From the IMG/VR virus record IMGVR_UViG_3300018031_000008, positions 1 through 50,565 of that record: a stretch of DNA of 50,565 bases; one strand, written 5' to 3'. The translations under genes and the position numbers were made by a program. The DNA comes from a virus (Duplodnaviria; Caudoviricetes). The notes below the pieces were generated by a model that worked only from the letters and a program-made list of their open reading frames with translations, was not told where the DNA came from and did not search any database. Of this stretch, positions 1 to 50,565 are shown in pieces. How positions within the stretch are numbered: the first letter of the stretch is position 1; every line of letters starts with the position of its first letter.

Positions 1-80
1 CCCCACAACATCCCCACTCCCATGACCGCGAAGGCCAACAGAATAATCGCCCCGAAAACAAAGACGATGCCCTTCACCAT
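1..80 (-). CDS. small membrane protein, partial (runs off window)
   Basis: ATG at 80 just after the SPFH stop; translates MVKGIVFVFGAIILLAFAVMGVGMLW..., a hydrophobic helix. Confidence 0.55.
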   Translation of the reverse strand, partial: MVKGIVFVFGAIILLAFAVMGVGMLW

Positions 81-81
81 G

Positions 82-837
82 TTACTTCCCCTTTTCGTCA
101 ATCGCGATAAAGGGCACCGCCGCCCCCGTCACACGCGGAAGCTCCCCGTTCCACTTCTCCAACGCCTTAAAGGTGAGAAGATCCTTCGTGAGAGATTCCC
201 GCACGAGGCGATTCGCGTCCGCCTGCCCCCGGGCCAAGGCAACAGTGCGCTCGGCCTCTTTGACCGCCTGCTGGCGCATAAACTCGGCCCGTTGCACATT
301 CTGTTCTTGGATCTGTTTCTGTTCAATAGCGGCACTAAATTCTTTGGAGAACTCAATGTTTGTCAGTGCCACGTCGTGCACGTCAATCTCATACTGGGAC
401 AACCGGACACGCAGCCCCTCCAAGATCGTCGCCTTGAGTTTGGGGCGATCCTGAATAATTTTTTCCACGGGGAACAACGCGGACGAGGCTTTGGCCACCT
501 CTTCAATGGCGGGGGTGACTACACGATGCACAAAATCTCTCCCGACATTCTGGATGATCACGTGACACTTGTTGGGGGAGATCGCATAGTTCACCACCAA
601 GGTCATCTGAACATCCTGCAGGTCACGACTGGCTCCTCCTGTCCTCACCTCGTGCCGCTGCACCTTGGCATCAATCTCATACATATCCGAGGTGAGGGGG
701 TTGTACCAATACAACCCTTCAGTGTAGCACGTCTGATCCACCTTGCCGAAATAGGCAAAGACGGCGCGTTCGCCAGGATCCACTTGCCCACACGCCGTGA
801 GGAGGAAAAGTAGAGACACAAGTGTCATGCGTTTCAT
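82..837 (-). CDS. SPFH/prohibitin (band 7) domain protein, possibly lipoprotein
   Basis: EGLYWYNP, SRDLQDV, IEFSKEFSAAIEQKQ, ARGQADAN and EKWNGELP motifs; start MKRMT with AGGAG RBS and ATGA overlap with upstream stop; lipobox-like LTAC. Confidence 0.9.
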   Translation of the reverse strand: MKRMTLVSLLFLLTACGQVDPGERAVFAYFGKVDQTCYTEGLYWYNPLTSDMYEIDAKVQRHEVRTGGASRDLQDVQMTLVVNYAISPNKCHVIIQNVGRDFVHRVVTPAIEEVAKASSALFPVEKIIQDRPKLKATILEGLRVRLSQYEIDVHDVALTNIEFSKEFSAAIEQKQIQEQNVQRAEFMRQQAVKEAERTVALARGQADANRLVRESLTKDLLTFKALEKWNGELPRVTGAAVPFIAIDEKGK

Positions 838-1478
838 GGGGCACTCCTTTCTGGGAGCATGCACGGTTGAGAGAAACTGGTGCCCAATTCAGAAACCACG
901 GAGGTCGTTGTGGGTCGCAGCCTTTTTTCCCACCGCTGTTTGGGGGCAAGACTTTGATCCGGAGGGCGCTGTCGCACGGTATTCGACCAACTGGCAGAAG
1001 GTCTGTCTATACAGCGTGTGGGCACCCACCCCGCCGCCCGATAAATTGTTCCCGTATGGACCTCCGTATCTTGATAACTCACCAGCATAACGACGTGAGG
1101 ATACAGCGTGCGTATTCGTCGTGTCATGACCCCCAACATCCAACTGGGTGTGTACCGAGGTGCGTCTGGAGCGACCGCCAAACGGCGCAACTCCAGCCAT
1201 TCCTGTTGCGGGAGATGTCGGGCGACAGGATGATCCCAAATAGCTACCGCATAGAGTATATTATCCCCTTCCGCCCCGAAGCACAAATCGGATCTGATAA
1301 AGGGGCTGTCTATTCGGGGCAATCGAGAATGCCACAGCTGGTTCAACGCTCGTGCTTTATCATTGGGAATCTGTACCACGCGCATCTCGAGCGGCGAGGT
1401 CGGACTCGAACCGCCCTCCCCCTCCCTGGAAAAGAAAGGGTACATCACCCGGATGCTTTCGCCGCCTAACACAGCCAT
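834..1478 (-). CDS. mom: Mom-like GNAT-fold DNA adenine modification protein
   Basis: WHSRLP, AVAIWDHPVAR, LELRRLAV, LVSYQDTEVHTGTIYRAAGW motifs typical of Mom-family proteins; ATG at 1478 with AAGGA RBS, alternative start at 1385. Confidence 0.8.
   Translation of the reverse strand: MAVLGGESIRVMYPFFSREGEGGSSPTSPLEMRVVQIPNDKARALNQLWHSRLPRIDSPFIRSDLCFGAEGDNILYAVAIWDHPVARHLPQQEWLELRRLAVAPDAPRYTPSWMLGVMTRRIRTLYPHVVMLVSYQDTEVHTGTIYRAAGWVPTRCIDRPSASWSNTVRQRPPDQSLAPKQRWEKRLRPTTTSVVSELGTSFSQPCMLPERSAP
1387..1465 (-). tRNA. tRNA-Gly(TCC)-like cloverleaf embedded in the mom 5' coding sequence, non-canonical
   Basis: Acceptor stem GCGGCGA/TCGCCGC (7 bp), D stem GCAT/ATGT, elongated anticodon stem with TT-TCC-AG loop, GGTTCGAGTCC T loop, discriminator T; ends TCGA rather than TCCA. 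Confidence 0.65.
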
Positions 1479-1512
1479 GCTTTTTTCCTTTTGAGCGGGC
1501 GCAAGTATCTCG

Positions 1513-3045
1513 TCAGAGAATCGTGAATCCTTGGCTCCTGTAGTCCGCAAAGCGCTGCTGCGCATGCCGGGCGAGGTAATCCTTGGGGTCCTCAAGATCA
1601 TACCCGTCTTCGACATCGTAAATGAGCACCTCGTGCTTATCGGGGCGAGGGCGCAACGCTCGCCCCACCCGCTGAAGGGTTCTCACACTGGACTCCCCTG
1701 CCCCCGCCAGGATGAGTACGTCAATCTCCGGGAGATCTATGCCCTCATCGAGAATTGTGGACGCGAGGAGAAGGGCTCCTCCCCCCCAACACTGAAAATC
1801 CTCAATCGCTCTTTGCCGCACGGCGTCCGATTCCGACCCATGAATCCACCAACAGGCGGGCAGGACCTTTGTGCACTCGGCAAACAGGATCTCCCCGTGA
1901 GCGAGAGCAGAACAGAGGAGGAGCACCTTCTCTCCGCGCTGCACGTGCCCCCAGGCCGTGCGAAATAGTTGGGTGTTCCGGGCGGTGTTGTAGACAATTC
2001 CTCGACGATAGGCCTCCGCGAAGAGTTTGCCCCCGAGCGTGGACAACTGACGCGGGTTGCGTCGCCAGGTGGGGCAGACCATCTCTCGCACTGTGGAATA
2101 CGCGGGATAGGAATGCTGGGGCGCCCGCAGACGGACAATCGTGGGGGTGGCGAGAAAACCTTGCTGAGAGAGCTCCTGAATGTCCGCTACCATGCACACG
2201 GGTCCTGTAATACCCTCCAGTCGGAGATTCCGAATATGGTCAGATGTGAGCGGTGTCGCGGACAGACCAAACCGATAATACGCCTGTGTGCACCAATTTG
2301 CCACAGTTCGCCAGGTGTCCGCAGAGGCGTGCATGCACTCATCTATCACGAGGCACTTCCACTCTGCCCAGAAATTTCTCATGTCCCCGAGCCCCGCATT
2401 TTTGCGAGGGTCAAGACGTACCAAGGTCTGGACCATGCCCACTGTGACAGGATACTTTGTCAGAATGCCCGCCCCGATCATGCCTACAGGCATGCCCAAA
2501 CGCTCCACGAGACGCTGGTGAGTTTGATGAAGCAGTTCTTTGCGATGGATCATCCACAAGGTGGGCACCCCTAACTGACGAACGACGTCGCCGCCTACTT
2601 CCGTTTTCCCCCCTCCCGTGGGCATCTGGATCACACAGCGATAGCGAGCCAACGCCTCCGATACCGCAGCGACCTGGTAGGGGCGCAATGTGAGGGGAAG
2701 AGCCTTTCTCTGAGGAGAATTCTCTGGAGGGTTCTGCCACAGGTGGGGGCCATAGGGCGTGCACGACGGGGGAGGCGCTTTGTCTTTCACCGCAACGGTG
2801 TATCCTTTGGCGGAGAGAAGATCCACCAACCGAGGAGTGAGTCCTGCGGCACACACCAGGGAATATTGCCCTCGCGCCGCAAAGAGGCGTATATGCCCAT
2901 CCCACCGCCCACTTTTGTACAAAGTGGTGTATTGCGCCCGAGGCGCGGGGAGTGTGAGAGCCTCCGTCAGCAGGGTGTAGGCCCCCTTCTCCTCACAGGT
3001 GATAGAGGCGTAGAGGATATCTTGCACAATGCGTACGGTGGACAT
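1513..3045 (-). CDS. superfamily 2 DEAD/DEAH-box helicase (UvsW/ResIII-like)
   Basis: LRPYQ Q-motif, MPTGGGKT Walker A, DECMH, GLSATP, ILDEGIDLP, QRVGRALR. Confidence 0.93.
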   Translation of the reverse strand: MSTVRIVQDILYASITCEEKGAYTLLTEALTLPAPRAQYTTLYKSGRWDGHIRLFAARGQYSLVCAAGLTPRLVDLLSAKGYTVAVKDKAPPPSCTPYGPHLWQNPPENSPQRKALPLTLRPYQVAAVSEALARYRCVIQMPTGGGKTEVGGDVVRQLGVPTLWMIHRKELLHQTHQRLVERLGMPVGMIGAGILTKYPVTVGMVQTLVRLDPRKNAGLGDMRNFWAEWKCLVIDECMHASADTWRTVANWCTQAYYRFGLSATPLTSDHIRNLRLEGITGPVCMVADIQELSQQGFLATPTIVRLRAPQHSYPAYSTVREMVCPTWRRNPRQLSTLGGKLFAEAYRRGIVYNTARNTQLFRTAWGHVQRGEKVLLLCSALAHGEILFAECTKVLPACWWIHGSESDAVRQRAIEDFQCWGGGALLLASTILDEGIDLPEIDVLILAGAGESSVRTLQRVGRALRPRPDKHEVLIYDVEDGYDLEDPKDYLARHAQQRFADYRSQGFTIL

Positions 3046-3126
3046 GCTCTCTTCCCTAATCCCCCCCTAGGGGGGGTTTCGAAACCTGAAGGGCTCTGTG
3101 GACTTGGCTCAGGGGGTCACCTTGCC

Positions 3127-3339
3127 TCAGAACCCGTGTGGATGGGGATGCACGTTTGTCGTGTAGCAAGTTGTCTTCACGGACCACTTCGTGTTCGTGG
3201 TCCGGTAACACACCACCCGGGGTCGGTGATCGTGATAGGATCCCCGCCCCGCGCACCCACCCAACAGAAGGGCCACCCCCACAAATAATAGCGCCCCGAG
3301 CAGGGCGCCAAGAAGTTGTCGGAGACGTAACGTCCTCAT
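3127..3339 (-). CDS. small putative lipoprotein
   Basis: Hydrophobic N-terminus ending LLGGC; overlaps upstream stop; GGAGG RBS. Confidence 0.55.
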   Translation of the reverse strand: MRTLRLRQLLGALLGALLFVGVALLLGGCAGRGSYHDHRPRVVCYRTTNTKWSVKTTCYTTNVHPHPHGF

Positions 3340-3584
3340 TGTCCTCCCTCTTGTTTCCGTGTCTCCTCTCGCATAGTGTCTTGGGCCACCAGGCCCACAT
3401 ACAAGGCTCCCGTCTCCTTCGGGGCTTCCGTCTTCGGAGTCATGGTTCGCAGAGAGTCCTCGACGACCCGGAGGGAGGTCTCCAGGTGCATGAGAAGGGT
3501 GTGGAGGGTGATCACGTCGCTCTGGAGCTCATCCACCGCGCAAAGAGTGCGTGTGAGGATCGTGTGAAACCTGTCGCTGTCCAT
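3336..3584 (-). CDS. hypothetical protein (coiled coil)
   Basis: AAGGAGG RBS; coupled to downstream gene. Confidence 0.65.
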   Translation of the reverse strand: MDSDRFHTILTRTLCAVDELQSDVITLHTLLMHLETSLRVVEDSLRTMTPKTEAPKETGALYVGLVAQDTMREETRKQEGGQ

Positions 3585-3604
3585 GGTGTCCCCTCCTTGT
3601 GGGT

Positions 3605-3641
3605 GAGAGAGAAGAGGGGGGTAGGCTGCCCCACCCCCCTC
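3605..3641 (-). terminator. probable intrinsic terminator
   Basis: Minus strand GAGGGGGGTGGG-GCAG-CCTACCCCCCTC hairpin followed by TTCTCTCTC. Confidence 0.6.
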
Positions 3642-3654
3642 GTGGGGTCCTCCG

Positions 3655-3810
3655 TTACGGCTTGCACTGCTTCGTGTAGCAGTCGTTCACGAGATGCGGG
3701 GCGACCGCCGTCTGCACCCCCGAGAAGATCTTCGCGACGTCCGTCTCCCCGGTGAACAGGCTGCCGGCACCGAGGGTCGCCGCCACTGCAATAATCGCCA
3801 ATGCGATCAT
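3655..3810 (-). CDS. 51-aa hydrophobic small protein (not in ORF track)
   Basis: MIALAIIAVAATLGAGSLFTGETDVAKIFSGVQTAVAPHLVNDCYTKQCKP; AGAAGGAG RBS; terminator directly downstream. Confidence 0.7.
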   Translation of the reverse strand: MIALAIIAVAATLGAGSLFTGETDVAKIFSGVQTAVAPHLVNDCYTKQCKP

Positions 3811-3824
3811 GTCTGTCTCCTTCT

Positions 3825-3948
3825 ACCGAACAGCCCCCGCCCAGGACGGTGGCCCTGAGAGGGGGCTGTTCTCGCGGGAGTCGTGAGACTCCCACTGTTG
3901 AGTGATCCGTGCCACCGCACGGTCGGCTCGAACACTGAGACGAGTATA
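3825..3948 (-). promoter_or_regulatory. -10 box and structured 5' leader
   Basis: TATACT at 3943-3948 with no good -35; three hairpins CCGTGC/GCACGG, GGGAGTC/GACTCCC, GAACAGCCCCC/GGGGGCTGTTC. Confidence 0.5.
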
Positions 3949-3995
3949 CGCCACTCTGAGAAATTCTTTGGCGAGCTCAATCCCCTCTGGATTGA

Positions 3996-4508
3996 TCATG
4001 GCCCTCTCTCTTTCTTCTTTATTTTACAATACTCTTCCCAGCCGTTTTGGCGAATAAAGAGACAATGAGTGATCACAGTTTGGTGCATTGCCCCTGTGCA
4101 ATCATGATCTGTTGCCTTCACAATCGCCTCGCTGAGGGCTTTGGCATCGGCATTTTCTTCGTGAATGACCCCATAAATGTTTTCGTATCCTTGAAATTGG
4201 GGGTCAGCACTAGGGTGAGCATCTAACCACTCGACGCCTGCGGCGAGCATGTTCCGGCACGTTTGCTCATATCCTCCACCAAACCCGCTGATTTCATCCA
4301 TGTCGTCTGTGAACTGATATTTGGATTGCCGCACGAGGATTTCTGGGGGTTCTTGAATGCGCTGTGTTTGATGCCACAACGCGAAACAACCAGGACAAAG
4401 AGGTTGTCCGAGAGCATTGACCAAGGATTCAACATCGGCGGGGATATCCACATCATTTCCGCATCGAGCACATCGGAAAGTCCTGGAACTTTTTTCCTCC
4501 GCCATCAT
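3996..4508 (-). CDS. hypothetical protein with N-terminal zinc ribbon
   Basis: CARC...CPGC then DEISGFGGGYEQTCRNM domain; AGGAGG RBS. Confidence 0.75.
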   Translation of the reverse strand: MMAEEKSSRTFRCARCGNDVDIPADVESLVNALGQPLCPGCFALWHQTQRIQEPPEILVRQSKYQFTDDMDEISGFGGGYEQTCRNMLAAGVEWLDAHPSADPQFQGYENIYGVIHEENADAKALSEAIVKATDHDCTGAMHQTVITHCLFIRQNGWEEYCKIKKKERGP

Positions 4509-4675
4509 CCCCTCCTTATCGCAAAAGGGTTGACATGGTCTAATGTGGCCCCGCAGAATTTACATATATACGAATCTTTAGACTCTTTCCCTGTCACCAT
4601 GAGATAGGCCACTTCACATATCCCGCAGCGCATCAGCTGGAGCATTTCAGGTAATGGAGAGAGTGATTCGTTCAC
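4505..4675 (-). CDS. 56-aa zinc-ribbon protein (not in ORF track)
   Basis: GTGA and ATGA overlaps at both ends; CGIC...CKFC. Confidence 0.6.
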   Translation of the reverse strand: MNESLSPLPEMLQLMRCGICEVAYLMVTGKESKDSYICKFCGATLDHVNPFAIRRG

Positions 4676-4911
4676 TCAATGACCTTTAATCCAAGACAGT
4701 ATATCAGCTCTTCGGAGGAAACATGATACACATACAACATGCACCCCGAACTTCCACTTCCCTCTTTGTTATGGCCCCAGCTATCAGTGACATCGGCAAT
4801 AAAGCCGCTGTGGTTCACGCTGCCAATACCCTCCACTTTCTTAAAGTGTTCTCGGCGTATGCTATCACTTATCTCCACACGTTCTTCCGTCATGTGCGGC
4901 TTTGTTTTCAT
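4672..4911 (-). CDS. hypothetical protein
   Basis: AAGGAGG RBS; operon context. Confidence 0.6.
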   Translation of the reverse strand: MKTKPHMTEERVEISDSIRREHFKKVEGIGSVNHSGFIADVTDSWGHNKEGSGSSGCMLYVYHVSSEELIYCLGLKVIE

Positions 4912-4956
4912 TGTCCCCTCCTTTTCCAGGTTGATTCGAGAACGTTTCGTTTCTTG

Positions 4957-5076
4957 TTACGGAATCCTGATGGGTGGAATTCCTGTGCCTGTCGGGAGGA
5001 GCACCAGCCAGACAATTACCGCCGCGGGAATCAGGATCACATTCAGGAAAAAGAGGATGTCTTCGCTTATCGTCAT
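4957..5076 (-). CDS. 39-aa membrane peptide
   Basis: MTISEDILFFLNVILIPAAVIVWLVLL...; ATGA overlap with upstream stop. Confidence 0.45.
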   Translation of the reverse strand: MTISEDILFFLNVILIPAAVIVWLVLLPTGTGIPPIRIP

Positions 5077-5291
5077 GCTTCCCCCCCCGACGGCGACATT
5101 GGCTGGATCAAATGAACATGGTAAAAACACCACGTACAGACCAACAAATCACATCGCTTGCAGCGTCGCCGCCGTTTCGCTTCTCGCTCGCCGCAATCCT
5201 GGCAAGAGTGCCCGAATTGTTCATTGTAGCCACTAGCCAGCTTTCGGCTAGCTCTCACGGTCTGCACATTCGGTGAAGTCGGAGTCGCCAT
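5073..5291 (-). CDS. small zinc-finger protein
   Basis: CQDC...CKRC...CTWC..HVH; GGAGG RBS. Confidence 0.6.
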   Translation of the reverse strand: MATPTSPNVQTVRASRKLASGYNEQFGHSCQDCGEREAKRRRRCKRCDLLVCTWCFYHVHLIQPMSPSGGEA

Positions 5292-5345
5292 TACTGCCCC
5301 TTCCTCCAGTCGCATCCCCCGCCTGAAGGCCAGAGGGGGTATGAG

Positions 5346-5432
5346 TCATGCACGTTTCTCCCATTTGACGATCATCCCTCGACCAAAGGGACCTTTCTTC
5401 GCCGGACGAAAATCACAGAGACCCACGCGACC
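5346..5432 (-). pseudogene. C-terminal fragment of a RAMP/Cas7-like glycine-loop protein
   Basis: Translates GRVGLCDFRPAKKGPFGRGMIVKWEKRA*; no credible start, in-frame TAA a few codons upstream inside the repeat array. Confidence 0.6.
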
Positions 5433-5478
5433 ATACCCGACCGCACCTTACCTGACACTACCAAACCCTACCATATCA
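5426..5478 (-). repeat. degenerate pentamer array (GGT-NN)n, about 10 units, non-coding
   Basis: Plus strand CGCGA CCATA CCCGA CCGCA CCTTA CCTGA CACTA CCAAA CCCTA CCATA; minus strand GGT-AG GGT-TT GGT-AG TGT-CA GGT-AA GGT-GC GGT-CG GGT-AT GGT-CG. Confidence 0.85.
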
Positions 5479-5496
5479 GTTCGTTTGTGAATCTCT

Positions 5497-5976
5497 CTAT
5501 ACGGGGATGTGGAAAATCAGTCCCTCCGGTCCCCACGGCACGTCGGCACACTCCAGGGCGAAGAGGGCCTCGATCTCGGCGCGGTGGGTATAGAGAATCT
5601 CCTGCCACGCCCGAGACGCCTCCTCCCACACCTGGTATGCCTTCTCCCATATCCGGTATACCTGTATCCGGTCCGTTCCCTGCCTCGCCTGGGACACCTC
5701 CCACCACGCCTGGAACGCCTCATCCCGTGCCCGGTCCGTCTTCTCCAACGCCTGCGCCGCCTCCTGCACCTCGGGGGGGAGTGTCCCCAGGACGGGCCGC
5801 ATGGCCCGCAACCGCACTTCCTGTTCATGCGCGAGTTTTAGGTTGCGGATGACTTCGGCGCGCGCCGCAGGCGGTTCCCGGAGCGCTGCCAGCTTTATAT
5901 CATGGCCTTGGCACCACCACAGCGCCCCCCGCGCCTGCTGGGCGGGCGTGGCCGTCTCGTAGGGGTAGGGTGTCAT
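5497..5976 (-). CDS. hypothetical phage protein with Ala/Trp/Glu-rich helical repeats
   Basis: GAGGAGGAG RBS; GATAAT -10-like box upstream; repeats AWWEV/IWEKA/VWEEA/AWQE. Confidence 0.75.
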   Translation of the reverse strand: MTPYPYETATPAQQARGALWWCQGHDIKLAALREPPAARAEVIRNLKLAHEQEVRLRAMRPVLGTLPPEVQEAAQALEKTDRARDEAFQAWWEVSQARQGTDRIQVYRIWEKAYQVWEEASRAWQEILYTHRAEIEALFALECADVPWGPEGLIFHIPV

Positions 5977-6267
5977 GGTTGCTCCTCCTCTCTTCACCTT
6001 CTATTATCGGGGGGCACGGAGGGCACGAAAAATCTTTTTTCGGTGCGTTGACGAAGATGTGGGAAATGTCTTAAAGAGAAGAGTTTCCCGATCACGGAAG
6101 TACTGGGCGCTCGTCATTTTGTGGATAAAATCTCGGCGCGCCTGCACCGTTTTGGCCAGATTGAGTGTCCCATCCCCATAATAAATTTTGATGGTGGAGA
6201 CGGACTCACGCCAATCATAGGAGATAACAAAATCTACTTCTCTCGATCGCCGCCAGGGAGTCGTCGT

Positions 6268-6855
6268 TTACCGACCCCCTATGTACATGGCCCCAATGAT
6301 ACCCCCCACAAGAGGAACGAGCAGGGTGATTCGGTCCAGTATCTGGTCCCGTTTCAGTCGGGTAATTTCAACACCCCGTATCTCCGCGAGCGTGCGATAT
6401 TCCTCCGCCATGAGAACCATCGTATCCAGAAGATCCATGAGGCTCTGCAGGGCACGATCCCGCACCTCGATACGCGACTGAAGGACAGGAATCAATTCGC
6501 GCAAGAGGCGCTCCGTGGCGAGACGCTGACGTAACTCCTCTGCCGCCCCGTCGTAGGCGAAAAACAATCCTGTGCCCCCCGCCGCATGGGGAGAACTCCC
6601 CGTGCACAGCCACACCGTCGGGGTCTGTGAAGACCGTTGGCACTGCAACTCCACGGGGGGCAGACCCGTCTTAATTTCTGGCAGAGGGGGCACAGGAGAC
6701 GGGGCCGTGAGTGCCGTAATGCTCGTGCGCACCTTCTCGATAGGGGCTAGAGGTACCGCAGGAAGAGGGGGCAACGCGGTCACGCAGCCCGCCAACGTTA
6801 CCGCGAGAAGGAGGGCTACTCCCCTAAAAAGTGGGCCACGCATGCCGTATCTCAT
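6268..6855 (-). CDS. spanin-like outer-membrane lipoprotein with C-terminal TM helix
   Basis: Lipobox LAGC, Pro-rich linker, coiled coil, C-terminal ITLLVPLVGGIIGAMYI; last gene of the lysis cluster, overlaps the i-spanin-like gene. Confidence 0.6.
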   Translation of the reverse strand: MRYGMRGPLFRGVALLLAVTLAGCVTALPPLPAVPLAPIEKVRTSITALTAPSPVPPLPEIKTGLPPVELQCQRSSQTPTVWLCTGSSPHAAGGTGLFFAYDGAAEELRQRLATERLLRELIPVLQSRIEVRDRALQSLMDLLDTMVLMAEEYRTLAEIRGVEITRLKRDQILDRITLLVPLVGGIIGAMYIGGR

Positions 6856-7213
6856 TGCGGATCGCCTCCACATTGACTTCGTGTGCGGGAATGGCTTTCA
6901 ACTCCGCTTCGATCTTCCGCTGCACGTCCCGTAACTGTTGATCCTTTGTCGCTTCCCCGCGAAGTGTCTCAGCGGCACGGACAATGTGCTCCCGTTGCGC
7001 CAGGAGCACTGCGATGTGCTGGGCGGTGTCTGCAGAGACACCCAATTCGCGTAACCGGCGCTGTCGTTGGGACACCGCATAGGTGATCCCGCCCCCCAAC
7101 AGGAGACCAATCCCCGCGAAGATGTACTTGCGCCATTCAGGACGGAGAAAGGCGACGATCAATAGCCCCCCGATGAACAGCCCCAGGAGAACATACAGGA
7201 TCGTGTCCATCAT
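6824..7213 (-). CDS. i-spanin-like membrane protein
   Basis: Two N-terminal TM helices then coiled coil; lysis cluster. Confidence 0.55.
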   Translation of the reverse strand: MMDTILYVLLGLFIGGLLIVAFLRPEWRKYIFAGIGLLLGGGITYAVSQRQRRLRELGVSADTAQHIAVLLAQREHIVRAAETLRGEATKDQQLRDVQRKIEAELKAIPAHEVNVEAIRNEIRHAWPTF

Positions 7214-7614
7214 GCGCCTCCTTCTCTGGGCGAGGGAGCCTCTGGCTTCTTCCCCTCAGTGTAGGGAATGGGACCCCAGGCCGCTTCCAGCCAGCCCTTC
7301 GCGAATCGGGCATAGACCATCACGGCCAGTCCGTCATAGACAAGGGCGTAGACGGCCAGTGATGTGACGGGTTGCTTCGGTTCCACCGCCCACAGAAAGA
7401 GCATGGCCCACCCCCAGGGGCCAAACCAGCACACTGCCGTGTCGAGCACCTCCTCATACTGGGCGAGGGCGGCAGGCAAGTGGGTTTTCGCAGTCAGTCG
7501 CCGAGTCCAATACGTGACCAACACGAGGGCCACAACAACAATCGGGTTGAGGCGGACTTCTGCGAGCGATAAGCCAAACGCATCCAGGATTGTACGTACC
7601 GTGGATCCATTCAT
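7210..7614 (-). CDS. holin-like multi-TM protein
   Basis: Three hydrophobic segments, charged C-terminus, GGAGGAG RBS, near endolysin. Confidence 0.5.
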   Translation of the reverse strand: MNGSTVRTILDAFGLSLAEVRLNPIVVVALVLVTYWTRRLTAKTHLPAALAQYEEVLDTAVCWFGPWGWAMLFLWAVEPKQPVTSLAVYALVYDGLAVMVYARFAKGWLEAAWGPIPYTEGKKPEAPSPREGGA

Positions 7615-7616
7615 GG

Positions 7617-7904
7617 TTAGCTCCTCCACCAATTGACGAGTTTCTCTCTCACTGTCGAGCCTACCCGAGCCACGCTACTCTCAACATACGTCCGATGCTT
7701 ATGCGTGGCCCACCCGAGAACCCACAGTCCGGCCCCCGTGAGAGCCAGAACCCCCCCACGCGTGAGGTACAGGGCCAGGAGGGTGAGGCCCGCGACGACG
7801 ACCATGATCCAGTAATAGGGTTTCATAGGCTTCTCCTTTCGCGCCTCTCCCTCGAAGGCCCTATCCCACAGGAGAGACAAATCCATGTCATCAAAGAAAC
7901 TCAT
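7617..7904 (-). CDS. small two-TM membrane protein (holin/antiholin candidate)
   Basis: ATGA overlap with amidase stop; two hydrophobic helices. Confidence 0.5.
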   Translation of the reverse strand: MSFFDDMDLSLLWDRAFEGEARKEKPMKPYYWIMVVVAGLTLLALYLTRGGVLALTGAGLWVLGWATHKHRTYVESSVARVGSTVREKLVNWWRS

Positions 7905-8392
7905 GCATTCTCCACAGCACGGGCAACAGCCAATAAGAACATGTACCAGGGAAAATCTATCCCAGGATCCACTTTGCGCCCCGCAGGAACACAAATGTGT
8001 TGATGCCCCACTACGCGGTGAAGAGGAATAGCATAGTGCTGTATGAGAGTCGCCACCAAATCTTCCGCTGCAGCTAATTGAGGCGCGGGATACGGATCAT
8101 CACTCTCGTCTACCAACTCAATCCCCACAGAGAACGAATTGACATTCGCTTCCCCGTGGAGAACAGAAGACCCCGCATGCCACGAGGCCCGGGCCACATC
8201 AACGCACTGAAACACCGTGCCGTCCCGATCAATCACAAAATGCGCCGACACTTTACTCTCAGGGTTTTCAAACCAGGTCAGTGATCCTTCCGCTGTTTTG
8301 CCTCCGGTATCGTGCAACACAACAGCGGTAATGGGCTTGCCCCGAGGGGAAAAGTGCGGAGAGGCACGAAAAGGAATCGTGGCCAAATTCAT
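7901..8392 (-). CDS. endolysin, N-acetylmuramoyl-L-alanine amidase (Amidase_2/AmpD-like)
   Basis: VVLHDT, VSAHFVIDRDG, SWHAG, NSFSVGIEL, VVGHQHI, RKVDPG. Confidence 0.93.
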   Translation of the reverse strand: MNLATIPFRASPHFSPRGKPITAVVLHDTGGKTAEGSLTWFENPESKVSAHFVIDRDGTVFQCVDVARASWHAGSSVLHGEANVNSFSVGIELVDESDDPYPAPQLAAAEDLVATLIQHYAIPLHRVVGHQHICVPAGRKVDPGIDFPWYMFLLAVARAVENA

Positions 8393-8404
8393 GGGTCGTC
8401 TCCT

Positions 8405-8743
8405 TTATTTCTTCAGAGTGCTGGGCTGCAGTTTTTCATCATACTGTCGCAGTTGTTCTCGGAGGTCCCGGCACTGGTCCCGGACCGCTTTCTCCGCCTG
8501 GGCACACCCCACCCCATAGCGATCTTCGAGATTCCAGATTTGCTGCTGAGTACGGGCCCGATCATCGCTGAGGATTTTCCTGTCCAGACGAAATTCGACC
8601 AGTTTCACATCCGCCGCTTTGGCGACCCAGCCATCAAACGCCATCCAGCTCCCGATGATCACCGTGAGTGCGGAAATTGTCGTCACCACTTGGCCTGTGA
8701 GGGTAGAGAACAGGCGGTGGACCCATCGCAGAGGTGTCGTCAT
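8405..8743 (-). CDS. membrane protein with coiled coil (lysis-associated)
   Basis: N-terminal TM, AAGGAG RBS, between tail tip and amidase. Confidence 0.6.
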   Translation of the reverse strand: MTTPLRWVHRLFSTLTGQVVTTISALTVIIGSWMAFDGWVAKAADVKLVEFRLDRKILSDDRARTQQQIWNLEDRYGVGCAQAEKAVRDQCRDLREQLRQYDEKLQPSTLKK

Positions 8744-8757
8744 GGCGTCTCCTTTCT

Positions 8758-11700
8758 CTACAGTTGAATGGCCCGTAGAGGTGATTGTGTCCCATCTACT
8801 AACTGTTGCCGCACTCCCACAGCAAGGGCTTTGAACGTGAGCACTTGCCCCGTATCGGCGGTGCGCACATCATACACATACGCATTGGGCTTCATGACCG
8901 TCACGAGTGTTTCCCCCGCGAGCCAGACACGCATTTCTTGCGGTGTCACAGAGAGGGTGGCCGAGGTGCGTGTGAGACGGAGGAAGTATCGCGACGACCC
9001 ATCACCCAATGTTGCGCCTCCAGAGGAGACCCGATTTGTGGGATTCCAATTCCCCCAGGGTTCGAAGAGCATGTCTCCCGATTTTCGGAACCCGGAGGTC
9101 TGGTCTGTCGGCGCCAGAAACCCCGAGGCGGTTGCACTCGCCCAGGCCCCGTCTCCCGTAGAATATTCATAGGCCACGGAGACTACCGTAGACGCCTCCC
9201 GTGCCAAGAAGAACCTCGCGAGAGAAAATTTGGAGGAGGCCCCCAGATAGAGATAGGAGGACTGAGGGGCAAAGAAGTCTGTGTTCGAGGAGATATCCCG
9301 AGCAGCACTGGTGCGATCCAGGAGACCTCCGCCACTCTCCACAATAAAGGCGCCAAGTGTTGCGATGTTTGTGTGAGACGTTGCCGTCGTCCCACCCCCC
9401 CCTCGGATCACGCCTTCCAGACGGGTGTCCGCGAACGTGGTATAGCCCGCTTGTTCCGCCTCAATGCGCGCACTCCCGATGTTCGCGAATCCGCCTTTGG
9501 GGGAGTAGAGAGGAATGTGTGTTTGCGTGTGGGTGACAAAATCCTCTGTCACCGTATACTTATACACATCCCCCGACCGAAAGCGCGTATACCCCGACGT
9601 GGGGAAGCGCCCCTCGGGGGCCGGATCAGACAAAGAAGTGGTGCGAAAGATTTGGAGAAACCCAGAAAAGGGCTGCGTTCCTGCAGGCACCAGACGTCCA
9701 GTTCCCCCTGTCAATATTGCTTGAGCATTGAATACACTAGTTGTGTCAAACAGCGCGGCCCCCCATCCCGCCGGAAGTATTTGCAGTGACAGAGGAATCG
9801 TACCCGACCCTACGGCGAAATCGTCCCATTTTTCCCCCTGTGTCGTGTGTAGTGATCCGGAGCCAATCGCGGCTCGATAGTGATCGAGAATGGTCGAGGA
9901 AGACAGAATGCGTGTATAGATAGCAAATTCATCTACAACCCCGCGATAGGATAAGCCCGAACCGATCGTCCACTTGGCGATAAATCCCCCTGAGGTTACT
10001 GTGTCCGGTCCGTCGGATCCTGATAAGCTCGCCACGAGAGACCCGTTGAGATAAATAGCCCGAAATGTTCCACTGTTCCCGCCGGACACAAGGGCGATAT
10101 GAGTATACGTTCCCACGTAGGAACTGTATGGTGTTGAGATGCGCCCACTTCCTGCGCTACTACCAAAATCCCAATACAGAATAAAATCTTCCCAGGGTAT
10201 GTGAGCCATACATCGGTTCGGGTTGTCTAAATTCCCGAGTGTAAAGGCCGCACTCGTCATCACATCTGCACTAATGACCTTCGCGATCAGTTCCACTGTC
10301 ACGGCGGTATCCAAGGGAAGGGATAAACTCCCTGGAAGCAAAGCAAACGCCGAAGAGACGAGGTTAGGACTCCCTGTAAAGTAGACTGCTCTGTCAGCGT
10401 CATCAAGAAGTCCCCCGCTTTGCTCCCAACTCACCACATTAGTATAACTCCCGAACAGCCCCTGCCCCGACCAATCCGCCACGAGTGTTGTTCCGGAGGA
10501 CTCTCCCAGCCTATAATACGCGATGGGGCTATCCGCACGCACCACGTCTGGGTATCCTCGCACCCGTTGCAGCCGAGCGAGCCCTCCTGCCCCTCCCCCC
10601 GTCACCCACGAATCCACCGCAGACACCCATACACTGTTATTCAATCGCCCTTCCAGAGTAAAACTTGTGGCACTCAATCCCATTTCCACAGCACTCGCAG
10701 GAGTCGTAAAGTACTGTCCCGAGGGAATCGCCGTGGCGGAGAGCAGAGAGACCACTTCTCCCGAGGTGACGCGATACAATCGCAGTTCCAGGAGGGAGTG
10801 GCTGAGTGTGCGCGTGCCGTAGTCCAGATAGTAGTACTGCCCCGAAGACCCGGCCTCTTGCCATCGCGCCACAAGCCCTACACGGGGGCGTATTCCTAAT
10901 CCGTCCACAGAATAGGCCGAGGCCCGCACAAAGGCATCCCCTGAAAACACTTGACTGGATGTCAGAGCCAATGCGGTGGCCGTGGGCCCCGCCCCGCTCG
11001 AAGGGTCTCCTCGTTGCAGCGTAAACGAGGCGACACGCCAGAGGGTCTGACCCAATTCGCGCCAATTTCCTCCCATACTGTCCGCGTCTGTTCTGTCGAA
11101 TCCGTCCGTGAAAACCAGAGGAGATCCACTTTGAACGAGGGCAAGACTTGTGATAAGCGGATCCAGATACGCAATGGGGGCTAAGGCAAGGGCGGTGCCT
11201 TCCTGCTGCTCAAAATCCCCCGCACCGCGTTGGCGATACATAAGGGACCCCGCAAACAAATCTCCACTATTCGCCCGCACGAAGGCCACTTCCACTTGGT
11301 TTTCTGTGGGGCGCTTATACGGGGACAATCGAATAAGCTGGTACGGCACAGCAGTCGGATCTATTGTCCCTGCAATGGAGGCTTGCGAGGGCAACGCTGC
11401 ATCGGTGTAGATGGAAGCATTGTACTCCAAACAACTGAGCAGCATCTCGTCATTTTCCGTCTCCTCGATGCGCACAATGCGGAACTGCTTGCTCACCCAG
11501 GCCGGAACATCGTGGGAGACCGCGATCACATCGCCCACCTCGGCTTTCAGGGCCGCAATTCCCACTCGGAAAGTGCACATATGCTGAATCTGAATTGCCT
11601 GGTTGAGATAGTATTGCGCCATGCGACTCGCTTGCGTGACACGCTTGACCCCCAGGAGTTGGATCGTTTTGTCTCGCCGATCTCCCGTAGTGTCAATATC

Positions 11701-13995
11701 CCAGTCATCAAAGGCTTCCACAAAATCATGCCGAAATTTGTCCGCCGCATTGATATACTCCACGCGGACAACATTCGGACGGTTGCGGTAACTGAGTTTC
11801 GCCCAGGTAAAGGAGTCCGCAATAATGCTTCCCATGTGAAAGCTCTGAGAGACCGTTTCGGCCTTTTCGATTTTCAGCTTCGCTTGCCCATTGCTCCAAA
11901 TCAGTAATCCCCGAAAGGTGGAGACCATTTCTCGGATATGATCCAAGATCGGAGACTGTCGGTCCAGCACGTGATCGAGGACAAAGCGCTTCTCCTTTGT
12001 CCCATCAGGGTTATCTACCAGTTCATCGCAATATGCCGCTTCTGAGTCAAAACTCTCCAAATTCACTCGCGTCGCCGAGAGCCCCAATCCGTATCGAGCG
12101 TTAGTGAGAATATCTTTCACCGCTAATGCCGGGTTGCCCCCCGTGAAGACACTTGTCAGTTTTCCTGTCATTCCCAGATTTCCCAAAGCTTTCACTTCAA
12201 AATCATCCAATAAACCAGGACTGCCCCCCGACCCTTCTGTATTGAAGAAAAGCCCCGTAGTTCCTGCGCTTTGTATGATGCTATCCGATACAGAAAGAAG
12301 TTCCCCCGAATTGATGAGCAATGTGAGAGTAGTCCCTACTGCTTTCAACACTAAACGGTCCCCCGATACAGGAGAAGAGAGACCTGTTTGTGGCAACGCT
12401 CGGCAGGCGATGGTAGTAATCCCTTGCCCTTGAGAATTGGGGCTTACTACTCTTCCGATCTGAACAACATATCCTGATTTTGTCCCCAAGATATTAAGAG
12501 CATCAAAGGTACCAATGTAAGCGAGATGGCTGCTATTCTGCACACGAATTTGCACTCCTCTCCCCACCAAGCGACCAGAGGAGGGGGCAGAGGCATTCGA
12601 TTCCAAATCCACAATCTTCGCAGACGCTTCCACGTCGGGGTCTATATTGAAGGCCCCGTTGACTACCCATTCTCGAGAAAACGCAGGAGCATCCCGACGA
12701 GCAGCATTTCCTTGGATTCCCCAAAAACTGGCCGCCTCTATGGGTTCATGCTGCCACATGGATCCAAGATCTGTTGCGTCTGCCCTGTTAAAAGAATCGG
12801 AAAAGAGTCCACTAAGAGACTTAGCACTCGTGGCAAGGCCCACGGAAAAATCATCCAAATACATGGAGTCTGTTTGACAGACTAAGCCCGCAAATCCTAT
12901 GCTCGTAATCGTGGAGTCACTAACAGGGCTAAAGACAGGTACACCATTCACTTCAGCGGAAATGTTCGTTTCCGAGAGGACAAGGGTAAGCAAACTCCCA
13001 TCTTGGAAGCTAGCCCCCACACATCCCACAAGAGTCACAAAGGCATTGGGTCCCGTAAACCGGATAAGAGACAGGCGATTTTGGCCTGTGTTGCTCGCAG
13101 TTTGCCTATCAAGAATTAAGCCATAGGCTTGTTCTGTACTCGGTTGCACTCGTCCTTGGACACCTTGCAGGGAAAGAAATCCTCGAGGTTTGAAGGAGAC
13201 ACGCATGTTCTTAGCGGGACGAAACACTGAAGATGTTGTCATGACTCGAGCCCACCCCAAAGTGGAGAGGGATACTATATGGGCTTGTTGAGAGAGAATA
13301 TTCCACACTCCTGTGGCAACTCCGTGCTCTGTCCACGCTGTTCCCAGTTGTGCAGCATCCACTCGATTGAAATCATCAGAGAATCCTTCCGCCGCAAGAC
13401 TGCGCCCCTGCACCTCTGCAGTGACAGCAGGGATACGATTAGCCCGACCCAACCGGCCACTGAACCGGAGATACGCCGTATTGCGAAAAGCGGGGGCATT
13501 CGCTCCGAGATTCGCCGCCACAGTGGCGTCCGCACTTTCCACCGTTGTCCCCAGATACGAAACGTAGGACAACCCTTCTTGGGTCGAAATGTCTTGATCG
13601 TCCAAGAAGACTTTGGGAACCGCACCAATAGGCCCTTCGGAGAGACCTACCGCAAAGTCAGCGTAGTACCAGACTTCCTTTTGTTTGGGGGGTTCGGGGG
13701 ATCCCTTACCTCCCCCCACCTCTCGTTCGACGATCTCTGTGCGGTTGTTCCCGAGCCACATCAGGTTGCCTGCGATGCGGCACAACCCATAGACTACGGG
13801 CACTGGGAGGTTGCGATGAAAGGTGTTAAACTGGAGATCCTGAATCTGAATTTGGGAGTCTTGAGTTTTATTCTTCGGGGGATCGAGAAGACCCCCAAGG
13901 CCCATGCCCAAGACAAAACCGAGTTGGGCTTGGCCGAAAAAGCCCCCCACAACAAGCCCAACGCCTCCCCCCACCACCTGTCCGACAGATCCCAT
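8758..13995 (-). CDS. central tail tip / host-specificity protein (Phage-tail_3/J-like) with lectin-like and LamG inserts
   Basis: PVPVVYGLCRIAGNLMW, GGGKG, FAVGLSEGPI, APAFRNTAY, GNPALAVKDILTNARYGLG, EVGDVIAVSH; LamG signature SPIAYYRLGE...GVVDEFAIYTRILS. Confidence 0.9.
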   Translation of the reverse strand: MGSVGQVVGGGVGLVVGGFFGQAQLGFVLGMGLGGLLDPPKNKTQDSQIQIQDLQFNTFHRNLPVPVVYGLCRIAGNLMWLGNNRTEIVEREVGGGKGSPEPPKQKEVWYYADFAVGLSEGPIGAVPKVFLDDQDISTQEGLSYVSYLGTTVESADATVAANLGANAPAFRNTAYLRFSGRLGRANRIPAVTAEVQGRSLAAEGFSDDFNRVDAAQLGTAWTEHGVATGVWNILSQQAHIVSLSTLGWARVMTTSSVFRPAKNMRVSFKPRGFLSLQGVQGRVQPSTEQAYGLILDRQTASNTGQNRLSLIRFTGPNAFVTLVGCVGASFQDGSLLTLVLSETNISAEVNGVPVFSPVSDSTITSIGFAGLVCQTDSMYLDDFSVGLATSAKSLSGLFSDSFNRADATDLGSMWQHEPIEAASFWGIQGNAARRDAPAFSREWVVNGAFNIDPDVEASAKIVDLESNASAPSSGRLVGRGVQIRVQNSSHLAYIGTFDALNILGTKSGYVVQIGRVVSPNSQGQGITTIACRALPQTGLSSPVSGDRLVLKAVGTTLTLLINSGELLSVSDSIIQSAGTTGLFFNTEGSGGSPGLLDDFEVKALGNLGMTGKLTSVFTGGNPALAVKDILTNARYGLGLSATRVNLESFDSEAAYCDELVDNPDGTKEKRFVLDHVLDRQSPILDHIREMVSTFRGLLIWSNGQAKLKIEKAETVSQSFHMGSIIADSFTWAKLSYRNRPNVVRVEYINAADKFRHDFVEAFDDWDIDTTGDRRDKTIQLLGVKRVTQASRMAQYYLNQAIQIQHMCTFRVGIAALKAEVGDVIAVSHDVPAWVSKQFRIVRIEETENDEMLLSCLEYNASIYTDAALPSQASIAGTIDPTAVPYQLIRLSPYKRPTENQVEVAFVRANSGDLFAGSLMYRQRGAGDFEQQEGTALALAPIAYLDPLITSLALVQSGSPLVFTDGFDRTDADSMGGNWRELGQTLWRVASFTLQRGDPSSGAGPTATALALTSSQVFSGDAFVRASAYSVDGLGIRPRVGLVARWQEAGSSGQYYYLDYGTRTLSHSLLELRLYRVTSGEVVSLLSATAIPSGQYFTTPASAVEMGLSATSFTLEGRLNNSVWVSAVDSWVTGGGAGGLARLQRVRGYPDVVRADSPIAYYRLGESSGTTLVADWSGQGLFGSYTNVVSWEQSGGLLDDADRAVYFTGSPNLVSSAFALLPGSLSLPLDTAVTVELIAKVISADVMTSAAFTLGNLDNPNRCMAHIPWEDFILYWDFGSSAGSGRISTPYSSYVGTYTHIALVSGGNSGTFRAIYLNGSLVASLSGSDGPDTVTSGGFIAKWTIGSGLSYRGVVDEFAIYTRILSSSTILDHYRAAIGSGSLHTTQGEKWDDFAVGSGTIPLSLQILPAGWGAALFDTTSVFNAQAILTGGTGRLVPAGTQPFSGFLQIFRTTSLSDPAPEGRFPTSGYTRFRSGDVYKYTVTEDFVTHTQTHIPLYSPKGGFANIGSARIEAEQAGYTTFADTRLEGVIRGGGGTTATSHTNIATLGAFIVESGGGLLDRTSAARDISSNTDFFAPQSSYLYLGASSKFSLARFFLAREASTVVSVAYEYSTGDGAWASATASGFLAPTDQTSGFRKSGDMLFEPWGNWNPTNRVSSGGATLGDGSSRYFLRLTRTSATLSVTPQEMRVWLAGETLVTVMKPNAYVYDVRTADTGQVLTFKALAVGVRQQLVDGTQSPLRAIQL

Positions 13996-14478
13996 CTACG
14001 TGTCTCCGAGTGCGGCGGACACCGCCAACGGTCGGCTCGCTCCCGCGTAGCTTACCACCCAGGCCCGGTGGGACAGCACGCCGATGTCCACACCCCGGCC
14101 ATTGATAGAATGAATAAAGGTCCCCTCGCCCAGATAAATCCCCCCATGCGTAATCGCGGGAGACTTTGCGGGCGCGAGCACTCCGGGACGAAAATAGGGC
14201 ACATCGCCCATCAGTAACTCATTTTTGTCCACAGGTGTTCCATACGCGAGCAGTGCCGACAGGTAGCGCTCTTCTGGGGTGTGCAAATACCAATCGGTGG
14301 AATACGTCTTGCCGTCTCCGTCCGGCACAATGATTCCCACCTCCCGAAAGATACACACAATTAACCCGAGGCAGTCCACCCCTTGGCTTTTGGTGCGCCC
14401 GTTGTGGAGAAATCCTACTCCACGCCACGCGTGGGCGACGCGCAGGAGACAATCCTCAAACTCAGGACGTGTCATCAT
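13996..14478 (-). CDS. NlpC/P60 tail-associated peptidase
   Basis: AHAWRGVGFLHNGR, GVDCLGL, HGGIYLG, FIHS. Confidence 0.9.
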   Translation of the reverse strand: MMTRPEFEDCLLRVAHAWRGVGFLHNGRTKSQGVDCLGLIVCIFREVGIIVPDGDGKTYSTDWYLHTPEERYLSALLAYGTPVDKNELLMGDVPYFRPGVLAPAKSPAITHGGIYLGEGTFIHSINGRGVDIGVLSHRAWVVSYAGASRPLAVSAALGDT

Positions 14479-14480
14479 CG

Positions 14481-15317
14481 CTAGATATACGGTTGCTGGG
14501 GAATTGTGGGGAATCCCCCATAGTTGACGTAGTTGCTATACTTATTGATGCAATCATCAATGTTTTTCCGGCAGCCTCGCGTTAGGGTGAACACATCTCC
14601 GGAATTGATAGCAAAGGGGAATGGCACACGCACTGTCGTACTATTGGAACTCTGTGACGAGCCCGTCGCTTCCCGCCCAATGTTGCGATTCGATCCTGTG
14701 TTAAAAGTGAGTGTGCCAATGGGCCCCCAATATGTGTCCCCCTGGCCACTCAGGACAGCGGCCACGAGAACAGAATCCGTGGACGAGCCAATCGCTGTAC
14801 CCGTCAGAAGATTTGTCCCCACAATCTTACTCACGGTACAGGAGGGATCATAGTGCTGATAGTTACACAATGTGGAATACATCCGTCGGGGCACCATCTG
14901 ATGGAGAGAGTCAAGCCAACTCCGCACTTGCACCGTGAGCTTCGATTGATCGAGGGAAGGCTCATCCATCCGCCCATCAAAAATTACCACATAATTCCCC
15001 GCGCCCAGTTGTTCGCGAACGGCTTTCTTAAGTACAACGCGACGCCCCACAAAGTCTGTGGCAATTACTCGCTTGGCTAAAGTAAGATCCACATTGTCCA
15101 GTTGGAGAGCCATTTCGTCCACTTCCAATTCGGCGGAGGCACGCACAGCGGAGCGGGAAAAGCCAAACGGGGAGTAGGTTTGTGTGCCCAGCACGACGTA
15201 GTCATCTGCCTGGGCGAAGTAGAAGGTCTCCGTGTCGAGATAGATCTCCAACAATTCAACAGGTTTGTTTTCATCCTGGGTGATAACCGAGGCAATACTT
15301 GTCGGGAGGTCTCTCAT
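14481..15317 (-). CDS. baseplate hub, DUF2163/BR0599 family
   Basis: CNYQHYDPSC...GCRKNIDDCINKYSNYVNYGGFPTIP C-terminal signature with four conserved Cys. Confidence 0.88.
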   Translation of the reverse strand: MRDLPTSIASVITQDENKPVELLEIYLDTETFYFAQADDYVVLGTQTYSPFGFSRSAVRASAELEVDEMALQLDNVDLTLAKRVIATDFVGRRVVLKKAVREQLGAGNYVVIFDGRMDEPSLDQSKLTVQVRSWLDSLHQMVPRRMYSTLCNYQHYDPSCTVSKIVGTNLLTGTAIGSSTDSVLVAAVLSGQGDTYWGPIGTLTFNTGSNRNIGREATGSSQSSNSTTVRVPFPFAINSGDVFTLTRGCRKNIDDCINKYSNYVNYGGFPTIPQQPYI

Positions 15318-15321
15318 CGCG

Positions 15322-15921
15322 TTAACTCCGTACTTCCGTGAAGTCTACCCCGAGAGTGGTCATGAGGGCTACCAAGTATTCCTGGCCAAAGGTATCCTGG
15401 GCAAATCGGGCCGTGATCACGGGGGACACTGGGGCCCCCAGCGGATAACTGTTCGCCGCACTCTGTGTCGCCGAGGCACTTTGAATACGCACATGCGAGG
15501 CATTCACGACTGAGGTAACAGTAAAAGTGTCAAACGTACCTGCCGCATTCTGCACATACAGTTTGGCCCATCGAGAACTCAATTCACTCGTGAAGTCTTG
15601 CGTATCGGAGAGTCCGAGCGACAACCCTCCCACATATGCTGAAGCGACAGTGGTTAGTTGCCCAAATAAGGGAAGATTAAACGTACGGAAGGCGCCCTGC
15701 TGCACTTGATAAAAGCGCCAGATGTCGGCCACATCATCGGGGGTGATTGTGCCCCGTTCGTACCGCATCCGCACGGTCATGCGGGGTTTGATCCACTTCG
15801 CACGACGCTGTTCCGCCCCATTCTCAAATTCGGAAATGAGGGTATGCCAACTGTCCATGATCTGCACATTCGCAGGGCGCCAAATCCACACCGACCCCGG
15901 AACAAGACCGACGTAGCCCAT
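15322..15921 (-). CDS. distal tail protein (DUF2460-like)
   Basis: FENGAEQRRAKWIKPR...FYQVQQGAFRTF; position after tape measure. Confidence 0.78.
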   Translation of the reverse strand: MGYVGLVPGSVWIWRPANVQIMDSWHTLISEFENGAEQRRAKWIKPRMTVRMRYERGTITPDDVADIWRFYQVQQGAFRTFNLPLFGQLTTVASAYVGGLSLGLSDTQDFTSELSSRWAKLYVQNAAGTFDTFTVTSVVNASHVRIQSASATQSAANSYPLGAPVSPVITARFAQDTFGQEYLVALMTTLGVDFTEVRS

Positions 15922-15939
15922 AGAGGAAGTACTCCTCCG

Positions 15940-17583
15940 CTACCCCCGCTGTACAGCGCGGCGCATGGGGCCATTCCCCCGCATGGAGGCCATCACATCA
16001 TTCACCACCACACGGCGATTCTTGGCCGTTTCCCGTGCCACAATGGCAGTAAGATCCTCTTCCTTGAAGACATTAATCACCGTCGTGCCTCCGCCCAAGG
16101 CCCCCACTTCATCGAGAGGAACAACCGCTTCTGGGCCTGCTTCTCCAACGAGGCTCAAAGTCGGTTTGCTCACAACGCCCCCATGTTGGAGTGTCGCCAA
16201 GCCCAAATCGGCGAGACCTCCCCCACTTGTGCCAAAAAGGCTGCCTAAAAGGCCAAAGAGGCCTCCCCCCGCCGCTTGCCCCATTCCGGGAGCGCCTCCG
16301 CCCCCAAAAAGCAGACTCTGCGCGACAGAATCGGCAGCGATTCTCACCATGTTTTTCCAGAATCCTGTCCAGAGATCCCCAAAATTTTGCAGGTCTCCGG
16401 TCGCAAAATCCCCCAACGCTTGCCCGAGAGACTGACTCACCTGCTGGGTCATCGCCTCGGTGGATTCCAGAAGAAGACGATTATTGTCCTCCCACGCTTG
16501 GCGTCGGCTTTCGTTGCCCGCTTTGACAATAGCATCAATCTCTTGCCCTGTCGCCAATTCTTCGTCAATAATTCCTCTCCGGCCAGATTGTTCAATCAGG
16601 AGACGTTCCCGCGTGGCGGCACGAAACCTCTCAAGCATCTGGCGGTTAGCGGTGTCAAGGGATCGTAACCATTCCTCCAACACCTCAACACTTTCTCCCA
16701 TCACATCGCGATCGAGGAGAAAACTTTCTTGCACCTTTGTCCGTGTGGCTCGCTCCACGGCCTGAGTGCCTCGCTCTAAGGAGATTAGCCATTCCTGTAG
16801 TACGTCAACACTTTCTCCCATCACATCTTTGTTTATGTTTAACTGTTGTGTTTGGAGAGAAATCTGTGTCCGAAGAGCAGCTTGCTGGCTGGGAATAATG
16901 TCTAAGAGCAGCCGAAGACGATCAAGTTGATTATCGTAGTCTGCTGTTCCTTTTTGCAGGCCTATTAGACCAGCCAGCCCGCCTATGAGAGATTTGTTCC
17001 ACTCTTCCGCAGCAGCCCGCGCCGCATCAATCGCGTCACGTTGCTTGAGCAAGGCCACTTCAGCCTCAGACAAAACAGGAAGTAATCCTCCTCGAAAAGC
17101 AGCCAATTGAAGAGTGTTCGTCTCTTTCTGCAAGAGAGCGACGGTCGCAGTGAGATCTCGAGTAACTTTTTCCGCTTCTCCTCCTCGCGAGGCAAAAAAG
17201 GCGAGAGCCGTCGCAGCGAGTCCAATAATCCCTGTGATCAAACCAATCTTTGTTCCCAACTCGAGGATATTCGCTGTGAGTCGAACAACGTTGCCTGTCA
17301 CAGCAGAAACAGCAGGAGAAAGGTCTTGCCCGAGGAGAAGAGACCATTCCGAGACGTCACGAGCGGCCCCCAAAACTCCTCGGCGAACAAACTGGAGTTG
17401 CCCTCCAAATCCCGCACTCGCTTTTGCTACCACATCGGTAGACTCCCCTGCTCGACGGAGAGCCTGCGACGCAGACTCCCCCGCAGGGCCCAGTTGCTTG
17501 AGGCTAGAACTCACAGCACTTAGCTGCTGACTGGCCTGGTTGCGCAGTGTTACAACAATTTCTATAAGATTCTCACCTGCCAT
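15940..17583 (-). CDS. tail tape measure protein
   Basis: Helical Ala/Gly/Leu-rich; C-terminal LQHGGVVSKPTLSLVGEAGPEAVVPL; internal 40-aa repeat. Confidence 0.88.
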   Translation of the reverse strand: MAGENLIEIVVTLRNQASQQLSAVSSSLKQLGPAGESASQALRRAGESTDVVAKASAGFGGQLQFVRRGVLGAARDVSEWSLLLGQDLSPAVSAVTGNVVRLTANILELGTKIGLITGIIGLAATALAFFASRGGEAEKVTRDLTATVALLQKETNTLQLAAFRGGLLPVLSEAEVALLKQRDAIDAARAAAEEWNKSLIGGLAGLIGLQKGTADYDNQLDRLRLLLDIIPSQQAALRTQISLQTQQLNINKDVMGESVDVLQEWLISLERGTQAVERATRTKVQESFLLDRDVMGESVEVLEEWLRSLDTANRQMLERFRAATRERLLIEQSGRRGIIDEELATGQEIDAIVKAGNESRRQAWEDNNRLLLESTEAMTQQVSQSLGQALGDFATGDLQNFGDLWTGFWKNMVRIAADSVAQSLLFGGGGAPGMGQAAGGGLFGLLGSLFGTSGGGLADLGLATLQHGGVVSKPTLSLVGEAGPEAVVPLDEVGALGGGTTVINVFKEEDLTAIVARETAKNRRVVVNDVMASMRGNGPMRRAVQRG

Positions 17584-17773
17584 GTCGCGTCCTCTCTAGC
17601 CATCTCCGATATTCCTGATCCTCCGCTTGTTGACCCACAGTTGCTACAGTGAGGGAAAACAAGACATCCTCTAGCGGGAGAACAGCCAACTCACTAGGGA
17701 GTCGTCCGTACCGCTTCGCCAGGTAATCCAGAATCCGCAAGGTCTCTCTCTCCACGAAAGGATCCGCCCGCAT
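17573..17773 (-). CDS. tail assembly chaperone C-terminal (T) frame
   Basis: LAKRYGRLPSEL motif; overlaps chaperone G in the +1 frame; directly before tape measure. Confidence 0.7.
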   Translation of the reverse strand: MRADPFVERETLRILDYLAKRYGRLPSELAVLPLEDVLFSLTVATVGQQAEDQEYRRWLERTRHGR

Positions 17774-18212
17774 TGGGTCCTCCGGGGGGAAAGGACAATA
17801 CTCGAATCTCCGTGACGAGAACCCCATAATCGGATTCCAGACAGTCTATAGAAATTTCAGTCTCGGTGTGCTCCCCAATGGGGGAGGGGGTCACCGTAAA
17901 AGCAAAAGTCTCTTCTTCGCGCACCTCAACCACGCGCAAGACACTCCGTAAAACAATATCCCGTAATATGGCCAGGGATTGAGATACTGCCTCTTGCCGT
18001 TGCTGTTCCGAGAGACCTTCCCACTTTTTGTCCGTGTCTTGCAAACTCTGTACCTGCGTCTCGTGAGAAAGAAAGAGCCCCAAGTCTTTTCCTAACAACT
18101 TACGCACTTGTGCATAGAGGGGATACCCTTCTTGCTGAGACGCCCCAGGTAGCAAGACAAACTTTGTCCCTTTGCGGTGAAACACTTTCAGGCCATTCAC
18201 GGGCACATCCAT
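17694..18212 (-). CDS. tail assembly chaperone (G-like)
   Basis: Position between tube and tape measure; AAGGAG RBS. Confidence 0.7.
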   Translation of the reverse strand: MDVPVNGLKVFHRKGTKFVLLPGASQQEGYPLYAQVRKLLGKDLGLFLSHETQVQSLQDTDKKWEGLSEQQRQEAVSQSLAILRDIVLRSVLRVVEVREEETFAFTVTPSPIGEHTETEISIDCLESDYGVLVTEIRVLSFPPGGPNAGGSFRGERDLADSGLPGEAVRTTP

Positions 18213-18241
18213 GGAGACTCCTTTCTTGAGGTCTAACCCCC

Positions 18242-19207
18242 TTATTGATAGTTGACTTGTGAGTTGACGAGAGTAATCTCAATCGCCTGGTTGGAGCCTG
18301 TGTTGAACACCCCTCGGGCGGCAAAATCTACCGCCACACGCCCCGGACCCCCCACTTGCACAGGCACGCCCTCATACCGGAAGGAGGGCACATCGATGGT
18401 GAGGTAAGGCCCCGAGGTGACCATCGGAGCCAAGTGCAGCAGCAGACGCCGCTCTGTCTGGGAGACAAATTCGCTGTACTCCGTCAAATCCCCCAGATCA
18501 AATCGCCCCGACAACCGCACGTTAGGGAATCCATTCCGCCCAAAGCGCCCCCACCGACGCGTGTTGTCCAGAATCAAGATCCCCTCTACGGGGTTCTCCA
18601 GCACGAGGGTCATCGCTTCAATGCTCGTGTTGGCGGACCCTCCGAGAGAGACCGAGGCCACCGCCCAGGTCCAGGGTGTTGCGGTGGGGAAGGTGGCGGT
18701 GGGCTGGGCCATGAGAGATGTCGTTCGCGCCATCACGTGGGCGGTCGCTCGCACGAGGGCGCCCGTCTCGATGACCAACTCCATTCGCGGGAAGATCGCA
18801 TCGGTGAATTGATACGAGCGATCCACTCCCCGGTAAATCTGTGTGGTGTACGGGGGTAAGGGAGATGACCCACCAAAGTCCGCGAGGCGGAAGGTGAACG
18901 TGTGCTTGTAGTCTTGGAAGCCCGTGACCGAGGTCAGGTTAATCGAACTCGCCTGCCCAAACACCCCGCGCAGGAAGTGCCCAATGTCGCGCGGATGGGG
19001 TTCCATAACAATGTCCCCCTCCGCTCGATCGTGACCCGCAACCACCCCCGGCTCCACGAGGCTGGCCTTGATCCCTAGTTGTGTAATCAGGTCAATTTGG
19101 TGAACAAGAGTTTCCGAGACGAATGGCAGGAAAAACCAGCTCGCGGTGTTCGTGCCAAAACTGTTTTGGCGACTGACGGCCAAATGCCCGAGTGCCCCTG
19201 TGCTCAT
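18242..19207 (-). CDS. tail tube (major tail) protein
   Basis: FLPFVSETL, EGDIVMEPHP...GHFLRGVFG, beta-rich, ITLVN C-terminus; position. Confidence 0.85.
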   Translation of the reverse strand: MSTGALGHLAVSRQNSFGTNTASWFFLPFVSETLVHQIDLITQLGIKASLVEPGVVAGHDRAEGDIVMEPHPRDIGHFLRGVFGQASSINLTSVTGFQDYKHTFTFRLADFGGSSPLPPYTTQIYRGVDRSYQFTDAIFPRMELVIETGALVRATAHVMARTTSLMAQPTATFPTATPWTWAVASVSLGGSANTSIEAMTLVLENPVEGILILDNTRRWGRFGRNGFPNVRLSGRFDLGDLTEYSEFVSQTERRLLLHLAPMVTSGPYLTIDVPSFRYEGVPVQVGGPGRVAVDFAARGVFNTGSNQAIEITLVNSQVNYQ

Positions 19208-19248
19208 GGTTATATCTCATGTGGCCACTCTGGGCACCCCTGTGCGTA

Positions 19249-19689
19249 TTACGTCGTTGTCGCAGTCTGCTCCACATCGAGCAAGATGCTTCCCCCCATG
19301 AGAAATCCCGCCTCCGTGCGCCCCGATTCGAATTCTCCTCCAGTGATACGCGCCAAGGCGACAGTACTCCCCAGGGTCGGATCGTTGAGCAGCGCAATCT
19401 CCACTTTCCCCATCAAGTCATCCCGCTTGCGGGAGGCCGCGGTCAGGGATTCCGTGTCGTGTTCAAAGCACCACACCTCAAACCGCACACGGAAGCGCTG
19501 CTGCTTTCCCGCCGCAATGGGACCTCCCGCATCTTGCCGACTCGCCAAGTAAATCCCGATCCAGGGAACCTGCTCCACAGCCAGTTCCACATCTTCTTCG
19601 AGGGTAATCGTCGCTCCCGAAAGATCGCTCGCAGCCCGAAGGGCCGTTTCAATCGCTTGCTCAATGACAAAGTAATTGATACGGGCCAC
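19249..19689 (-). CDS. tail terminator / completion protein
   Basis: PWIGIY, VEIALLNDPTLGSTV; upstream of tube. Confidence 0.7.
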   Translation of the reverse strand: MARINYFVIEQAIETALRAASDLSGATITLEEDVELAVEQVPWIGIYLASRQDAGGPIAAGKQQRFRVRFEVWCFEHDTESLTAASRKRDDLMGKVEIALLNDPTLGSTVALARITGGEFESGRTEAGFLMGGSILLDVEQTATTT

Positions 19690-20337
19690 TTACCCTCCCC
19701 CACGTTGTGTTAGCACATCTCGAATATAGCCTGCAACAGTTTTCACCGCAATGTCTTGCGCGACACCAGGAGAAGGCAGCAGAGGACGGGCAGGGAGCCC
19801 AGGGTGGCGAACTTTTTTCACCACCAAGAAGGGCAAGCGGGCAAAGTCCTTTTTCGATCGCCCCGCCCCACGAAACGTGGTGAATCCCCCTTTCCCTCGC
19901 TTCTCCCCTCGGAGAAATTTCTGTGTGCCCACAGCCGATTTGACTTTCCCATGGGGAGAGGGAAAAGCGAGGGCTTTTTTGTTCCGGGGATAGATTGTAT
20001 AGGGGGCCGTTCCCTTATGATGCCACTCCGCCCGAGGATCTGCGCTCCCGACAACAGCTTCTGTTGCCGTCGCCCGATACGTAAAACTTTGCCGCAACCG
20101 TCCACTATCCTGCAAGGGGACACTGCTCTTCCTTCGGCGTCCCAAAATAGTTCCCTCTTTTAGCGGGGCCCAGGGGCGCTCTGTCCCGCCCTCCTGAAAA
20201 TTTTTCTGTATCCACTTCCAGAGTTGGAGAGCGATTCGCTCGTGAACAGGTTGCAAATTCTCCAGGCTTGCGTGCAAGCGAAGCAAGAGACGCTGCACGA
20301 TATCCGTCCCCGTAATCTGAATGCTAATTCCTGCCAT
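19690..20337 (-). CDS. virion morphogenesis / tail completion protein (Mu gpG/P2 gpS-like)
   Basis: NFQEGG..PWAPLK, LQDSGRLRQS, HPGLPARPLL. Confidence 0.85.
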   Translation of the reverse strand: MAGISIQITGTDIVQRLLLRLHASLENLQPVHERIALQLWKWIQKNFQEGGTERPWAPLKEGTILGRRRKSSVPLQDSGRLRQSFTYRATATEAVVGSADPRAEWHHKGTAPYTIYPRNKKALAFPSPHGKVKSAVGTQKFLRGEKRGKGGFTTFRGAGRSKKDFARLPFLVVKKVRHPGLPARPLLPSPGVAQDIAVKTVAGYIRDVLTQRGGG

Positions 20338-20348
20338 CTCGTGTCCTT

Positions 20349-20831
20349 CTAAGGGAGACGATTATCGCGTTCATCTTGTACGCGATCAGGGTCAATCACA
20401 GCGTCTTCCGCTCCCAACGCAGCGGCCCACGTCGGGACATATTTCTCTGTCGAGGACCACGGGGTGAGCGTCTCCCGATCTCCTATGAGGGTCACCCCCG
20501 CCGACGTGACGAGATACAGAGACCCTGCCGCGAGAGCCGTCAACCGGTCCCGGGCATCTGTGAGCCAACCCTCCACCCACTCGCTGGCGTTTTCTTTTTG
20601 TTGACTGAAAAATCGGCGCAGGATGCGGGCCGTGGCGAGCGTTTCGGTGATATCCTTCAAGAGGGGAGGGGACCCCGCGACAGGCACAGTATAGCGGCCC
20701 GCAATCGAGGCATGGACATCCGCCTCCGCCCGATTGATAAAGGACTCGATGTTTACAGACGTGAGAGTGGTAACCGATTTCAGAGCGGAATAGAGTTCGA
20801 GGACGCCATCTACCGTTCCATAATTAGGCAC
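20349..20831 (-). CDS. head-tail adaptor (Mu gp36/DUF1320-like)
   Basis: YGTVDGV...INRAEADVHASIAGRYTVPV...PPLLK. Confidence 0.8.
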   Translation of the reverse strand: MPNYGTVDGVLELYSALKSVTTLTSVNIESFINRAEADVHASIAGRYTVPVAGSPPLLKDITETLATARILRRFFSQQKENASEWVEGWLTDARDRLTALAAGSLYLVTSAGVTLIGDRETLTPWSSTEKYVPTWAAALGAEDAVIDPDRVQDERDNRLP

Positions 20832-20865
20832 CGTCCACTACTCACTGTGCCACTCATAGGGCAAG

Positions 20866-21129
20866 TCACTCCTTTGACGGCGTGACAACACGCTGTTCCA
20901 TACTTTTCCAGGGCTTCCCCGCATAGATCGTGGTGACACTCTGAATCAGGGAGGGCGACGAGCGCACAATGACGCCGCGCCATTTACAGATACGGCACAT
21001 CGCCCGCAAGACGCCAAAGAGATACTCACTCAACACCGTATAACAATTAGGGCAGCGCACGCGGTAGGCTTCATCCGGGGCGTGAATGTGCTGGGCCTCC
21101 TTGAAGAACGTCTCCAACTCTACGCCCAT
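20866..21129 (-). CDS. Com-like zinc-ribbon protein
   Basis: RVRCPNCYTVL...MCRICK resembles the Mu Com CxxC...CxxC spacing. Confidence 0.55.
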   Translation of the reverse strand: MGVELETFFKEAQHIHAPDEAYRVRCPNCYTVLSEYLFGVLRAMCRICKWRGVIVRSSPSLIQSVTTIYAGKPWKSMEQRVVTPSKE

Positions 21130-21130
21130 C

Positions 21131-24007
21131 TTAGGCGTACCTCCCTGTAAAGGGACTCACCGCACTTTTGGCTTGGGCGTCCAAGGAGCGGATCCAGGCC
21201 TCCACAGAGGAAAAGCGTCCCCGTCGGGCTTCCCCCGGAGCGGCGCCTGTCCCCGGCGCGGCCCCCAGAGACCAGACCGCCTCAAACCCTCGCCCGAGAA
21301 TAGCGAGCGCCTCGGAATAGTAATCGAGGCCATCTCGGGCATATAGGCTAGTATCCGCCAAAAATTCCTTTTCGTAAAGAGTTATTGCGTCCTCGCAATA
21401 TTTGACAACCTCGGGGGTCATCTGCCCCTTGTTACGTTCCAACTCGTACCGCGCGAGGTGAAGGAGATCGCGAATCCACAAAAACTTCCCCAGGGTGCGT
21501 TCGGGATACTTCCGCCGATCCGCAATCATGAGGCCAATGTTCCGTTGGAACTTCACCCGCCGTCCTTCTTCCACAAGGTACCCATCATGGGCGATGTCCA
21601 CGTCGGAAAGCACAATCGCGGGCACGACACTTTCGTTCAGAGCAGTTTCCGGATGCTCATGCACCTTCCCGAAGAAGCGTATCCCCTTACCATTGCGAAA
21701 GACCCGAATAGGAAGATCCGGCTTGAACGCATTGGGGGGGGAAGCACTAAAATGATGTTGCCGAATAGCGTACCCATTAAAACAATTGCGCCGTATGTAC
21801 TTCTCGAGGTTGGGTGCGCGGAGCAACTCTTCATCGGCATCGATCCAGATGATCCAGTCCCCTGTCGCTTCTTTGATCGAGATATTCCGCACCCCCTCAA
21901 ATCCCCAGGGTTCATGATCCGTGGAGGAGAAGTGGGCGGATTCCAATTCTTTTTCACAGGTGAGACAGTACAAGGGAGAGGGGGAGTCCAGGACCCGAGC
22001 CCCCAGACTTATAGCGAATTCCCGCGTGCGATCTGTTGAGCTACAGTCGGCCACAATAATTTCTGCGGCGAGAGGGCGAATACTGCGCAAGGCGCGAATA
22101 AGCAGCGCTTCTGCATTCTTTGTAATGATGCACGCGGAGACTGTTTGCTTGCTGGGCCGATATTTCGTCTTGGCCATCTGCGGGGCTGCCACGCTTCGCC
22201 ACAGATCCTCCCACAGGGGGCGCCAATACTTGGTCAAGACGGTAGACCAAGGAAGAGCCACAGAGGGGTCCACAATCATTTTCGCCCGCTCTTCCCGCTG
22301 CCAGGGGGAGGATTGCAGGGCGTGTACCAGTTGGGTCACAAAGTTCTGCGGAGAAGTTTTCCGCCCGTATCGCACGGTCTCCTGCAACGCCATAGTGGGG
22401 ACCACCACAGGGACAGCCCCCAATCTTTGTGCTTTGACAGCAGTCAGGCAAAACCGCTCTCCACCCGTACAAGGATAGACCCACACCGCTGCGGTGAGGA
22501 AGGGGGACAGGTCCCCCCCTGTGGTCCGGGGATGCACAACAATGCCCGGCTGGTCCATCTTGCCCACCATCAGGGTTTTCCACGTCACGGCCTCCGCATT
22601 CCCCGCTGTCAACCGATCGAAAAGATCCCATCCATACCACACATGGAGTTCGGCCTGGGTCACTTGTCGGCGGATGTCTCCCCACTTGTCCAGCAGGAAC
22701 TCTAACCCCCGATCGAACGACGAGGCATACACCATATGCGCAGGATTTCTGTCTAAGAGAACAGAAGTCTCCCAATACAGGGCGGGCAATCCGAGGGGAA
22801 TCGCCACGATTTTCTCTGGAGACACCCCCGGATTCAACGAGAGAATCTCCCGTCGGTGCCATTCGGAGAGAGCGATAATCTTGTGGAGGCGAGCTACCCG
22901 TTCAGGGGTCAACATGGAGGGATCACAGGGATCTGCTGTCCAAAACAGCAGACGTTTCGTGTTTACGGGCACATCGAGAAAGCACTTCATAGAGATGCAC
23001 ACGTCGCGAGCCTCGTCCGGGTTGAAGGCGTTGTGCGGGGCATAGTGCACTCGCGCAGGGGAGACCCATTCCCCAGAAACCTCTGCGGGGGGATTATAGT
23101 ACACCTCCGTCTCGTGTCCCTGCTGGGCCAACGTCTCCGCAAATTCCACCACCGCCTCTTCGCTCCCTCCGTAACTTTTCGAGTCTTGTGGGTTCCAGCC
23201 CCCCGCAACAGGATTAACCATAAAGGTGATCTTGGGCCGCCGGTACCAGAGAATCTGTTCTCGATGCGATGCGGGTTGAAGAATCACGTGCCCCCCCACC
23301 ACACGATCGCCAATCGCCGCCCGTAACTCCTCCTCATTCAGACACCGCACATGCTCACGCGCTTCATGTTCATTCTCGTAGTGGGGCACAGCGGTCGCGG
23401 GGGTAGTGATGTAGATCCACCCCCCAGGAGCCAGGCGCCGTTCCGCCGCACGGAGCAGGGCGACAGGGTCAGGGACATGCTCCAGGAGTTCCATAATCAA
23501 GATGGCATCCACCAATTCCGTGAGTCCAGGTTGTGAGGGATCCTGGCTCTCCGCAAAATCATTGACAAACTCACACGACAAGCCAAGCATCTGTGCGCTA
23601 TTCTGCGCATGTGCGAGAGCCGTTGCATCCAGGTCCACCCCAATCCCTCGAGCTTTGTAGGCCAAGCACAAGTGTAACAGGGCGAACCCATCGAAGCACC
23701 CCAGATCGAGAATGGTCTGTGGGGGATGCTCGGCCATCGCCGCTCGGACCTGGGCAAGACGCGGAATTCGTTGGTCCATCGTCGGAATACTCTGCGCGGG
23801 CACAAAAGTCCCGCGATGCGCCGTATAAAAGTCCCGATAGGCTTCGGGGGAGGCCAGGTGAGCAACCCACTCCTGAATCTTCTGCCGTGCTCTCTTTCCC
23901 GCCTCCTCCTCGTGGTGCGCGGCACAATACTCTTCGATCAACCGTTGGGCATCCAGAGCCCGATCTTGCCACAGCAGAGCCACAATGCTTTCAGGCGTGT
24001 GTGCCAT
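21131..24007 (-). CDS. tri-domain SAM methyltransferase + GT-B (GT4-like) + GT-A (GT2) protein
   Basis: ILDLGCFDG and ELLEHVPDP (MTase); YGGSEEA, YASSFDRGL, ERFCLTAVKAQ (GT4-like); VSACIITKN, WIDADE, FFGKVHE, IAHDGY (GT2). Confidence 0.9.
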   Translation of the reverse strand: MAHTPESIVALLWQDRALDAQRLIEEYCAAHHEEEAGKRARQKIQEWVAHLASPEAYRDFYTAHRGTFVPAQSIPTMDQRIPRLAQVRAAMAEHPPQTILDLGCFDGFALLHLCLAYKARGIGVDLDATALAHAQNSAQMLGLSCEFVNDFAESQDPSQPGLTELVDAILIMELLEHVPDPVALLRAAERRLAPGGWIYITTPATAVPHYENEHEAREHVRCLNEEELRAAIGDRVVGGHVILQPASHREQILWYRRPKITFMVNPVAGGWNPQDSKSYGGSEEAVVEFAETLAQQGHETEVYYNPPAEVSGEWVSPARVHYAPHNAFNPDEARDVCISMKCFLDVPVNTKRLLFWTADPCDPSMLTPERVARLHKIIALSEWHRREILSLNPGVSPEKIVAIPLGLPALYWETSVLLDRNPAHMVYASSFDRGLEFLLDKWGDIRRQVTQAELHVWYGWDLFDRLTAGNAEAVTWKTLMVGKMDQPGIVVHPRTTGGDLSPFLTAAVWVYPCTGGERFCLTAVKAQRLGAVPVVVPTMALQETVRYGRKTSPQNFVTQLVHALQSSPWQREERAKMIVDPSVALPWSTVLTKYWRPLWEDLWRSVAAPQMAKTKYRPSKQTVSACIITKNAEALLIRALRSIRPLAAEIIVADCSSTDRTREFAISLGARVLDSPSPLYCLTCEKELESAHFSSTDHEPWGFEGVRNISIKEATGDWIIWIDADEELLRAPNLEKYIRRNCFNGYAIRQHHFSASPPNAFKPDLPIRVFRNGKGIRFFGKVHEHPETALNESVVPAIVLSDVDIAHDGYLVEEGRRVKFQRNIGLMIADRRKYPERTLGKFLWIRDLLHLARYELERNKGQMTPEVVKYCEDAITLYEKEFLADTSLYARDGLDYYSEALAILGRGFEAVWSLGAAPGTGAAPGEARRGRFSSVEAWIRSLDAQAKSAVSPFTGRYA

Positions 24008-25100
24008 TCTCTCCTCCGATGGTGTCCACTATCTGTTCCCACTGCTCCGCAACGCCATCCCAGTCAAGCCCTTTCGCATGGAGCAGACCCGCCTGTGAGG
24101 CCCGAGTCCAGGCAGCCTCATCCCGCAACAAGTGGAGGCAGGCGTCCACAAATTTTTCCTGATAAACAGAGTCTGCCGCGCCTTTCCCCTCTTCCCAGGG
24201 GATAAGAACACCTGCGTCGGGGTGTAAGGTCTCCGGCAACGCGGCCAACTGCGACCCCACGAAAGGCAATCCACAGGCCATCGTTTCCATTGCACTGATA
24301 CACGAAATCTCCTCAAACGAAGAGGGGTAGATGTACAGTGCGGCGGTTTTGTACAGCTTATACAAATCCTTTTTGTTGAGGGCCCCCAGATGACGGACCC
24401 GCCCCCCAAAGTAATTGATGAGAGCATGACACTTCTCGTAGAGCGGGCGGAGTTGGTCTGTGTAATTGTCATACCCTCCCAGATACAGGCGAAGATCGGG
24501 ATCTTTTTGCAACAGACGCGGGAAAGTCTGTTCGAGGAGAATCTCCAACCCTCGTTCCGGGCGAGCCGTAAAGACAAGAGCCTTCCGATCGCGCACCGTG
24601 ACAGGGGGGGGCACGCTCGCAATCAACTCGAGATCTACGCCATTGCGCGTCACCGTGAAGGCGGCATCCGGCAAGCCATAGACTTCTTGATATTGCCGCT
24701 TCATAAACTCGGAGAGCACCAACAGGCGATCCACGCTCCACATAACACCACGAATGGGATCCCCATAGCGTTTGAGGGCCAAATCGTGCATCCACCAGAG
24801 GCGTACGCCTGAGAGCAGAGGAACAGTCAGAGGGTGGGGCACCCGCTGAATCACCGTCACATCGTGGGGGGTTTTCAACGCCCACTCCAAAAAGCGATCT
24901 ACCCGGATAAAGTGCACCCGATCATAAAAGAGACCTTCTTTGGGGCACCGGCAGAAGAGATACACTGTGTGCCCGCGCTTGGCTAAGGCCCGAGCGACAC
25001 AGAGACCTGCGGTCTCAGACCCTCCAACCGACTTCGTCTCGTAGACCTCGGGATCGAGGGGCATTCCTTCGACAAAAAACACCCAACTGAGAGGATCCAC
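23991..25100 (-). CDS. GT-B glycosyltransferase (GT4-like)
   Basis: VGGSETA, WMHD, RNGVD, TARPERGL, YPSSFEEISCISAME. Confidence 0.9.
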   Translation of the reverse strand: MDPLSWVFFVEGMPLDPEVYETKSVGGSETAGLCVARALAKRGHTVYLFCRCPKEGLFYDRVHFIRVDRFLEWALKTPHDVTVIQRVPHPLTVPLLSGVRLWWMHDLALKRYGDPIRGVMWSVDRLLVLSEFMKRQYQEVYGLPDAAFTVTRNGVDLELIASVPPPVTVRDRKALVFTARPERGLEILLEQTFPRLLQKDPDLRLYLGGYDNYTDQLRPLYEKCHALINYFGGRVRHLGALNKKDLYKLYKTAALYIYPSSFEEISCISAMETMACGLPFVGSQLAALPETLHPDAGVLIPWEEGKGAADSVYQEKFVDACLHLLRDEAAWTRASQAGLLHAKGLDWDGVAEQWEQIVDTIGGENGTHA

Positions 25101-25138
25101 AATACACTTTCAGGGCCACTGCGGGCACGGCGCGAAAA

Positions 25139-25258
25139 CTACATCCTATTCAGTTTAACCAGCAACATGCCAAAAGCGACGAATCCGGCCAACGACCAAA
25201 ACATGAGGCCAAAGGCCGTTGCGTACATTACCCATGGGGGAAACACCGGAGCGCACAT
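25139..25258 (-). CDS. 39-aa membrane peptide
   Basis: AAGGAG RBS; MCAPVFPPWVMYATAFGLMFWSLAGFVAFGMLLVKLNRM. Confidence 0.45.
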   Translation of the reverse strand: MCAPVFPPWVMYATAFGLMFWSLAGFVAFGMLLVKLNRM

Positions 25259-25272
25259 AGATTCTCCTTTCC

Positions 25273-26085
25273 TCAACCACTCGCAACCACCTGTCCGTGC
25301 TTCCATCCCCCTAAATCGGATTCCTTAAACTGAATATAGGCCTCCCGACTCACGGCTGGATGTCGCGCTAGCACCTCAGGATGATCTTTCCACTTCTCAC
25401 GGAACCGTTCACCGTCGCGCATCTCTACTTCAGTATCTTCCGCACTCGTGAAGCTGTCTCGCCTGCTCTGTTTATCGAGATGGCAGATAGGCAAATCTGC
25501 CACCCTGGCCGGCAGAAGGGTCGTGTCTTGTTGCTCACTCGCTTTCACAATGAGACGTTCCACATAATCCGTATCCCCAAAACAGACATAGAAACGGGGA
25601 TCAAACCACCCCACTTCTTCACGCAACCTCGGCCAATCCATGAGCACGCAAGCCCCGTTATACCCTGGGTGAAGAGGGAGAACTGTGGGGATCTTCGCTA
25701 AGTGAGGCAGGGCCGCTAAGCCCGTGACCACATCCGGACCCACAAAGGCTTGGCGCTTCTCCTGAAAAATACGCTGTAAGGCCGGCACCACTCCTGGCCC
25801 AAGGAGCACATCGGAAGTGAGCACGAGCACGCTCTCACTGCGGGAAAGAGCCAGCCCCCGATTCACCGAAGCCCACACCCCAATGTTTCTCTCGTGGACA
25901 ATCACCTGATGCCGCGCGAGGTTCTGGACATGGGCCAAGATTGGTCGTATCTCGGGGTCCGTCGAGCAATTGTCTAAGACCACGACGGAGGCAATCTCTT
26001 TCGAGAATCCAAAGGCCCAAAAAGAGGTGAGGGCCAGCCACAAGGACACAGGAGCATTCCTCACGGGCATAATGACATCTATCAT
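25273..26085 (-). CDS. GT2 glycosyltransferase
   Basis: IDVIMPVRN, VLDNCSTD, NRGL, LTSDV, VGWFDPRF...FGDTDY. Confidence 0.88.
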   Translation of the reverse strand: MIDVIMPVRNAPVSLWLALTSFWAFGFSKEIASVVVLDNCSTDPEIRPILAHVQNLARHQVIVHERNIGVWASVNRGLALSRSESVLVLTSDVLLGPGVVPALQRIFQEKRQAFVGPDVVTGLAALPHLAKIPTVLPLHPGYNGACVLMDWPRLREEVGWFDPRFYVCFGDTDYVERLIVKASEQQDTTLLPARVADLPICHLDKQSRRDSFTSAEDTEVEMRDGERFREKWKDHPEVLARHPAVSREAYIQFKESDLGGWKHGQVVASG

Positions 26086-26450
26086 GGGGGGTCTCCCTCC
26101 TTTATGGGGGGCTCGGGGAAGTTCGTCTCCAGAGCATAACCAGCCCCCCGCACCTCACTCAATTCGCCCATGAATGTCAATGGCCCTGACCCTTCAGGGA
26201 GCTGGAGAATCAAACGATCCGCGATCCCATAGACCACCCTCTGGAGGCGCTGTCGAGCCGCGAGATCCTTCTGCCCACTCGCGTTAAATTCGGCCCACAT
26301 CACAAGGATACGCAATTCGTGGATCGTGATCCTCACCGCCACTTTCTTGTCCAGGTCTGCGGGGATTCCCTCATCCCCACACTGGGGGCATGCCTTGAGT
26401 TCAGGATTAGGCTCGACTTCGTGAGAACAATGGAGACAGAGCCAACTCAT
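26082..26450 (-). CDS. hypothetical zinc-ribbon protein
   Basis: CLHC...CPQC; ATGA coupling on both sides. Confidence 0.65.
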   Translation of the reverse strand: MSWLCLHCSHEVEPNPELKACPQCGDEGIPADLDKKVAVRITIHELRILVMWAEFNASGQKDLAARQRLQRVVYGIADRLILQLPEGSGPLTFMGELSEVRGAGYALETNFPEPPIKEGDPP

Positions 26451-27259
26451 TGCAGCTTCCCTGGCTGTAGCAGGGTTCCCTCTGTGTCTTTTTCTTCGAC
26501 ACCGCTGGGGGGCACCCTCACATGCTGTTCCTCCGCAATCGCCTGCAGAATTTCTGTGGGAATCACTCCCAGCGCCATGTCGCCGTACTCGCCAATGAGA
26601 ATTTTCGCCTCATGGAGACGGGTCTGATCGTGGCGTTCTTTCTGGTAGTACGAGGAGGTCGCACCCCACCGCGCCCGATCCCCCTGCTCCCACGGAGGGA
26701 GATCGTCGCGCAGAAACGGTTCTTTCGTGTGTTGCACCATCGTGGTGCCACACAGGACGAGGCGCCACCCCGCCGCGCGACACTGCAGGGACATCGCGAC
26801 ATCGTCCAAGTAGGTAATCCGAGGGTCATAGTGCGGGCGCCACGCGAGAGAGTAGAGAATACAGAACCCGAAACACGTGACCATCTCCGCCGTTTTTCCG
26901 TGTACCAGAGCATCTTGCAGCGGGGTGAACCCATCCTTCGTTTCCATCGGATTGATCATTCCCACTTGATCAATGCTCCACGCAGTGGCCATAAGATCCC
27001 GCAACCATCCCGCAGACACGATAGTGGTGTCATCCTCCAATATCACAACGTGACTGTATCCGCGTTGCTCGGCCCACGTAAAGACTCGTTGGCGCTTTTC
27101 TCCTCGCGGGAGAGCGGGACTGACCTCTAAGCGAAGGGCGAAAGACATCCCCGCATCCACCGTTCGCAGAGATTCGAGGCATCGCTTCAGTAAAGGATTG
27201 CTCTCTTCCCCGTGGCGAGAAGCAATGCCCACCGCGACACCCCCCCGCTCCCGTGTCAC
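26447..27259 (-). CDS. GT-A fold glycosyltransferase (GT2-like)
   Basis: VILEDDT DxD-type motif, GWLRDL, GFCILY, YLDDVAMSLQCRAAGW. Confidence 0.75.
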   Translation of the reverse strand: MTRERGGVAVGIASRHGEESNPLLKRCLESLRTVDAGMSFALRLEVSPALPRGEKRQRVFTWAEQRGYSHVVILEDDTTIVSAGWLRDLMATAWSIDQVGMINPMETKDGFTPLQDALVHGKTAEMVTCFGFCILYSLAWRPHYDPRITYLDDVAMSLQCRAAGWRLVLCGTTMVQHTKEPFLRDDLPPWEQGDRARWGATSSYYQKERHDQTRLHEAKILIGEYGDMALGVIPTEILQAIAEEQHVRVPPSGVEEKDTEGTLLQPGKLQ

Positions 27260-27486
27260 AGCTGCAACCTCACTGTCGCAGGGAAATTCTCAAAGGTCAG
27301 CTTCTCCTTGCAGTCGTCACAGAGGAGTCGGTTGTGACCAGAGTGCTGTATATCGTTGAAGTAGATCACCAGCCACCCCTCGGGAATCGCCGCATATCGT
27401 AAAGGGGAAAGAATATCTTGAGAATAGGTGTGGTTATCCTCTTTCCCACAGCCGTCGCACCGACAAACGATGTGATGCGTAATCAT
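27256..27486 (-). CDS. small zinc-finger protein
   Basis: CDGCG...PEGW...LCDDC; GGAGG RBS. Confidence 0.65.
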   Translation of the reverse strand: MITHHIVCRCDGCGKEDNHTYSQDILSPLRYAAIPEGWLVIYFNDIQHSGHNRLLCDDCKEKLTFENFPATVRLQL

Positions 27487-27507
27487 ACAGTACCCTCCAT
27501 CGTCGAA

Positions 27508-27681
27508 TCAGAGTGCTGTATATCCATGCCGATCACAGCGCAACACCCCCTCCGTTAATGTCCACCCCTCCAAGAGGTGAGGAACAGGCCCAGCACTAGG
27601 CAGTACTCCGGTGTATTCGTACTTCTCACTTTTCTGGATTCCGCACTCGTCACACGCGTAGGTGACACGCAATTCGATCAC
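27508..27681 (-). CDS. small zinc-finger protein similar to 27256-27486 (not in ORF track)
   Basis: MIELRVTYACDECG...LEGW...LRCDRH; GTGA overlap with upstream stop. Confidence 0.55.
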   Translation of the reverse strand: MIELRVTYACDECGIQKSEKYEYTGVLPSAGPVPHLLEGWTLTEGVLRCDRHGYTAL

Positions 27682-27893
27682 AGATCCTCCGCTTTTAATT
27701 CCCCCGTACCTTTAAGCTCTCCGAATCCTTTAGCTAGATCTCGCGCAAAACCTGTCTGCAGGAATACCTCTTCTATTGTTAGTCCTAACTGCCCGCACGC
27801 CAAGCACCTCTTACAAGTAGGACAAGTATTAGGATACCAACAGCAGGTACAAATACCCGATTTTGTCCCTCCGCAATCGTTGCAGTTTATCAT
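27678..27893 (-). CDS. small Cys-rich protein
   Basis: Multiple CxxC; coupled to neighbours. Confidence 0.55.
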   Translation of the reverse strand: MINCNDCGGTKSGICTCCWYPNTCPTCKRCLACGQLGLTIEEVFLQTGFARDLAKGFGELKGTGELKAEDL

Positions 27894-28129
27894 GACCCAT
27901 GTTCATCCACACGCTCCCACGCGAGGGGAGAATAAAACATAAGGCATTCCCCGCCCAAATAAGGTATGGTAACTTTCCGTGTAAAATAGTATTCCCCTTG
28001 CTCGTCCACAAACTTTTCCCCCTCAGTAAGCCCCCACTCACAACACAACGTGGGCACACGTTGAACAACTCTGTATGTTGCTCCCACCTCTACGCGAGCA
28101 ATCACACGGTGCCCATCGTCGCGGGGCAT
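27890..28129 (-). CDS. hypothetical protein
   Basis: Fills operon gap; start uncertain. Confidence 0.5.
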   Translation of the reverse strand: MPRDDGHRVIARVEVGATYRVVQRVPTLCCEWGLTEGEKFVDEQGEYYFTRKVTIPYLGGECLMFYSPLAWERVDEHGS

Positions 28130-28890
28130 ACATGCCCTTGCATGATAGGAGTGGTCGGATGTGTTTCCCTATACCCACACTTTGGGCAGATCATGGGGTA
28201 GATCATCTCAAAAGACTCCACGTCTTCAGGTGTTCCGAGACTCTTGAACTCGTCCACGTTCACCGCCTTCACTTTCGCCCCGTACCGTTCGATCACTTCG
28301 TTGTATGTCGGCGCAAGGTAGAACTCCCCCCTGATCCGGTGATTCTGTGCGATAAGGATACAGCACGCGTCCACGAGATCCTGAGCATGCCGCCACCAGT
28401 AAAATCCCACAGTAGCCTTAACGGATATGGGCTTCTTCTCGGCAACTTCTGTGATCCACCCATCCACTTCTCGTACATAGCTCCACCGATCCCCCTCGCC
28501 CCGGAATGTGAGGACATATCCATCCCATTTTTCCTTCAGCGCCTGTTCCTGCAACGCCTCCAAATCATGACGGAACCACTGATCGGCGTTCATCACGGCC
28601 ACTGGCTCCCCCGGGGGCAATGCGAGAGCAGCGGCCAAGACAGTGCACGCAGCGCCCTGGGTGGGGCCCCAGAGGAAAAACGAGAAAAGGTTGCGTTTAT
28701 TCCCAATAGGGCCACATCCGTGTATTTCGTTGCTGTTGAGCACCAGGTGAATATTCCACTCGGGGGGTATAGGATCAAGAGCCCACTCGATCATGTGTCT
28801 GCCCCCGATCTTGATAAGTGGCTTGGGCACAGTATACCCCGCCTCCTTAAACCGCCTGCCGGCACCCGCCATAGGAACGATGAGGTGCAT
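28102..28890 (-). CDS. sugar-phosphate/phospho-substrate nucleotidyltransferase (NTP_transferase family)
   Basis: IVPMAGAGRRF..AGY..PKPLI, TQGAACTVL, NADQ, VAEKKPIS, GEFYLAPTYN, LGTPED. Confidence 0.9.
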   Translation of the reverse strand: MHLIVPMAGAGRRFKEAGYTVPKPLIKIGGRHMIEWALDPIPPEWNIHLVLNSNEIHGCGPIGNKRNLFSFFLWGPTQGAACTVLAAALALPPGEPVAVMNADQWFRHDLEALQEQALKEKWDGYVLTFRGEGDRWSYVREVDGWITEVAEKKPISVKATVGFYWWRHAQDLVDACCILIAQNHRIRGEFYLAPTYNEVIERYGAKVKAVNVDEFKSLGTPEDVESFEMIYPMICPKCGYRETHPTTPIMQGHVCPATMGTV

Positions 28891-28936
28891 TGTCATTCCT
28901 CCTCGTCTCGTTGGCATGTTTCACAAACTTTGCGCA

Positions 28937-29398
28937 TTAGGTCTGCTCCACGAGCTTTGCCCGCCCCTTCTGCTCTGCCTGTGCAAAACATTCGGGGCAG
29001 AGGGCATAGCCTGTTTTTGTGCTGATGTACGCCTCCCCAGCATTAAAGATCTTCTCACAGAGCACATTCGAACAGACGGTCGTGGGGGGTTCAGCACAAA
29101 GTAAAGGACTCTCATTTGCGTGCTGGACCGTGAAAGGAACGTCTCGGCGAATGTTCAATTCGAGAACATGAAAGAGATATCCTAGCGGATCCGGAGACTC
29201 CACTATTTCGTGATACGGAATAGTAACGAGTTTATAGTATACCCGATTCGACGCATCGCACCGAAACACCATGGTAAGGAGAACCACCTTGTGGTTTTCA
29301 TCAAAGCACTGGGAAAACCCTATGATGTCGGGGTAGAGATGTTGAAGGCGGGCAAACATCTCCTCTATCGCAAGTCTGGGAAAGGGAAAGGTCACCAT
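28937..29398 (-). CDS. hypothetical protein with C-terminal zinc finger
   Basis: CSNVLC...CPEC; overlaps HAD stop. Confidence 0.6.
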   Translation of the reverse strand: MVTFPFPRLAIEEMFARLQHLYPDIIGFSQCFDENHKVVLLTMVFRCDASNRVYYKLVTIPYHEIVESPDPLGYLFHVLELNIRRDVPFTVQHANESPLLCAEPPTTVCSNVLCEKIFNAGEAYISTKTGYALCPECFAQAEQKGRAKLVEQT

Positions 29399-30063
29399 GA
29401 GACAATCTCCACGTGAGAATGCTCGCCCACCGCCCTGTGGATTCTCGGGAGGAGAGCGAGGGTCACCTCCTCAGGCCCCGCGACAGAGACTAGCCGGCAC
29501 CTCGCTGCCAACGCCGAGGCCTTCCCTGGCTCGGAGTCCTCGACAACGACAAGATCGCACGGAGAAATTTGAAAACGCATCGCCGCCTCCAGGTACATCC
29601 CTGGATCCGGCTTTGGGGGGGCGTCTTCGTTGGAAAGATAGAATTCGGTGAAGTCCAACAATCCCGAGAAGAGCAGCATCATTCGCACGGACTCTCGCAC
29701 CGCATTGGAGCAGACGGCGATCCTCCATCCCGTCACTTTCAACTCCGAGAGGAGATCACACTTGCCCTTCTCGGGGCGTAATTCTTTGATGGCCTCAACC
29801 GTATAGTGCTGCTTTATGGAGGCCAAGTACTGCACGGTGTCTCCCAGAACTCTTCCGCGATTGGGGATTCGCCCTTGATCCAGAAGCATCCTCAATTTTA
29901 CTCGTGTGGGTAACCCTTTGAACACCGTATGATGCTCCTCGGGAGTAATCGTCGCATGCGGGCCATACCCTTGGAGGGCGTCGTTAAGCGCCTGAAAGTG
30001 CAAAAAATCACAATCACACAGGACCCCGTCAAGGTCGAAAGCAATGTATTTCTGATCTTTCAC
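29392..30063 (-). CDS. HAD-superfamily phosphatase (beta-PGM-like)
   Basis: FDLDGVL, VCSNA, PKPDPGMY, VEDSEPG. Confidence 0.9.
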   Translation of the reverse strand: MKDQKYIAFDLDGVLCDCDFLHFQALNDALQGYGPHATITPEEHHTVFKGLPTRVKLRMLLDQGRIPNRGRVLGDTVQYLASIKQHYTVEAIKELRPEKGKCDLLSELKVTGWRIAVCSNAVRESVRMMLLFSGLLDFTEFYLSNEDAPPKPDPGMYLEAAMRFQISPCDLVVVEDSEPGKASALAARCRLVSVAGPEEVTLALLPRIHRAVGEHSHVEIVSW

Positions 30064-30407
30064 GCCCCCTCCCCCCGTGGCACAACGTGAAGAGGGGTCT
30101 CCTCCGGGATGCCCGCTGAGGCATACGTGGCCAGGAGAGAGTTATCCAACAGGACATGCTCACGATCAATATGAAAGTCCGCGACCAGACGGCCCACGGG
30201 ATAGCGTTGGTCAATCCATTTCTTGTAGGCATACACGTCGGGCATATGGGCCCGCACAATGGCATCTATCTGACTCACCGTATTCATGTCGTGAAAAAAG
30301 GCGTAGATGGTGACAATGGTCCCCCGAGGAATGAGGAGATCGGAGACTACTGCTCCAGAGGACTCTTTCCTTTTCTGCCACTTACGGAGTAGGGAAAACA
30401 GCCACAT
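30060..30407 (-). CDS. hypothetical protein
   Basis: GTGA coupling with HAD; likely start MWLFS. Confidence 0.55.
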   Translation of the reverse strand: MWLFSLLRKWQKRKESSGAVVSDLLIPRGTIVTIYAFFHDMNTVSQIDAIVRAHMPDVYAYKKWIDQRYPVGRLVADFHIDREHVLLDNSLLATYASAGIPEETPLHVVPRGEGA

Positions 30408-30409
30408 GG

Positions 30410-30733
30410 TTACCCCCGCACTGCAGACACTTTTTCGTTCCGCTTCTCCGCGAGTTCCATCAGGGTCACCGGTCTGACAACACAGTCGCAGCACAAAAAC
30501 ACTTCCTCCATGAGTTCTTTGTGATCCTCCTCGTCCATGGCAACCGCCACCGCGTCCACAGTGGGAGCAAAGACCTCGGCGAGGGCGAGGGATCCCCCCC
30601 AACACTGTGTCAAACCCAACACCTGGTTAGTGGCCTGTGGCTTAAACACGGCGATGGAGAATCTCGCCACATAGAACGCTGGGGCAATTCTCCCCCCACA
30701 GGCATCGCAGGGGCGTATCTCCGATAGCTTCAT
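30410..30733 (-). CDS. hypothetical zinc-binding protein
   Basis: CDAC...CCDC; AAGGAG RBS. Confidence 0.65.
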   Translation of the reverse strand: MKLSEIRPCDACGGRIAPAFYVARFSIAVFKPQATNQVLGLTQCWGGSLALAEVFAPTVDAVAVAMDEEDHKELMEEVFLCCDCVVRPVTLMELAEKRNEKVSAVRG

Positions 30734-30817
30734 AGGGTCTCCTTATTTTTCCCCACTCACACAAAATCTCCACTCGTTGCATCCAGGAGAAAGGGCGATT
30801 GCCAAGTAAGGGAGCGC

Positions 30818-31258
30818 TTACGACTCTTCGGCATTCGTCGCCTTCTCCGCCCGTTCCTGTTCCTTCTCCCACTCCTCGAGTCTGTTCAGCTCTATTCTGC
30901 GGAGTGTGGCCTCTAACTCTTCGCGTTGCTGGACAGTCGCCGCCACAATGCGTACAGACTCCACATCCTCAGGTCGGAACATCTCCGTGAAAGGTGCGCG
31001 TCTCGGTGTGAGGCGCGAGGTTACCCCCCAGGGACCTGTGTGCACGATCACGTGCATTCGTCGGTGCATCCAGGGGACAACATAGTGGTAGAAAAAGTAT
31101 TCCGCTTCGTCGTAGCGGGGGAGAAAGAGCACTGCGCCCAACCTTCCCCGTCGCTGCAGATAGAGGGCGAACCGATTGTTCGCAAAGGCGGCCTTCTCCT
31201 GTCGCCGCCGTCGGTGTGTATCGTACCGTGTCAAAATCCAATCTATCACTGAGGACAT
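30818..31258 (-). CDS. hypothetical protein
   Basis: AAGGAG RBS; C-terminal coiled coil. Confidence 0.6.
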   Translation of the reverse strand: MSSVIDWILTRYDTHRRRRQEKAAFANNRFALYLQRRGRLGAVLFLPRYDEAEYFFYHYVVPWMHRRMHVIVHTGPWGVTSRLTPRRAPFTEMFRPEDVESVRIVAATVQQREELEATLRRIELNRLEEWEKEQERAEKATNAEES

Positions 31259-31481
31259 AGCAATTCTCCTTTATCTACCCGTTCTCCTTCGGTAGGAGTT
31301 CCCTCCCTCTCAAATGCCCTATTTCCCAGGGGATTCTACTCTCCCCATCAAATTCTCTGGGATAGCCACTGCCCATTGATGCACACCCAAAACTGCCGCC
31401 AACAGGCGCATCCAGGGAGGTGGTGTGCGAAACAGTACGCGATCTGTAGGAGAAGGCCCGATGGCCCAGTGATTATCTTAA

Positions 31482-32267
31482 TCATTTTCCCCCCTTCCCG
31501 TCTTTCTGTGCCCACACCCACAGCCACCCGTCGGGTTTTCCCGTTTCCCGCCGCTCCCACGACACCGCCGCTGTGTCCATCTCCGTGCGCCATGTCTCGT
31601 GCACAGTGAACCCCACCTGCGGGAGATAGCCCCCAATCTCCTCCTCGGTGCACACAACGTCGGGGGCGGTGTAGAGATCGGGGGTCCCTCGCTCAAACCA
31701 GCGGATGTGCTTCCCCGAATCGTCCGCGTTCAATTGCACCAGGAGGTGCCCTCCCGGACGAAGGACGCGGGCAAACTCCCGGAAGTACCTATGGCGCACG
31801 GGGAAAAACTGGATATGCTGCAAGGCAATCGTCGAAACCACCACGGAGAAACTTTCTGGGGGGAAGGGGAGGCTCCCATCTCCCGGAATGGCGACGAAGG
31901 TCGCTCGAGGGACAATCTGGGCCGCACGAGCCAAGGCCCTTCGGCTCACATCTACGCCCACAACGTGCCCGACACGATGGATAAGACAGTAATCCCAGAC
32001 CACTCGCGTCAGCCTGCCGATACCACAGGCAAAATCGAGCACGCTGTCATGATCTTTTATGACTTTGTGAAGTGAGGGCCGAACAATTCTCTCCTGCAAC
32101 GCCATGTGGCCAGACAAGTTCCCCACCAGCGCTTCGGGATCCACACTTTCACAGTAGGCGCGGCAGACGGTGGCGTATTGGGTAATCTCCTCCTCCGTCG
32201 CGTCGGCCAGGCGGGAAATGAGGGCATCCGGGGCGAGATTTTCTTTGATCACAACGTCACTCTCCAT
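31482..32267 (-). CDS. class I SAM-dependent methyltransferase (Methyltransf_11/25-like)
   Basis: VLDFACGIGR, GVDVS, LPFPPESF, LQHI, ARVLRPGG. Confidence 0.9.
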   Translation of the reverse strand: MESDVVIKENLAPDALISRLADATEEEITQYATVCRAYCESVDPEALVGNLSGHMALQERIVRPSLHKVIKDHDSVLDFACGIGRLTRVVWDYCLIHRVGHVVGVDVSRRALARAAQIVPRATFVAIPGDGSLPFPPESFSVVVSTIALQHIQFFPVRHRYFREFARVLRPGGHLLVQLNADDSGKHIRWFERGTPDLYTAPDVVCTEEEIGGYLPQVGFTVHETWRTEMDTAAVSWERRETGKPDGWLWVWAQKDGKGGK

Positions 32268-32931
32268 GCAGCCTCCTAACCCACCAAATCTGGTCGGGAC
32301 CGTTCTCGAGGGGCCCCCACGCAGGCTGATGGGTGGCCACCCAGGTGGTGACAGGTTCGCGCACGGTCCCCTGCTCCCTATCGTGCCCACAGAGGATCCC
32401 TCCCCGTTTTACCCGAGGTCCCCACGCGTCCAGATCGGCGTGCACCGCCTCGCGGCTGTGATCCCCATCGAGAAACACGAGATCACACGACAGAGGAGGG
32501 AAAAATTCTGCCACCTGGGGAGAGGAACCCACGAGGCCCACCACTCGATCCCCGACCCCCGCGCGGGCCACATTCCGACAGAACTCTTGAAGAGTTTCCG
32601 TGAGAACGTCTGTGCGCTGAAGGAACCGCTGGAGGCGTTCCAAAGCGGGGGATCCCGTCTGCCCATCGGAGGCCTGAAAAGTGTCCACGGCAATGACCCG
32701 GGGCCCCCCTAACGCGAGTGCAATGGCTTTCCCGCCTACCCACGTTCCGACTTCTACGGCCAGACCCTCTCCTCCAATTTCCACACCCCGTGCGTGCAGC
32801 CATCCCACGGTAGAATCCTGGGACAGCTGGTGAATCCCCGAGAGGCACTGCGCCACCTGGAGAGAGAGGGCCTCTGCAAGTTCAGAGAGAGGCTGCGGGC
32901 GGGATACAGCGGTGTTAGGCATCATGTTCAT
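32257..32931 (-). CDS. class I SAM-dependent methyltransferase (Methyltransf_24-like)
   Basis: VEVGTWVG, AVDTF, VFLDGDHS, VKRGGILCGHD. Confidence 0.88.
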   Translation of the reverse strand: MNMMPNTAVSRPQPLSELAEALSLQVAQCLSGIHQLSQDSTVGWLHARGVEIGGEGLAVEVGTWVGGKAIALALGGPRVIAVDTFQASDGQTGSPALERLQRFLQRTDVLTETLQEFCRNVARAGVGDRVVGLVGSSPQVAEFFPPLSCDLVFLDGDHSREAVHADLDAWGPRVKRGGILCGHDREQGTVREPVTTWVATHQPAWGPLENGPDQIWWVRRLHGE

Positions 32932-33377
32932 TAGGGTCGTGTGACTCCCACGTGCCGATAGGGGGCCATGAGGAACATCCGTGTCCGCCTGTCGTCCGTC
33001 GTCGGGTCCGTTCCCCCCGCCCAAAAGACGCCGTTCCCTGTCAGGGTCTCAATACGCATCGCCAGCTGAATATGATCCCACCCCGACGCGACGTGCCAGA
33101 GTTGAGTCACCCCCACAGCATACCCCGCCAGAATGGCGTACTTGCGTGGAGTGCCCACCACAATAACACTATTCACCGCAAGGCTCATGCGGCAGCGCAC
33201 GGGCAACTGGCCTCCTGTTTCCGCCAAGTCCCCCGTGAGGACAACACAATTATCCCCTGGGCTTCCATCATTCTCCAAGTACAACCCGTTGCGCACCCAA
33301 TCTGGCTGTACGGCCCACTGTATCCCGCTAAAGGCACTCAAAAAAGGAAGAGGTCCTGTATCATAGCGCTGTGTCAT
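32931..33377 (-). CDS. hypothetical beta-rich protein
   Basis: TAATG coupling to the methyltransferase. Confidence 0.6.
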   Translation of the reverse strand: MTQRYDTGPLPFLSAFSGIQWAVQPDWVRNGLYLENDGSPGDNCVVLTGDLAETGGQLPVRCRMSLAVNSVIVVGTPRKYAILAGYAVGVTQLWHVASGWDHIQLAMRIETLTGNGVFWAGGTDPTTDDRRTRMFLMAPYRHVGVTRP

Positions 33378-33387
33378 GGCTCTCTTC

Positions 33388-33479
33388 TCAGGTCCACCAG
33401 GGGTCCTCCAGAAACAGGGTCGCCTCTTTCTTCAGGAAAGACCCCAAGAAGCAGGGGAAATCTGTGCAAATGCCGTCTG
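33388..33479 (-). pseudogene. diverged duplicate of the 3' end of the GDPD-like gene
   Basis: DGICTDFPCFLGSFLKKEATLFLEDPWWT* versus DGICTDFPGLLKSFLSVESPLFPENPWWN* at 33856-33947; no in-frame start. Confidence 0.8.
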
Positions 33480-33499
33480 AAGGGCAAGAGCATCTGTGA

Positions 33500-33856
33500 T
33501 CATCGAGACCCTCTAGCAAAATCACTCTCTTGAATAAACCGCCAGCCCGCTACTCCCGCAGCGCTCTGATCATCCGACGCCCCGCTTATGCCAAGAATAT
33601 TCCCCACCATAACATAGTCCTCCGCAGGGACATACATTTTGACCTGAGCCAAAAACTCTGCCTTGCCAATGCCTACGTTGAAGAAAGAAAACAGATAATG
33701 CCATCCGTTCACATATCGCGTGACAACGCCCCAATTTCCGCATAACCCAAGGATATGACCAGCCTTGCTTAGTTCGATTAAATCAACAAATGTAATGGGG
33801 CCCCCCGAAATCTCCAACGTCTCATCCACATCAAAAGCATAAATTTTCCTTTGCAT
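33500..33856 (-). CDS. small capless HAD-like phosphatase
   Basis: YAFDVDETL, MVGN...SDD; TAATG coupling. Confidence 0.75.
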   Translation of the reverse strand: MQRKIYAFDVDETLEISGGPITFVDLIELSKAGHILGLCGNWGVVTRYVNGWHYLFSFFNVGIGKAEFLAQVKMYVPAEDYVMVGNILGISGASDDQSAAGVAGWRFIQESDFARGSR

Positions 33857-34566
33857 TAGTTCCACCAGGGATTCTCCGGAAACAAGGGAGACTCTACGCT
33901 GAGGAAAGACTTCAAGAGCCCAGGGAAATCTGTACAGATGCCGTCTGCCTCTCGCCACTGATCCCACACCGCAAGAGTGAGCGGACGATCATGCAGTTCC
34001 GGACTGACAACGTAGGCCGCCTTCCCCGCAGCATGCACTTGCTCAATCACAGCCGCCGTCACCCAGTCTCGCTCAAAGGCGTCCAGCCAAACCCCGACAC
34101 CCAGAGAATTATGCAACACGGAGAGGAGACTTTCTTCGGGTTTGTCCGAGGCCCTGAGAAGGATAGGCACACCCGTCGCGAGAAGAGAGTTCTGTGTCGC
34201 ATCTCCACAGAAGTCCCAATCAAAGAGAACAGATTTCTGGCGCAGGCCGACATCAGGTGCGGAATGCGTATCGAGGAACTCGGCAAGAAGGGGGACAGCA
34301 GCAACCTCTTTGATGTTCCAGAAAATGCGCGACGCCTTGGCGAGGGCGGGGAGAAGGCGATCCACACGATAGGACACATCCTCCGGACCGTGGGCCACTA
34401 TCAACACACCCCGGGGAGACAGCACCTTAGTGCCCCAATACCTCACGCGAACATCAATCTCGAGGCCATGATCCGCCTGGGCCGCCGCGTGAAACGCCTC
34501 CACCGTGTTTTGTTGGCGAGGGTCGGGCCACCACACACCCCTGTGAGAGATAGGCAAGGCTCTCAT
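33856..34566 (-). CDS. glycerophosphodiester phosphodiesterase / PI-PLC-like TIM barrel
   Basis: ISHRG..QQNTVEAF, GLEIDVR, NIKE, VWLDAF, VSPELH, DGICTDFP. Confidence 0.8.
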   Translation of the reverse strand: MRALPISHRGVWWPDPRQQNTVEAFHAAAQADHGLEIDVRVRYWGTKVLSPRGVLIVAHGPEDVSYRVDRLLPALAKASRIFWNIKEVAAVPLLAEFLDTHSAPDVGLRQKSVLFDWDFCGDATQNSLLATGVPILLRASDKPEESLLSVLHNSLGVGVWLDAFERDWVTAAVIEQVHAAGKAAYVVSPELHDRPLTLAVWDQWREADGICTDFPGLLKSFLSVESPLFPENPWWN

Positions 34567-34577
34567 GAGACACCTCC

Positions 34578-34607
34578 GTCAGGGGGAGGAACAGCCCTCC
34601 CCCTGAC
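34578..34607 (-). promoter_or_regulatory. 12-bp perfect hairpin between capsid and modification cassette
   Basis: GTCAGGGGGAGG/CCTCCCCCTGAC; no U-tract; abuts the GGAGG RBS of the next gene. Confidence 0.55.
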
Positions 34608-34725
34608 CAGTGAGGTGTGGGGGCACTGCAGAGATCCTTCTACCGAAACGGGGGCTTCTTTTTCCTGCCCATCCTTGGTCCAGTGGTCAGCCACGACACT
34701 CTCCTTCCCTGGGAACTCCAGGCGG

Positions 34726-35730
34726 TTACGCGATCACGCTGCCCACGACGGAGGCGAAGTTCTTCCCCGTGATCTTCTCATCCTGGTAGAACCCAATCTC
34801 GAGAATCTCGCCCTTCAGCCGCCGATCAAACCCATAGTTCTCGACGACCAAGTTCGGCAGTCCCGGACGGGCCCAGCGGAAGCTGTACCCATACGAGGGG
34901 CGGTCTTTCGCCACGGTAGGCGGCGCGTAGTAGACGAGGGCATGGGGCCCCCAGATATCCGACAGCGACTGCGCCAACCCTTCCGCTGCCGTGTTCTTCA
35001 TCGTGCCCCCCACCAAAACCTCCTCAAAGTCAAACAGCGCTTTGACATGGTTCATGTTGGGGATCCCGGGGCCCGCCACCGCATTCGCGGCGGGGAACAG
35101 CACCTTGCGGACTTCTGTGTTCAGCTTGAAGTACCGCCACGCCTGCCACCCAAAGACAATGCGGTTCGGGGTGTACCCTGTCACGCCCCGGACCTGTTCC
35201 TTCGCCCGATCAATATCGAGCAACGGATTGGAGTTGACCGTGTCACTCCACAAGCTGGTGGCCGAGGTCCACGTGGACACATTGGCACTGTTAATCACCA
35301 ACGTCGCCACACGATCTTCCCAGTCCAAGGTCAACAGGTCTTGGACAAACATGGACTTCGACTGCCGGAGGTTGAGGACCTGGTCGGCATTGGTGAGATC
35401 CTCCAGGCTCACCCCCGTCGCGAGAGCGTAGTTTTTGGCAAAGTACGTCCCCGTGGACACGTTGAGATCCACCATCTTGGCCATCGTCAACGGGGAGCGT
35501 TTGGTATCCGGAATGCGCCACAGATCCGCCTGCGTGAACTCATAGTACATGTCGGACTGTTTCGCCACGTCCACGATGGGGAACACCATATCCACAATGC
35601 TCCCCGCCGGGCGGTAGTTGATGAGCAAGTCTGCTAACGGGCCGTCAATGTGGACGTCGCGGCCCGTCGCATCGTATCCGTGCAGCTCGGTGATCGAGCC
35701 ATCCGGATTCACGAGCTTCAGCGTTCGCAC
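34726..35730 (-). CDS. major capsid protein (HK97 fold, lambda gpE-like)
   Basis: DVHIDGPLADLLINY, VFPIVDVAKQSD, WSDTVNSNPLLDI, PNRIVFG, PSYGYSF; follows decoration gene. Confidence 0.9.
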   Translation of the reverse strand: MRTLKLVNPDGSITELHGYDATGRDVHIDGPLADLLINYRPAGSIVDMVFPIVDVAKQSDMYYEFTQADLWRIPDTKRSPLTMAKMVDLNVSTGTYFAKNYALATGVSLEDLTNADQVLNLRQSKSMFVQDLLTLDWEDRVATLVINSANVSTWTSATSLWSDTVNSNPLLDIDRAKEQVRGVTGYTPNRIVFGWQAWRYFKLNTEVRKVLFPAANAVAGPGIPNMNHVKALFDFEEVLVGGTMKNTAAEGLAQSLSDIWGPHALVYYAPPTVAKDRPSYGYSFRWARPGLPNLVVENYGFDRRLKGEILEIGFYQDEKITGKNFASVVGSVIA

Positions 35731-35760
35731 GACAGTTCTCCTTTCGCCACTGACGGTCAG

Positions 35761-36195
35761 TTAGTTCGAGTTCACAACAGAGAACAGGCCCTTGGTCAAC
35801 ATCTCCACGATGCCCCCGGAGGCCACCGTGTCCAGAGCCTGTGCGACCAGCACAATCCCCGATCCGGGGTTCGTAAAGGCGTTGCTCCCCGACAGGGTGC
35901 TGGTTTGAGGGACCGCCCGTGCCCCCGGGATAAAGAATCCCGACCGCACGGTCAGAAGGTCTCCCCGGGTAATCGCCAACCCTGCCACCCCCTTGGTAAT
36001 CCCCAGGTAGATGACAGTCGCGTGCTCCAACGAGTTAGGCTTATTCTGCAGGGCGCCGATGTACGTCTGCTCGCGCCCCCCACAGAGGTTCACCCGTCCA
36101 TTGGAGTCGAGCAACAGCGCCTTAAACTGGTGCGTTCGCAAATCAATCGCCGATTCGAACGTCCAGGTTAAGGCCTCTCCCGACTTTTCGGCCAT
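35761..36195 (-). CDS. head decoration / capsid cement protein (DUF2190-like)
   Basis: GALQNKP, GITKGVAGLAITRGDLL, AQALDTVASGGIVEML. Confidence 0.8.
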   Translation of the reverse strand: MAEKSGEALTWTFESAIDLRTHQFKALLLDSNGRVNLCGGREQTYIGALQNKPNSLEHATVIYLGITKGVAGLAITRGDLLTVRSGFFIPGARAVPQTSTLSGSNAFTNPGSGIVLVAQALDTVASGGIVEMLTKGLFSVVNSN

Positions 36196-36252
36196 GAGAT
36201 GGCCCTTTCCTGCCACACCGGGCACAGCGGACGTCTCCGTTGTGGAGACGGT

Positions 36253-38142
36253 CTACTTCTGTAAATGCGCCTCCCCCGCGTATTGCGCTTTGAGCGCGGG
36301 GTGCGCGTCGAGCACCATCTTGAACGCCTTGTCGTGAGGCACCTCGGGATGCTCCAGCTTGTACGCCGCAATCAGCTGGCGAATCTTGGCGCCCACCTCC
36401 GCATCGGGCACCTCCGTTTCCCCCAAAGGCTCTTGAGGGGTCAGTTCCTTAAAGGACACCAGCTGCGGCATGTCGGTCAACAGCGCCTCCACCAGTTGCC
36501 GCTGGGTCATCTTCTTCTCCACCACGGTAGTGCCCTTCTCATCCTTTTCGGTGAAGACCCGCACCTGCGTTTCGTCGGCACTGTCGAGCAGCGCAATCAC
36601 CTTGGGCTCCCACCGGGGCAGGATCTTCCCCTGGCGCTTTTGCTCGGCCACAAAGGTACGAATGGTCGCCAGACGCTGACCCTGTTGCATCTTGCCCACC
36701 TCTGCTTGCGCCTTGGCGAGCTCCGTGTTCGTCTTCGCCAATTCGGACTCCAGCGTGGTCGTCCGCTCGGCGTTCTTCTTGGATTCGACTTCGTCCGCTT
36801 CGAGAGGGGCAATCTTTGCCTTGAGAGCAGCGATCTCCGCCTTGAGAGCAGCGATCTCCTTCTCTTTCTGCGCCAAAAGCTCCTCATTGTCATTCGGCAT
36901 GTCTGTCTCTCCTGCCACTGCGTGGGCATGTGGGGGGGCGCCAGAGCGCCGTTCCCCCGTCTCGCGGGCGGGATGTTGCTCGCTGTCCGCCACTGTTCCG
37001 TGACAGAATTCCTTGAGAGCATTACAAAACGCTCCTGGGTCGTCTACCGCGTCCGCGACACTGGAATCCATGCAGCGGGTGCGGAACCCTGCGGGGGCAC
37101 CAAACTTGTCGCAGAGACCTTGGTTAAAGCCTTGAAAGGTTTTCGCCACAGGGTCCCAGGTAATTTTGAGTTCCCGTAGGTTCAGAAACTTCATCCGCTC
37201 CACGCAGGGGGGGCACAATTCTTCCATCATCTTCACAGAGAGGCGTACCACCCTCTGACCCCGCTGACTCATGTTGGCCTTAATCGCCGCCTCCTGGTCC
37301 CTCGCGCCCTGCTCCGTGGGGTGACACCCGAGTGTTTCCCCCGTAGACTGCACAATGAGGCACCACTCCTCCCCCCGCTTTTCGATGACGTACGCTTTCA
37401 CTTTCTTGCGGTGCACAAACTGGTAGGCCTCTCGCGGTTCGTAGAGATCGCACAGCGCTTCACTCGCAATCTCTCCGGCCACGAGATAGCAGCCCCCGAT
37501 CCCTTCGGGGTCTCCCAGATAAAACCGGCACACCCCGCAGTGGTCCTCGTCCGCCGCGTCCTCGGTATAGTCCGAGAGCCGATAGTTGACCATGTCTTTC
37601 TCTTTGAGCATCTGGGGGGCGGACATCGGTGCAAGCATCGTGCCTCCCATCTCCCAGTCATAGACCCGGAACTCATTCCCTCGCTCATCGTAGAGGGCCT
37701 CGACCGCTTTCAGCCCCGTGAGTGCAGGAATCTCCGCGCCCAAGAGAGCGACCGCCTTTAGCACACGCGGGAACACCTCTTTCCCCTTTTTGAAATCCCA
37801 ATAGATTTCGGCGGACACCCGCTTGTAGGCGCCCTTCCGAATAACCTCCGCCACCCGCCGAGGCACGTCCACGAAATCCGCCAGGAGCTTCTGTCCCTTC
37901 AGACGAAGATTCTTCACCCACCCCAAGGCGGGCATGCCCTCTTTCTCCAACAGAGCGGTGGCGTCTTTCTCGTTCATGTGCCCGATCTTCAGGGGTGCCT
38001 CGAAGCCGACCTTAGCCGCGGCGTCCACCATAGCCTGCAGATCCTGCACAGAGTACACATCCCCATTATGCGTTCCCGACTCAAAAATCTCCACGCCGGG
38101 CAAGGTCACCGTCTGGGGGTCGTCTTTTTTCTCTTTCGGCAT
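36253..38142 (-). CDS. prohead protease/scaffold (Mu gpI-like) with Cys-rich inserts
   Basis: VEIFESGTHNG, APLKIGH, PALGWV, YKRVSAEI, VALLGAEIPA; C-terminal coiled-coil scaffold. Confidence 0.88.
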   Translation of the reverse strand: MPKEKKDDPQTVTLPGVEIFESGTHNGDVYSVQDLQAMVDAAAKVGFEAPLKIGHMNEKDATALLEKEGMPALGWVKNLRLKGQKLLADFVDVPRRVAEVIRKGAYKRVSAEIYWDFKKGKEVFPRVLKAVALLGAEIPALTGLKAVEALYDERGNEFRVYDWEMGGTMLAPMSAPQMLKEKDMVNYRLSDYTEDAADEDHCGVCRFYLGDPEGIGGCYLVAGEIASEALCDLYEPREAYQFVHRKKVKAYVIEKRGEEWCLIVQSTGETLGCHPTEQGARDQEAAIKANMSQRGQRVVRLSVKMMEELCPPCVERMKFLNLRELKITWDPVAKTFQGFNQGLCDKFGAPAGFRTRCMDSSVADAVDDPGAFCNALKEFCHGTVADSEQHPARETGERRSGAPPHAHAVAGETDMPNDNEELLAQKEKEIAALKAEIAALKAKIAPLEADEVESKKNAERTTTLESELAKTNTELAKAQAEVGKMQQGQRLATIRTFVAEQKRQGKILPRWEPKVIALLDSADETQVRVFTEKDEKGTTVVEKKMTQRQLVEALLTDMPQLVSFKELTPQEPLGETEVPDAEVGAKIRQLIAAYKLEHPEVPHDKAFKMVLDAHPALKAQYAGEAHLQK

Positions 38143-38173
38143 CGCATGGCCTTTCGTCGCGACTCAGCGCATC

Positions 38174-38419
38174 CTATTTCGCGTACCGACTGACACCATT
38201 CTCCTGCATGCGAAAGCCGCACATCGGGCAGAAGGGCACATTCTGATCCCCCACCTTTCCCCCCACCTGCGTCTTCGTCACGCCCCGGTCCGTGGCGCAG
38301 AAAAAGGAGCGCACAACCGAGTGGGGGGCTGGCTGATGCTCAACAACCACGTGTAACTCTTTCCCTGGCAGGACCTTATCCTGTTTCTTCGTCGGAGGAA
38401 CCTGTCTGTCGCGCACCAT
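38174..38419 (-). CDS. small zinc-ribbon-like protein
   Basis: FCATD...FCPMCG; AAGGAGG RBS. Confidence 0.6.
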   Translation of the reverse strand: MVRDRQVPPTKKQDKVLPGKELHVVVEHQPAPHSVVRSFFCATDRGVTKTQVGGKVGDQNVPFCPMCGFRMQENGVSRYAK

Positions 38420-38434
38420 GCTGTGCCTCCTTTC

Positions 38435-38689
38435 TCAGCTTTTCTTAAAAAACCACCCCACGAGCGTGAACAGCGCAGCGACACTGAAGGAGACAATCGC
38501 GGAGGCCAGGCTCGTCTTGGCTTTGAAGGCGACGGTGTCGCTTTCCAGCCCTCGCACACGCGGTTCTAAGCCATCGGGGCCGAACAAAGCGTGCCCCCAG
38601 CGTTCAGAGTCGCGCGTGACCTGTTCCTTGAGATCGTCCACCTTTTGCTCAATGCGCCCCAGGGCGGTCTGGACACTCTCATCGCTCAT
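38435..38689 (-). CDS. coiled-coil protein with C-terminal TM
   Basis: LGRIEQKVDDLKEQV...AIVSFSVAALFTLVGWFF. Confidence 0.65.
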   Translation of the reverse strand: MSDESVQTALGRIEQKVDDLKEQVTRDSERWGHALFGPDGLEPRVRGLESDTVAFKAKTSLASAIVSFSVAALFTLVGWFFKKS

Positions 38690-38701
38690 CAGGACTTCCA
38701 C

Positions 38702-39073
38702 TCAGGCCACGGGAATCCATACAAACTCGGCACCCCCCGTTGCCACCGTCGCGTTAACGATCAACGCCTCATTGGGCTCTGTTTGCTTCCAGCCGTGTTT
38801 GTTGTACGGCCACACGATCTCCCCATTGGCCCCGAGGGACAGGGTCGAGGACACAGTGTTCGGCCCGCTCTTCAGGCGCACAGAGACGGCGAGGACAGAA
38901 TGGATAATGAGACCCAACAACCGCACACGCACGCCTGCGCCTTGCGCCACCACGAGCGTGTTGTCCCCCACACTGAAGTCCACCGTCCCGCGTACCACCG
39001 CACGCAACACACTGTTCTCGTCCACCACCTTGCCACTGAAGTCTTCGTACGTCTTGAGGTCGCCTACCGCCAT
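38702..39073 (-). CDS. hypothetical beta-rich protein, possibly virion-associated
   Basis: GGGAG RBS; head operon position. Confidence 0.65.
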   Translation of the reverse strand: MAVGDLKTYEDFSGKVVDENSVLRAVVRGTVDFSVGDNTLVVAQGAGVRVRLLGLIIHSVLAVSVRLKSGPNTVSSTLSLGANGEIVWPYNKHGWKQTEPNEALIVNATVATGGAEFVWIPVA

Positions 39074-39106
39074 GCGTCCGTGCTCCCTCATCTCACGAGG
39101 AGAGAA

Positions 39107-41719
39107 TTACTCCCCTTTGTCTTTTCTTTTAGGGAACCGAGGCTGGCTCGGGTCAAAATCATACGCACCATTCTCGTCCCTCTGAGAAAATCCCGTGGCC
39201 TTCAGCGTCAGCCCTTTCCCGATCTCCCCCGGGGTGGCAAAGAGCACAGGGGCCTCCTCGCGCGTGATGGGAATAAGAAGGGCCCTACAGTTGAAATGAT
39301 TCGGGGGCGTCAGTTGCGCCAGGGCATCACTGTCAGGGCGAAAGAGGAGGGTGTCGAGATACCGACACACTTCCGTGGTCCGTTCATCGAGGATCGCGGA
39401 ATACTGCCAGCCGATCACATACCCACTTGTCACCTGATCCTCGACAGCATCCTTCATCCCCTCGGTGAAGGCCTCTGTGGCATTCGTGCGGAGAATTGTG
39501 TTCAAGCGATAGGGCATCACCTGCTCTTCCTTGTCGGGGTCCAATTCGAGCGGATCGCCGAGATAGGGGACAAAGAGATCCTGCAACTTGCGAATGGTCT
39601 CGGTGCTACTCTCCCCCGTCTTCATCGCATTCCAGAGGATGTTTTGCGCCTCCGCCGTCAGCCGGTCCCGCAGCACGCCCGTGATCCAAAAGGCTTTCTG
39701 CTCAAAGAACTGAAGAGCTTTCTCGGGAGGCATCCCCACATCGGTGCGCACCTGGAAGGTCGGAACCGCCTTCGCCAGCATATCGCGGGCCTCCCGCTGG
39801 CCGAGCACATATCCCCGCCGAAGGAAGTCCTGCACCACCCGCACGAGATCCCCTTTGTATTTCAGCGCGAGAGACCGCACATAGGCGGGAGTCAGATCCG
39901 CGCCCTGGCGGGCCACCTCCTGCGCCAGCACCTCGCGCGAGCGCTCCAGAACTTTGCGCACCTGGGCGTGAGTCTTGTCTTGCACCGCCGTGAGCGTTTC
40001 CTCCACCCGGGCAAAGTTGACCTTGCGCTCGAGGGCGGTGGGCGGACGGGAGAGGGCATAAACTGCACCCCGGGGCGTGACTTTTTTCAGGAGAGCACGC
40101 ATAGCCGCCTGACGAGGATGCTGAGGATTCTCGTCCAGATAGTCTTGCAACATCTCCACTTCGTACAGGTTGAGTTTCTCCCCCCCACTCAGCAGAAAAC
40201 AGCCAAAACACGCTCCCCCCCGCGTCTCATCCACAAAACCGCACTTCGTACAGGCCCCATACCCAGGGTCACCGTCTAAGATCTCGAAATCGGGAAGAGA
40301 GGATTCTTTCCGAGCAGCCAGAGCGGTGCGGTACCGAGCAAAGAATGAGCGTGTCTTCTTTACCCCTACGGAAGATTCAGGGGGATTCTCAGGGGGAATC
40401 TCTTCCTCGGGGGGCTCTGGAGGCTCCGGCACAGCGGGCACTGCTGTCGTGTCGCGCTCGGGGAAGCCTGTCAGCACGCGAATATGATCCTCATCCTCCG
40501 CTGTGGGGCGCACAGCAGCCACCGACACCGCCTTAAGCCACGCGTCAAACAGCTGCATCGTGCCCATCTCCGTGTAGGGCTTAAATTCAAACTGCGGCGG
40601 GTCGCGATCCGCGAAGTTGATGCCCAGCAGCCGAGCGAAGAGTTGATTCTGAATGACATCTTCGCGGAGATCCCGACGAATATCGTCCAAGATCAACAGG
40701 AAGACATCAAAATGTTTCCGCGCCTGCGCATAGGCACCGATATCGGGTTGGGGGGAGATGCCCAGCATCGAGGGCACAAGAAGGGCGCGGGCAATCGCGA
40801 GATCGAGCTTGTCTATCGTCCGTTCAAAGATGATCGCGCCCTGGGCCGAGGCCTCTTTGAGATCGATGGTGTACCGATCCGGGTACGTGATCGTCGTGTT
40901 GGCTTGGAGATTCTCGAGGGCCGTGCGCAGCGCGAGGACATCTTCGGCGCGGGTGCCTGACGTATACTTCCCTAACGTGATAGGAATCCCAAAGCGCTCC
41001 AGGAAAATCAACCACCACCGGAGGACGTTGTCCTTGGCCCACCAGGGACGATACGCGGCCCGGAGATCACTCAGCCCATACCAGTTGCCGAATTGGCGCT
41101 GGAAGGAATACAGCAAAAACTTCTCGATGGGGTATTTGTTCTGGCCCTGACGGACACCATCCGGAAACAAATTGCCATGCGCGTCCTGCGCAAAATAGAA
41201 CGTGTGGGGCTTCCGGGTCTTGAGGGTGCGGAGGCCCACCTTGCCCGCCCACGGACCCGTCTCATACACGGTATAGAGGATCTCCGTGACGGAAAAGCCA
41301 AAGTCTACTGCGGAGAGAATTTCTTCGAGACAGTCATCGAAGGACCCATAGAGAGGATCAAAGTGCGTGAGGACATACTCAAAAAATTCTTTGACGTCTT
41401 GATCCTCGGGGGCATCCGAGGCCGCCTGAATCTCCCATCCCGTGGAGAGGACGGAGCCCTTCTTGAGTTTGAGAGCCGCCTTGACCTGGTCGTCCGTGCG
41501 CATCTTCTCATACGTCCAGAGACCCTTCCGCTGCGCGAGGTCATCATCGGGATTGTAAGGAGAGAGAGGCCAATGTTGGAACGCGGGGGATTCGTTCGTG
41601 GACACTTCGTCCAAAACCGGACGACGGGAGGTGTCGAGACGGGGGGGAACCCCCCCATTCGAGGGAGGCGTTTTCGCGAAGAGGGCAGTGACCCACGTGG
41701 GCCACTCGAGAACAGCCAT
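39107..41719 (-). CDS. portal protein (DUF935/Mu gp29-like) fused to a MuF-like head morphogenesis domain
   Basis: Portal: YEKMRTDDQVKAAL, FGFSVTEI, NWYGLSDLRAAY, FLERFGIP; MuF: RLNTILRTN, YSAILDERTTEVC, PPNHFNCRA; one 870-aa ORF. Confidence 0.9.
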   Translation of the reverse strand: MAVLEWPTWVTALFAKTPPSNGGVPPRLDTSRRPVLDEVSTNESPAFQHWPLSPYNPDDDLAQRKGLWTYEKMRTDDQVKAALKLKKGSVLSTGWEIQAASDAPEDQDVKEFFEYVLTHFDPLYGSFDDCLEEILSAVDFGFSVTEILYTVYETGPWAGKVGLRTLKTRKPHTFYFAQDAHGNLFPDGVRQGQNKYPIEKFLLYSFQRQFGNWYGLSDLRAAYRPWWAKDNVLRWWLIFLERFGIPITLGKYTSGTRAEDVLALRTALENLQANTTITYPDRYTIDLKEASAQGAIIFERTIDKLDLAIARALLVPSMLGISPQPDIGAYAQARKHFDVFLLILDDIRRDLREDVIQNQLFARLLGINFADRDPPQFEFKPYTEMGTMQLFDAWLKAVSVAAVRPTAEDEDHIRVLTGFPERDTTAVPAVPEPPEPPEEEIPPENPPESSVGVKKTRSFFARYRTALAARKESSLPDFEILDGDPGYGACTKCGFVDETRGGACFGCFLLSGGEKLNLYEVEMLQDYLDENPQHPRQAAMRALLKKVTPRGAVYALSRPPTALERKVNFARVEETLTAVQDKTHAQVRKVLERSREVLAQEVARQGADLTPAYVRSLALKYKGDLVRVVQDFLRRGYVLGQREARDMLAKAVPTFQVRTDVGMPPEKALQFFEQKAFWITGVLRDRLTAEAQNILWNAMKTGESSTETIRKLQDLFVPYLGDPLELDPDKEEQVMPYRLNTILRTNATEAFTEGMKDAVEDQVTSGYVIGWQYSAILDERTTEVCRYLDTLLFRPDSDALAQLTPPNHFNCRALLIPITREEAPVLFATPGEIGKGLTLKATGFSQRDENGAYDFDPSQPRFPKRKDKGE

Positions 41720-41727
41720 GCGGAGGC

Positions 41728-41869
41728 GTCCTGAGCCATCGAAGGCATTAGACTATCAAAACAATAAATCCTGTGCCTGGGTGCCGAGGCCCCAGGCTTG
41801 CGCCACGGGTTTCCTCGGCTTTATCGGGGGCCTTCCTAGGAGGCCACTCGACTATCTGCCCAGGACACT
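41728..41869 (-). ncRNA. candidate structured leader/ncRNA upstream of portal
   Basis: Closing stem GTCCTGGGC/GCTCAGGAC, GGCCT/AGGCC hairpin, GCCGAGG/CCTCGGC stem capped by GGC-GCAA-GCC. Confidence 0.5.
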
Positions 41870-41875
41870 GCCCCT

Positions 41876-41904
41876 ACTTTACTCCCCTGTTCTCCCCAAC
41901 ACAA
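41876..41904 (-). promoter_or_regulatory. sigma70-like promoter
   Basis: TTGTGT-N17-TAAAGT; shares TTCTTGTGTTGGG with the promoter at 45024-45052. Confidence 0.55.
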
Positions 41905-41924
41905 GAACAAAATTCCTTTTTTTC

Positions 41925-43409
41925 TCACCAGGGGTCCCGTGCCCCCATCACCCGGGTGCCCCCCATCTGGATCCCCCTTTCGCTTCCCACCCCCCGATCT
42001 CGCAGATAGGCCAACGCCTGAGTCAACGCATCCACTTGATCATCATGCGCCCCCGTGGGGAAGGCCCCCATCTCCTCCAGAAAGTCGGCGAGCCAGGGGG
42101 CCTGTTCTGGCAGAAACACCCGTCCGGCTTCAATCAAGGGCGTCACGGCCGTCGCCCGGGCCACTTTGTCTCTATCCACAGGCACGGGGAGCACGGGGAG
42201 CGTCGTCTCCCGTTGCAGTTCTTGAATAAGGGACGTGCCTGAGGCTTTATCCTCAATAAGAATCGCATGAGGGCGGTCCCGGTCTGCTCGCGCCACGAGA
42301 TAGCGCTTGAGTTCGGGGAACTCTTCACGCTCGCGCCACTGATCGAGCAGATAGTACCCCTGTCCGTCTTCCCCCCACACTTGCAACACGGAGTAACTCG
42401 TTTCCTCTCCCGTCTTGAAGGCCGTGTCCAGAGAGTACATCAGAAAACGAAAAGCCTCTGGCGTGAACGAATGGTAGCGCCACCAGGCGAGGCGCATAAT
42501 GTTTCCCTTTTCCTCAATCGGGCGTTGCTGCCACACCGAGGCCCACACCCGCGAGCCCACTGTCCGCTGAATACCCCCCAGATCTGCGGTCGAATAGCGC
42601 TCGGGCCACAAGGCCTCCCCCCTGCGCCGATGGGGTTCCTCCTCTTCCGCCAAGGCGGGCAAGCGGATCACCGTCCACGCCTCCCCCCCTGTGGCCGCCT
42701 CCGCCAACAGACGCCCCGCGAGGTCGTCCGTGCGGGTCCGGGTCATCATCAACACAACGGCCCCCTCGGGTGCTAACCGGCTGTAGGCCGCCGTCTGATA
42801 CCAGTCCCAGACCCGTTGGTGCACCACCGACGAGTCCGCCTCTTGCAGCTTGACGGGGTCGTCAATCAAGAGCAAGTGGGCCCCTCGTCCCGTGATTGCA
42901 CCCCCCACCCCCGCCGCCACGTAGGCGCCCCCAGTGGTCGTGTTCCATCGCCCCGCCGCGTGGGAATCGGGGGTGAGGAGACACGTGGGGAAAATACGCC
43001 GCCCCATAGAGGAATCCGTGAGGTTCCGCACCTTGCGCCCAAAGTCTGTCGCGAGTTCCGCCCCGTAGGAGGTCGCAATGACGTCTCGCTCCGGGTGCCG
43101 GCCCAGATACCACGCGGGGAAGCGAATAGAGGTGAGCTCCGACTTCCCGTGACGAGGAGGCGTAAAGATCATCAGACGCCGAATTTTTCCCCGTTCGACG
43201 TCCTCCAACGCCGCCGCGATTGTCTCGTGGTGCCAGGAGACCACATAGCGAGGGAAGGTGAGTTGAGCAAAGGGGAGAACAGCGGTTTGGGCGGCACGGA
43301 GGGCTAACTCTTCCACCATGGGGCGGGCCTGAGCGAGAGGGGCCCCCGGAGGCGTCGGTCGCTTAGGAGGGCCTGGGGACCGGGCGGGGGCGAGACGCGG
43401 GGCGGCCAT
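41925..43409 (-). CDS. terL: terminase large subunit
   Basis: PPRHGKSE Walker A, GGAITGRGAHLLLIDDPVK Walker B, SLDTAFK, IEDKASG, FPTGAHDDQVDA; GGAGG RBS before 43409. Confidence 0.95.
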   Translation of the reverse strand: MAAPRLAPARSPGPPKRPTPPGAPLAQARPMVEELALRAAQTAVLPFAQLTFPRYVVSWHHETIAAALEDVERGKIRRLMIFTPPRHGKSELTSIRFPAWYLGRHPERDVIATSYGAELATDFGRKVRNLTDSSMGRRIFPTCLLTPDSHAAGRWNTTTGGAYVAAGVGGAITGRGAHLLLIDDPVKLQEADSSVVHQRVWDWYQTAAYSRLAPEGAVVLMMTRTRTDDLAGRLLAEAATGGEAWTVIRLPALAEEEEPHRRRGEALWPERYSTADLGGIQRTVGSRVWASVWQQRPIEEKGNIMRLAWWRYHSFTPEAFRFLMYSLDTAFKTGEETSYSVLQVWGEDGQGYYLLDQWREREEFPELKRYLVARADRDRPHAILIEDKASGTSLIQELQRETTLPVLPVPVDRDKVARATAVTPLIEAGRVFLPEQAPWLADFLEEMGAFPTGAHDDQVDALTQALAYLRDRGVGSERGIQMGGTRVMGARDPW

Positions 43410-43782
43410 TGTTCCCTCCAAAGGCGCGGAACACGATGTCGAGGAGGCGCTCGGTGGGCACTTCTGCGAGGGCATGCTGAATGGGGCCCCCATCGCGCCC
43501 GCCAATCTCCAGACGATCGGGGAGGATAGACTTCCACAGCAACGCTTCTAAGTGAGGAGCATCCCCGCGCACAATCCGACGGCGGACAGAATCTTGGTAG
43601 GACACATCGTCGAGGAGACTGGTGAAGAAGGTCTTGATTTCGCGCGTGGTTTTATTGGGGATCCCTTTGGGGCGTCCTGTCGGATTCGGGCAGACGCCCT
43701 TGAGGAACTTTCCCTTCGCCCCTCGGGCAATCGGGGCCGCAGCGGGGCGGGACGTCGTGCGGCGGGGACTGCGAATTCTCAT
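43363..43782 (-). CDS. terS: terminase small subunit (DUF5681-like N-terminus)
   Basis: GKFLKGVCPNPTGRPKGIPNKTT and LEIGGRDGGPIQ; directly upstream of terL. Confidence 0.8.
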   Translation of the reverse strand: MRIRSPRRTTSRPAAAPIARGAKGKFLKGVCPNPTGRPKGIPNKTTREIKTFFTSLLDDVSYQDSVRRRIVRGDAPHLEALLWKSILPDRLEIGGRDGGPIQHALAEVPTERLLDIVFRAFGGNNGRPASRPRPVPRPS

Positions 43783-43830
43783 CCATCGGTCACAGGCCAG
43801 AATCGGCACACCAGCGGGGGGCTCACCGCC

Positions 43831-44109
43831 TTACGCCCTAAAGGGGTTGGGCTGTCCGGTAAGAGTTTCATCCTTGGCGGCCACGGCTTCCCACAGCGCG
43901 CCAAACTTCGCGGTCTTTTCCGCACTATCGAAAACAGCAGCCCATCGCGCTTGGCCGTCTAGGGCATCGTCACTCTCATCCCACATCCCCGCACTGATGA
44001 CGACTTCGTAGCGCGAGAGAGTACCAAGGCGGAAGAAATGAACGATAAGCGTACGCCGGGCGACGGCGAAAGCATCGAGTGTATCTTGTCCATTTATCTT
44101 CACTGCCAT
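43831..44109 (-). CDS. hypothetical protein
   Basis: Operon context. Confidence 0.6.
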   Translation of the reverse strand: MAVKINGQDTLDAFAVARRTLIVHFFRLGTLSRYEVVISAGMWDESDDALDGQARWAAVFDSAEKTAKFGALWEAVAAKDETLTGQPNPFRA

Positions 44110-44360
44110 GGAGGACCGTTTCCTCCACTTTTGTTATGAATAATCAACACGGCACGATCCACACGCTTTTCTTTTGGAAAACACCAACATGGCTTTCCCC
44201 CTGTCTCATGGTGTTCTGTCGTGGGATAGACATGAAATCTCATCGGCCATTTTCCATTCCACTGCCCTTGACACTTAGGACATTTATAGCCACGAAAAGA
44301 TTCTCCCAAGTCAAGTTGGCTATTATCACACCAAGGGCAATAGACAGATCCCTCACTCAT
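44100..44360 (-). CDS. zinc-ribbon protein
   Basis: CPWC...CPKC; HHETGGKPCWCFP. Confidence 0.6.
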   Translation of the reverse strand: MSEGSVYCPWCDNSQLDLGESFRGYKCPKCQGQWNGKWPMRFHVYPTTEHHETGGKPCWCFPKEKRVDRAVLIIHNKSGGNGPPWQ

Positions 44361-44484
44361 CTTATGGAAGGAGCCACAGGATCAGCACTAGAAGCACCCA
44401 CCAGAGCGTGACCCCGATCACCATCCACTCATCTCCTCTTGCACCTTCATGCGTGACCACCGGCTTTCACAGGAGAAGAACACC

Positions 44485-44649
44485 TCACGGATTCACCGGA
44501 TGGATGAGGGCTGAGAACTCTTTCTCAAGCCATGCCCGGCACACCTCCCTCCATGCCCGATCCACCGTCCTCAACATCCGCAACGCCTCCTGCGCCTTTA
44601 GTGCCACTGCGAGCTCGCTCGGGTGTGTGCCCTCCCGATACGCGATCAC
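44485..44649 (-). CDS. 54-aa hypothetical protein (not in ORF track)
   Basis: GTG directly after upstream stop; MIAYREGTHPSELAVALKAQEALRML... Confidence 0.45.
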   Translation of the reverse strand: MIAYREGTHPSELAVALKAQEALRMLRTVDRAWREVCRAWLEKEFSALIHPVNP

Positions 44650-44650
44650 G

Positions 44651-44977
44651 TTAATACCCCGCGTCCCGCAGAAGCGTCACCCCATCACTCCCCTCGCCAT
44701 CCGCGGCGTGGGCCACCTGGAGGGCCAGACCGAGGGGCAGCGACAAGAGGATTGCCAGTTCACACAGACCTTTCGACTGCACGTCTGTGGGCGTCGCCAG
44801 ACCTTTCTCGACTACCGCAAGTTGCAGAGGGCACAAGAAGGGGCTCTCGGCTTCCCCCGCCCTCCGAAAACGGAGACTCTGCCACGGGTGACCCCCCGTC
44901 CCGATCCAGGACGGGCGGTCTTCCGTGTACCGCCCGCTGCATCGAGCCCCGTCAATCACATCACTGACCCGGTCCAT
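44651..44977 (-). CDS. hypothetical protein, paralog of 45708-46022
   Basis: MDRVSDVIDGARCSGRY...LCPL...LSLPL...AADGEGSDGVTLLRDAGY. Confidence 0.75.
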   Translation of the reverse strand: MDRVSDVIDGARCSGRYTEDRPSWIGTGGHPWQSLRFRRAGEAESPFLCPLQLAVVEKGLATPTDVQSKGLCELAILLSLPLGLALQVAHAADGEGSDGVTLLRDAGY

Positions 44978-45023
44978 GCGTTGGTGCCCTCTTCCTCGCG
45001 TCTACTCAGCACGGCATAGGGGA

Positions 45024-45052
45024 AGTATACCCCGAACATGGACCCAACACAA
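45024..45052 (-). promoter_or_regulatory. sigma70-like promoter
   Basis: TTGTGT-N17-TATACT with AT-rich upstream element. Confidence 0.6.
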
Positions 45053-45147
45053 GAAAATAATTACGTTCCGTTTCCCTAGGGCATCACGTTCTGAGGGGCC
45101 TTCCGATAGCGCCCCCATTCTGCGTGGTTGGGGCAACGAACTGTGTG

Positions 45148-45321
45148 TCATCCATGGTCTATCTCCTTTTTGGGCCGGGTCAAATTAATATCAATACGGA
45201 TTAGTGTCACGCCAACTTTATACGCTTTGACACAGTTGAGCTCTGCTTTGTCCATTCCCATGACTGTTAAACTTCTCAGAACCAGCAGAACATCTTCTTC
45301 CACGAGATCTTTAGTTTCCAC
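45148..45321 (-). CDS. 57-aa hypothetical protein (not in ORF track)
   Basis: GGAGGGAAGG RBS, GTG start; METKDLVEEDVLLVLRSL... Confidence 0.5.
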   Translation of the reverse strand: METKDLVEEDVLLVLRSLTVMGMDKAELNCVKAYKVGVTLIRIDINLTRPKKEIDHG

Positions 45322-45373
45322 GATAGTCCTTCCCTCCTGCGTGCTTCTCCATCAAAGTCACACGGGGGCACAG

Positions 45374-45706
45374 TCAGGTGGCGTGGGACGCATCCACGGA
45401 CTCCTTAAACTCTTGTACCTCAGCGTACACGAGGTAATACAGTTTCCATGCGTGGACAAAGTCATTACGCTCCACCGCAGCGAGAAACCCCACATTAATC
45501 TCAGCGAAGCGATGAGAAAACCCTACAGGGGGATACATGCAGGGCTTACTACACAACCACTTCTTAAACTCCTGCCCCCAATAAGGGGAAATTGTCACGA
45601 GGACTTCTCCGAGTACGCAAGATTTTAGATTACGGGCGCACTCCTCATCTTTCTGAGTAAAACCCCCTGCCATTTCTGCCCTCGTAATCCGTTCGGCCCA
45701 GTTCAT
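45374..45706 (-). CDS. hypothetical protein
   Basis: Start MNWAERI just after upstream stop. Confidence 0.6.
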   Translation of the reverse strand: MNWAERITRAEMAGGFTQKDEECARNLKSCVLGEVLVTISPYWGQEFKKWLCSKPCMYPPVGFSHRFAEINVGFLAAVERNDFVHAWKLYYLVYAEVQEFKESVDASHAT

Positions 45707-45707
45707 A

Positions 45708-46022
45708 TCAGTACCCCGCTTTCCGAAGAATGTCAATGCCGTCACTACCACCATAATCAGCCGCTTTTCGAACTTCTTGGATGAGACTCAGGGGCAGAGA
45801 GAGTGCCCACCTCTCTACATCCCCGGTAAAACGAGTCTCTTGGGCCAAACTCACGTCATCCCCTCCTTCCAGCACAGCGACGGCCAACGGACACAACTCT
45901 ATGGGGGTAGAACTATCTTTGGCAACGAACCGGCATGTTGTTCCACCTATCCGCTGCCTCATGATAATTTTATACCGCCCCGACACCTTCGCTCCTTCAA
46001 TCAGATCACTGATCTTATCCAT
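45708..46022 (-). CDS. hypothetical protein, paralog of 44651-44977
   Basis: MDKISDLIEGAKVSGRY...LCPL...LSLPL...AADYGGSDGIDILRKAGY; GGAGG RBS. Confidence 0.75.
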   Translation of the reverse strand: MDKISDLIEGAKVSGRYKIIMRQRIGGTTCRFVAKDSSTPIELCPLAVAVLEGGDDVSLAQETRFTGDVERWALSLPLSLIQEVRKAADYGGSDGIDILRKAGY

Positions 46023-46347
46023 CTGTGTCCTCCGTGGTGTCCGATAGGAGATCCGCCGTCATGGCGTCTCCGTCGTCACATTCCTGGGAACCGCGTCTCG
46101 TCCCTCCCGCAGCGCCGACACTCCCAGAAAAATTCGGGGTCGTACCACGTCGCCGAGAGGATCTTTGCCTCATGGAGGGTTTTCCGCCGACATCCATAGC
46201 ACCACTTCCGTCGAGGCCGACGAGGGGCCAGAGTCACGGTCCCACCCCCGCAGATCCAGCCCCCAGGAAGACCACTCACAGAGACGAAAAGAGGCACACA
46301 CCCCATGTCAGGCAGACCTTCGATGCGAGGGAAAAGTGTTAGGGGTC

Positions 46348-46671
46348 TCAGGACCTTTTACCCTCTCCCACGCAATACACCTTCTTCGACGGATAGAGTG
46401 TACAGGGCGCAACCGTTGTCTTCTTCACGAAGAGCAAGAGCGTTGCCACATCCTCACTGTGTCCCTTATACGCTCCGCAGTGGACAATCGCCCGCAGGTT
46501 CCCACGCGATCCCTTCGTCCACTCTTGGAGAGTGCAGGACAGCGGAGAGACTGTGTTCGTAAAATATCTTTTCAGCTCCCACAGGCCCCCCTGAATCGCA
46601 AAGAGAGCCAGGGACCCCAGACACACCGCAACAAATGGTCCCAGAGGGAGAATATATTTTTTCATCAGCAT
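46348..46671 (-). CDS. membrane-anchored hypothetical protein
   Basis: N-terminal TM; AAGGAG RBS. Confidence 0.6.
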   Translation of the reverse strand: MLMKKYILPLGPFVAVCLGSLALFAIQGGLWELKRYFTNTVSPLSCTLQEWTKGSRGNLRAIVHCGAYKGHSEDVATLLLFVKKTTVAPCTLYPSKKVYCVGEGKRS

Positions 46672-46677
46672 CTCCTT

Positions 46678-47106
46678 CTACGTCCCAAAAGTAATGAGGG
46701 GACACACCCGTTTTTTTGCCGCACACAGGGCCTCCCACAAGACGCGAATAAAAGAGGGGGTCGTCAGAGGGGGGAGTGAAATGGGCGTCACATTTTTCTT
46801 CAAAAGTTTGAAAAGCCCCCAGAGAAGCACTCCTCCCCCCAGTTCTCCCAGGAGAATGATCCCATAGAGCGTGGCCCCAAAAAAGGCCATGGGAACAATT
46901 GTCACTAAGGCGAGAATCCACGCATACAGCGCTACATGGAGCAGCAGCACCAGTGGCGTGGAAAAAAGCAGCACTCGGACAAAGTAACAAAGGTTTGTGC
47001 CAGTCTTTGTGATTTCCCAGGCGCGATACGCTCCCGTAAACTCTTCGAGAATGCCCACAGACCAGAAAAACCAGCGCACGTACCATGTCCGTGTGTCGAG
47101 ATACAT
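46678..47106 (-). CDS. multi-TM membrane protein
   Basis: Three hydrophobic segments; GAGGAGG RBS. Confidence 0.7.
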   Translation of the reverse strand: MYLDTRTWYVRWFFWSVGILEEFTGAYRAWEITKTGTNLCYFVRVLLFSTPLVLLLHVALYAWILALVTIVPMAFFGATLYGIILLGELGGGVLLWGLFKLLKKNVTPISLPPLTTPSFIRVLWEALCAAKKRVCPLITFGT

Positions 47107-47173
47107 CTCTGTGCCTCCTCTCACATACAAAACTGGAGTACGCCCCCCACACCCAGGGCCGCGAGAACTGACC

Positions 47174-47371
47174 TCACTTCTTCCTCACGTGCATGGCCTT
47201 GGCACGTCCCGTGTCATCTACGCTAATGTCGAACTCGACGGCGTCCCCTTCCAGGAGGGGCGTGATCCCTTCCACGTTACTAATGTGGACAAACGCATCC
47301 ACCCCGCCGTCGTCCCGGGCGATAAATCCGAACCGCTTCGCCGTGTTAAACCATTTCACCTTTCCAGTCAT
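47174..47371 (-). CDS. cold-shock domain protein (CspA family)
   Basis: MTGKVKWFNTAKRFGFI...DAFVHISNV...LEGDAVEF; CAGGAG RBS. Confidence 0.92.
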   Translation of the reverse strand: MTGKVKWFNTAKRFGFIARDDGGVDAFVHISNVEGITPLLEGDAVEFDISVDDTGRAKAMHVRKK

Positions 47372-47459
47372 TGGTATCTCCTGTGTCGCCTGAAAATTGA
47401 ATTTCCGGTCACCCCTCTCCACAGAGTGTCTCCCTACAGGACAGGCCTCTTTCCCCGTG

Positions 47460-47666
47460 TCATTTCTGCACGAACACCTTTCCCGCATGCTCAAAGTCTG
47501 CGACGAGAGCGGCAAGGTCGGAGCAGTTCACGGACAAATAATCTGATCCTTTATTCGCGGCTTTCTTGGCGCGCTTCAGAAAACGCAACACTCGCGCGTA
47601 AATCTTTGGCGGCACCAAAATGGGCTGGCCACTGAGGGTGTCTATCTCTGATTTCTTTGGCCTCAT
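47460..47666 (-). CDS. small basic protein, possibly DNA-binding
   Basis: Lys/Arg-rich; AAGGA RBS. Confidence 0.5.
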   Translation of the reverse strand: MRPKKSEIDTLSGQPILVPPKIYARVLRFLKRAKKAANKGSDYLSVNCSDLAALVADFEHAGKVFVQK

Positions 47667-47896
47667 GTCTGTTCCTTTCCCGCGCAGAACGTAAAGGTTG
47701 TGGCTCCCTCTTGGCACTCGGTTTCAGGGGTCATCTCCCGTCTCCTCCTATCTGAGCGAGTGATGTATTACTTCTCCAAAAATGCTCACATTCTCCAAAA
47801 CCTGTCTCCCACATATACCAACGAATAAGACCATTGTATACAAGGCGGATAGCCTTTCCCACCGAACTGACTTCGCAGGCTTCTTGCCAGGTCATC

Positions 47897-48511
47897 TCAC
47901 GTCTCCCGTGCGTGTTCTAAGGCCTCTGCCACCGCCTGTTTGAGTACCTCCGAGTCTTGCGGAGTGAGCTTAGAAGACAAAATTTCGATAAGCGGCAAAA
48001 GACGTGTGCGTTCAGTGTAAACATCCGCACATATGCGTGCTTCGATCTGTTCTAGCATCACATGATGTTTGCGGTCCTCAGAGGGGGAAAGGGCAGCGGC
48101 ATACCCGCAAGAACAAGGTGAACGCGGATGTTTGGCCCCTGGAAGATCGCACTCAGGGCCAACATGCCAGTCCATGTTACGGGCGCAATCAATCTGATGA
48201 CCACCATATCGCTCCAACGCCTCTCGCAGCTGCGTCACCTCCACCTCGCGTGCGGCGAGGCGGGATTCAAGTGAGTTGATTTTCTCTGTTGCTGCTTTGG
48301 TTAGTTCTTCCAACAACGCCTCGTTTTCTCGTTGCATCTCGTCACGCTCTTCAGTCGCGTTGCACACATCGTCGTTAACCCTGGCCACTTCATCACGCAA
48401 TGCCTTGGCCCCAGCGAAGCACAAGTCTGGGAAGGGATTCTCCCTATCCTGATGCGTCGCACAGATAATCTCTTCGAAAATACACGGATCATGCTCAATC
48501 TCTAGAGGCAT
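47897..48511 (-). CDS. coiled-coil hypothetical protein
   Basis: AAGGAG RBS; heptad region; HQIDC...CSCG. Confidence 0.65.
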   Translation of the reverse strand: MPLEIEHDPCIFEEIICATHQDRENPFPDLCFAGAKALRDEVARVNDDVCNATEERDEMQRENEALLEELTKAATEKINSLESRLAAREVEVTQLREALERYGGHQIDCARNMDWHVGPECDLPGAKHPRSPCSCGYAAALSPSEDRKHHVMLEQIEARICADVYTERTRLLPLIEILSSKLTPQDSEVLKQAVAEALEHARET

Positions 48512-48530
48512 TGTGGGGCTCCTTTCATAA

Positions 48531-48830
48531 CTAACAATTCAGCAGCCAGTGTTGCCGATTTGGTGCATCAGGACAGGGTATACAATTCTTTTTATTGAAC
48601 TTACCCTTCCTTTTCTCCGGTACACTAATGACCCATTTGTCGGATGAGGTACCAGGCGGGTTTTGGTGTGTAACTTCTTTAGCAATACGCTCTGCCGACC
48701 AACTTTTTGGTGCACATACAACTTGATAGAGTAAGCCCCACCCACATGGGAATAAACGATCTTCTGACAAATCAACCTCAATCTCTGCTGGAGGCATCGC
48801 GGGACTCCTTCTTCCTCGCGCGAATATCAT
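48531..48830 (-). CDS. hypothetical protein
   Basis: QVVCAP...NPPGTSSDKW...CPDAPNRQHWLLNC. Confidence 0.6.
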   Translation of the reverse strand: MIFARGRRSPAMPPAEIEVDLSEDRLFPCGWGLLYQVVCAPKSWSAERIAKEVTHQNPPGTSSDKWVISVPEKRKGKFNKKNCIPCPDAPNRQHWLLNC

Positions 48831-49018
48831 GGAGCAGCCTCCTTCTCTCCCCACGATTGAGTGTAAATGGGGCACTGTCGGGCATGCTTAACCCACTTTT
48901 TCACCAACTCATACTCTGCGGTGCGAACTTTGAAGCCACACCGACACCGATAAAGAAAGTACTGACATCCCTGCGGGCACGAACACCGTTCCTTGTAGAC
49001 TGGATCATCCTGGCACAT
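48827..49018 (-). CDS. small Cys-rich protein
   Basis: CSCPQGC..YRCRCG..HARQC. Confidence 0.5.
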   Translation of the reverse strand: MCQDDPVYKERCSCPQGCQYFLYRCRCGFKVRTAEYELVKKWVKHARQCPIYTQSWGEKEAAP

Positions 49019-49769
49019 CGTCAGGAGCGTCTTCCCCCCGCGTGTCAAGAATGGGTAACACCTTGGCAATGTAGTCATCCATCATTTCCAAGAATTTTTC
49101 CATCTGATAGGGAGCCTCACTCTCCACGCCGTCCGCAAAGCGATCGGTTAAGTCCTTCAAAAAGGCTGTGTCAATCCCCATCAACTGTCGGCGCAAATCC
49201 CGGAAAGTCTCAATCTTGACGCTGTGAACCGCCAAGCCCATCTTGATAATTTCCACTCCTGTGATGGTGTACCCCCGCTTCACATACTTATGTGCCCGCA
49301 ATAGGGAGCAGATAGGGAAAAGGGTGCCTGAGTGAAACACAAGACGTCGTTGGGCGATATGCTTCAGAAAGTGCGGATGCAGCACAAAGGCCTCCTGGAG
49401 AAAATCATACGCTCCCATGCAAATGATGAAGTCGTATTTCGCAAAGATGGCCTCAGGTTCTCCCAACAAGTCCTCAGCCACAATAAGTTGAAAAGGGGCC
49501 CGCACGCTCTCCCACTTGATGGTGAGAGCGTTATCGGTAGAAGACACTACCTTCCCTTTTTCCAGAAAAGCTGCCCTGACCGCGTCACGGTCCCCTGCCG
49601 ACCGAAAGTACATGTCGTAGTCCCGAATCCGAGCATTCGTGAACAACGCGGTAATCGCGCCCCCCGCCACACACACATGATACTTCTGACAGATCCCCAC
49701 CGCCTCCTCCCCCATCCCGTGGAGGAGGAGGTACTTCTCCCGATCCGCATATTCTTTCACAAGGTCCAT
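49005..49769 (-). CDS. Pol-beta superfamily nucleotidyltransferase (tRNA-NT/poly(A) polymerase head-like)
   Basis: VAGGAITALF...IRDYDMYF (hGG...DxD), YDFIICMGAYD, RAHKYVKRGY. Confidence 0.75.
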   Translation of the reverse strand: MDLVKEYADREKYLLLHGMGEEAVGICQKYHVCVAGGAITALFTNARIRDYDMYFRSAGDRDAVRAAFLEKGKVVSSTDNALTIKWESVRAPFQLIVAEDLLGEPEAIFAKYDFIICMGAYDFLQEAFVLHPHFLKHIAQRRLVFHSGTLFPICSLLRAHKYVKRGYTITGVEIIKMGLAVHSVKIETFRDLRRQLMGIDTAFLKDLTDRFADGVESEAPYQMEKFLEMMDDYIAKVLPILDTRGEDAPDDVPG

Positions 49770-49786
49770 CGGTTATCTCCTTTTCC

Positions 49787-50194
49787 TCACTCCCCCGTCC
49801 CCCGAGCGCACAAATCTCGATATATACGCAACCAGATCACGCTGTCGTGTGACGCTCGCAATCTGTGACCCCGCGCATACGCATAGGCCGCCCGTGTGGC
49901 CTCATACTCCAAACAATTTTGGGTCGTCTTATCCAGCTGCGAAAACAGTCGAGTTTCCCCAAACCGTCCTGCTGCGTGTTGCAAGGCATGCACGATCTCA
50001 TGAGCGATAAATTCCTCCTGCGTATGGGGACTATGAAAAATTGTTTTCGTATACCAGGAATAACAGGCCAGTGTACCCACGCCACAAAAAGCATCCAGAG
50101 TCTGTGAAGAAATTGTTCGCATTTCTACACCCGTGGGCCACACTGTATAGTTAGTGAACGCCATTAGCCAGATAACCATTTCTCTTTTCATCAT
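49787..50194 (-). CDS. putative zincin metallopeptidase
   Basis: IAHEIVHALQH plus downstream EYEA. Confidence 0.7.
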   Translation of the reverse strand: MMKREMVIWLMAFTNYTVWPTGVEMRTISSQTLDAFCGVGTLACYSWYTKTIFHSPHTQEEFIAHEIVHALQHAAGRFGETRLFSQLDKTTQNCLEYEATRAAYAYARGHRLRASHDSVIWLRIYRDLCARGTGE

Positions 50195-50511
50195 AATCCA
50201 AACTCTGCAAACACCTCCCCCAAGCGATGGCACAACTGTGACAGCGAAATGCGAACAGGCCCTTCCCTGACCTGTTTCACAGCACTCTGCACAGAGGGGG
50301 AATGGCCTCGGCGGTGACCTTTCCCTCGCTTGAGTATATTGTACAGCGCAGAATAATACGCCATCATGTTTGCAGAAGGGGCCCCCGGAGCAGAATAGAT
50401 ATCTCGTGGCCGGAGGGACGACGCGTCATGCGTGCGAAGATAGTCTTCCACAAATTGTCGAACCGCACTCTTGTGGTGAGGAATACGTGTGGCTCCTTGA
50501 GGTGTAGACAT
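50191..50511 (-). CDS. basic hypothetical protein, possibly winged-HTH
   Basis: SAVRQFVEDYLRTH...LRPRDI...YYSALYNILK. Confidence 0.5.
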   Translation of the reverse strand: MSTPQGATRIPHHKSAVRQFVEDYLRTHDASSLRPRDIYSAPGAPSANMMAYYSALYNILKRGKGHRRGHSPSVQSAVKQVREGPVRISLSQLCHRLGEVFAEFGL

Positions 50512-50565
50512 CACAACCCGACCCTTTCCGGTACGTCCCTGACGCACCCATCCGCGGTGCTGCGG

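Follow-up and report, generated by a model that had tools for sequence, protein, structure and literature searches.

A tRNA-Gly-like RNA within the reading frame of a mom gene

The first codons of a Mom-family gene in the window (the whole 50,565-nt stretch of DNA analysed here, a linear virus record, ~60% complete, with tailed-phage head and tail genes) also spell a tRNA-Gly-like RNA, and comparison with its relatives indicates that this feature is real and dual-coding, a variant of a dedicated, non-ribosomal tRNA-Gly. We consider it probable that the RNA is excised and serves as Mom's own glycine donor. It covers codons 5–31 of the gene, nucleotides +14 to +92, with tRNA nucleotide 1 at +14 (Table 1). 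An earlier note on this DNA had proposed a tRNA-Gly-like cloverleaf in the N-terminal codons of a Mom-like gene, and this was borne out: ARAGORN, a check named in the note, made a single tRNA call in the whole 50,565 bases, tRNA-Gly(TCC) at 1465–1389 on the minus strand, and a covariance model of the relatives scored 1465–1387 at 71 bits (relatives score up to 94). The geometry had to be partly redrawn. The extent of 1478–1383 shrinks to 1465–1387, and the proposed 6-bp T stem and 1-nt variable loop give way to a stem of 5 bp, bulged by an A at 1400, and a variable loop of 4 nt, according to the parse of the relatives and the Rfam alignment. The long anticodon stem is present in the window as described, but reflects a local in-frame insertion of 3 nt, which occurs in 7 of 106 loci against a norm of 6 bp with a 6-nt loop; the CGA 3' end is likewise correct here but rare (2 of 106 relatives, whilst CCA is encoded in 75 and absent in 31).

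In an Rfam cmscan of window positions 1–5000 there was no match at E ≤ 1 and the gathering score was not reached, and folding of the RNA region by itself did not stand out from that of shuffled sequences (z −1.02, matched by 32 of 200), so that the proof of the RNA has to be comparative, via its relatives. The window copy is among the more deformed members of the family (A8, C14, G21, the CGA end and three additional nucleotides) and could be decaying. The TCC triplet is nevertheless retained, although the insertion has shifted its codon position relative to the relatives. Several features of a decoding tRNA-Gly are lacking, as the anticodon arm is 21 nt long, the T stem carries a bulged A, and A8/C14 stand in place of U8-A14, whilst the GlyRS set G1-C72, C2-G71, U73, C35 and C36 is present in full. 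With a 3' end of CGA, CCA would have to be added. Promoter and terminator scans returned two weak promoter-like and six terminator-like sites; one of the latter, a weak hairpin with a T-run, lies inside the RNA (1450–1438, minus strand), overlapping the D stem and the anticodon arm, and there may be an alternative fold at 1438–1450.

Table 1 Features of the mom region of the window.
Feature	Position	Strand	Basis
Mom-family GNAT gene, 214 aa	834..1478	-	PF25680, PHROG 1384, AlphaFold2, fold match
Likely true start codon	1476..1478	-	homolog extensions, parser counts, SD-like enrichment
Shine-Dalgarno-like AAGGA, 7 nt before ATG 1478	1486..1490	-	sequence
tRNA-Gly-like RNA, 79 nt	1387..1465	-	ARAGORN, family model (71 bits), parser
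Acceptor stem	1465-1459 with 1397-1391	-	
D arm	1456-1442	-	
Anticodon arm	1440-1420	-	
TCC (Gly) triplet in enlarged anticodon arm	1428..1430	-	sequence, ARAGORN, parser
Variable loop	1419-1416	-	
T arm	1415-1398	-	
Bulged A in T stem, family hallmark	1400..1400	-	A in 105 of 106 relatives; insertion relative to Rfam RF00005
U73	1390	-	
CGA	1389-1387	-	
In-frame ATG directly behind the RNA, not favoured as start	1383..1385	-	not conserved, SD-like motif absent
R99 and S112 codons; these residues align with the catalytic R111 and S124 of Mu Mom	1143..1184	-	alignment to 8bv8
UvsW-like helicase gene, upstream, same strand, ends 35 nt before mom start	1513..3045	-	

The Mom-family protein

The window protein matched Pfam PF25680 (49.5 bits against a cut-off of 27.1, E 5.5e-13) and PHROG 1384 (E 6.4e-19), and the best structural match of its AlphaFold2 model was Mu Mom (8bv8_B; Z 16.6, rmsd 3.0, 155 residues aligned), the second-best fold match reaching Z 14.7. 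Residues R99, S112, D137 and Y146 align with R111, S124, D149 and Y159 of Mu Mom (alignments with E 0.088 and E 2.8e-4), the first two of these in Mu Mom being catalytic residues (PMC13219725, available text). Across 85 homologs R99 is invariant and S112 at least 90% conserved, and all four active-site equivalents are conserved. The position of Mu R151 is occupied by E139, beside a gap in a weak alignment (E 0.088), and the HTH-like insertion (Mu 175–209) is absent in the window model, where no helix lies between strands 152–157 and 180–186; according to the available text of PMC13219725, Mu Mom needs both the insertion and R151. As there is neither a clear R151 match nor an HTH-like insertion in the model, we treat Mom activity of the window protein as predicted, and file it in the Pfam Mom family on the strength of the profile and fold matches, outside the Mu subgroup.

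The GNAT fold starts near residue 32 of the model and residues 1–29 are predicted to be disordered (pLDDT <50). Such disorder is in keeping with residues whose sequence has been shaped chiefly by the RNA, and over these residues AlphaFold2 gives no backing to a role for the RNA-coded part as a peptide; in Mu Mom the unstructured 11–19 region matters for activity (PMC13219725, available text). Searches of cultured phages and plasmids returned no close relative of the window protein, only 31 Paenibacillus phage records and one plasmid at 30–34% identity, with the N-terminus uncovered in all. The UvsW-like helicase is not a conserved partner of mom. Elsewhere in the window, glycosyltransferase, methyltransferase, NTP-transferase and HAD genes lie between the capsid and tail genes (21131–34566), possibly a virion glycosylation block.

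A conserved RNA family upstream of the Mom core

A protein search with the 183 residues downstream of the RNA found 939 relatives. We fetched 205 loci, among them the best 80 of 199 and the best 80 of 477 in rankings that took the extended protein as reference. Adding the window made 206, of which 197 possessed the anchor plus 220 nt of upstream sequence; at <90% identity, 136 of these were distinct. A frame-free parser found a good cloverleaf in 106 of these 136 protein-found loci (a sample that includes the best 80 of 199 and the best 80 of 477), and as the other 30 have none, the RNA is dispensable. The note's observation that bacterial GlyRS identity elements are present extends to the family, 104–106 of the 106 relatives keeping them (G1-C72 in 106, C2-G71 in 104, G3-C70 in 105, U73 in 105); the published set consists of G1-C72, the second pair, U73, C35 and C36 (PMC7826273, available text). 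The anticodon loop contains CC in all 106, and TTCC in 97. All 106 parsed relatives also possess the T-stem bulge, and in the T stem G49-C65 is present in 99 and C51-G63 in 96. The anticodon arm is 18 nt long in 90 of 106 and consists of 6 bp and a 6-nt loop in 89; in seven relatives the anticodon stem has 5 bp, its loop 7 nt and the D loop 8 nt. When eight relatives were submitted to Rfam RF00005, five reached the threshold (29 bits), and the bulge was placed as an insertion in the three alignments shown. Position 74 falls in a Leu codon, and in every one of 151 such codons it is C or T, never A or G, whilst elsewhere in these genes CTA/CTG make up 506 of 1105 Leu codons; this bias points to selection on the mature 3' end.

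The covariation alignment contained 123 of the 151 distinct 76-nt copies and a window row placed four bases off (one row among 124, present in the covariance model as well), with 16 copies of shifted D/anticodon register and 12 near-duplicates omitted. In it, 98.2% of the cells pair and 19 of 22 pairs change on both sides, the outcome that the earlier note's covariation check had looked for among aligned relatives. None of 500 shuffles matched the family pairing, and slid controls paired at 40–51%. Relatedness can inflate covariation scores, and we therefore tested synonymous sites in 97 full-length protein-found loci. The pair 5:68, both sides of which are third-codon positions, is paired in 95 of the 97. 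Entropy at four-fold sites averaged 0.99 bits over the 13 columns of the RNA and 1.89 bits over the 41 columns of the core (p 1.4e-7, in protein-found loci only), and where a Phe codon spans the anticodon it is always TTC (91 of 91 cases; 169 of 382 elsewhere). In these alignments both the RNA fold and the reading frame are shown to be under selection.

Placement at 3' ends, as free copies and without a D arm

A scan with the 3' half of the RNA gave at least 120 loci (~330 estimated), 90 of them distinct among the matches listed. Although the pattern fixed the T arm and CCA and left the GCG start and loop CC free, all 90 start with GCG, which the parser favoured, and carry CC in the anticodon loop. 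Among the matches listed, the RNA lies in frame at the 5' end of mom in 50 of the 90 and at its 3' end in 27, with one copy just upstream of mom, one weak antisense match and 11 loci without a match. The last group comprises four loci that end a mom-like tail, one with an opposite-strand tail, four with short flanks and two (L397, L411) without mom in at least 760 nt upstream; a same-strand mom gene thus adjoins the RNA in 82 of the 90 loci (among the matches listed). In 22 of the 27 3'-type loci the gene reads through the whole RNA, in four it stops inside and in one (L400) the RNA is free, so that in 26 of 27 the stop codon is reached only within the RNA or past it (among the matches listed). 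The mom genes of 3' type are of the Mu clade (L338, L339, L344, L349, L352 and 22 more among the matches listed). Position 34 varies in the 3'-type copies, and 15 of the 40 loci of other than 5' type have 65-nt forms without a D arm (both among the matches listed). ARAGORN calls two of 28 loci of 3' or free type (among the matches listed), hence annotation misses these RNAs.

Searching cultured phages by blastn with two family RNAs gave, both times, a weak match to Psychrobacter phage vB_PmaS_Y8A, and once two tRNA-Cys matches. Y8A (OQ059336; L336:987-1054, 1059-1127) carries two unannotated, tandem, free copies behind its mom gene, which end in CCA and have the T-stem bulge and a reduced D arm; the first copy lies 7 nt past the stop codon of mom, a gene annotated as hypothetical (Pfam E 1.8e-55). 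At nine cultured-phage mom loci, Mu included, the RNA was absent within 0.6–1.2 kb (best score 7.5 bits), and six of nine genome-assembly matches, which include Bacteroidota, Planctomycetota and Opitutaceae, have it. In a FastTree phylogeny of 180 core domains, from which the RNA-coded part was excluded, the window protein falls in a different clade from Mu Mom, and RNA-bearing rows occur on either side of the deepest split, as 24 of 32 rows on one and 119 of 148 on the other. Sixteen changes of the RNA label are needed on this tree, eight of them forced by strong branches, and repeated loss of the RNA is likely; the tree is midpoint-rooted only, without a true root, and therefore we do not claim that the RNA is ancestral. 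No recurrent neighbour family, defence families included, was found among 110 flanking ORFs from 64 loci.

A probable glycine donor for Mom

The proposal of a dedicated, non-ribosomal glycyl-donor tRNA, made in the earlier note together with a stem geometry that was partly wrong, is the best supported of the readings, through the covariation, the GlyRS identity bases, the three placements with mom and the published chemistry of Mom. That Gly-tRNA-Gly is the donor, which the note had put forward, is published for Mu Mom: adenine N6 receives its glycine from Gly-tRNA-Gly, and any of the three E. coli isoacceptors will serve (PMC13219725, Silva 2026, available text). In the pathway we propose, RNase P would cut at nucleotide 1, the 3' end would be trimmed by the host's tRNA-processing nucleases, and a host enzyme would complete the CCA where it is unencoded, as in the window. 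Host GlyRS would then charge the excised RNA, which the T-stem bulge and the odd anticodon loop would keep off EF-Tu and the ribosome and thereby free for Mom, as a private glycine donor for the adenine modification that disguises the phage DNA. The bulge and the odd anticodon loops argue against decoding. EF-Tu withholds ordinary Gly-tRNA from FmhB, and the donors that serve in staphylococci are tRNAs with an altered T arm (PMC7826273, available text). Where the staphylococcal donors have weak A-U pairs, the T stem of the mom RNA has strong G-C pairs, so that EF-Tu evasion would depend solely on the bulged A, which we suggest weakens the binding. Against the donor reading stand the ability of Mu Mom to work with host tRNA-Gly, the nine cultured-phage loci without the RNA nearby, the 30 of 136 loci without a good cloverleaf and the 31 of 106 without CCA, as well as the deformities of the window copy and the missing HTH-like insertion and unclear R151 match of the window enzyme.

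At nearly every locus the RNA overlaps either the start region or the stop codon of mom, so that excision would inactivate the message, and translation and donor production would compete. Such competition would supply each enzyme with a large number of donors and limit the amount of a toxic protein. It is plausible, though somewhat less likely than not and open to more doubt than the donor function by itself, that a non-ribosomal tRNA-Gly in the enzyme's frame at either end also works as a switch, each transcript being either translated or cut into a glycine donor with the loss of its start codon (5' type) or stop codon (3' type). With the same reserve, one sequence could serve at once as protein code, as a chargeable tRNA and as a dosage switch, and the 65-nt forms lacking a D arm could be minimal aminoacyl carriers. 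The overlap is not universal, which counts against the main reading: in L186 (817-892) and L351 (1001-1079) an in-frame TAA lies in the T stem and in the anticodon loop of the RNA, respectively, with an in-frame ATG downstream, four loci (L005, L037, L212, L263) have no upstream start and an ATG in the D loop, and the copies in L400 and Y8A are free-standing.

The E. coli thrS leader is a tRNA mimic that controls its own mRNA, and we consider it unlikely, though deserving of attention, that the mom RNA does the same, remaining in the mRNA as a cis-acting mimic that blocks initiation or binds Mom or GlyRS, with no donor role. An ATG or GTG lies up to six codons upstream of the RNA in 136 of 163 pooled loci, and in 129 of these 136 nucleotide 1 falls at +5 to +14 from that start (both among the matches listed), within reach of an initiating ribosome. 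Control of this kind would suit the loci that lack CCA, and a protein whose overexpression is lethal and whose gene is tightly controlled in Mu (PMC7261163, available text). Yet an RNA at the 3' end, as in 27 of 90 loci (among the matches listed), or free and in tandem, as in Y8A, is unable to cover the start, and the uniform C or T at position 74 of the 151 Leu codons speaks for selection acting on a mature 3' end. An excised RNA might also be a decoy for host tRNA-cutting defence nucleases, or a reserve that spares host tRNA-Gly from the Mom drain. The rebuilt anticodon loop and variable position 34 of the 3'-type copies (among the matches listed) would suit such a role, as would the ability of Mom to use host tRNA-Gly (PMC13219725, available text), but a decoy need not track mom, whereas 82 of 90 loci adjoin a same-strand mom gene (among the matches listed), and the 110 flanking ORFs share no defence or other partner family, which leaves it very unlikely.

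Evidence that the RNA is translated as the start of Mom

The earlier note had left open whether translation starts at 1478 or 1385, and homolog extensions, frame counts and SD-like enrichment favour 1478. If the RNA were a separate upstream gene and Mom started at 1385, the dual coding would be an artefact of gene calling; the late start of the GNAT fold, near residue 32, the predicted disorder of residues 1–29 and the three of 120 top homologs called from the 1385 position are in line with that, and an ATG, GTG or TTG occurs within four codons from nucleotide 75 in 33 of 106 relatives. Of these 33, however, 23 are TTG, and only six of the 106 relatives have an ATG there. In-frame starts up to six codons upstream occur in 90 of 106 (28 and 19 in the other frames), upstream in-frame ATGs in 90 against 16 and 20, and an in-frame stop in one against 88 and 75, counts that are not independent events as the loci share ancestry. 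All 106 cloverleaves lie in the mom frame and their lengths vary by threes (spans of 72 nt in 97, 75 nt in seven and 69 nt in two). Amongst the best 120 of 939 homologs found by the query without the extension, 117 reach upstream of the 1385 position, 103 of them by 27–32 residues, and nearly all of these 103 carry the peptide spelled by the cloverleaf.

On account of the shared ancestry, and of a ranking that favours open frames, we scanned viral contigs by the RNA pattern alone, which gave at least 120 loci, 87 distinct among the matches listed. All 87 RNAs are open in the mom frame and 80 match the Mom core in frame; the rest are five scoreless, truncated loci (four Mom-like by eye), one with a frameshift in the core and one fused to another Mom-like ORF (all among the matches listed). 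An SD-like motif precedes the start in 52 of the 136 pooled loci with an upstream ATG or GTG, against 7–13 in five shifted windows (among the matches listed), and lineages without the fold retain an in-frame LF...PxS peptide. In view of these results we regard an artefact of gene calling as highly improbable. Least credible of all is an ordinary decoding tRNA-Gly or an attP remnant that overlaps the gene by chance: ARAGORN's Gly(TCC) call, the five of eight relatives that reach the Rfam tRNA threshold and the 5-bp stem with a 7-nt loop in seven of 106 would suit a decoding tRNA, but the bulge is universal, the loops are mostly of 6 nt, D-armless forms exist, the whole fold covaries rather than copying a host 3' half, and no integrase family was found among the 110 flanking ORFs or the 27 window ORFs scanned of a genome that is ~60% complete.

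Relation to known systems

The embedding of such an RNA in mom is already known, as far as the available text of one study goes (McMurdie 2011, PMC3146451), without a role. That text describes a 76-bp tRNA-Gly-like 'pseudo-tRNA' lying within the initial 150 bp of a mom homolog from the ssrA islands of Dehalococcoides, conserved in 16 modules and a deep-sea fosmid and with a DCC-type anticodon; it gives the element no function and calls Mom a methylation protein. The window RNA (79 nt, or 76 + 3, at +14 to +92, with TCC) resembles this element, the two being matched by description, whilst the bulge, the selection on the frame, the spread across phages and the 3'-end and D-armless forms belong to the present family and go unmentioned in the available text of PMC3146451. 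To the published element our analysis adds the forms that overlap the stop codon, the D-armless forms and a carrier in a cultured phage (Y8A).

Mu Mom (Silva 2026, PMC13219725; 8bv8) has in common with the window protein the Pfam family, the fold and the equivalents of R111/S124/D149/Y159, but uses host tRNAs and has no RNA near mom, whereas the window protein belongs to another clade and is without the HTH-like insertion or a clear R151. The available text of PMC13219725 and its two searchable supplements make no mention of an encoded tRNA. The closest parallel in function is Staphylococcus NP1-NP3, donors for FmhB/FemA/FemB, in which GlyRS identity is likewise retained, the T arm altered and glycine passed to a GNAT-fold transferase off the ribosome (Rietmeyer, PMC7826273, available text). 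NP1-NP3 weaken EF-Tu binding through A49-U65 and A51-U63, whereas the mom RNA has a G-C-rich, bulged T stem and lies in the enzyme's frame. The mom RNA has neither of the staphylococcal A-U pairs, so that it may work like NP1-NP3 but is not a member of that group.

The NP tRNA-Gly of Staphylococcus are ordinary, separate chromosomal genes. In the thrS leader and in mitochondrial tRNA punctuation a tRNA shape in an mRNA controls or cuts that mRNA from outside the coding sequence; the mom RNA differs in being wholly coding, and its excision would break the gene rather than mature it. No literature was found that links such an RNA to the donor of Mom or describes 3'-end or D-armless forms, in searches of sources that left subscription journals mostly uncovered. 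A 2025 review of dual-function RNAs (PMC12612679) had, in its searchable text, one unrelated match to 'tRNA', and the available text of PMC7824862 and bioRxiv 2026.09.15.751708 does not mention a mom-embedded RNA.

If the mom RNA is a glycine donor, it would explain how a DNA-modifying enzyme is supplied with Gly-tRNA without contesting the host pool with EF-Tu, a competition shown for Fem transferases (PMC7826273) and only touched on for Mom (PMC13219725) in the available texts. It would also give a function to the Dehalococcoides curiosity of 2011, mark many uncultured Mom homologs as likely users of Gly-tRNA, provide natural GlyRS-type and probably ribosome-orthogonal tRNAs, some of them D-armless, and amount to gene control via the excision of a tRNA from a coding sequence. 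The cultured Psychrobacter phage Y8A and cultured Dehalococcoides make the donor idea testable now.

Multiple, displaced and remnant copies

Several loci departed from the common arrangement of one RNA with one mom gene. L134 carries copies at 1999-2071, 2638-2710 and 4132-4202, within 2.2 kb, one of which heads the first mom gene and one of which lies inside the second Mom ORF (2550-3200). L045 carries two mom paralogs separated by 2.7 kb; the RNA lies in frame in one (215-290) and is absent from the other (2857-3561). L137 combines a broken first copy (421-496), a short ORF that contains a second Gly-type cloverleaf, and a mom gene with a decayed remnant only. The copy at L411:961-1029 lies between cytosine methylase-like and terminase-like ORFs (by eye), with mom not found within ~1 kb. 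Finally, the RNA at L223:1201-1276 is nearly identical to that of L166 and is fused in frame to a different Mom-like ORF, whilst the tail of the original gene remains in another frame, an arrangement that looks like gene replacement under a retained leader.

Follow-up and report, generated by a model that had tools for sequence, protein, structure and literature searches.

A two-layered glycosylation and methylation cassette beside the capsid gene of an uncultured tailed phage probably builds a virion glycan

Results

The window analysed here is the whole 50,565-nt sequence of an uncultured tailed phage (IMGVR_UViG_3300018031_000008). A cassette of about 13.7 kb (positions 20866..34566) lies entirely on its minus strand between the major capsid gene and a Mu gp36-like adaptor gene, and both boundary genes were identified by Pfam/PHROG matches, as the original prediction had placed them (Table 1). 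The cassette encodes five glycosyltransferase (GT) domains (two GT4 and three GT2), three SAM methyltransferase (MT) domains, a nucleotidyltransferase (NTase), an HAD-IA enzyme, and a GDPD-fold protein, which is below Pfam detection. These agree with the predicted inventory, except that the second of two predicted HAD enzymes is recognizable by its motif only. By summed ORF lengths, the enzyme genes occupy about 9.6 of the 13.7 kb, and the remainder consists of small unknown ORFs.

Table 1. Genes of the cassette and of its flanks, with positions in the window
Feature	Position	Strand	Basis or remark
Tail tube protein	18242..19207	-	Pfam
Head-tail adaptor, Mu gp36-like	20349..20831	-	Domain and PHROG match; downstream boundary
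87-aa zinc-ribbon-like ORF	20866..21129	-	Conserved near adaptor/terminator genes in relatives L002, L009, L010
958-aa fusion: MT, second GT4, GmaR/SunS-like GT2	21131..24007	-	Pfam, PDB profile matches
GT4	23991..25100	-	Pfam; intact E-x7-E motif
GT2a, GT-A glycosyltransferase	25273..26085	-	Pfam; travels with accessory module
GT2b, divergent GT-A glycosyltransferase	26447..27259	-	ESM Atlas GT2 folds, TM 0.63-0.69
NTase, sugar-phosphate type	28102..28890	-	GxGxRF..PK and EK motifs; 262-aa single domain
HAD-IA phosphatase, beta-PGM/PGP-like	29392..30063	-	Pfam, NCBIfam
Small ORFs (146, 107, about 144 aa)	30060..31258	-	ORF list
MT2, class I SAM methyltransferase	31482..32267	-	Pfam; start chosen by ribosome-binding site
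MT24, Methyltransf_24 SAM methyltransferase	32257..32931	-	Pfam; likely start 32931, longest ORF from 33024
148-aa ORF	32931..33377	-	No homolog in fetched loci
Small HAD-motif (DxDxT) ORF	33500..33856	-	ATG overlaps GDPD stop
GDPD-fold phosphodiesterase-like enzyme	33856..34566	-	Model pLDDT 91.6, matches GDPD TIM barrels
Major capsid protein, lambda gpE-like HK97 fold	34726..35730	-	PHROG major head E 2e-59; HK97-fold model
Small gene upstream of capsid gene	35761..36225	-	phrog_673, E 1e-5; flanks cassette

The contigs of a second run covered 30 of 30 bins with no differences listed and span the capsid-GDPD and fusion-adaptor junctions; the assembly of the window is sound. The predicted co-orientation and translational coupling were also borne out, with start-stop overlaps at most gene junctions. 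The gene order is not due to chance, because the same order recurs in related phages. The 146-aa ORF has a homolog elsewhere in relative L002, before the protease gene. The small HAD-motif ORF matched a phosphomannomutase at E=1, had a low GC3 (0.47), and had no homolog in the fetched related loci, suggesting that it is probably a recent insert of uncertain family.

In the family to which this phage belongs, GT4, MT, and GT2 domains usually form a single protein of about 970-1000 aa. In the window, the separate GT4 is the ortholog of the N-terminal GT4 of that fusion. The second GT4, within the 958-aa fusion, carries E-x7-K, in which Lys replaces the second Glu of E-x7-E, and may therefore be altered. 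In the fusion GT2 domain, the WIDADE sequence with its DxD motif is intact, and its four PDB matches were all of the GmaR or SunS type (GmaR 22AO, E 4e-18; 7MSK; SunS 7MSP and 7MSN). In Listeria, GmaR glycosylates flagellin. The best NCBIfam match of this domain was the SunS peptide S-glycosyltransferase, at 48.9 bits against a cut-off of 350, indicating a relative of SunS rather than SunS itself. As judged from these matches, the fusion GT2 is likely a protein-priming enzyme.

The core of GT4, MT, and GT2 lay between the capsid and the adaptor or neck genes in 39 of the 40 related loci spanning both. Where 1.5 kb or more of sequence followed the capsid gene (85 loci), 83 had a GT/MT match; these capsid-locus counts include some duplicates, as the loci were not dereplicated. 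Of 63 ORFs scanned in this interval of relatives, 7 encode lectin or beta-helix fibre-like proteins, which mark the interval as a head-decoration slot. Among 50,697 records of cultured phages, the GT2 domain was found only in SPbeta SunS and in unannotated fragments (10 records).

Conversely, the NTase, HAD, and GDPD-fold genes with the two extra GT2s were found in only 1 of 95 capsid-centred loci. GT2a, GT2b, MT2, MT24, HAD, and GDPD travel together, since all were in that same locus. Seven other phages, with capsids of three lineages, also carry the module, and in bacteria it lies in surface-glycan loci, next to wzm/wzt, WavE, O-antigen ligase, or GT41/TPR genes. HAD was present in 49 and GDPD in 18 of the 55 NTase loci flanked by 5 kb or more on each side, compared to HAD or GDPD in 0 of 93 control capsid loci, and NTase-HAD and NTase-GDPD fusion proteins exist. 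On this sequence evidence, the NTase, HAD, and GDPD are one module. The cassette is thus composed of two layers with different distributions, a family-wide core and a rarer accessory module.

This division raises the possibility that the core alone acts on the virion and that the accessory genes simply ride along in an insertion hotspot with strong expression, serving host metabolism or a small molecule. The interval is rich in non-conserved small ORFs and varies between relatives (radical SAM, SDR, epimerase, C-methyltransferase), and Rhizobium plasmids carry the module after an erythritol-type catabolic operon rather than beside glycan genes. However, the module order (GDPD first, then HAD-NTase, GT2a, and the fusion) is kept across capsids merely 29-61% identical, the cassette NTases form a single clade (13 of 118 sequences, support 0.998), and the phages with the trio also have the extra GT4 domain in the fusion. 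We regard the passenger explanation as improbable.

For the NTase, the closest solved structure was 4EVW, and its 17 PDB matches comprised IspD and sugar-phosphate nucleotidyltransferases; a phosphocholine cytidylyltransferase was not among them. The 25 NCBIfam matches of the HAD-IA enzyme included no phosphoserine phosphatase or ThrH model. In the GDPD-fold protein, H8, E36, D38, H59, and K86 are conserved, and the model has the TIM barrel, the catalytic His pair, and the E-x-D metal site typical of the GDPD family. No Pfam or NCBIfam match at E<=0.01 was obtained for GT2b.

The original prediction had likened the cassette to CD0240-0244 and PA1088-1091, which build phosphodiester-linked flagellin glycans. 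In C. difficile, the phosphodiester-forming enzyme is the TagF-like FtaD, according to the available text of two reports (bioRxiv 10.64898/2026.02.12.704994, PMC10714395). No TagF-like, LicD, or Stealth phosphotransferase domain was found in the cassette ORFs of at least 60 aa scanned with Pfam/NCBIfam, and the analogy therefore fails its defining test. A PSP/ThrH-like HAD of the FtaA type was likewise not recognised: the HAD-IA enzyme matches beta-PGM/PGP models instead, and the small HAD-motif ORF is unassigned. The NTase, HAD, and GDPD-like gene are part of another module of three genes, that of the bacterial surface-glycan loci.

A virion glycan could still carry a substituent in phosphodiester linkage, like that of C. 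difficile type A flagellin, if the HAD and NTase made a CDP-alcohol or CDP-amino acid, a methyltransferase methylated it, and the GDPD-fold enzyme replaced FtaD. The cassette does contain the corresponding broad families (protein GT2, HAD, NTase, MT), and the GDPD-fold protein retains its catalytic His/Glu/Asp set; GDPD-family enzymes are capable of transphosphorylation. The phage NTase profile matches the GDP-mannose pyrophosphorylase 7WHS (E 6.5e-7), on which CD0242 is also modelled in the accessible part of one report (PMC10714395), so that the fold class, which the NTase shares with the CTP:phosphothreonine cytidylyltransferase FtaB, does not exclude this chemistry. However, the NTase retains the EK motif, which binds sugar and favours a sugar phosphate, and the module is accompanied by two GT-A enzymes to spare. 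Given also the HAD type and that no phosphotransferase domain was found in the ORFs scanned, we consider the phosphodiester variant unlikely; it is a chemical variant of the explanation preferred below, and the probabilities of the two overlap.

The major capsid protein is a candidate acceptor, with a Ser/Thr-rich loop (147-168) and Ser331 near the C-terminus. In the last five residues of the family capsids, Ser/Thr account for 44%, compared to a background of 13% (85 unique ends), whereas 12 of the 85 ends, some of them in GT-bearing loci, have no Ser/Thr there. In the subclade of the window's capsid, Ser precedes the last Val in 33 of the 34 listed proteins. Most relatives end in a V-[NGT]-S-[SA] tail, which the window's capsid lacks; it has only Ser331 there. 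Compared with six GT-less cultured phages, a small control, Ser/Thr content was 33% against 25% in the loop and 33% against 17% at the C-end, whereas that of the whole capsid was equal (13%); the enrichment is weak. In addition, locus L259 has a Ser-rich capsid tail and no GT between capsid and adaptor. Mycobacteriophage glycans are reported at the C-termini of capsid and tube in the available portion of one study (PMC12619734). By analogy with mycobacteriophages, as far as the accessible text of two papers describes them (PMC11600133, PMC12619734), the tail tube protein is a second candidate. The small gene upstream of the capsid gene, whose homologue has the same position in relatives, probably encodes a head decoration or cement protein and is also a candidate acceptor, although its PHROG label is scaffolding.

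The location in the late operon does not by itself fix the substrate. The target of the enzymes might instead be a host protein or surface glycan (flagellin, pilin, S-layer, or LPS), whose glycosylation would cause superinfection block or serotype conversion. GmaR-type enzymes act on flagellin, bacterial homologs of the module lie in LPS/O-antigen loci, and at least one relative (L251) is likely a prophage, because it is inside a 982-kb Deltaproteobacteria scaffold. However, no membrane GT, flippase, or GtrABC-like gene was found in the ORFs scanned, nor an integrase among the 63 non-cassette ORFs scanned, which led us to reject GtrABC serotype conversion. Hydropathy over 19 residues reached at most 1.68 in the cassette proteins, none of which has a transmembrane-level segment, and promoters inside the cassette show no excess (6 found, 6.2 expected, a weak test). 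The core stays linked to the capsid gene in relatives that were binned with many different phyla, a pattern more readily explained by a phage substrate than by a host substrate. We consider a host substrate unlikely as well.

Glycosylation or methylation of the phage DNA, as protection against restriction or CRISPR, is very improbable. GT4 has the GT-B fold of the T4 DNA glucosyltransferases, and PHROGs label the family matching MT24 'DNA methyltransferase' (E 6e-12). Contrary to that label, the best PDB match of MT24 was 6G7D, presumably a mycobacterial sugar O-methyltransferase, and MT24 is likely an enzyme of this kind by sequence. No hydroxymethylase, TET/JBP, thymidylate synthase, DNA polymerase, or cytosine DNA methyltransferase was matched in the ORFs scanned, where remote homologs are possible, so that a sugar would have no handle on DNA. 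A Mom-family gene (834-1616), situated in the replication region, seems to take on the role of protecting the DNA.

Discussion

Soluble GTs and a likely O-methyltransferase linked to structural genes, the combination that characterizes phage virion glycosylation, were found in this phage. The most probable reading, which we favour with some confidence, is that the GT2 primes virion proteins and that an unusual activated donor, provided by the module, serves to extend or cap a methylated glycan. The original prediction of virion glycosylation with a self-made donor gains indirect support from the GmaR/SunS-like GT2, the fixed linkage to the capsid gene, the exclusively soluble enzymes, and the lack of DNA-base or lysogeny genes among those scanned, whereas its phosphodiester part is not supported.

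In late expression, the soluble GT2 would place a host NDP-hexose or HexNAc on capsid Ser/Thr, and perhaps also on the decoration or tube protein. The core GT4 would lengthen this first sugar and the methyltransferase would cap it, these three activities being the family core. The NTase, HAD phosphatase, and GDPD-fold enzyme may convert a host sugar phosphate to an unusual NDP-activated donor, most plausibly, if speculatively, a rare sugar such as a ketose. This and further sugars would be added by GT2a, GT2b, and the second GT4, and two more methyltransferases would finish a methylated, branched glycan on virion proteins, a variable coat that might shield the particle or alter what it sticks to.

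A bolder version, possible but doubtful, is that capsid glycosylation by a flagellin-type GT is a core step of assembly in this large uncultured phage family, and that a module swapped in by some of its members activates a ketose, or another sugar that has no usual 1-phosphate route, by an undescribed step. The NTase would form an NDP-sugar ester, the GDPD-fold enzyme would move the phosphate to the anomeric carbon via a cyclic phosphate, and the HAD would trim. If so, phage particles would carry interchangeable glycan 'serotypes', and the three-gene module seen in bacterial surface-glycan loci, itself uncharacterised, would find an explanation.

Compared with GmaR and SunS, the phage GT2 shares, in an alignment of about 200 residues, the W-x-D-x-D-E and R-x-F-R-N...F-x-G-x-V-H-E motifs. 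It differs in being the C-terminal domain of an MT-GT4-GT2 fusion within a head operon, with no flagellin or glycocin precursor recognised nearby. With C. difficile FgtA/FtaABCD and P. aeruginosa PA1088-1091, the cassette shares a protein GT2, an HAD, a nucleotidyltransferase, and a SAM methyltransferase in one operon, whereas no TagF-like FtaD was found in its scanned ORFs, its HAD is beta-PGM-like rather than PSP/ThrH-like, and it adds the GDPD-fold enzyme and four further GT domains.

The family of the phage NTase is, we presume, kin to the N-terminal domain of BcbE (cd04183). Neither HAD had an NCBIfam match to the EcbF-BcbF family (TIGR01689, which we take to be the BcbF model), and blastn of the module DNA into E. 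coli genomes gave no match. BcbE/BcbF/BcbG, of the fructose branch of the Pasteurella multocida type B capsule, and E. coli KfoE likewise pair an NTase-like protein with an HAD for a side branch, to the extent that the source describes them (PMC13552107). The phage differs in that its NTase is a single domain and that neither of its HADs matches the BcbF family in NCBIfam.

Virion glycosylation is described, in the available text of the reports, for the mycobacteriophages Che8 of cluster F and those of cluster O, the latter with an O-methyltransferase and three GTs (Freeman et al. 2023; PMC11256854, PMC11600133, PMC12619734). Like these tailed phages, the present one has several soluble GTs and a likely O-methyltransferase; capsid and tail tube, which in the former are likely acceptors near the C-terminus, are candidate acceptors here. 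The original prediction had pointed to some actinobacteriophages with GTs encoded among structural genes; this does not hold for all known cases, because F1-cluster mycobacteriophage GTs lie near the genome 3' end in the accessible part of one study (PMC11256854). The present phage belongs to an unrelated uncultured group; no homology to mycobacteriophage GTs was seen in the GT2-domain search of the cultured phage records, its likely priming enzyme is GmaR/SunS-like and fused to GT4/MT, and it has the extra nucleotidyltransferase-HAD-GDPD module.

The bacterial NTase, phosphodiesterase, and HAD module, which can also include a second NTase, a cupin, and WavE, is exemplified by the PDB 4EVW family, Pseudomonas pMRCP2, Azospirillum AZO_p6, and Scandinavium pSg66741_1. 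It has adjacent homologs of all three genes, with 28-41% identity to the phage. Two or more NTase domains together with WavE are usual in the bacteria; in the phage, a single NTase accompanied by GT2a and GT2b takes their place.

Core enzymes between the capsid and adaptor genes

A single-sequence capsid query against viral contigs returned no match. Capsid-alignment scans gave at least 113 confirmed viral loci, the best 80 of which, together with 15 genome loci, constitute the capsid-centred set; the core counts also include three loci from nucleotidyltransferase (NTase) scans, and some duplicates. With the viral set thus defined as the best 80 of 113, GT4, methyltransferase and GT2 domains were found between the capsid and the adaptor or neck genes in 39 of 40 spanning loci, and a glycosyltransferase (GT) or methyltransferase match was found in 83 of the 85 loci with at least 1.5 kb downstream of the capsid gene. 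The original prediction had read the cassette as a probable virion glycan pathway and proposed a synteny comparison with related phages; among the matches listed, this comparison bears out the placement of the core enzymes. The commonest core form is a single GT4-methyltransferase-GT2 protein, and in the window the orthologous GT4 is free-standing (23991-25100), with the fusion ordered methyltransferase, second GT4, GT2.

The GT2 domain of the fusion matched only GmaR, 7MSK and SunS in the PDB. GmaR is a protein-glycosylating enzyme, and SunS glycosylates a peptide, according to its NCBIfam description. Of the evidence for a protein acceptor, these GmaR/SunS-type matches weigh most, and the cassette is probably a virion glycosylation pathway. 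The GT2 domain is matched by 490 protein clusters (50% identity) at E<=1e-30, most of them without genomic context, and among 50,697 phage records it matched only SPbeta SunS and unannotated fragments.

In relatives, the slot between capsid and adaptor also hosts lectin-type and beta-helix-type fibre genes, and radical SAM genes recur there beside the GT fusion (loci L198, L230, L232, L250 and L010). In one relative the fusion (L102:13764-19436) carries an intein within its GT4 domain; an intein usually marks a conserved, needed protein. A single locus, L259, has a capsid gene that directly abuts the adaptor gene, with no GT and with the Ser-rich capsid tail retained, reflecting either GT loss or mis-assembly. 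In six cultured phages whose capsids are only distantly related (25-28% identity), no GT is annotated within 3.5 kb on either side of the capsid gene. Arthrobacter phage Ottawa gp102, which lies between capsid and adaptor, was considered as a GT and is not one.

Content and genomic setting of the cassette

The cassette is a real feature, and its enzyme genes fill about 70% of the interval, the remainder being small ORFs without a kept position in relatives. The predicted inventory holds, namely five GT domains, three methyltransferase domains, the NTase, one HAD-IA enzyme and a GDPD-fold protein; the second HAD has a motif alone as support and no homolog in the fetched loci. No relation was detectable between the two further GT2 enzymes, GT2a and GT2b.

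The window is the complete 50,565-nt contig of a tailed phage. Nearly every recognised gene in it lies on the minus strand, including those for the terminase, Mu-like portal and protease, capsid, adaptor, neck, tube, tape measure, J-like tail protein, amidase, helicase and a Mom-family protein. Two freshwater-sediment runs contain 98% and 94% of the window's sampled words, the first perhaps being the source, and contigs of the second span 30 of 30 bins over 19500-37000 with no differences listed; no RNA run was listed as containing these words. Promoters were not in excess inside the cassette (6 found, 6.2 expected, by a weak test). No terminal repeat was found within the window; the public contig exceeds it by 21 nt, which may represent a trimmed circular overlap. 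A 'Ca. Methylomirabilis' label was not taken as a host assignment, its basis being a 2.6-kb binned contig, and capsid relatives are binned with many phyla.

Selected features of the window outside the cassette
Feature	Position	Strand	Remark
SPFH/Band 7 protein	82-864	-	
Mom-family DNA modification gene	834-1616	-	adjoins helicase
J-like tail protein, 1745 aa	8758-13995	-	Laminin_G_3 lectin domain
Mu-like protease/scaffold, 629 aa	36253-38142	-	Cys-rich insert
Cold-shock domain protein	47174-47515	-	

A tRNA-Gly(TCC) prediction (1389-1465) is doubtful because it overlaps the Mom-family gene. The insert of the protease/scaffold (residues 196-232) gave a weak HiPIP match (E 0.008), and the protease ranges from about 400 to 980 aa in relatives. 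The GC3 of the J-like tail protein gene is below that of the other structural genes.

The same enzymes could instead act on the host surface, as the location of one relative inside a 982-kb bacterial scaffold might suggest; however, membrane enzymes and an integrase were not found (the 63 non-cassette ORFs scanned include neither an integrase nor a DNA polymerase), and we regard host-surface conversion as unlikely. Glycosylation of the phage DNA is less probable still. The PHROG label 'DNA methyltransferase' on the methyltransferase MT24 is the single contrary sign, but no enzyme for a hydroxymethyl base was found among the ORFs scanned, and the Mom gene is placed elsewhere in the genome, outside the cassette.

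A candidate acceptor at the capsid C-terminus

For virion glycosylation, the capsid end is a candidate acceptor. Mycobacteriophage glycans have been reported to lie at the C-termini of capsid and tube (PMC12619734). Among the matches listed, which give 85 unique but related capsid ends, the last five residues are 44% Ser/Thr, versus 13% elsewhere, and 12 of the 85 ends have no Ser/Thr in these residues. The contrast with GT-less capsids (n = 6) is modest at the C-end (33% versus 17% Ser/Thr), and the enrichment in loop 147-168 relative to six GT-less phages is slight (33% versus 25%). The capsids of the window and of the other module-bearing phages have no Ser-rich tail; in the window's capsid subclade a single Ser is kept two to five residues before the end.

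Four relatives (L188, L190, L203 and L207) that carry the same SunS-like GT2 have capsids ending in Cys or Cys-Ala, the terminal Cys being a possible S-glycosylation site.

A mobile accessory module

GDPD, HAD, GT2a, GT2b and the methyltransferases MT2 and MT24 were present in only 1 of the 95 capsid-centred loci, the same one for all (viral set, best 80 of 113). NTase- and GDPD-alignment scans showed that seven further phages carry the NTase-HAD-GDPD trio in this slot (L002, L008/L269, L009, L010, L093, L102 and L271), the capsid gene being missing at the edge of L010 and L008/L269 ending before the fusion. On a tree of 94 capsid sequences, trio-bearing phages appear at three positions. Among 118 NTase sequences, a single clade of 13 (support 0.998) contains nine that are cassette-labelled, L010 and L093 having been excluded by a start-motif filter. 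These placements indicate that the accessory module travels, or is lost, as a whole. Some trio-bearing phages carry an extra epimerase, C-methyltransferase, radical SAM enzyme or second NTase, as expected of variable glycan loci.

GT2b also occurs outside the cassette, between portal and protease, in L009:1934-2755, L270:1416-3260 and L271:4437-5234, the L270 copy carrying a long insertion that may be an intein or endonuclease.

Beyond these phages the three genes remain linked. Among 55 NTase loci flanked by at least 5 kb on each side, HAD was present in 49 and GDPD, above 40 bits, in 18, the latter an undercount as short GDPD-like genes score below this value; neither occurred in the 93 control capsid loci. 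Bacterial copies adjoin wzm/wzt, WavE, O-antigen ligase or GT41/TPR genes. Cyanophages and other large viruses commonly encode HAD-NTase fusions, in many cases accompanied by a short GDPD-like gene (L003 and numerous large viral contigs, L012-L085).

The EK motif is intact in the NTase, whose matches include 4EVW and sugar-phosphate nucleotidyltransferases. One GDPD relative neighbours an NTase, a kinase, a HAD and a class II aldolase, and a module linked to an erythritol-type operon is found on plasmids of several Rhizobium strains; these contexts are a circumstantial hint of ketose phosphates. On one such plasmid (NZ_CP072149.1, L004:4795-8502), the GDPD-HAD-NTase module has three NTase domains and follows the catabolic operon.

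The BcbEFG/KfoE fructose module (PMC13552107) was considered as an identity for the module and found no support in the HAD. A xylulose link is unsupported, since a review (PMC7685785) reports no nucleotide-precursor genes in the O-antigen clusters concerned. The module DNA had no blastn match in 20,395 E. coli records, and the literature search found neither a wavE-fructose link nor an account of CDP-fructofuranose or ketose activation.

Discussion

In the literature found, most subscription journals being outside the search, virion glycosylation is described for mycobacteriophages only, and there is no account of this phage group or of a head operon with an NTase-HAD-GDPD module. What the present cassette would add is a predicted GmaR-like priming enzyme that stays tied to the capsid gene throughout a family, together with a putative mobile donor-making module. 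If so, virion glycosylation would be a core step of morphogenesis in a broad phage family of waters and sediments, and some members would make their own rare donor and swap glycan modules as bacterial O-antigen loci do. The set is compact and all-soluble, and could be rebuilt in E. coli, which would supply protein glycosyltransferases for particle decoration and bear on the chemistry of the NTase-HAD-GDPD module in bacterial glycan loci as well.

The original prediction allowed for a phosphodiester in the glycan, as in C. difficile. There, this bond is formed by the TagF-like FtaD from CDP-N-methylthreonine, and FtaA is PSP/ThrH-like (bioRxiv 10.64898/2026.02.12.704994, PMC10714395). Neither a TagF-like FtaD nor a PSP/ThrH-like HAD was found in the cassette ORFs scanned, and the model is not supported in that form. 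A virion glycan with such a phosphodiester is doubtful, as the GDPD-fold enzyme itself would have to be the phosphotransferase; it keeps a small likelihood because 7WHS links FtaB and the phage NTase to one fold class.
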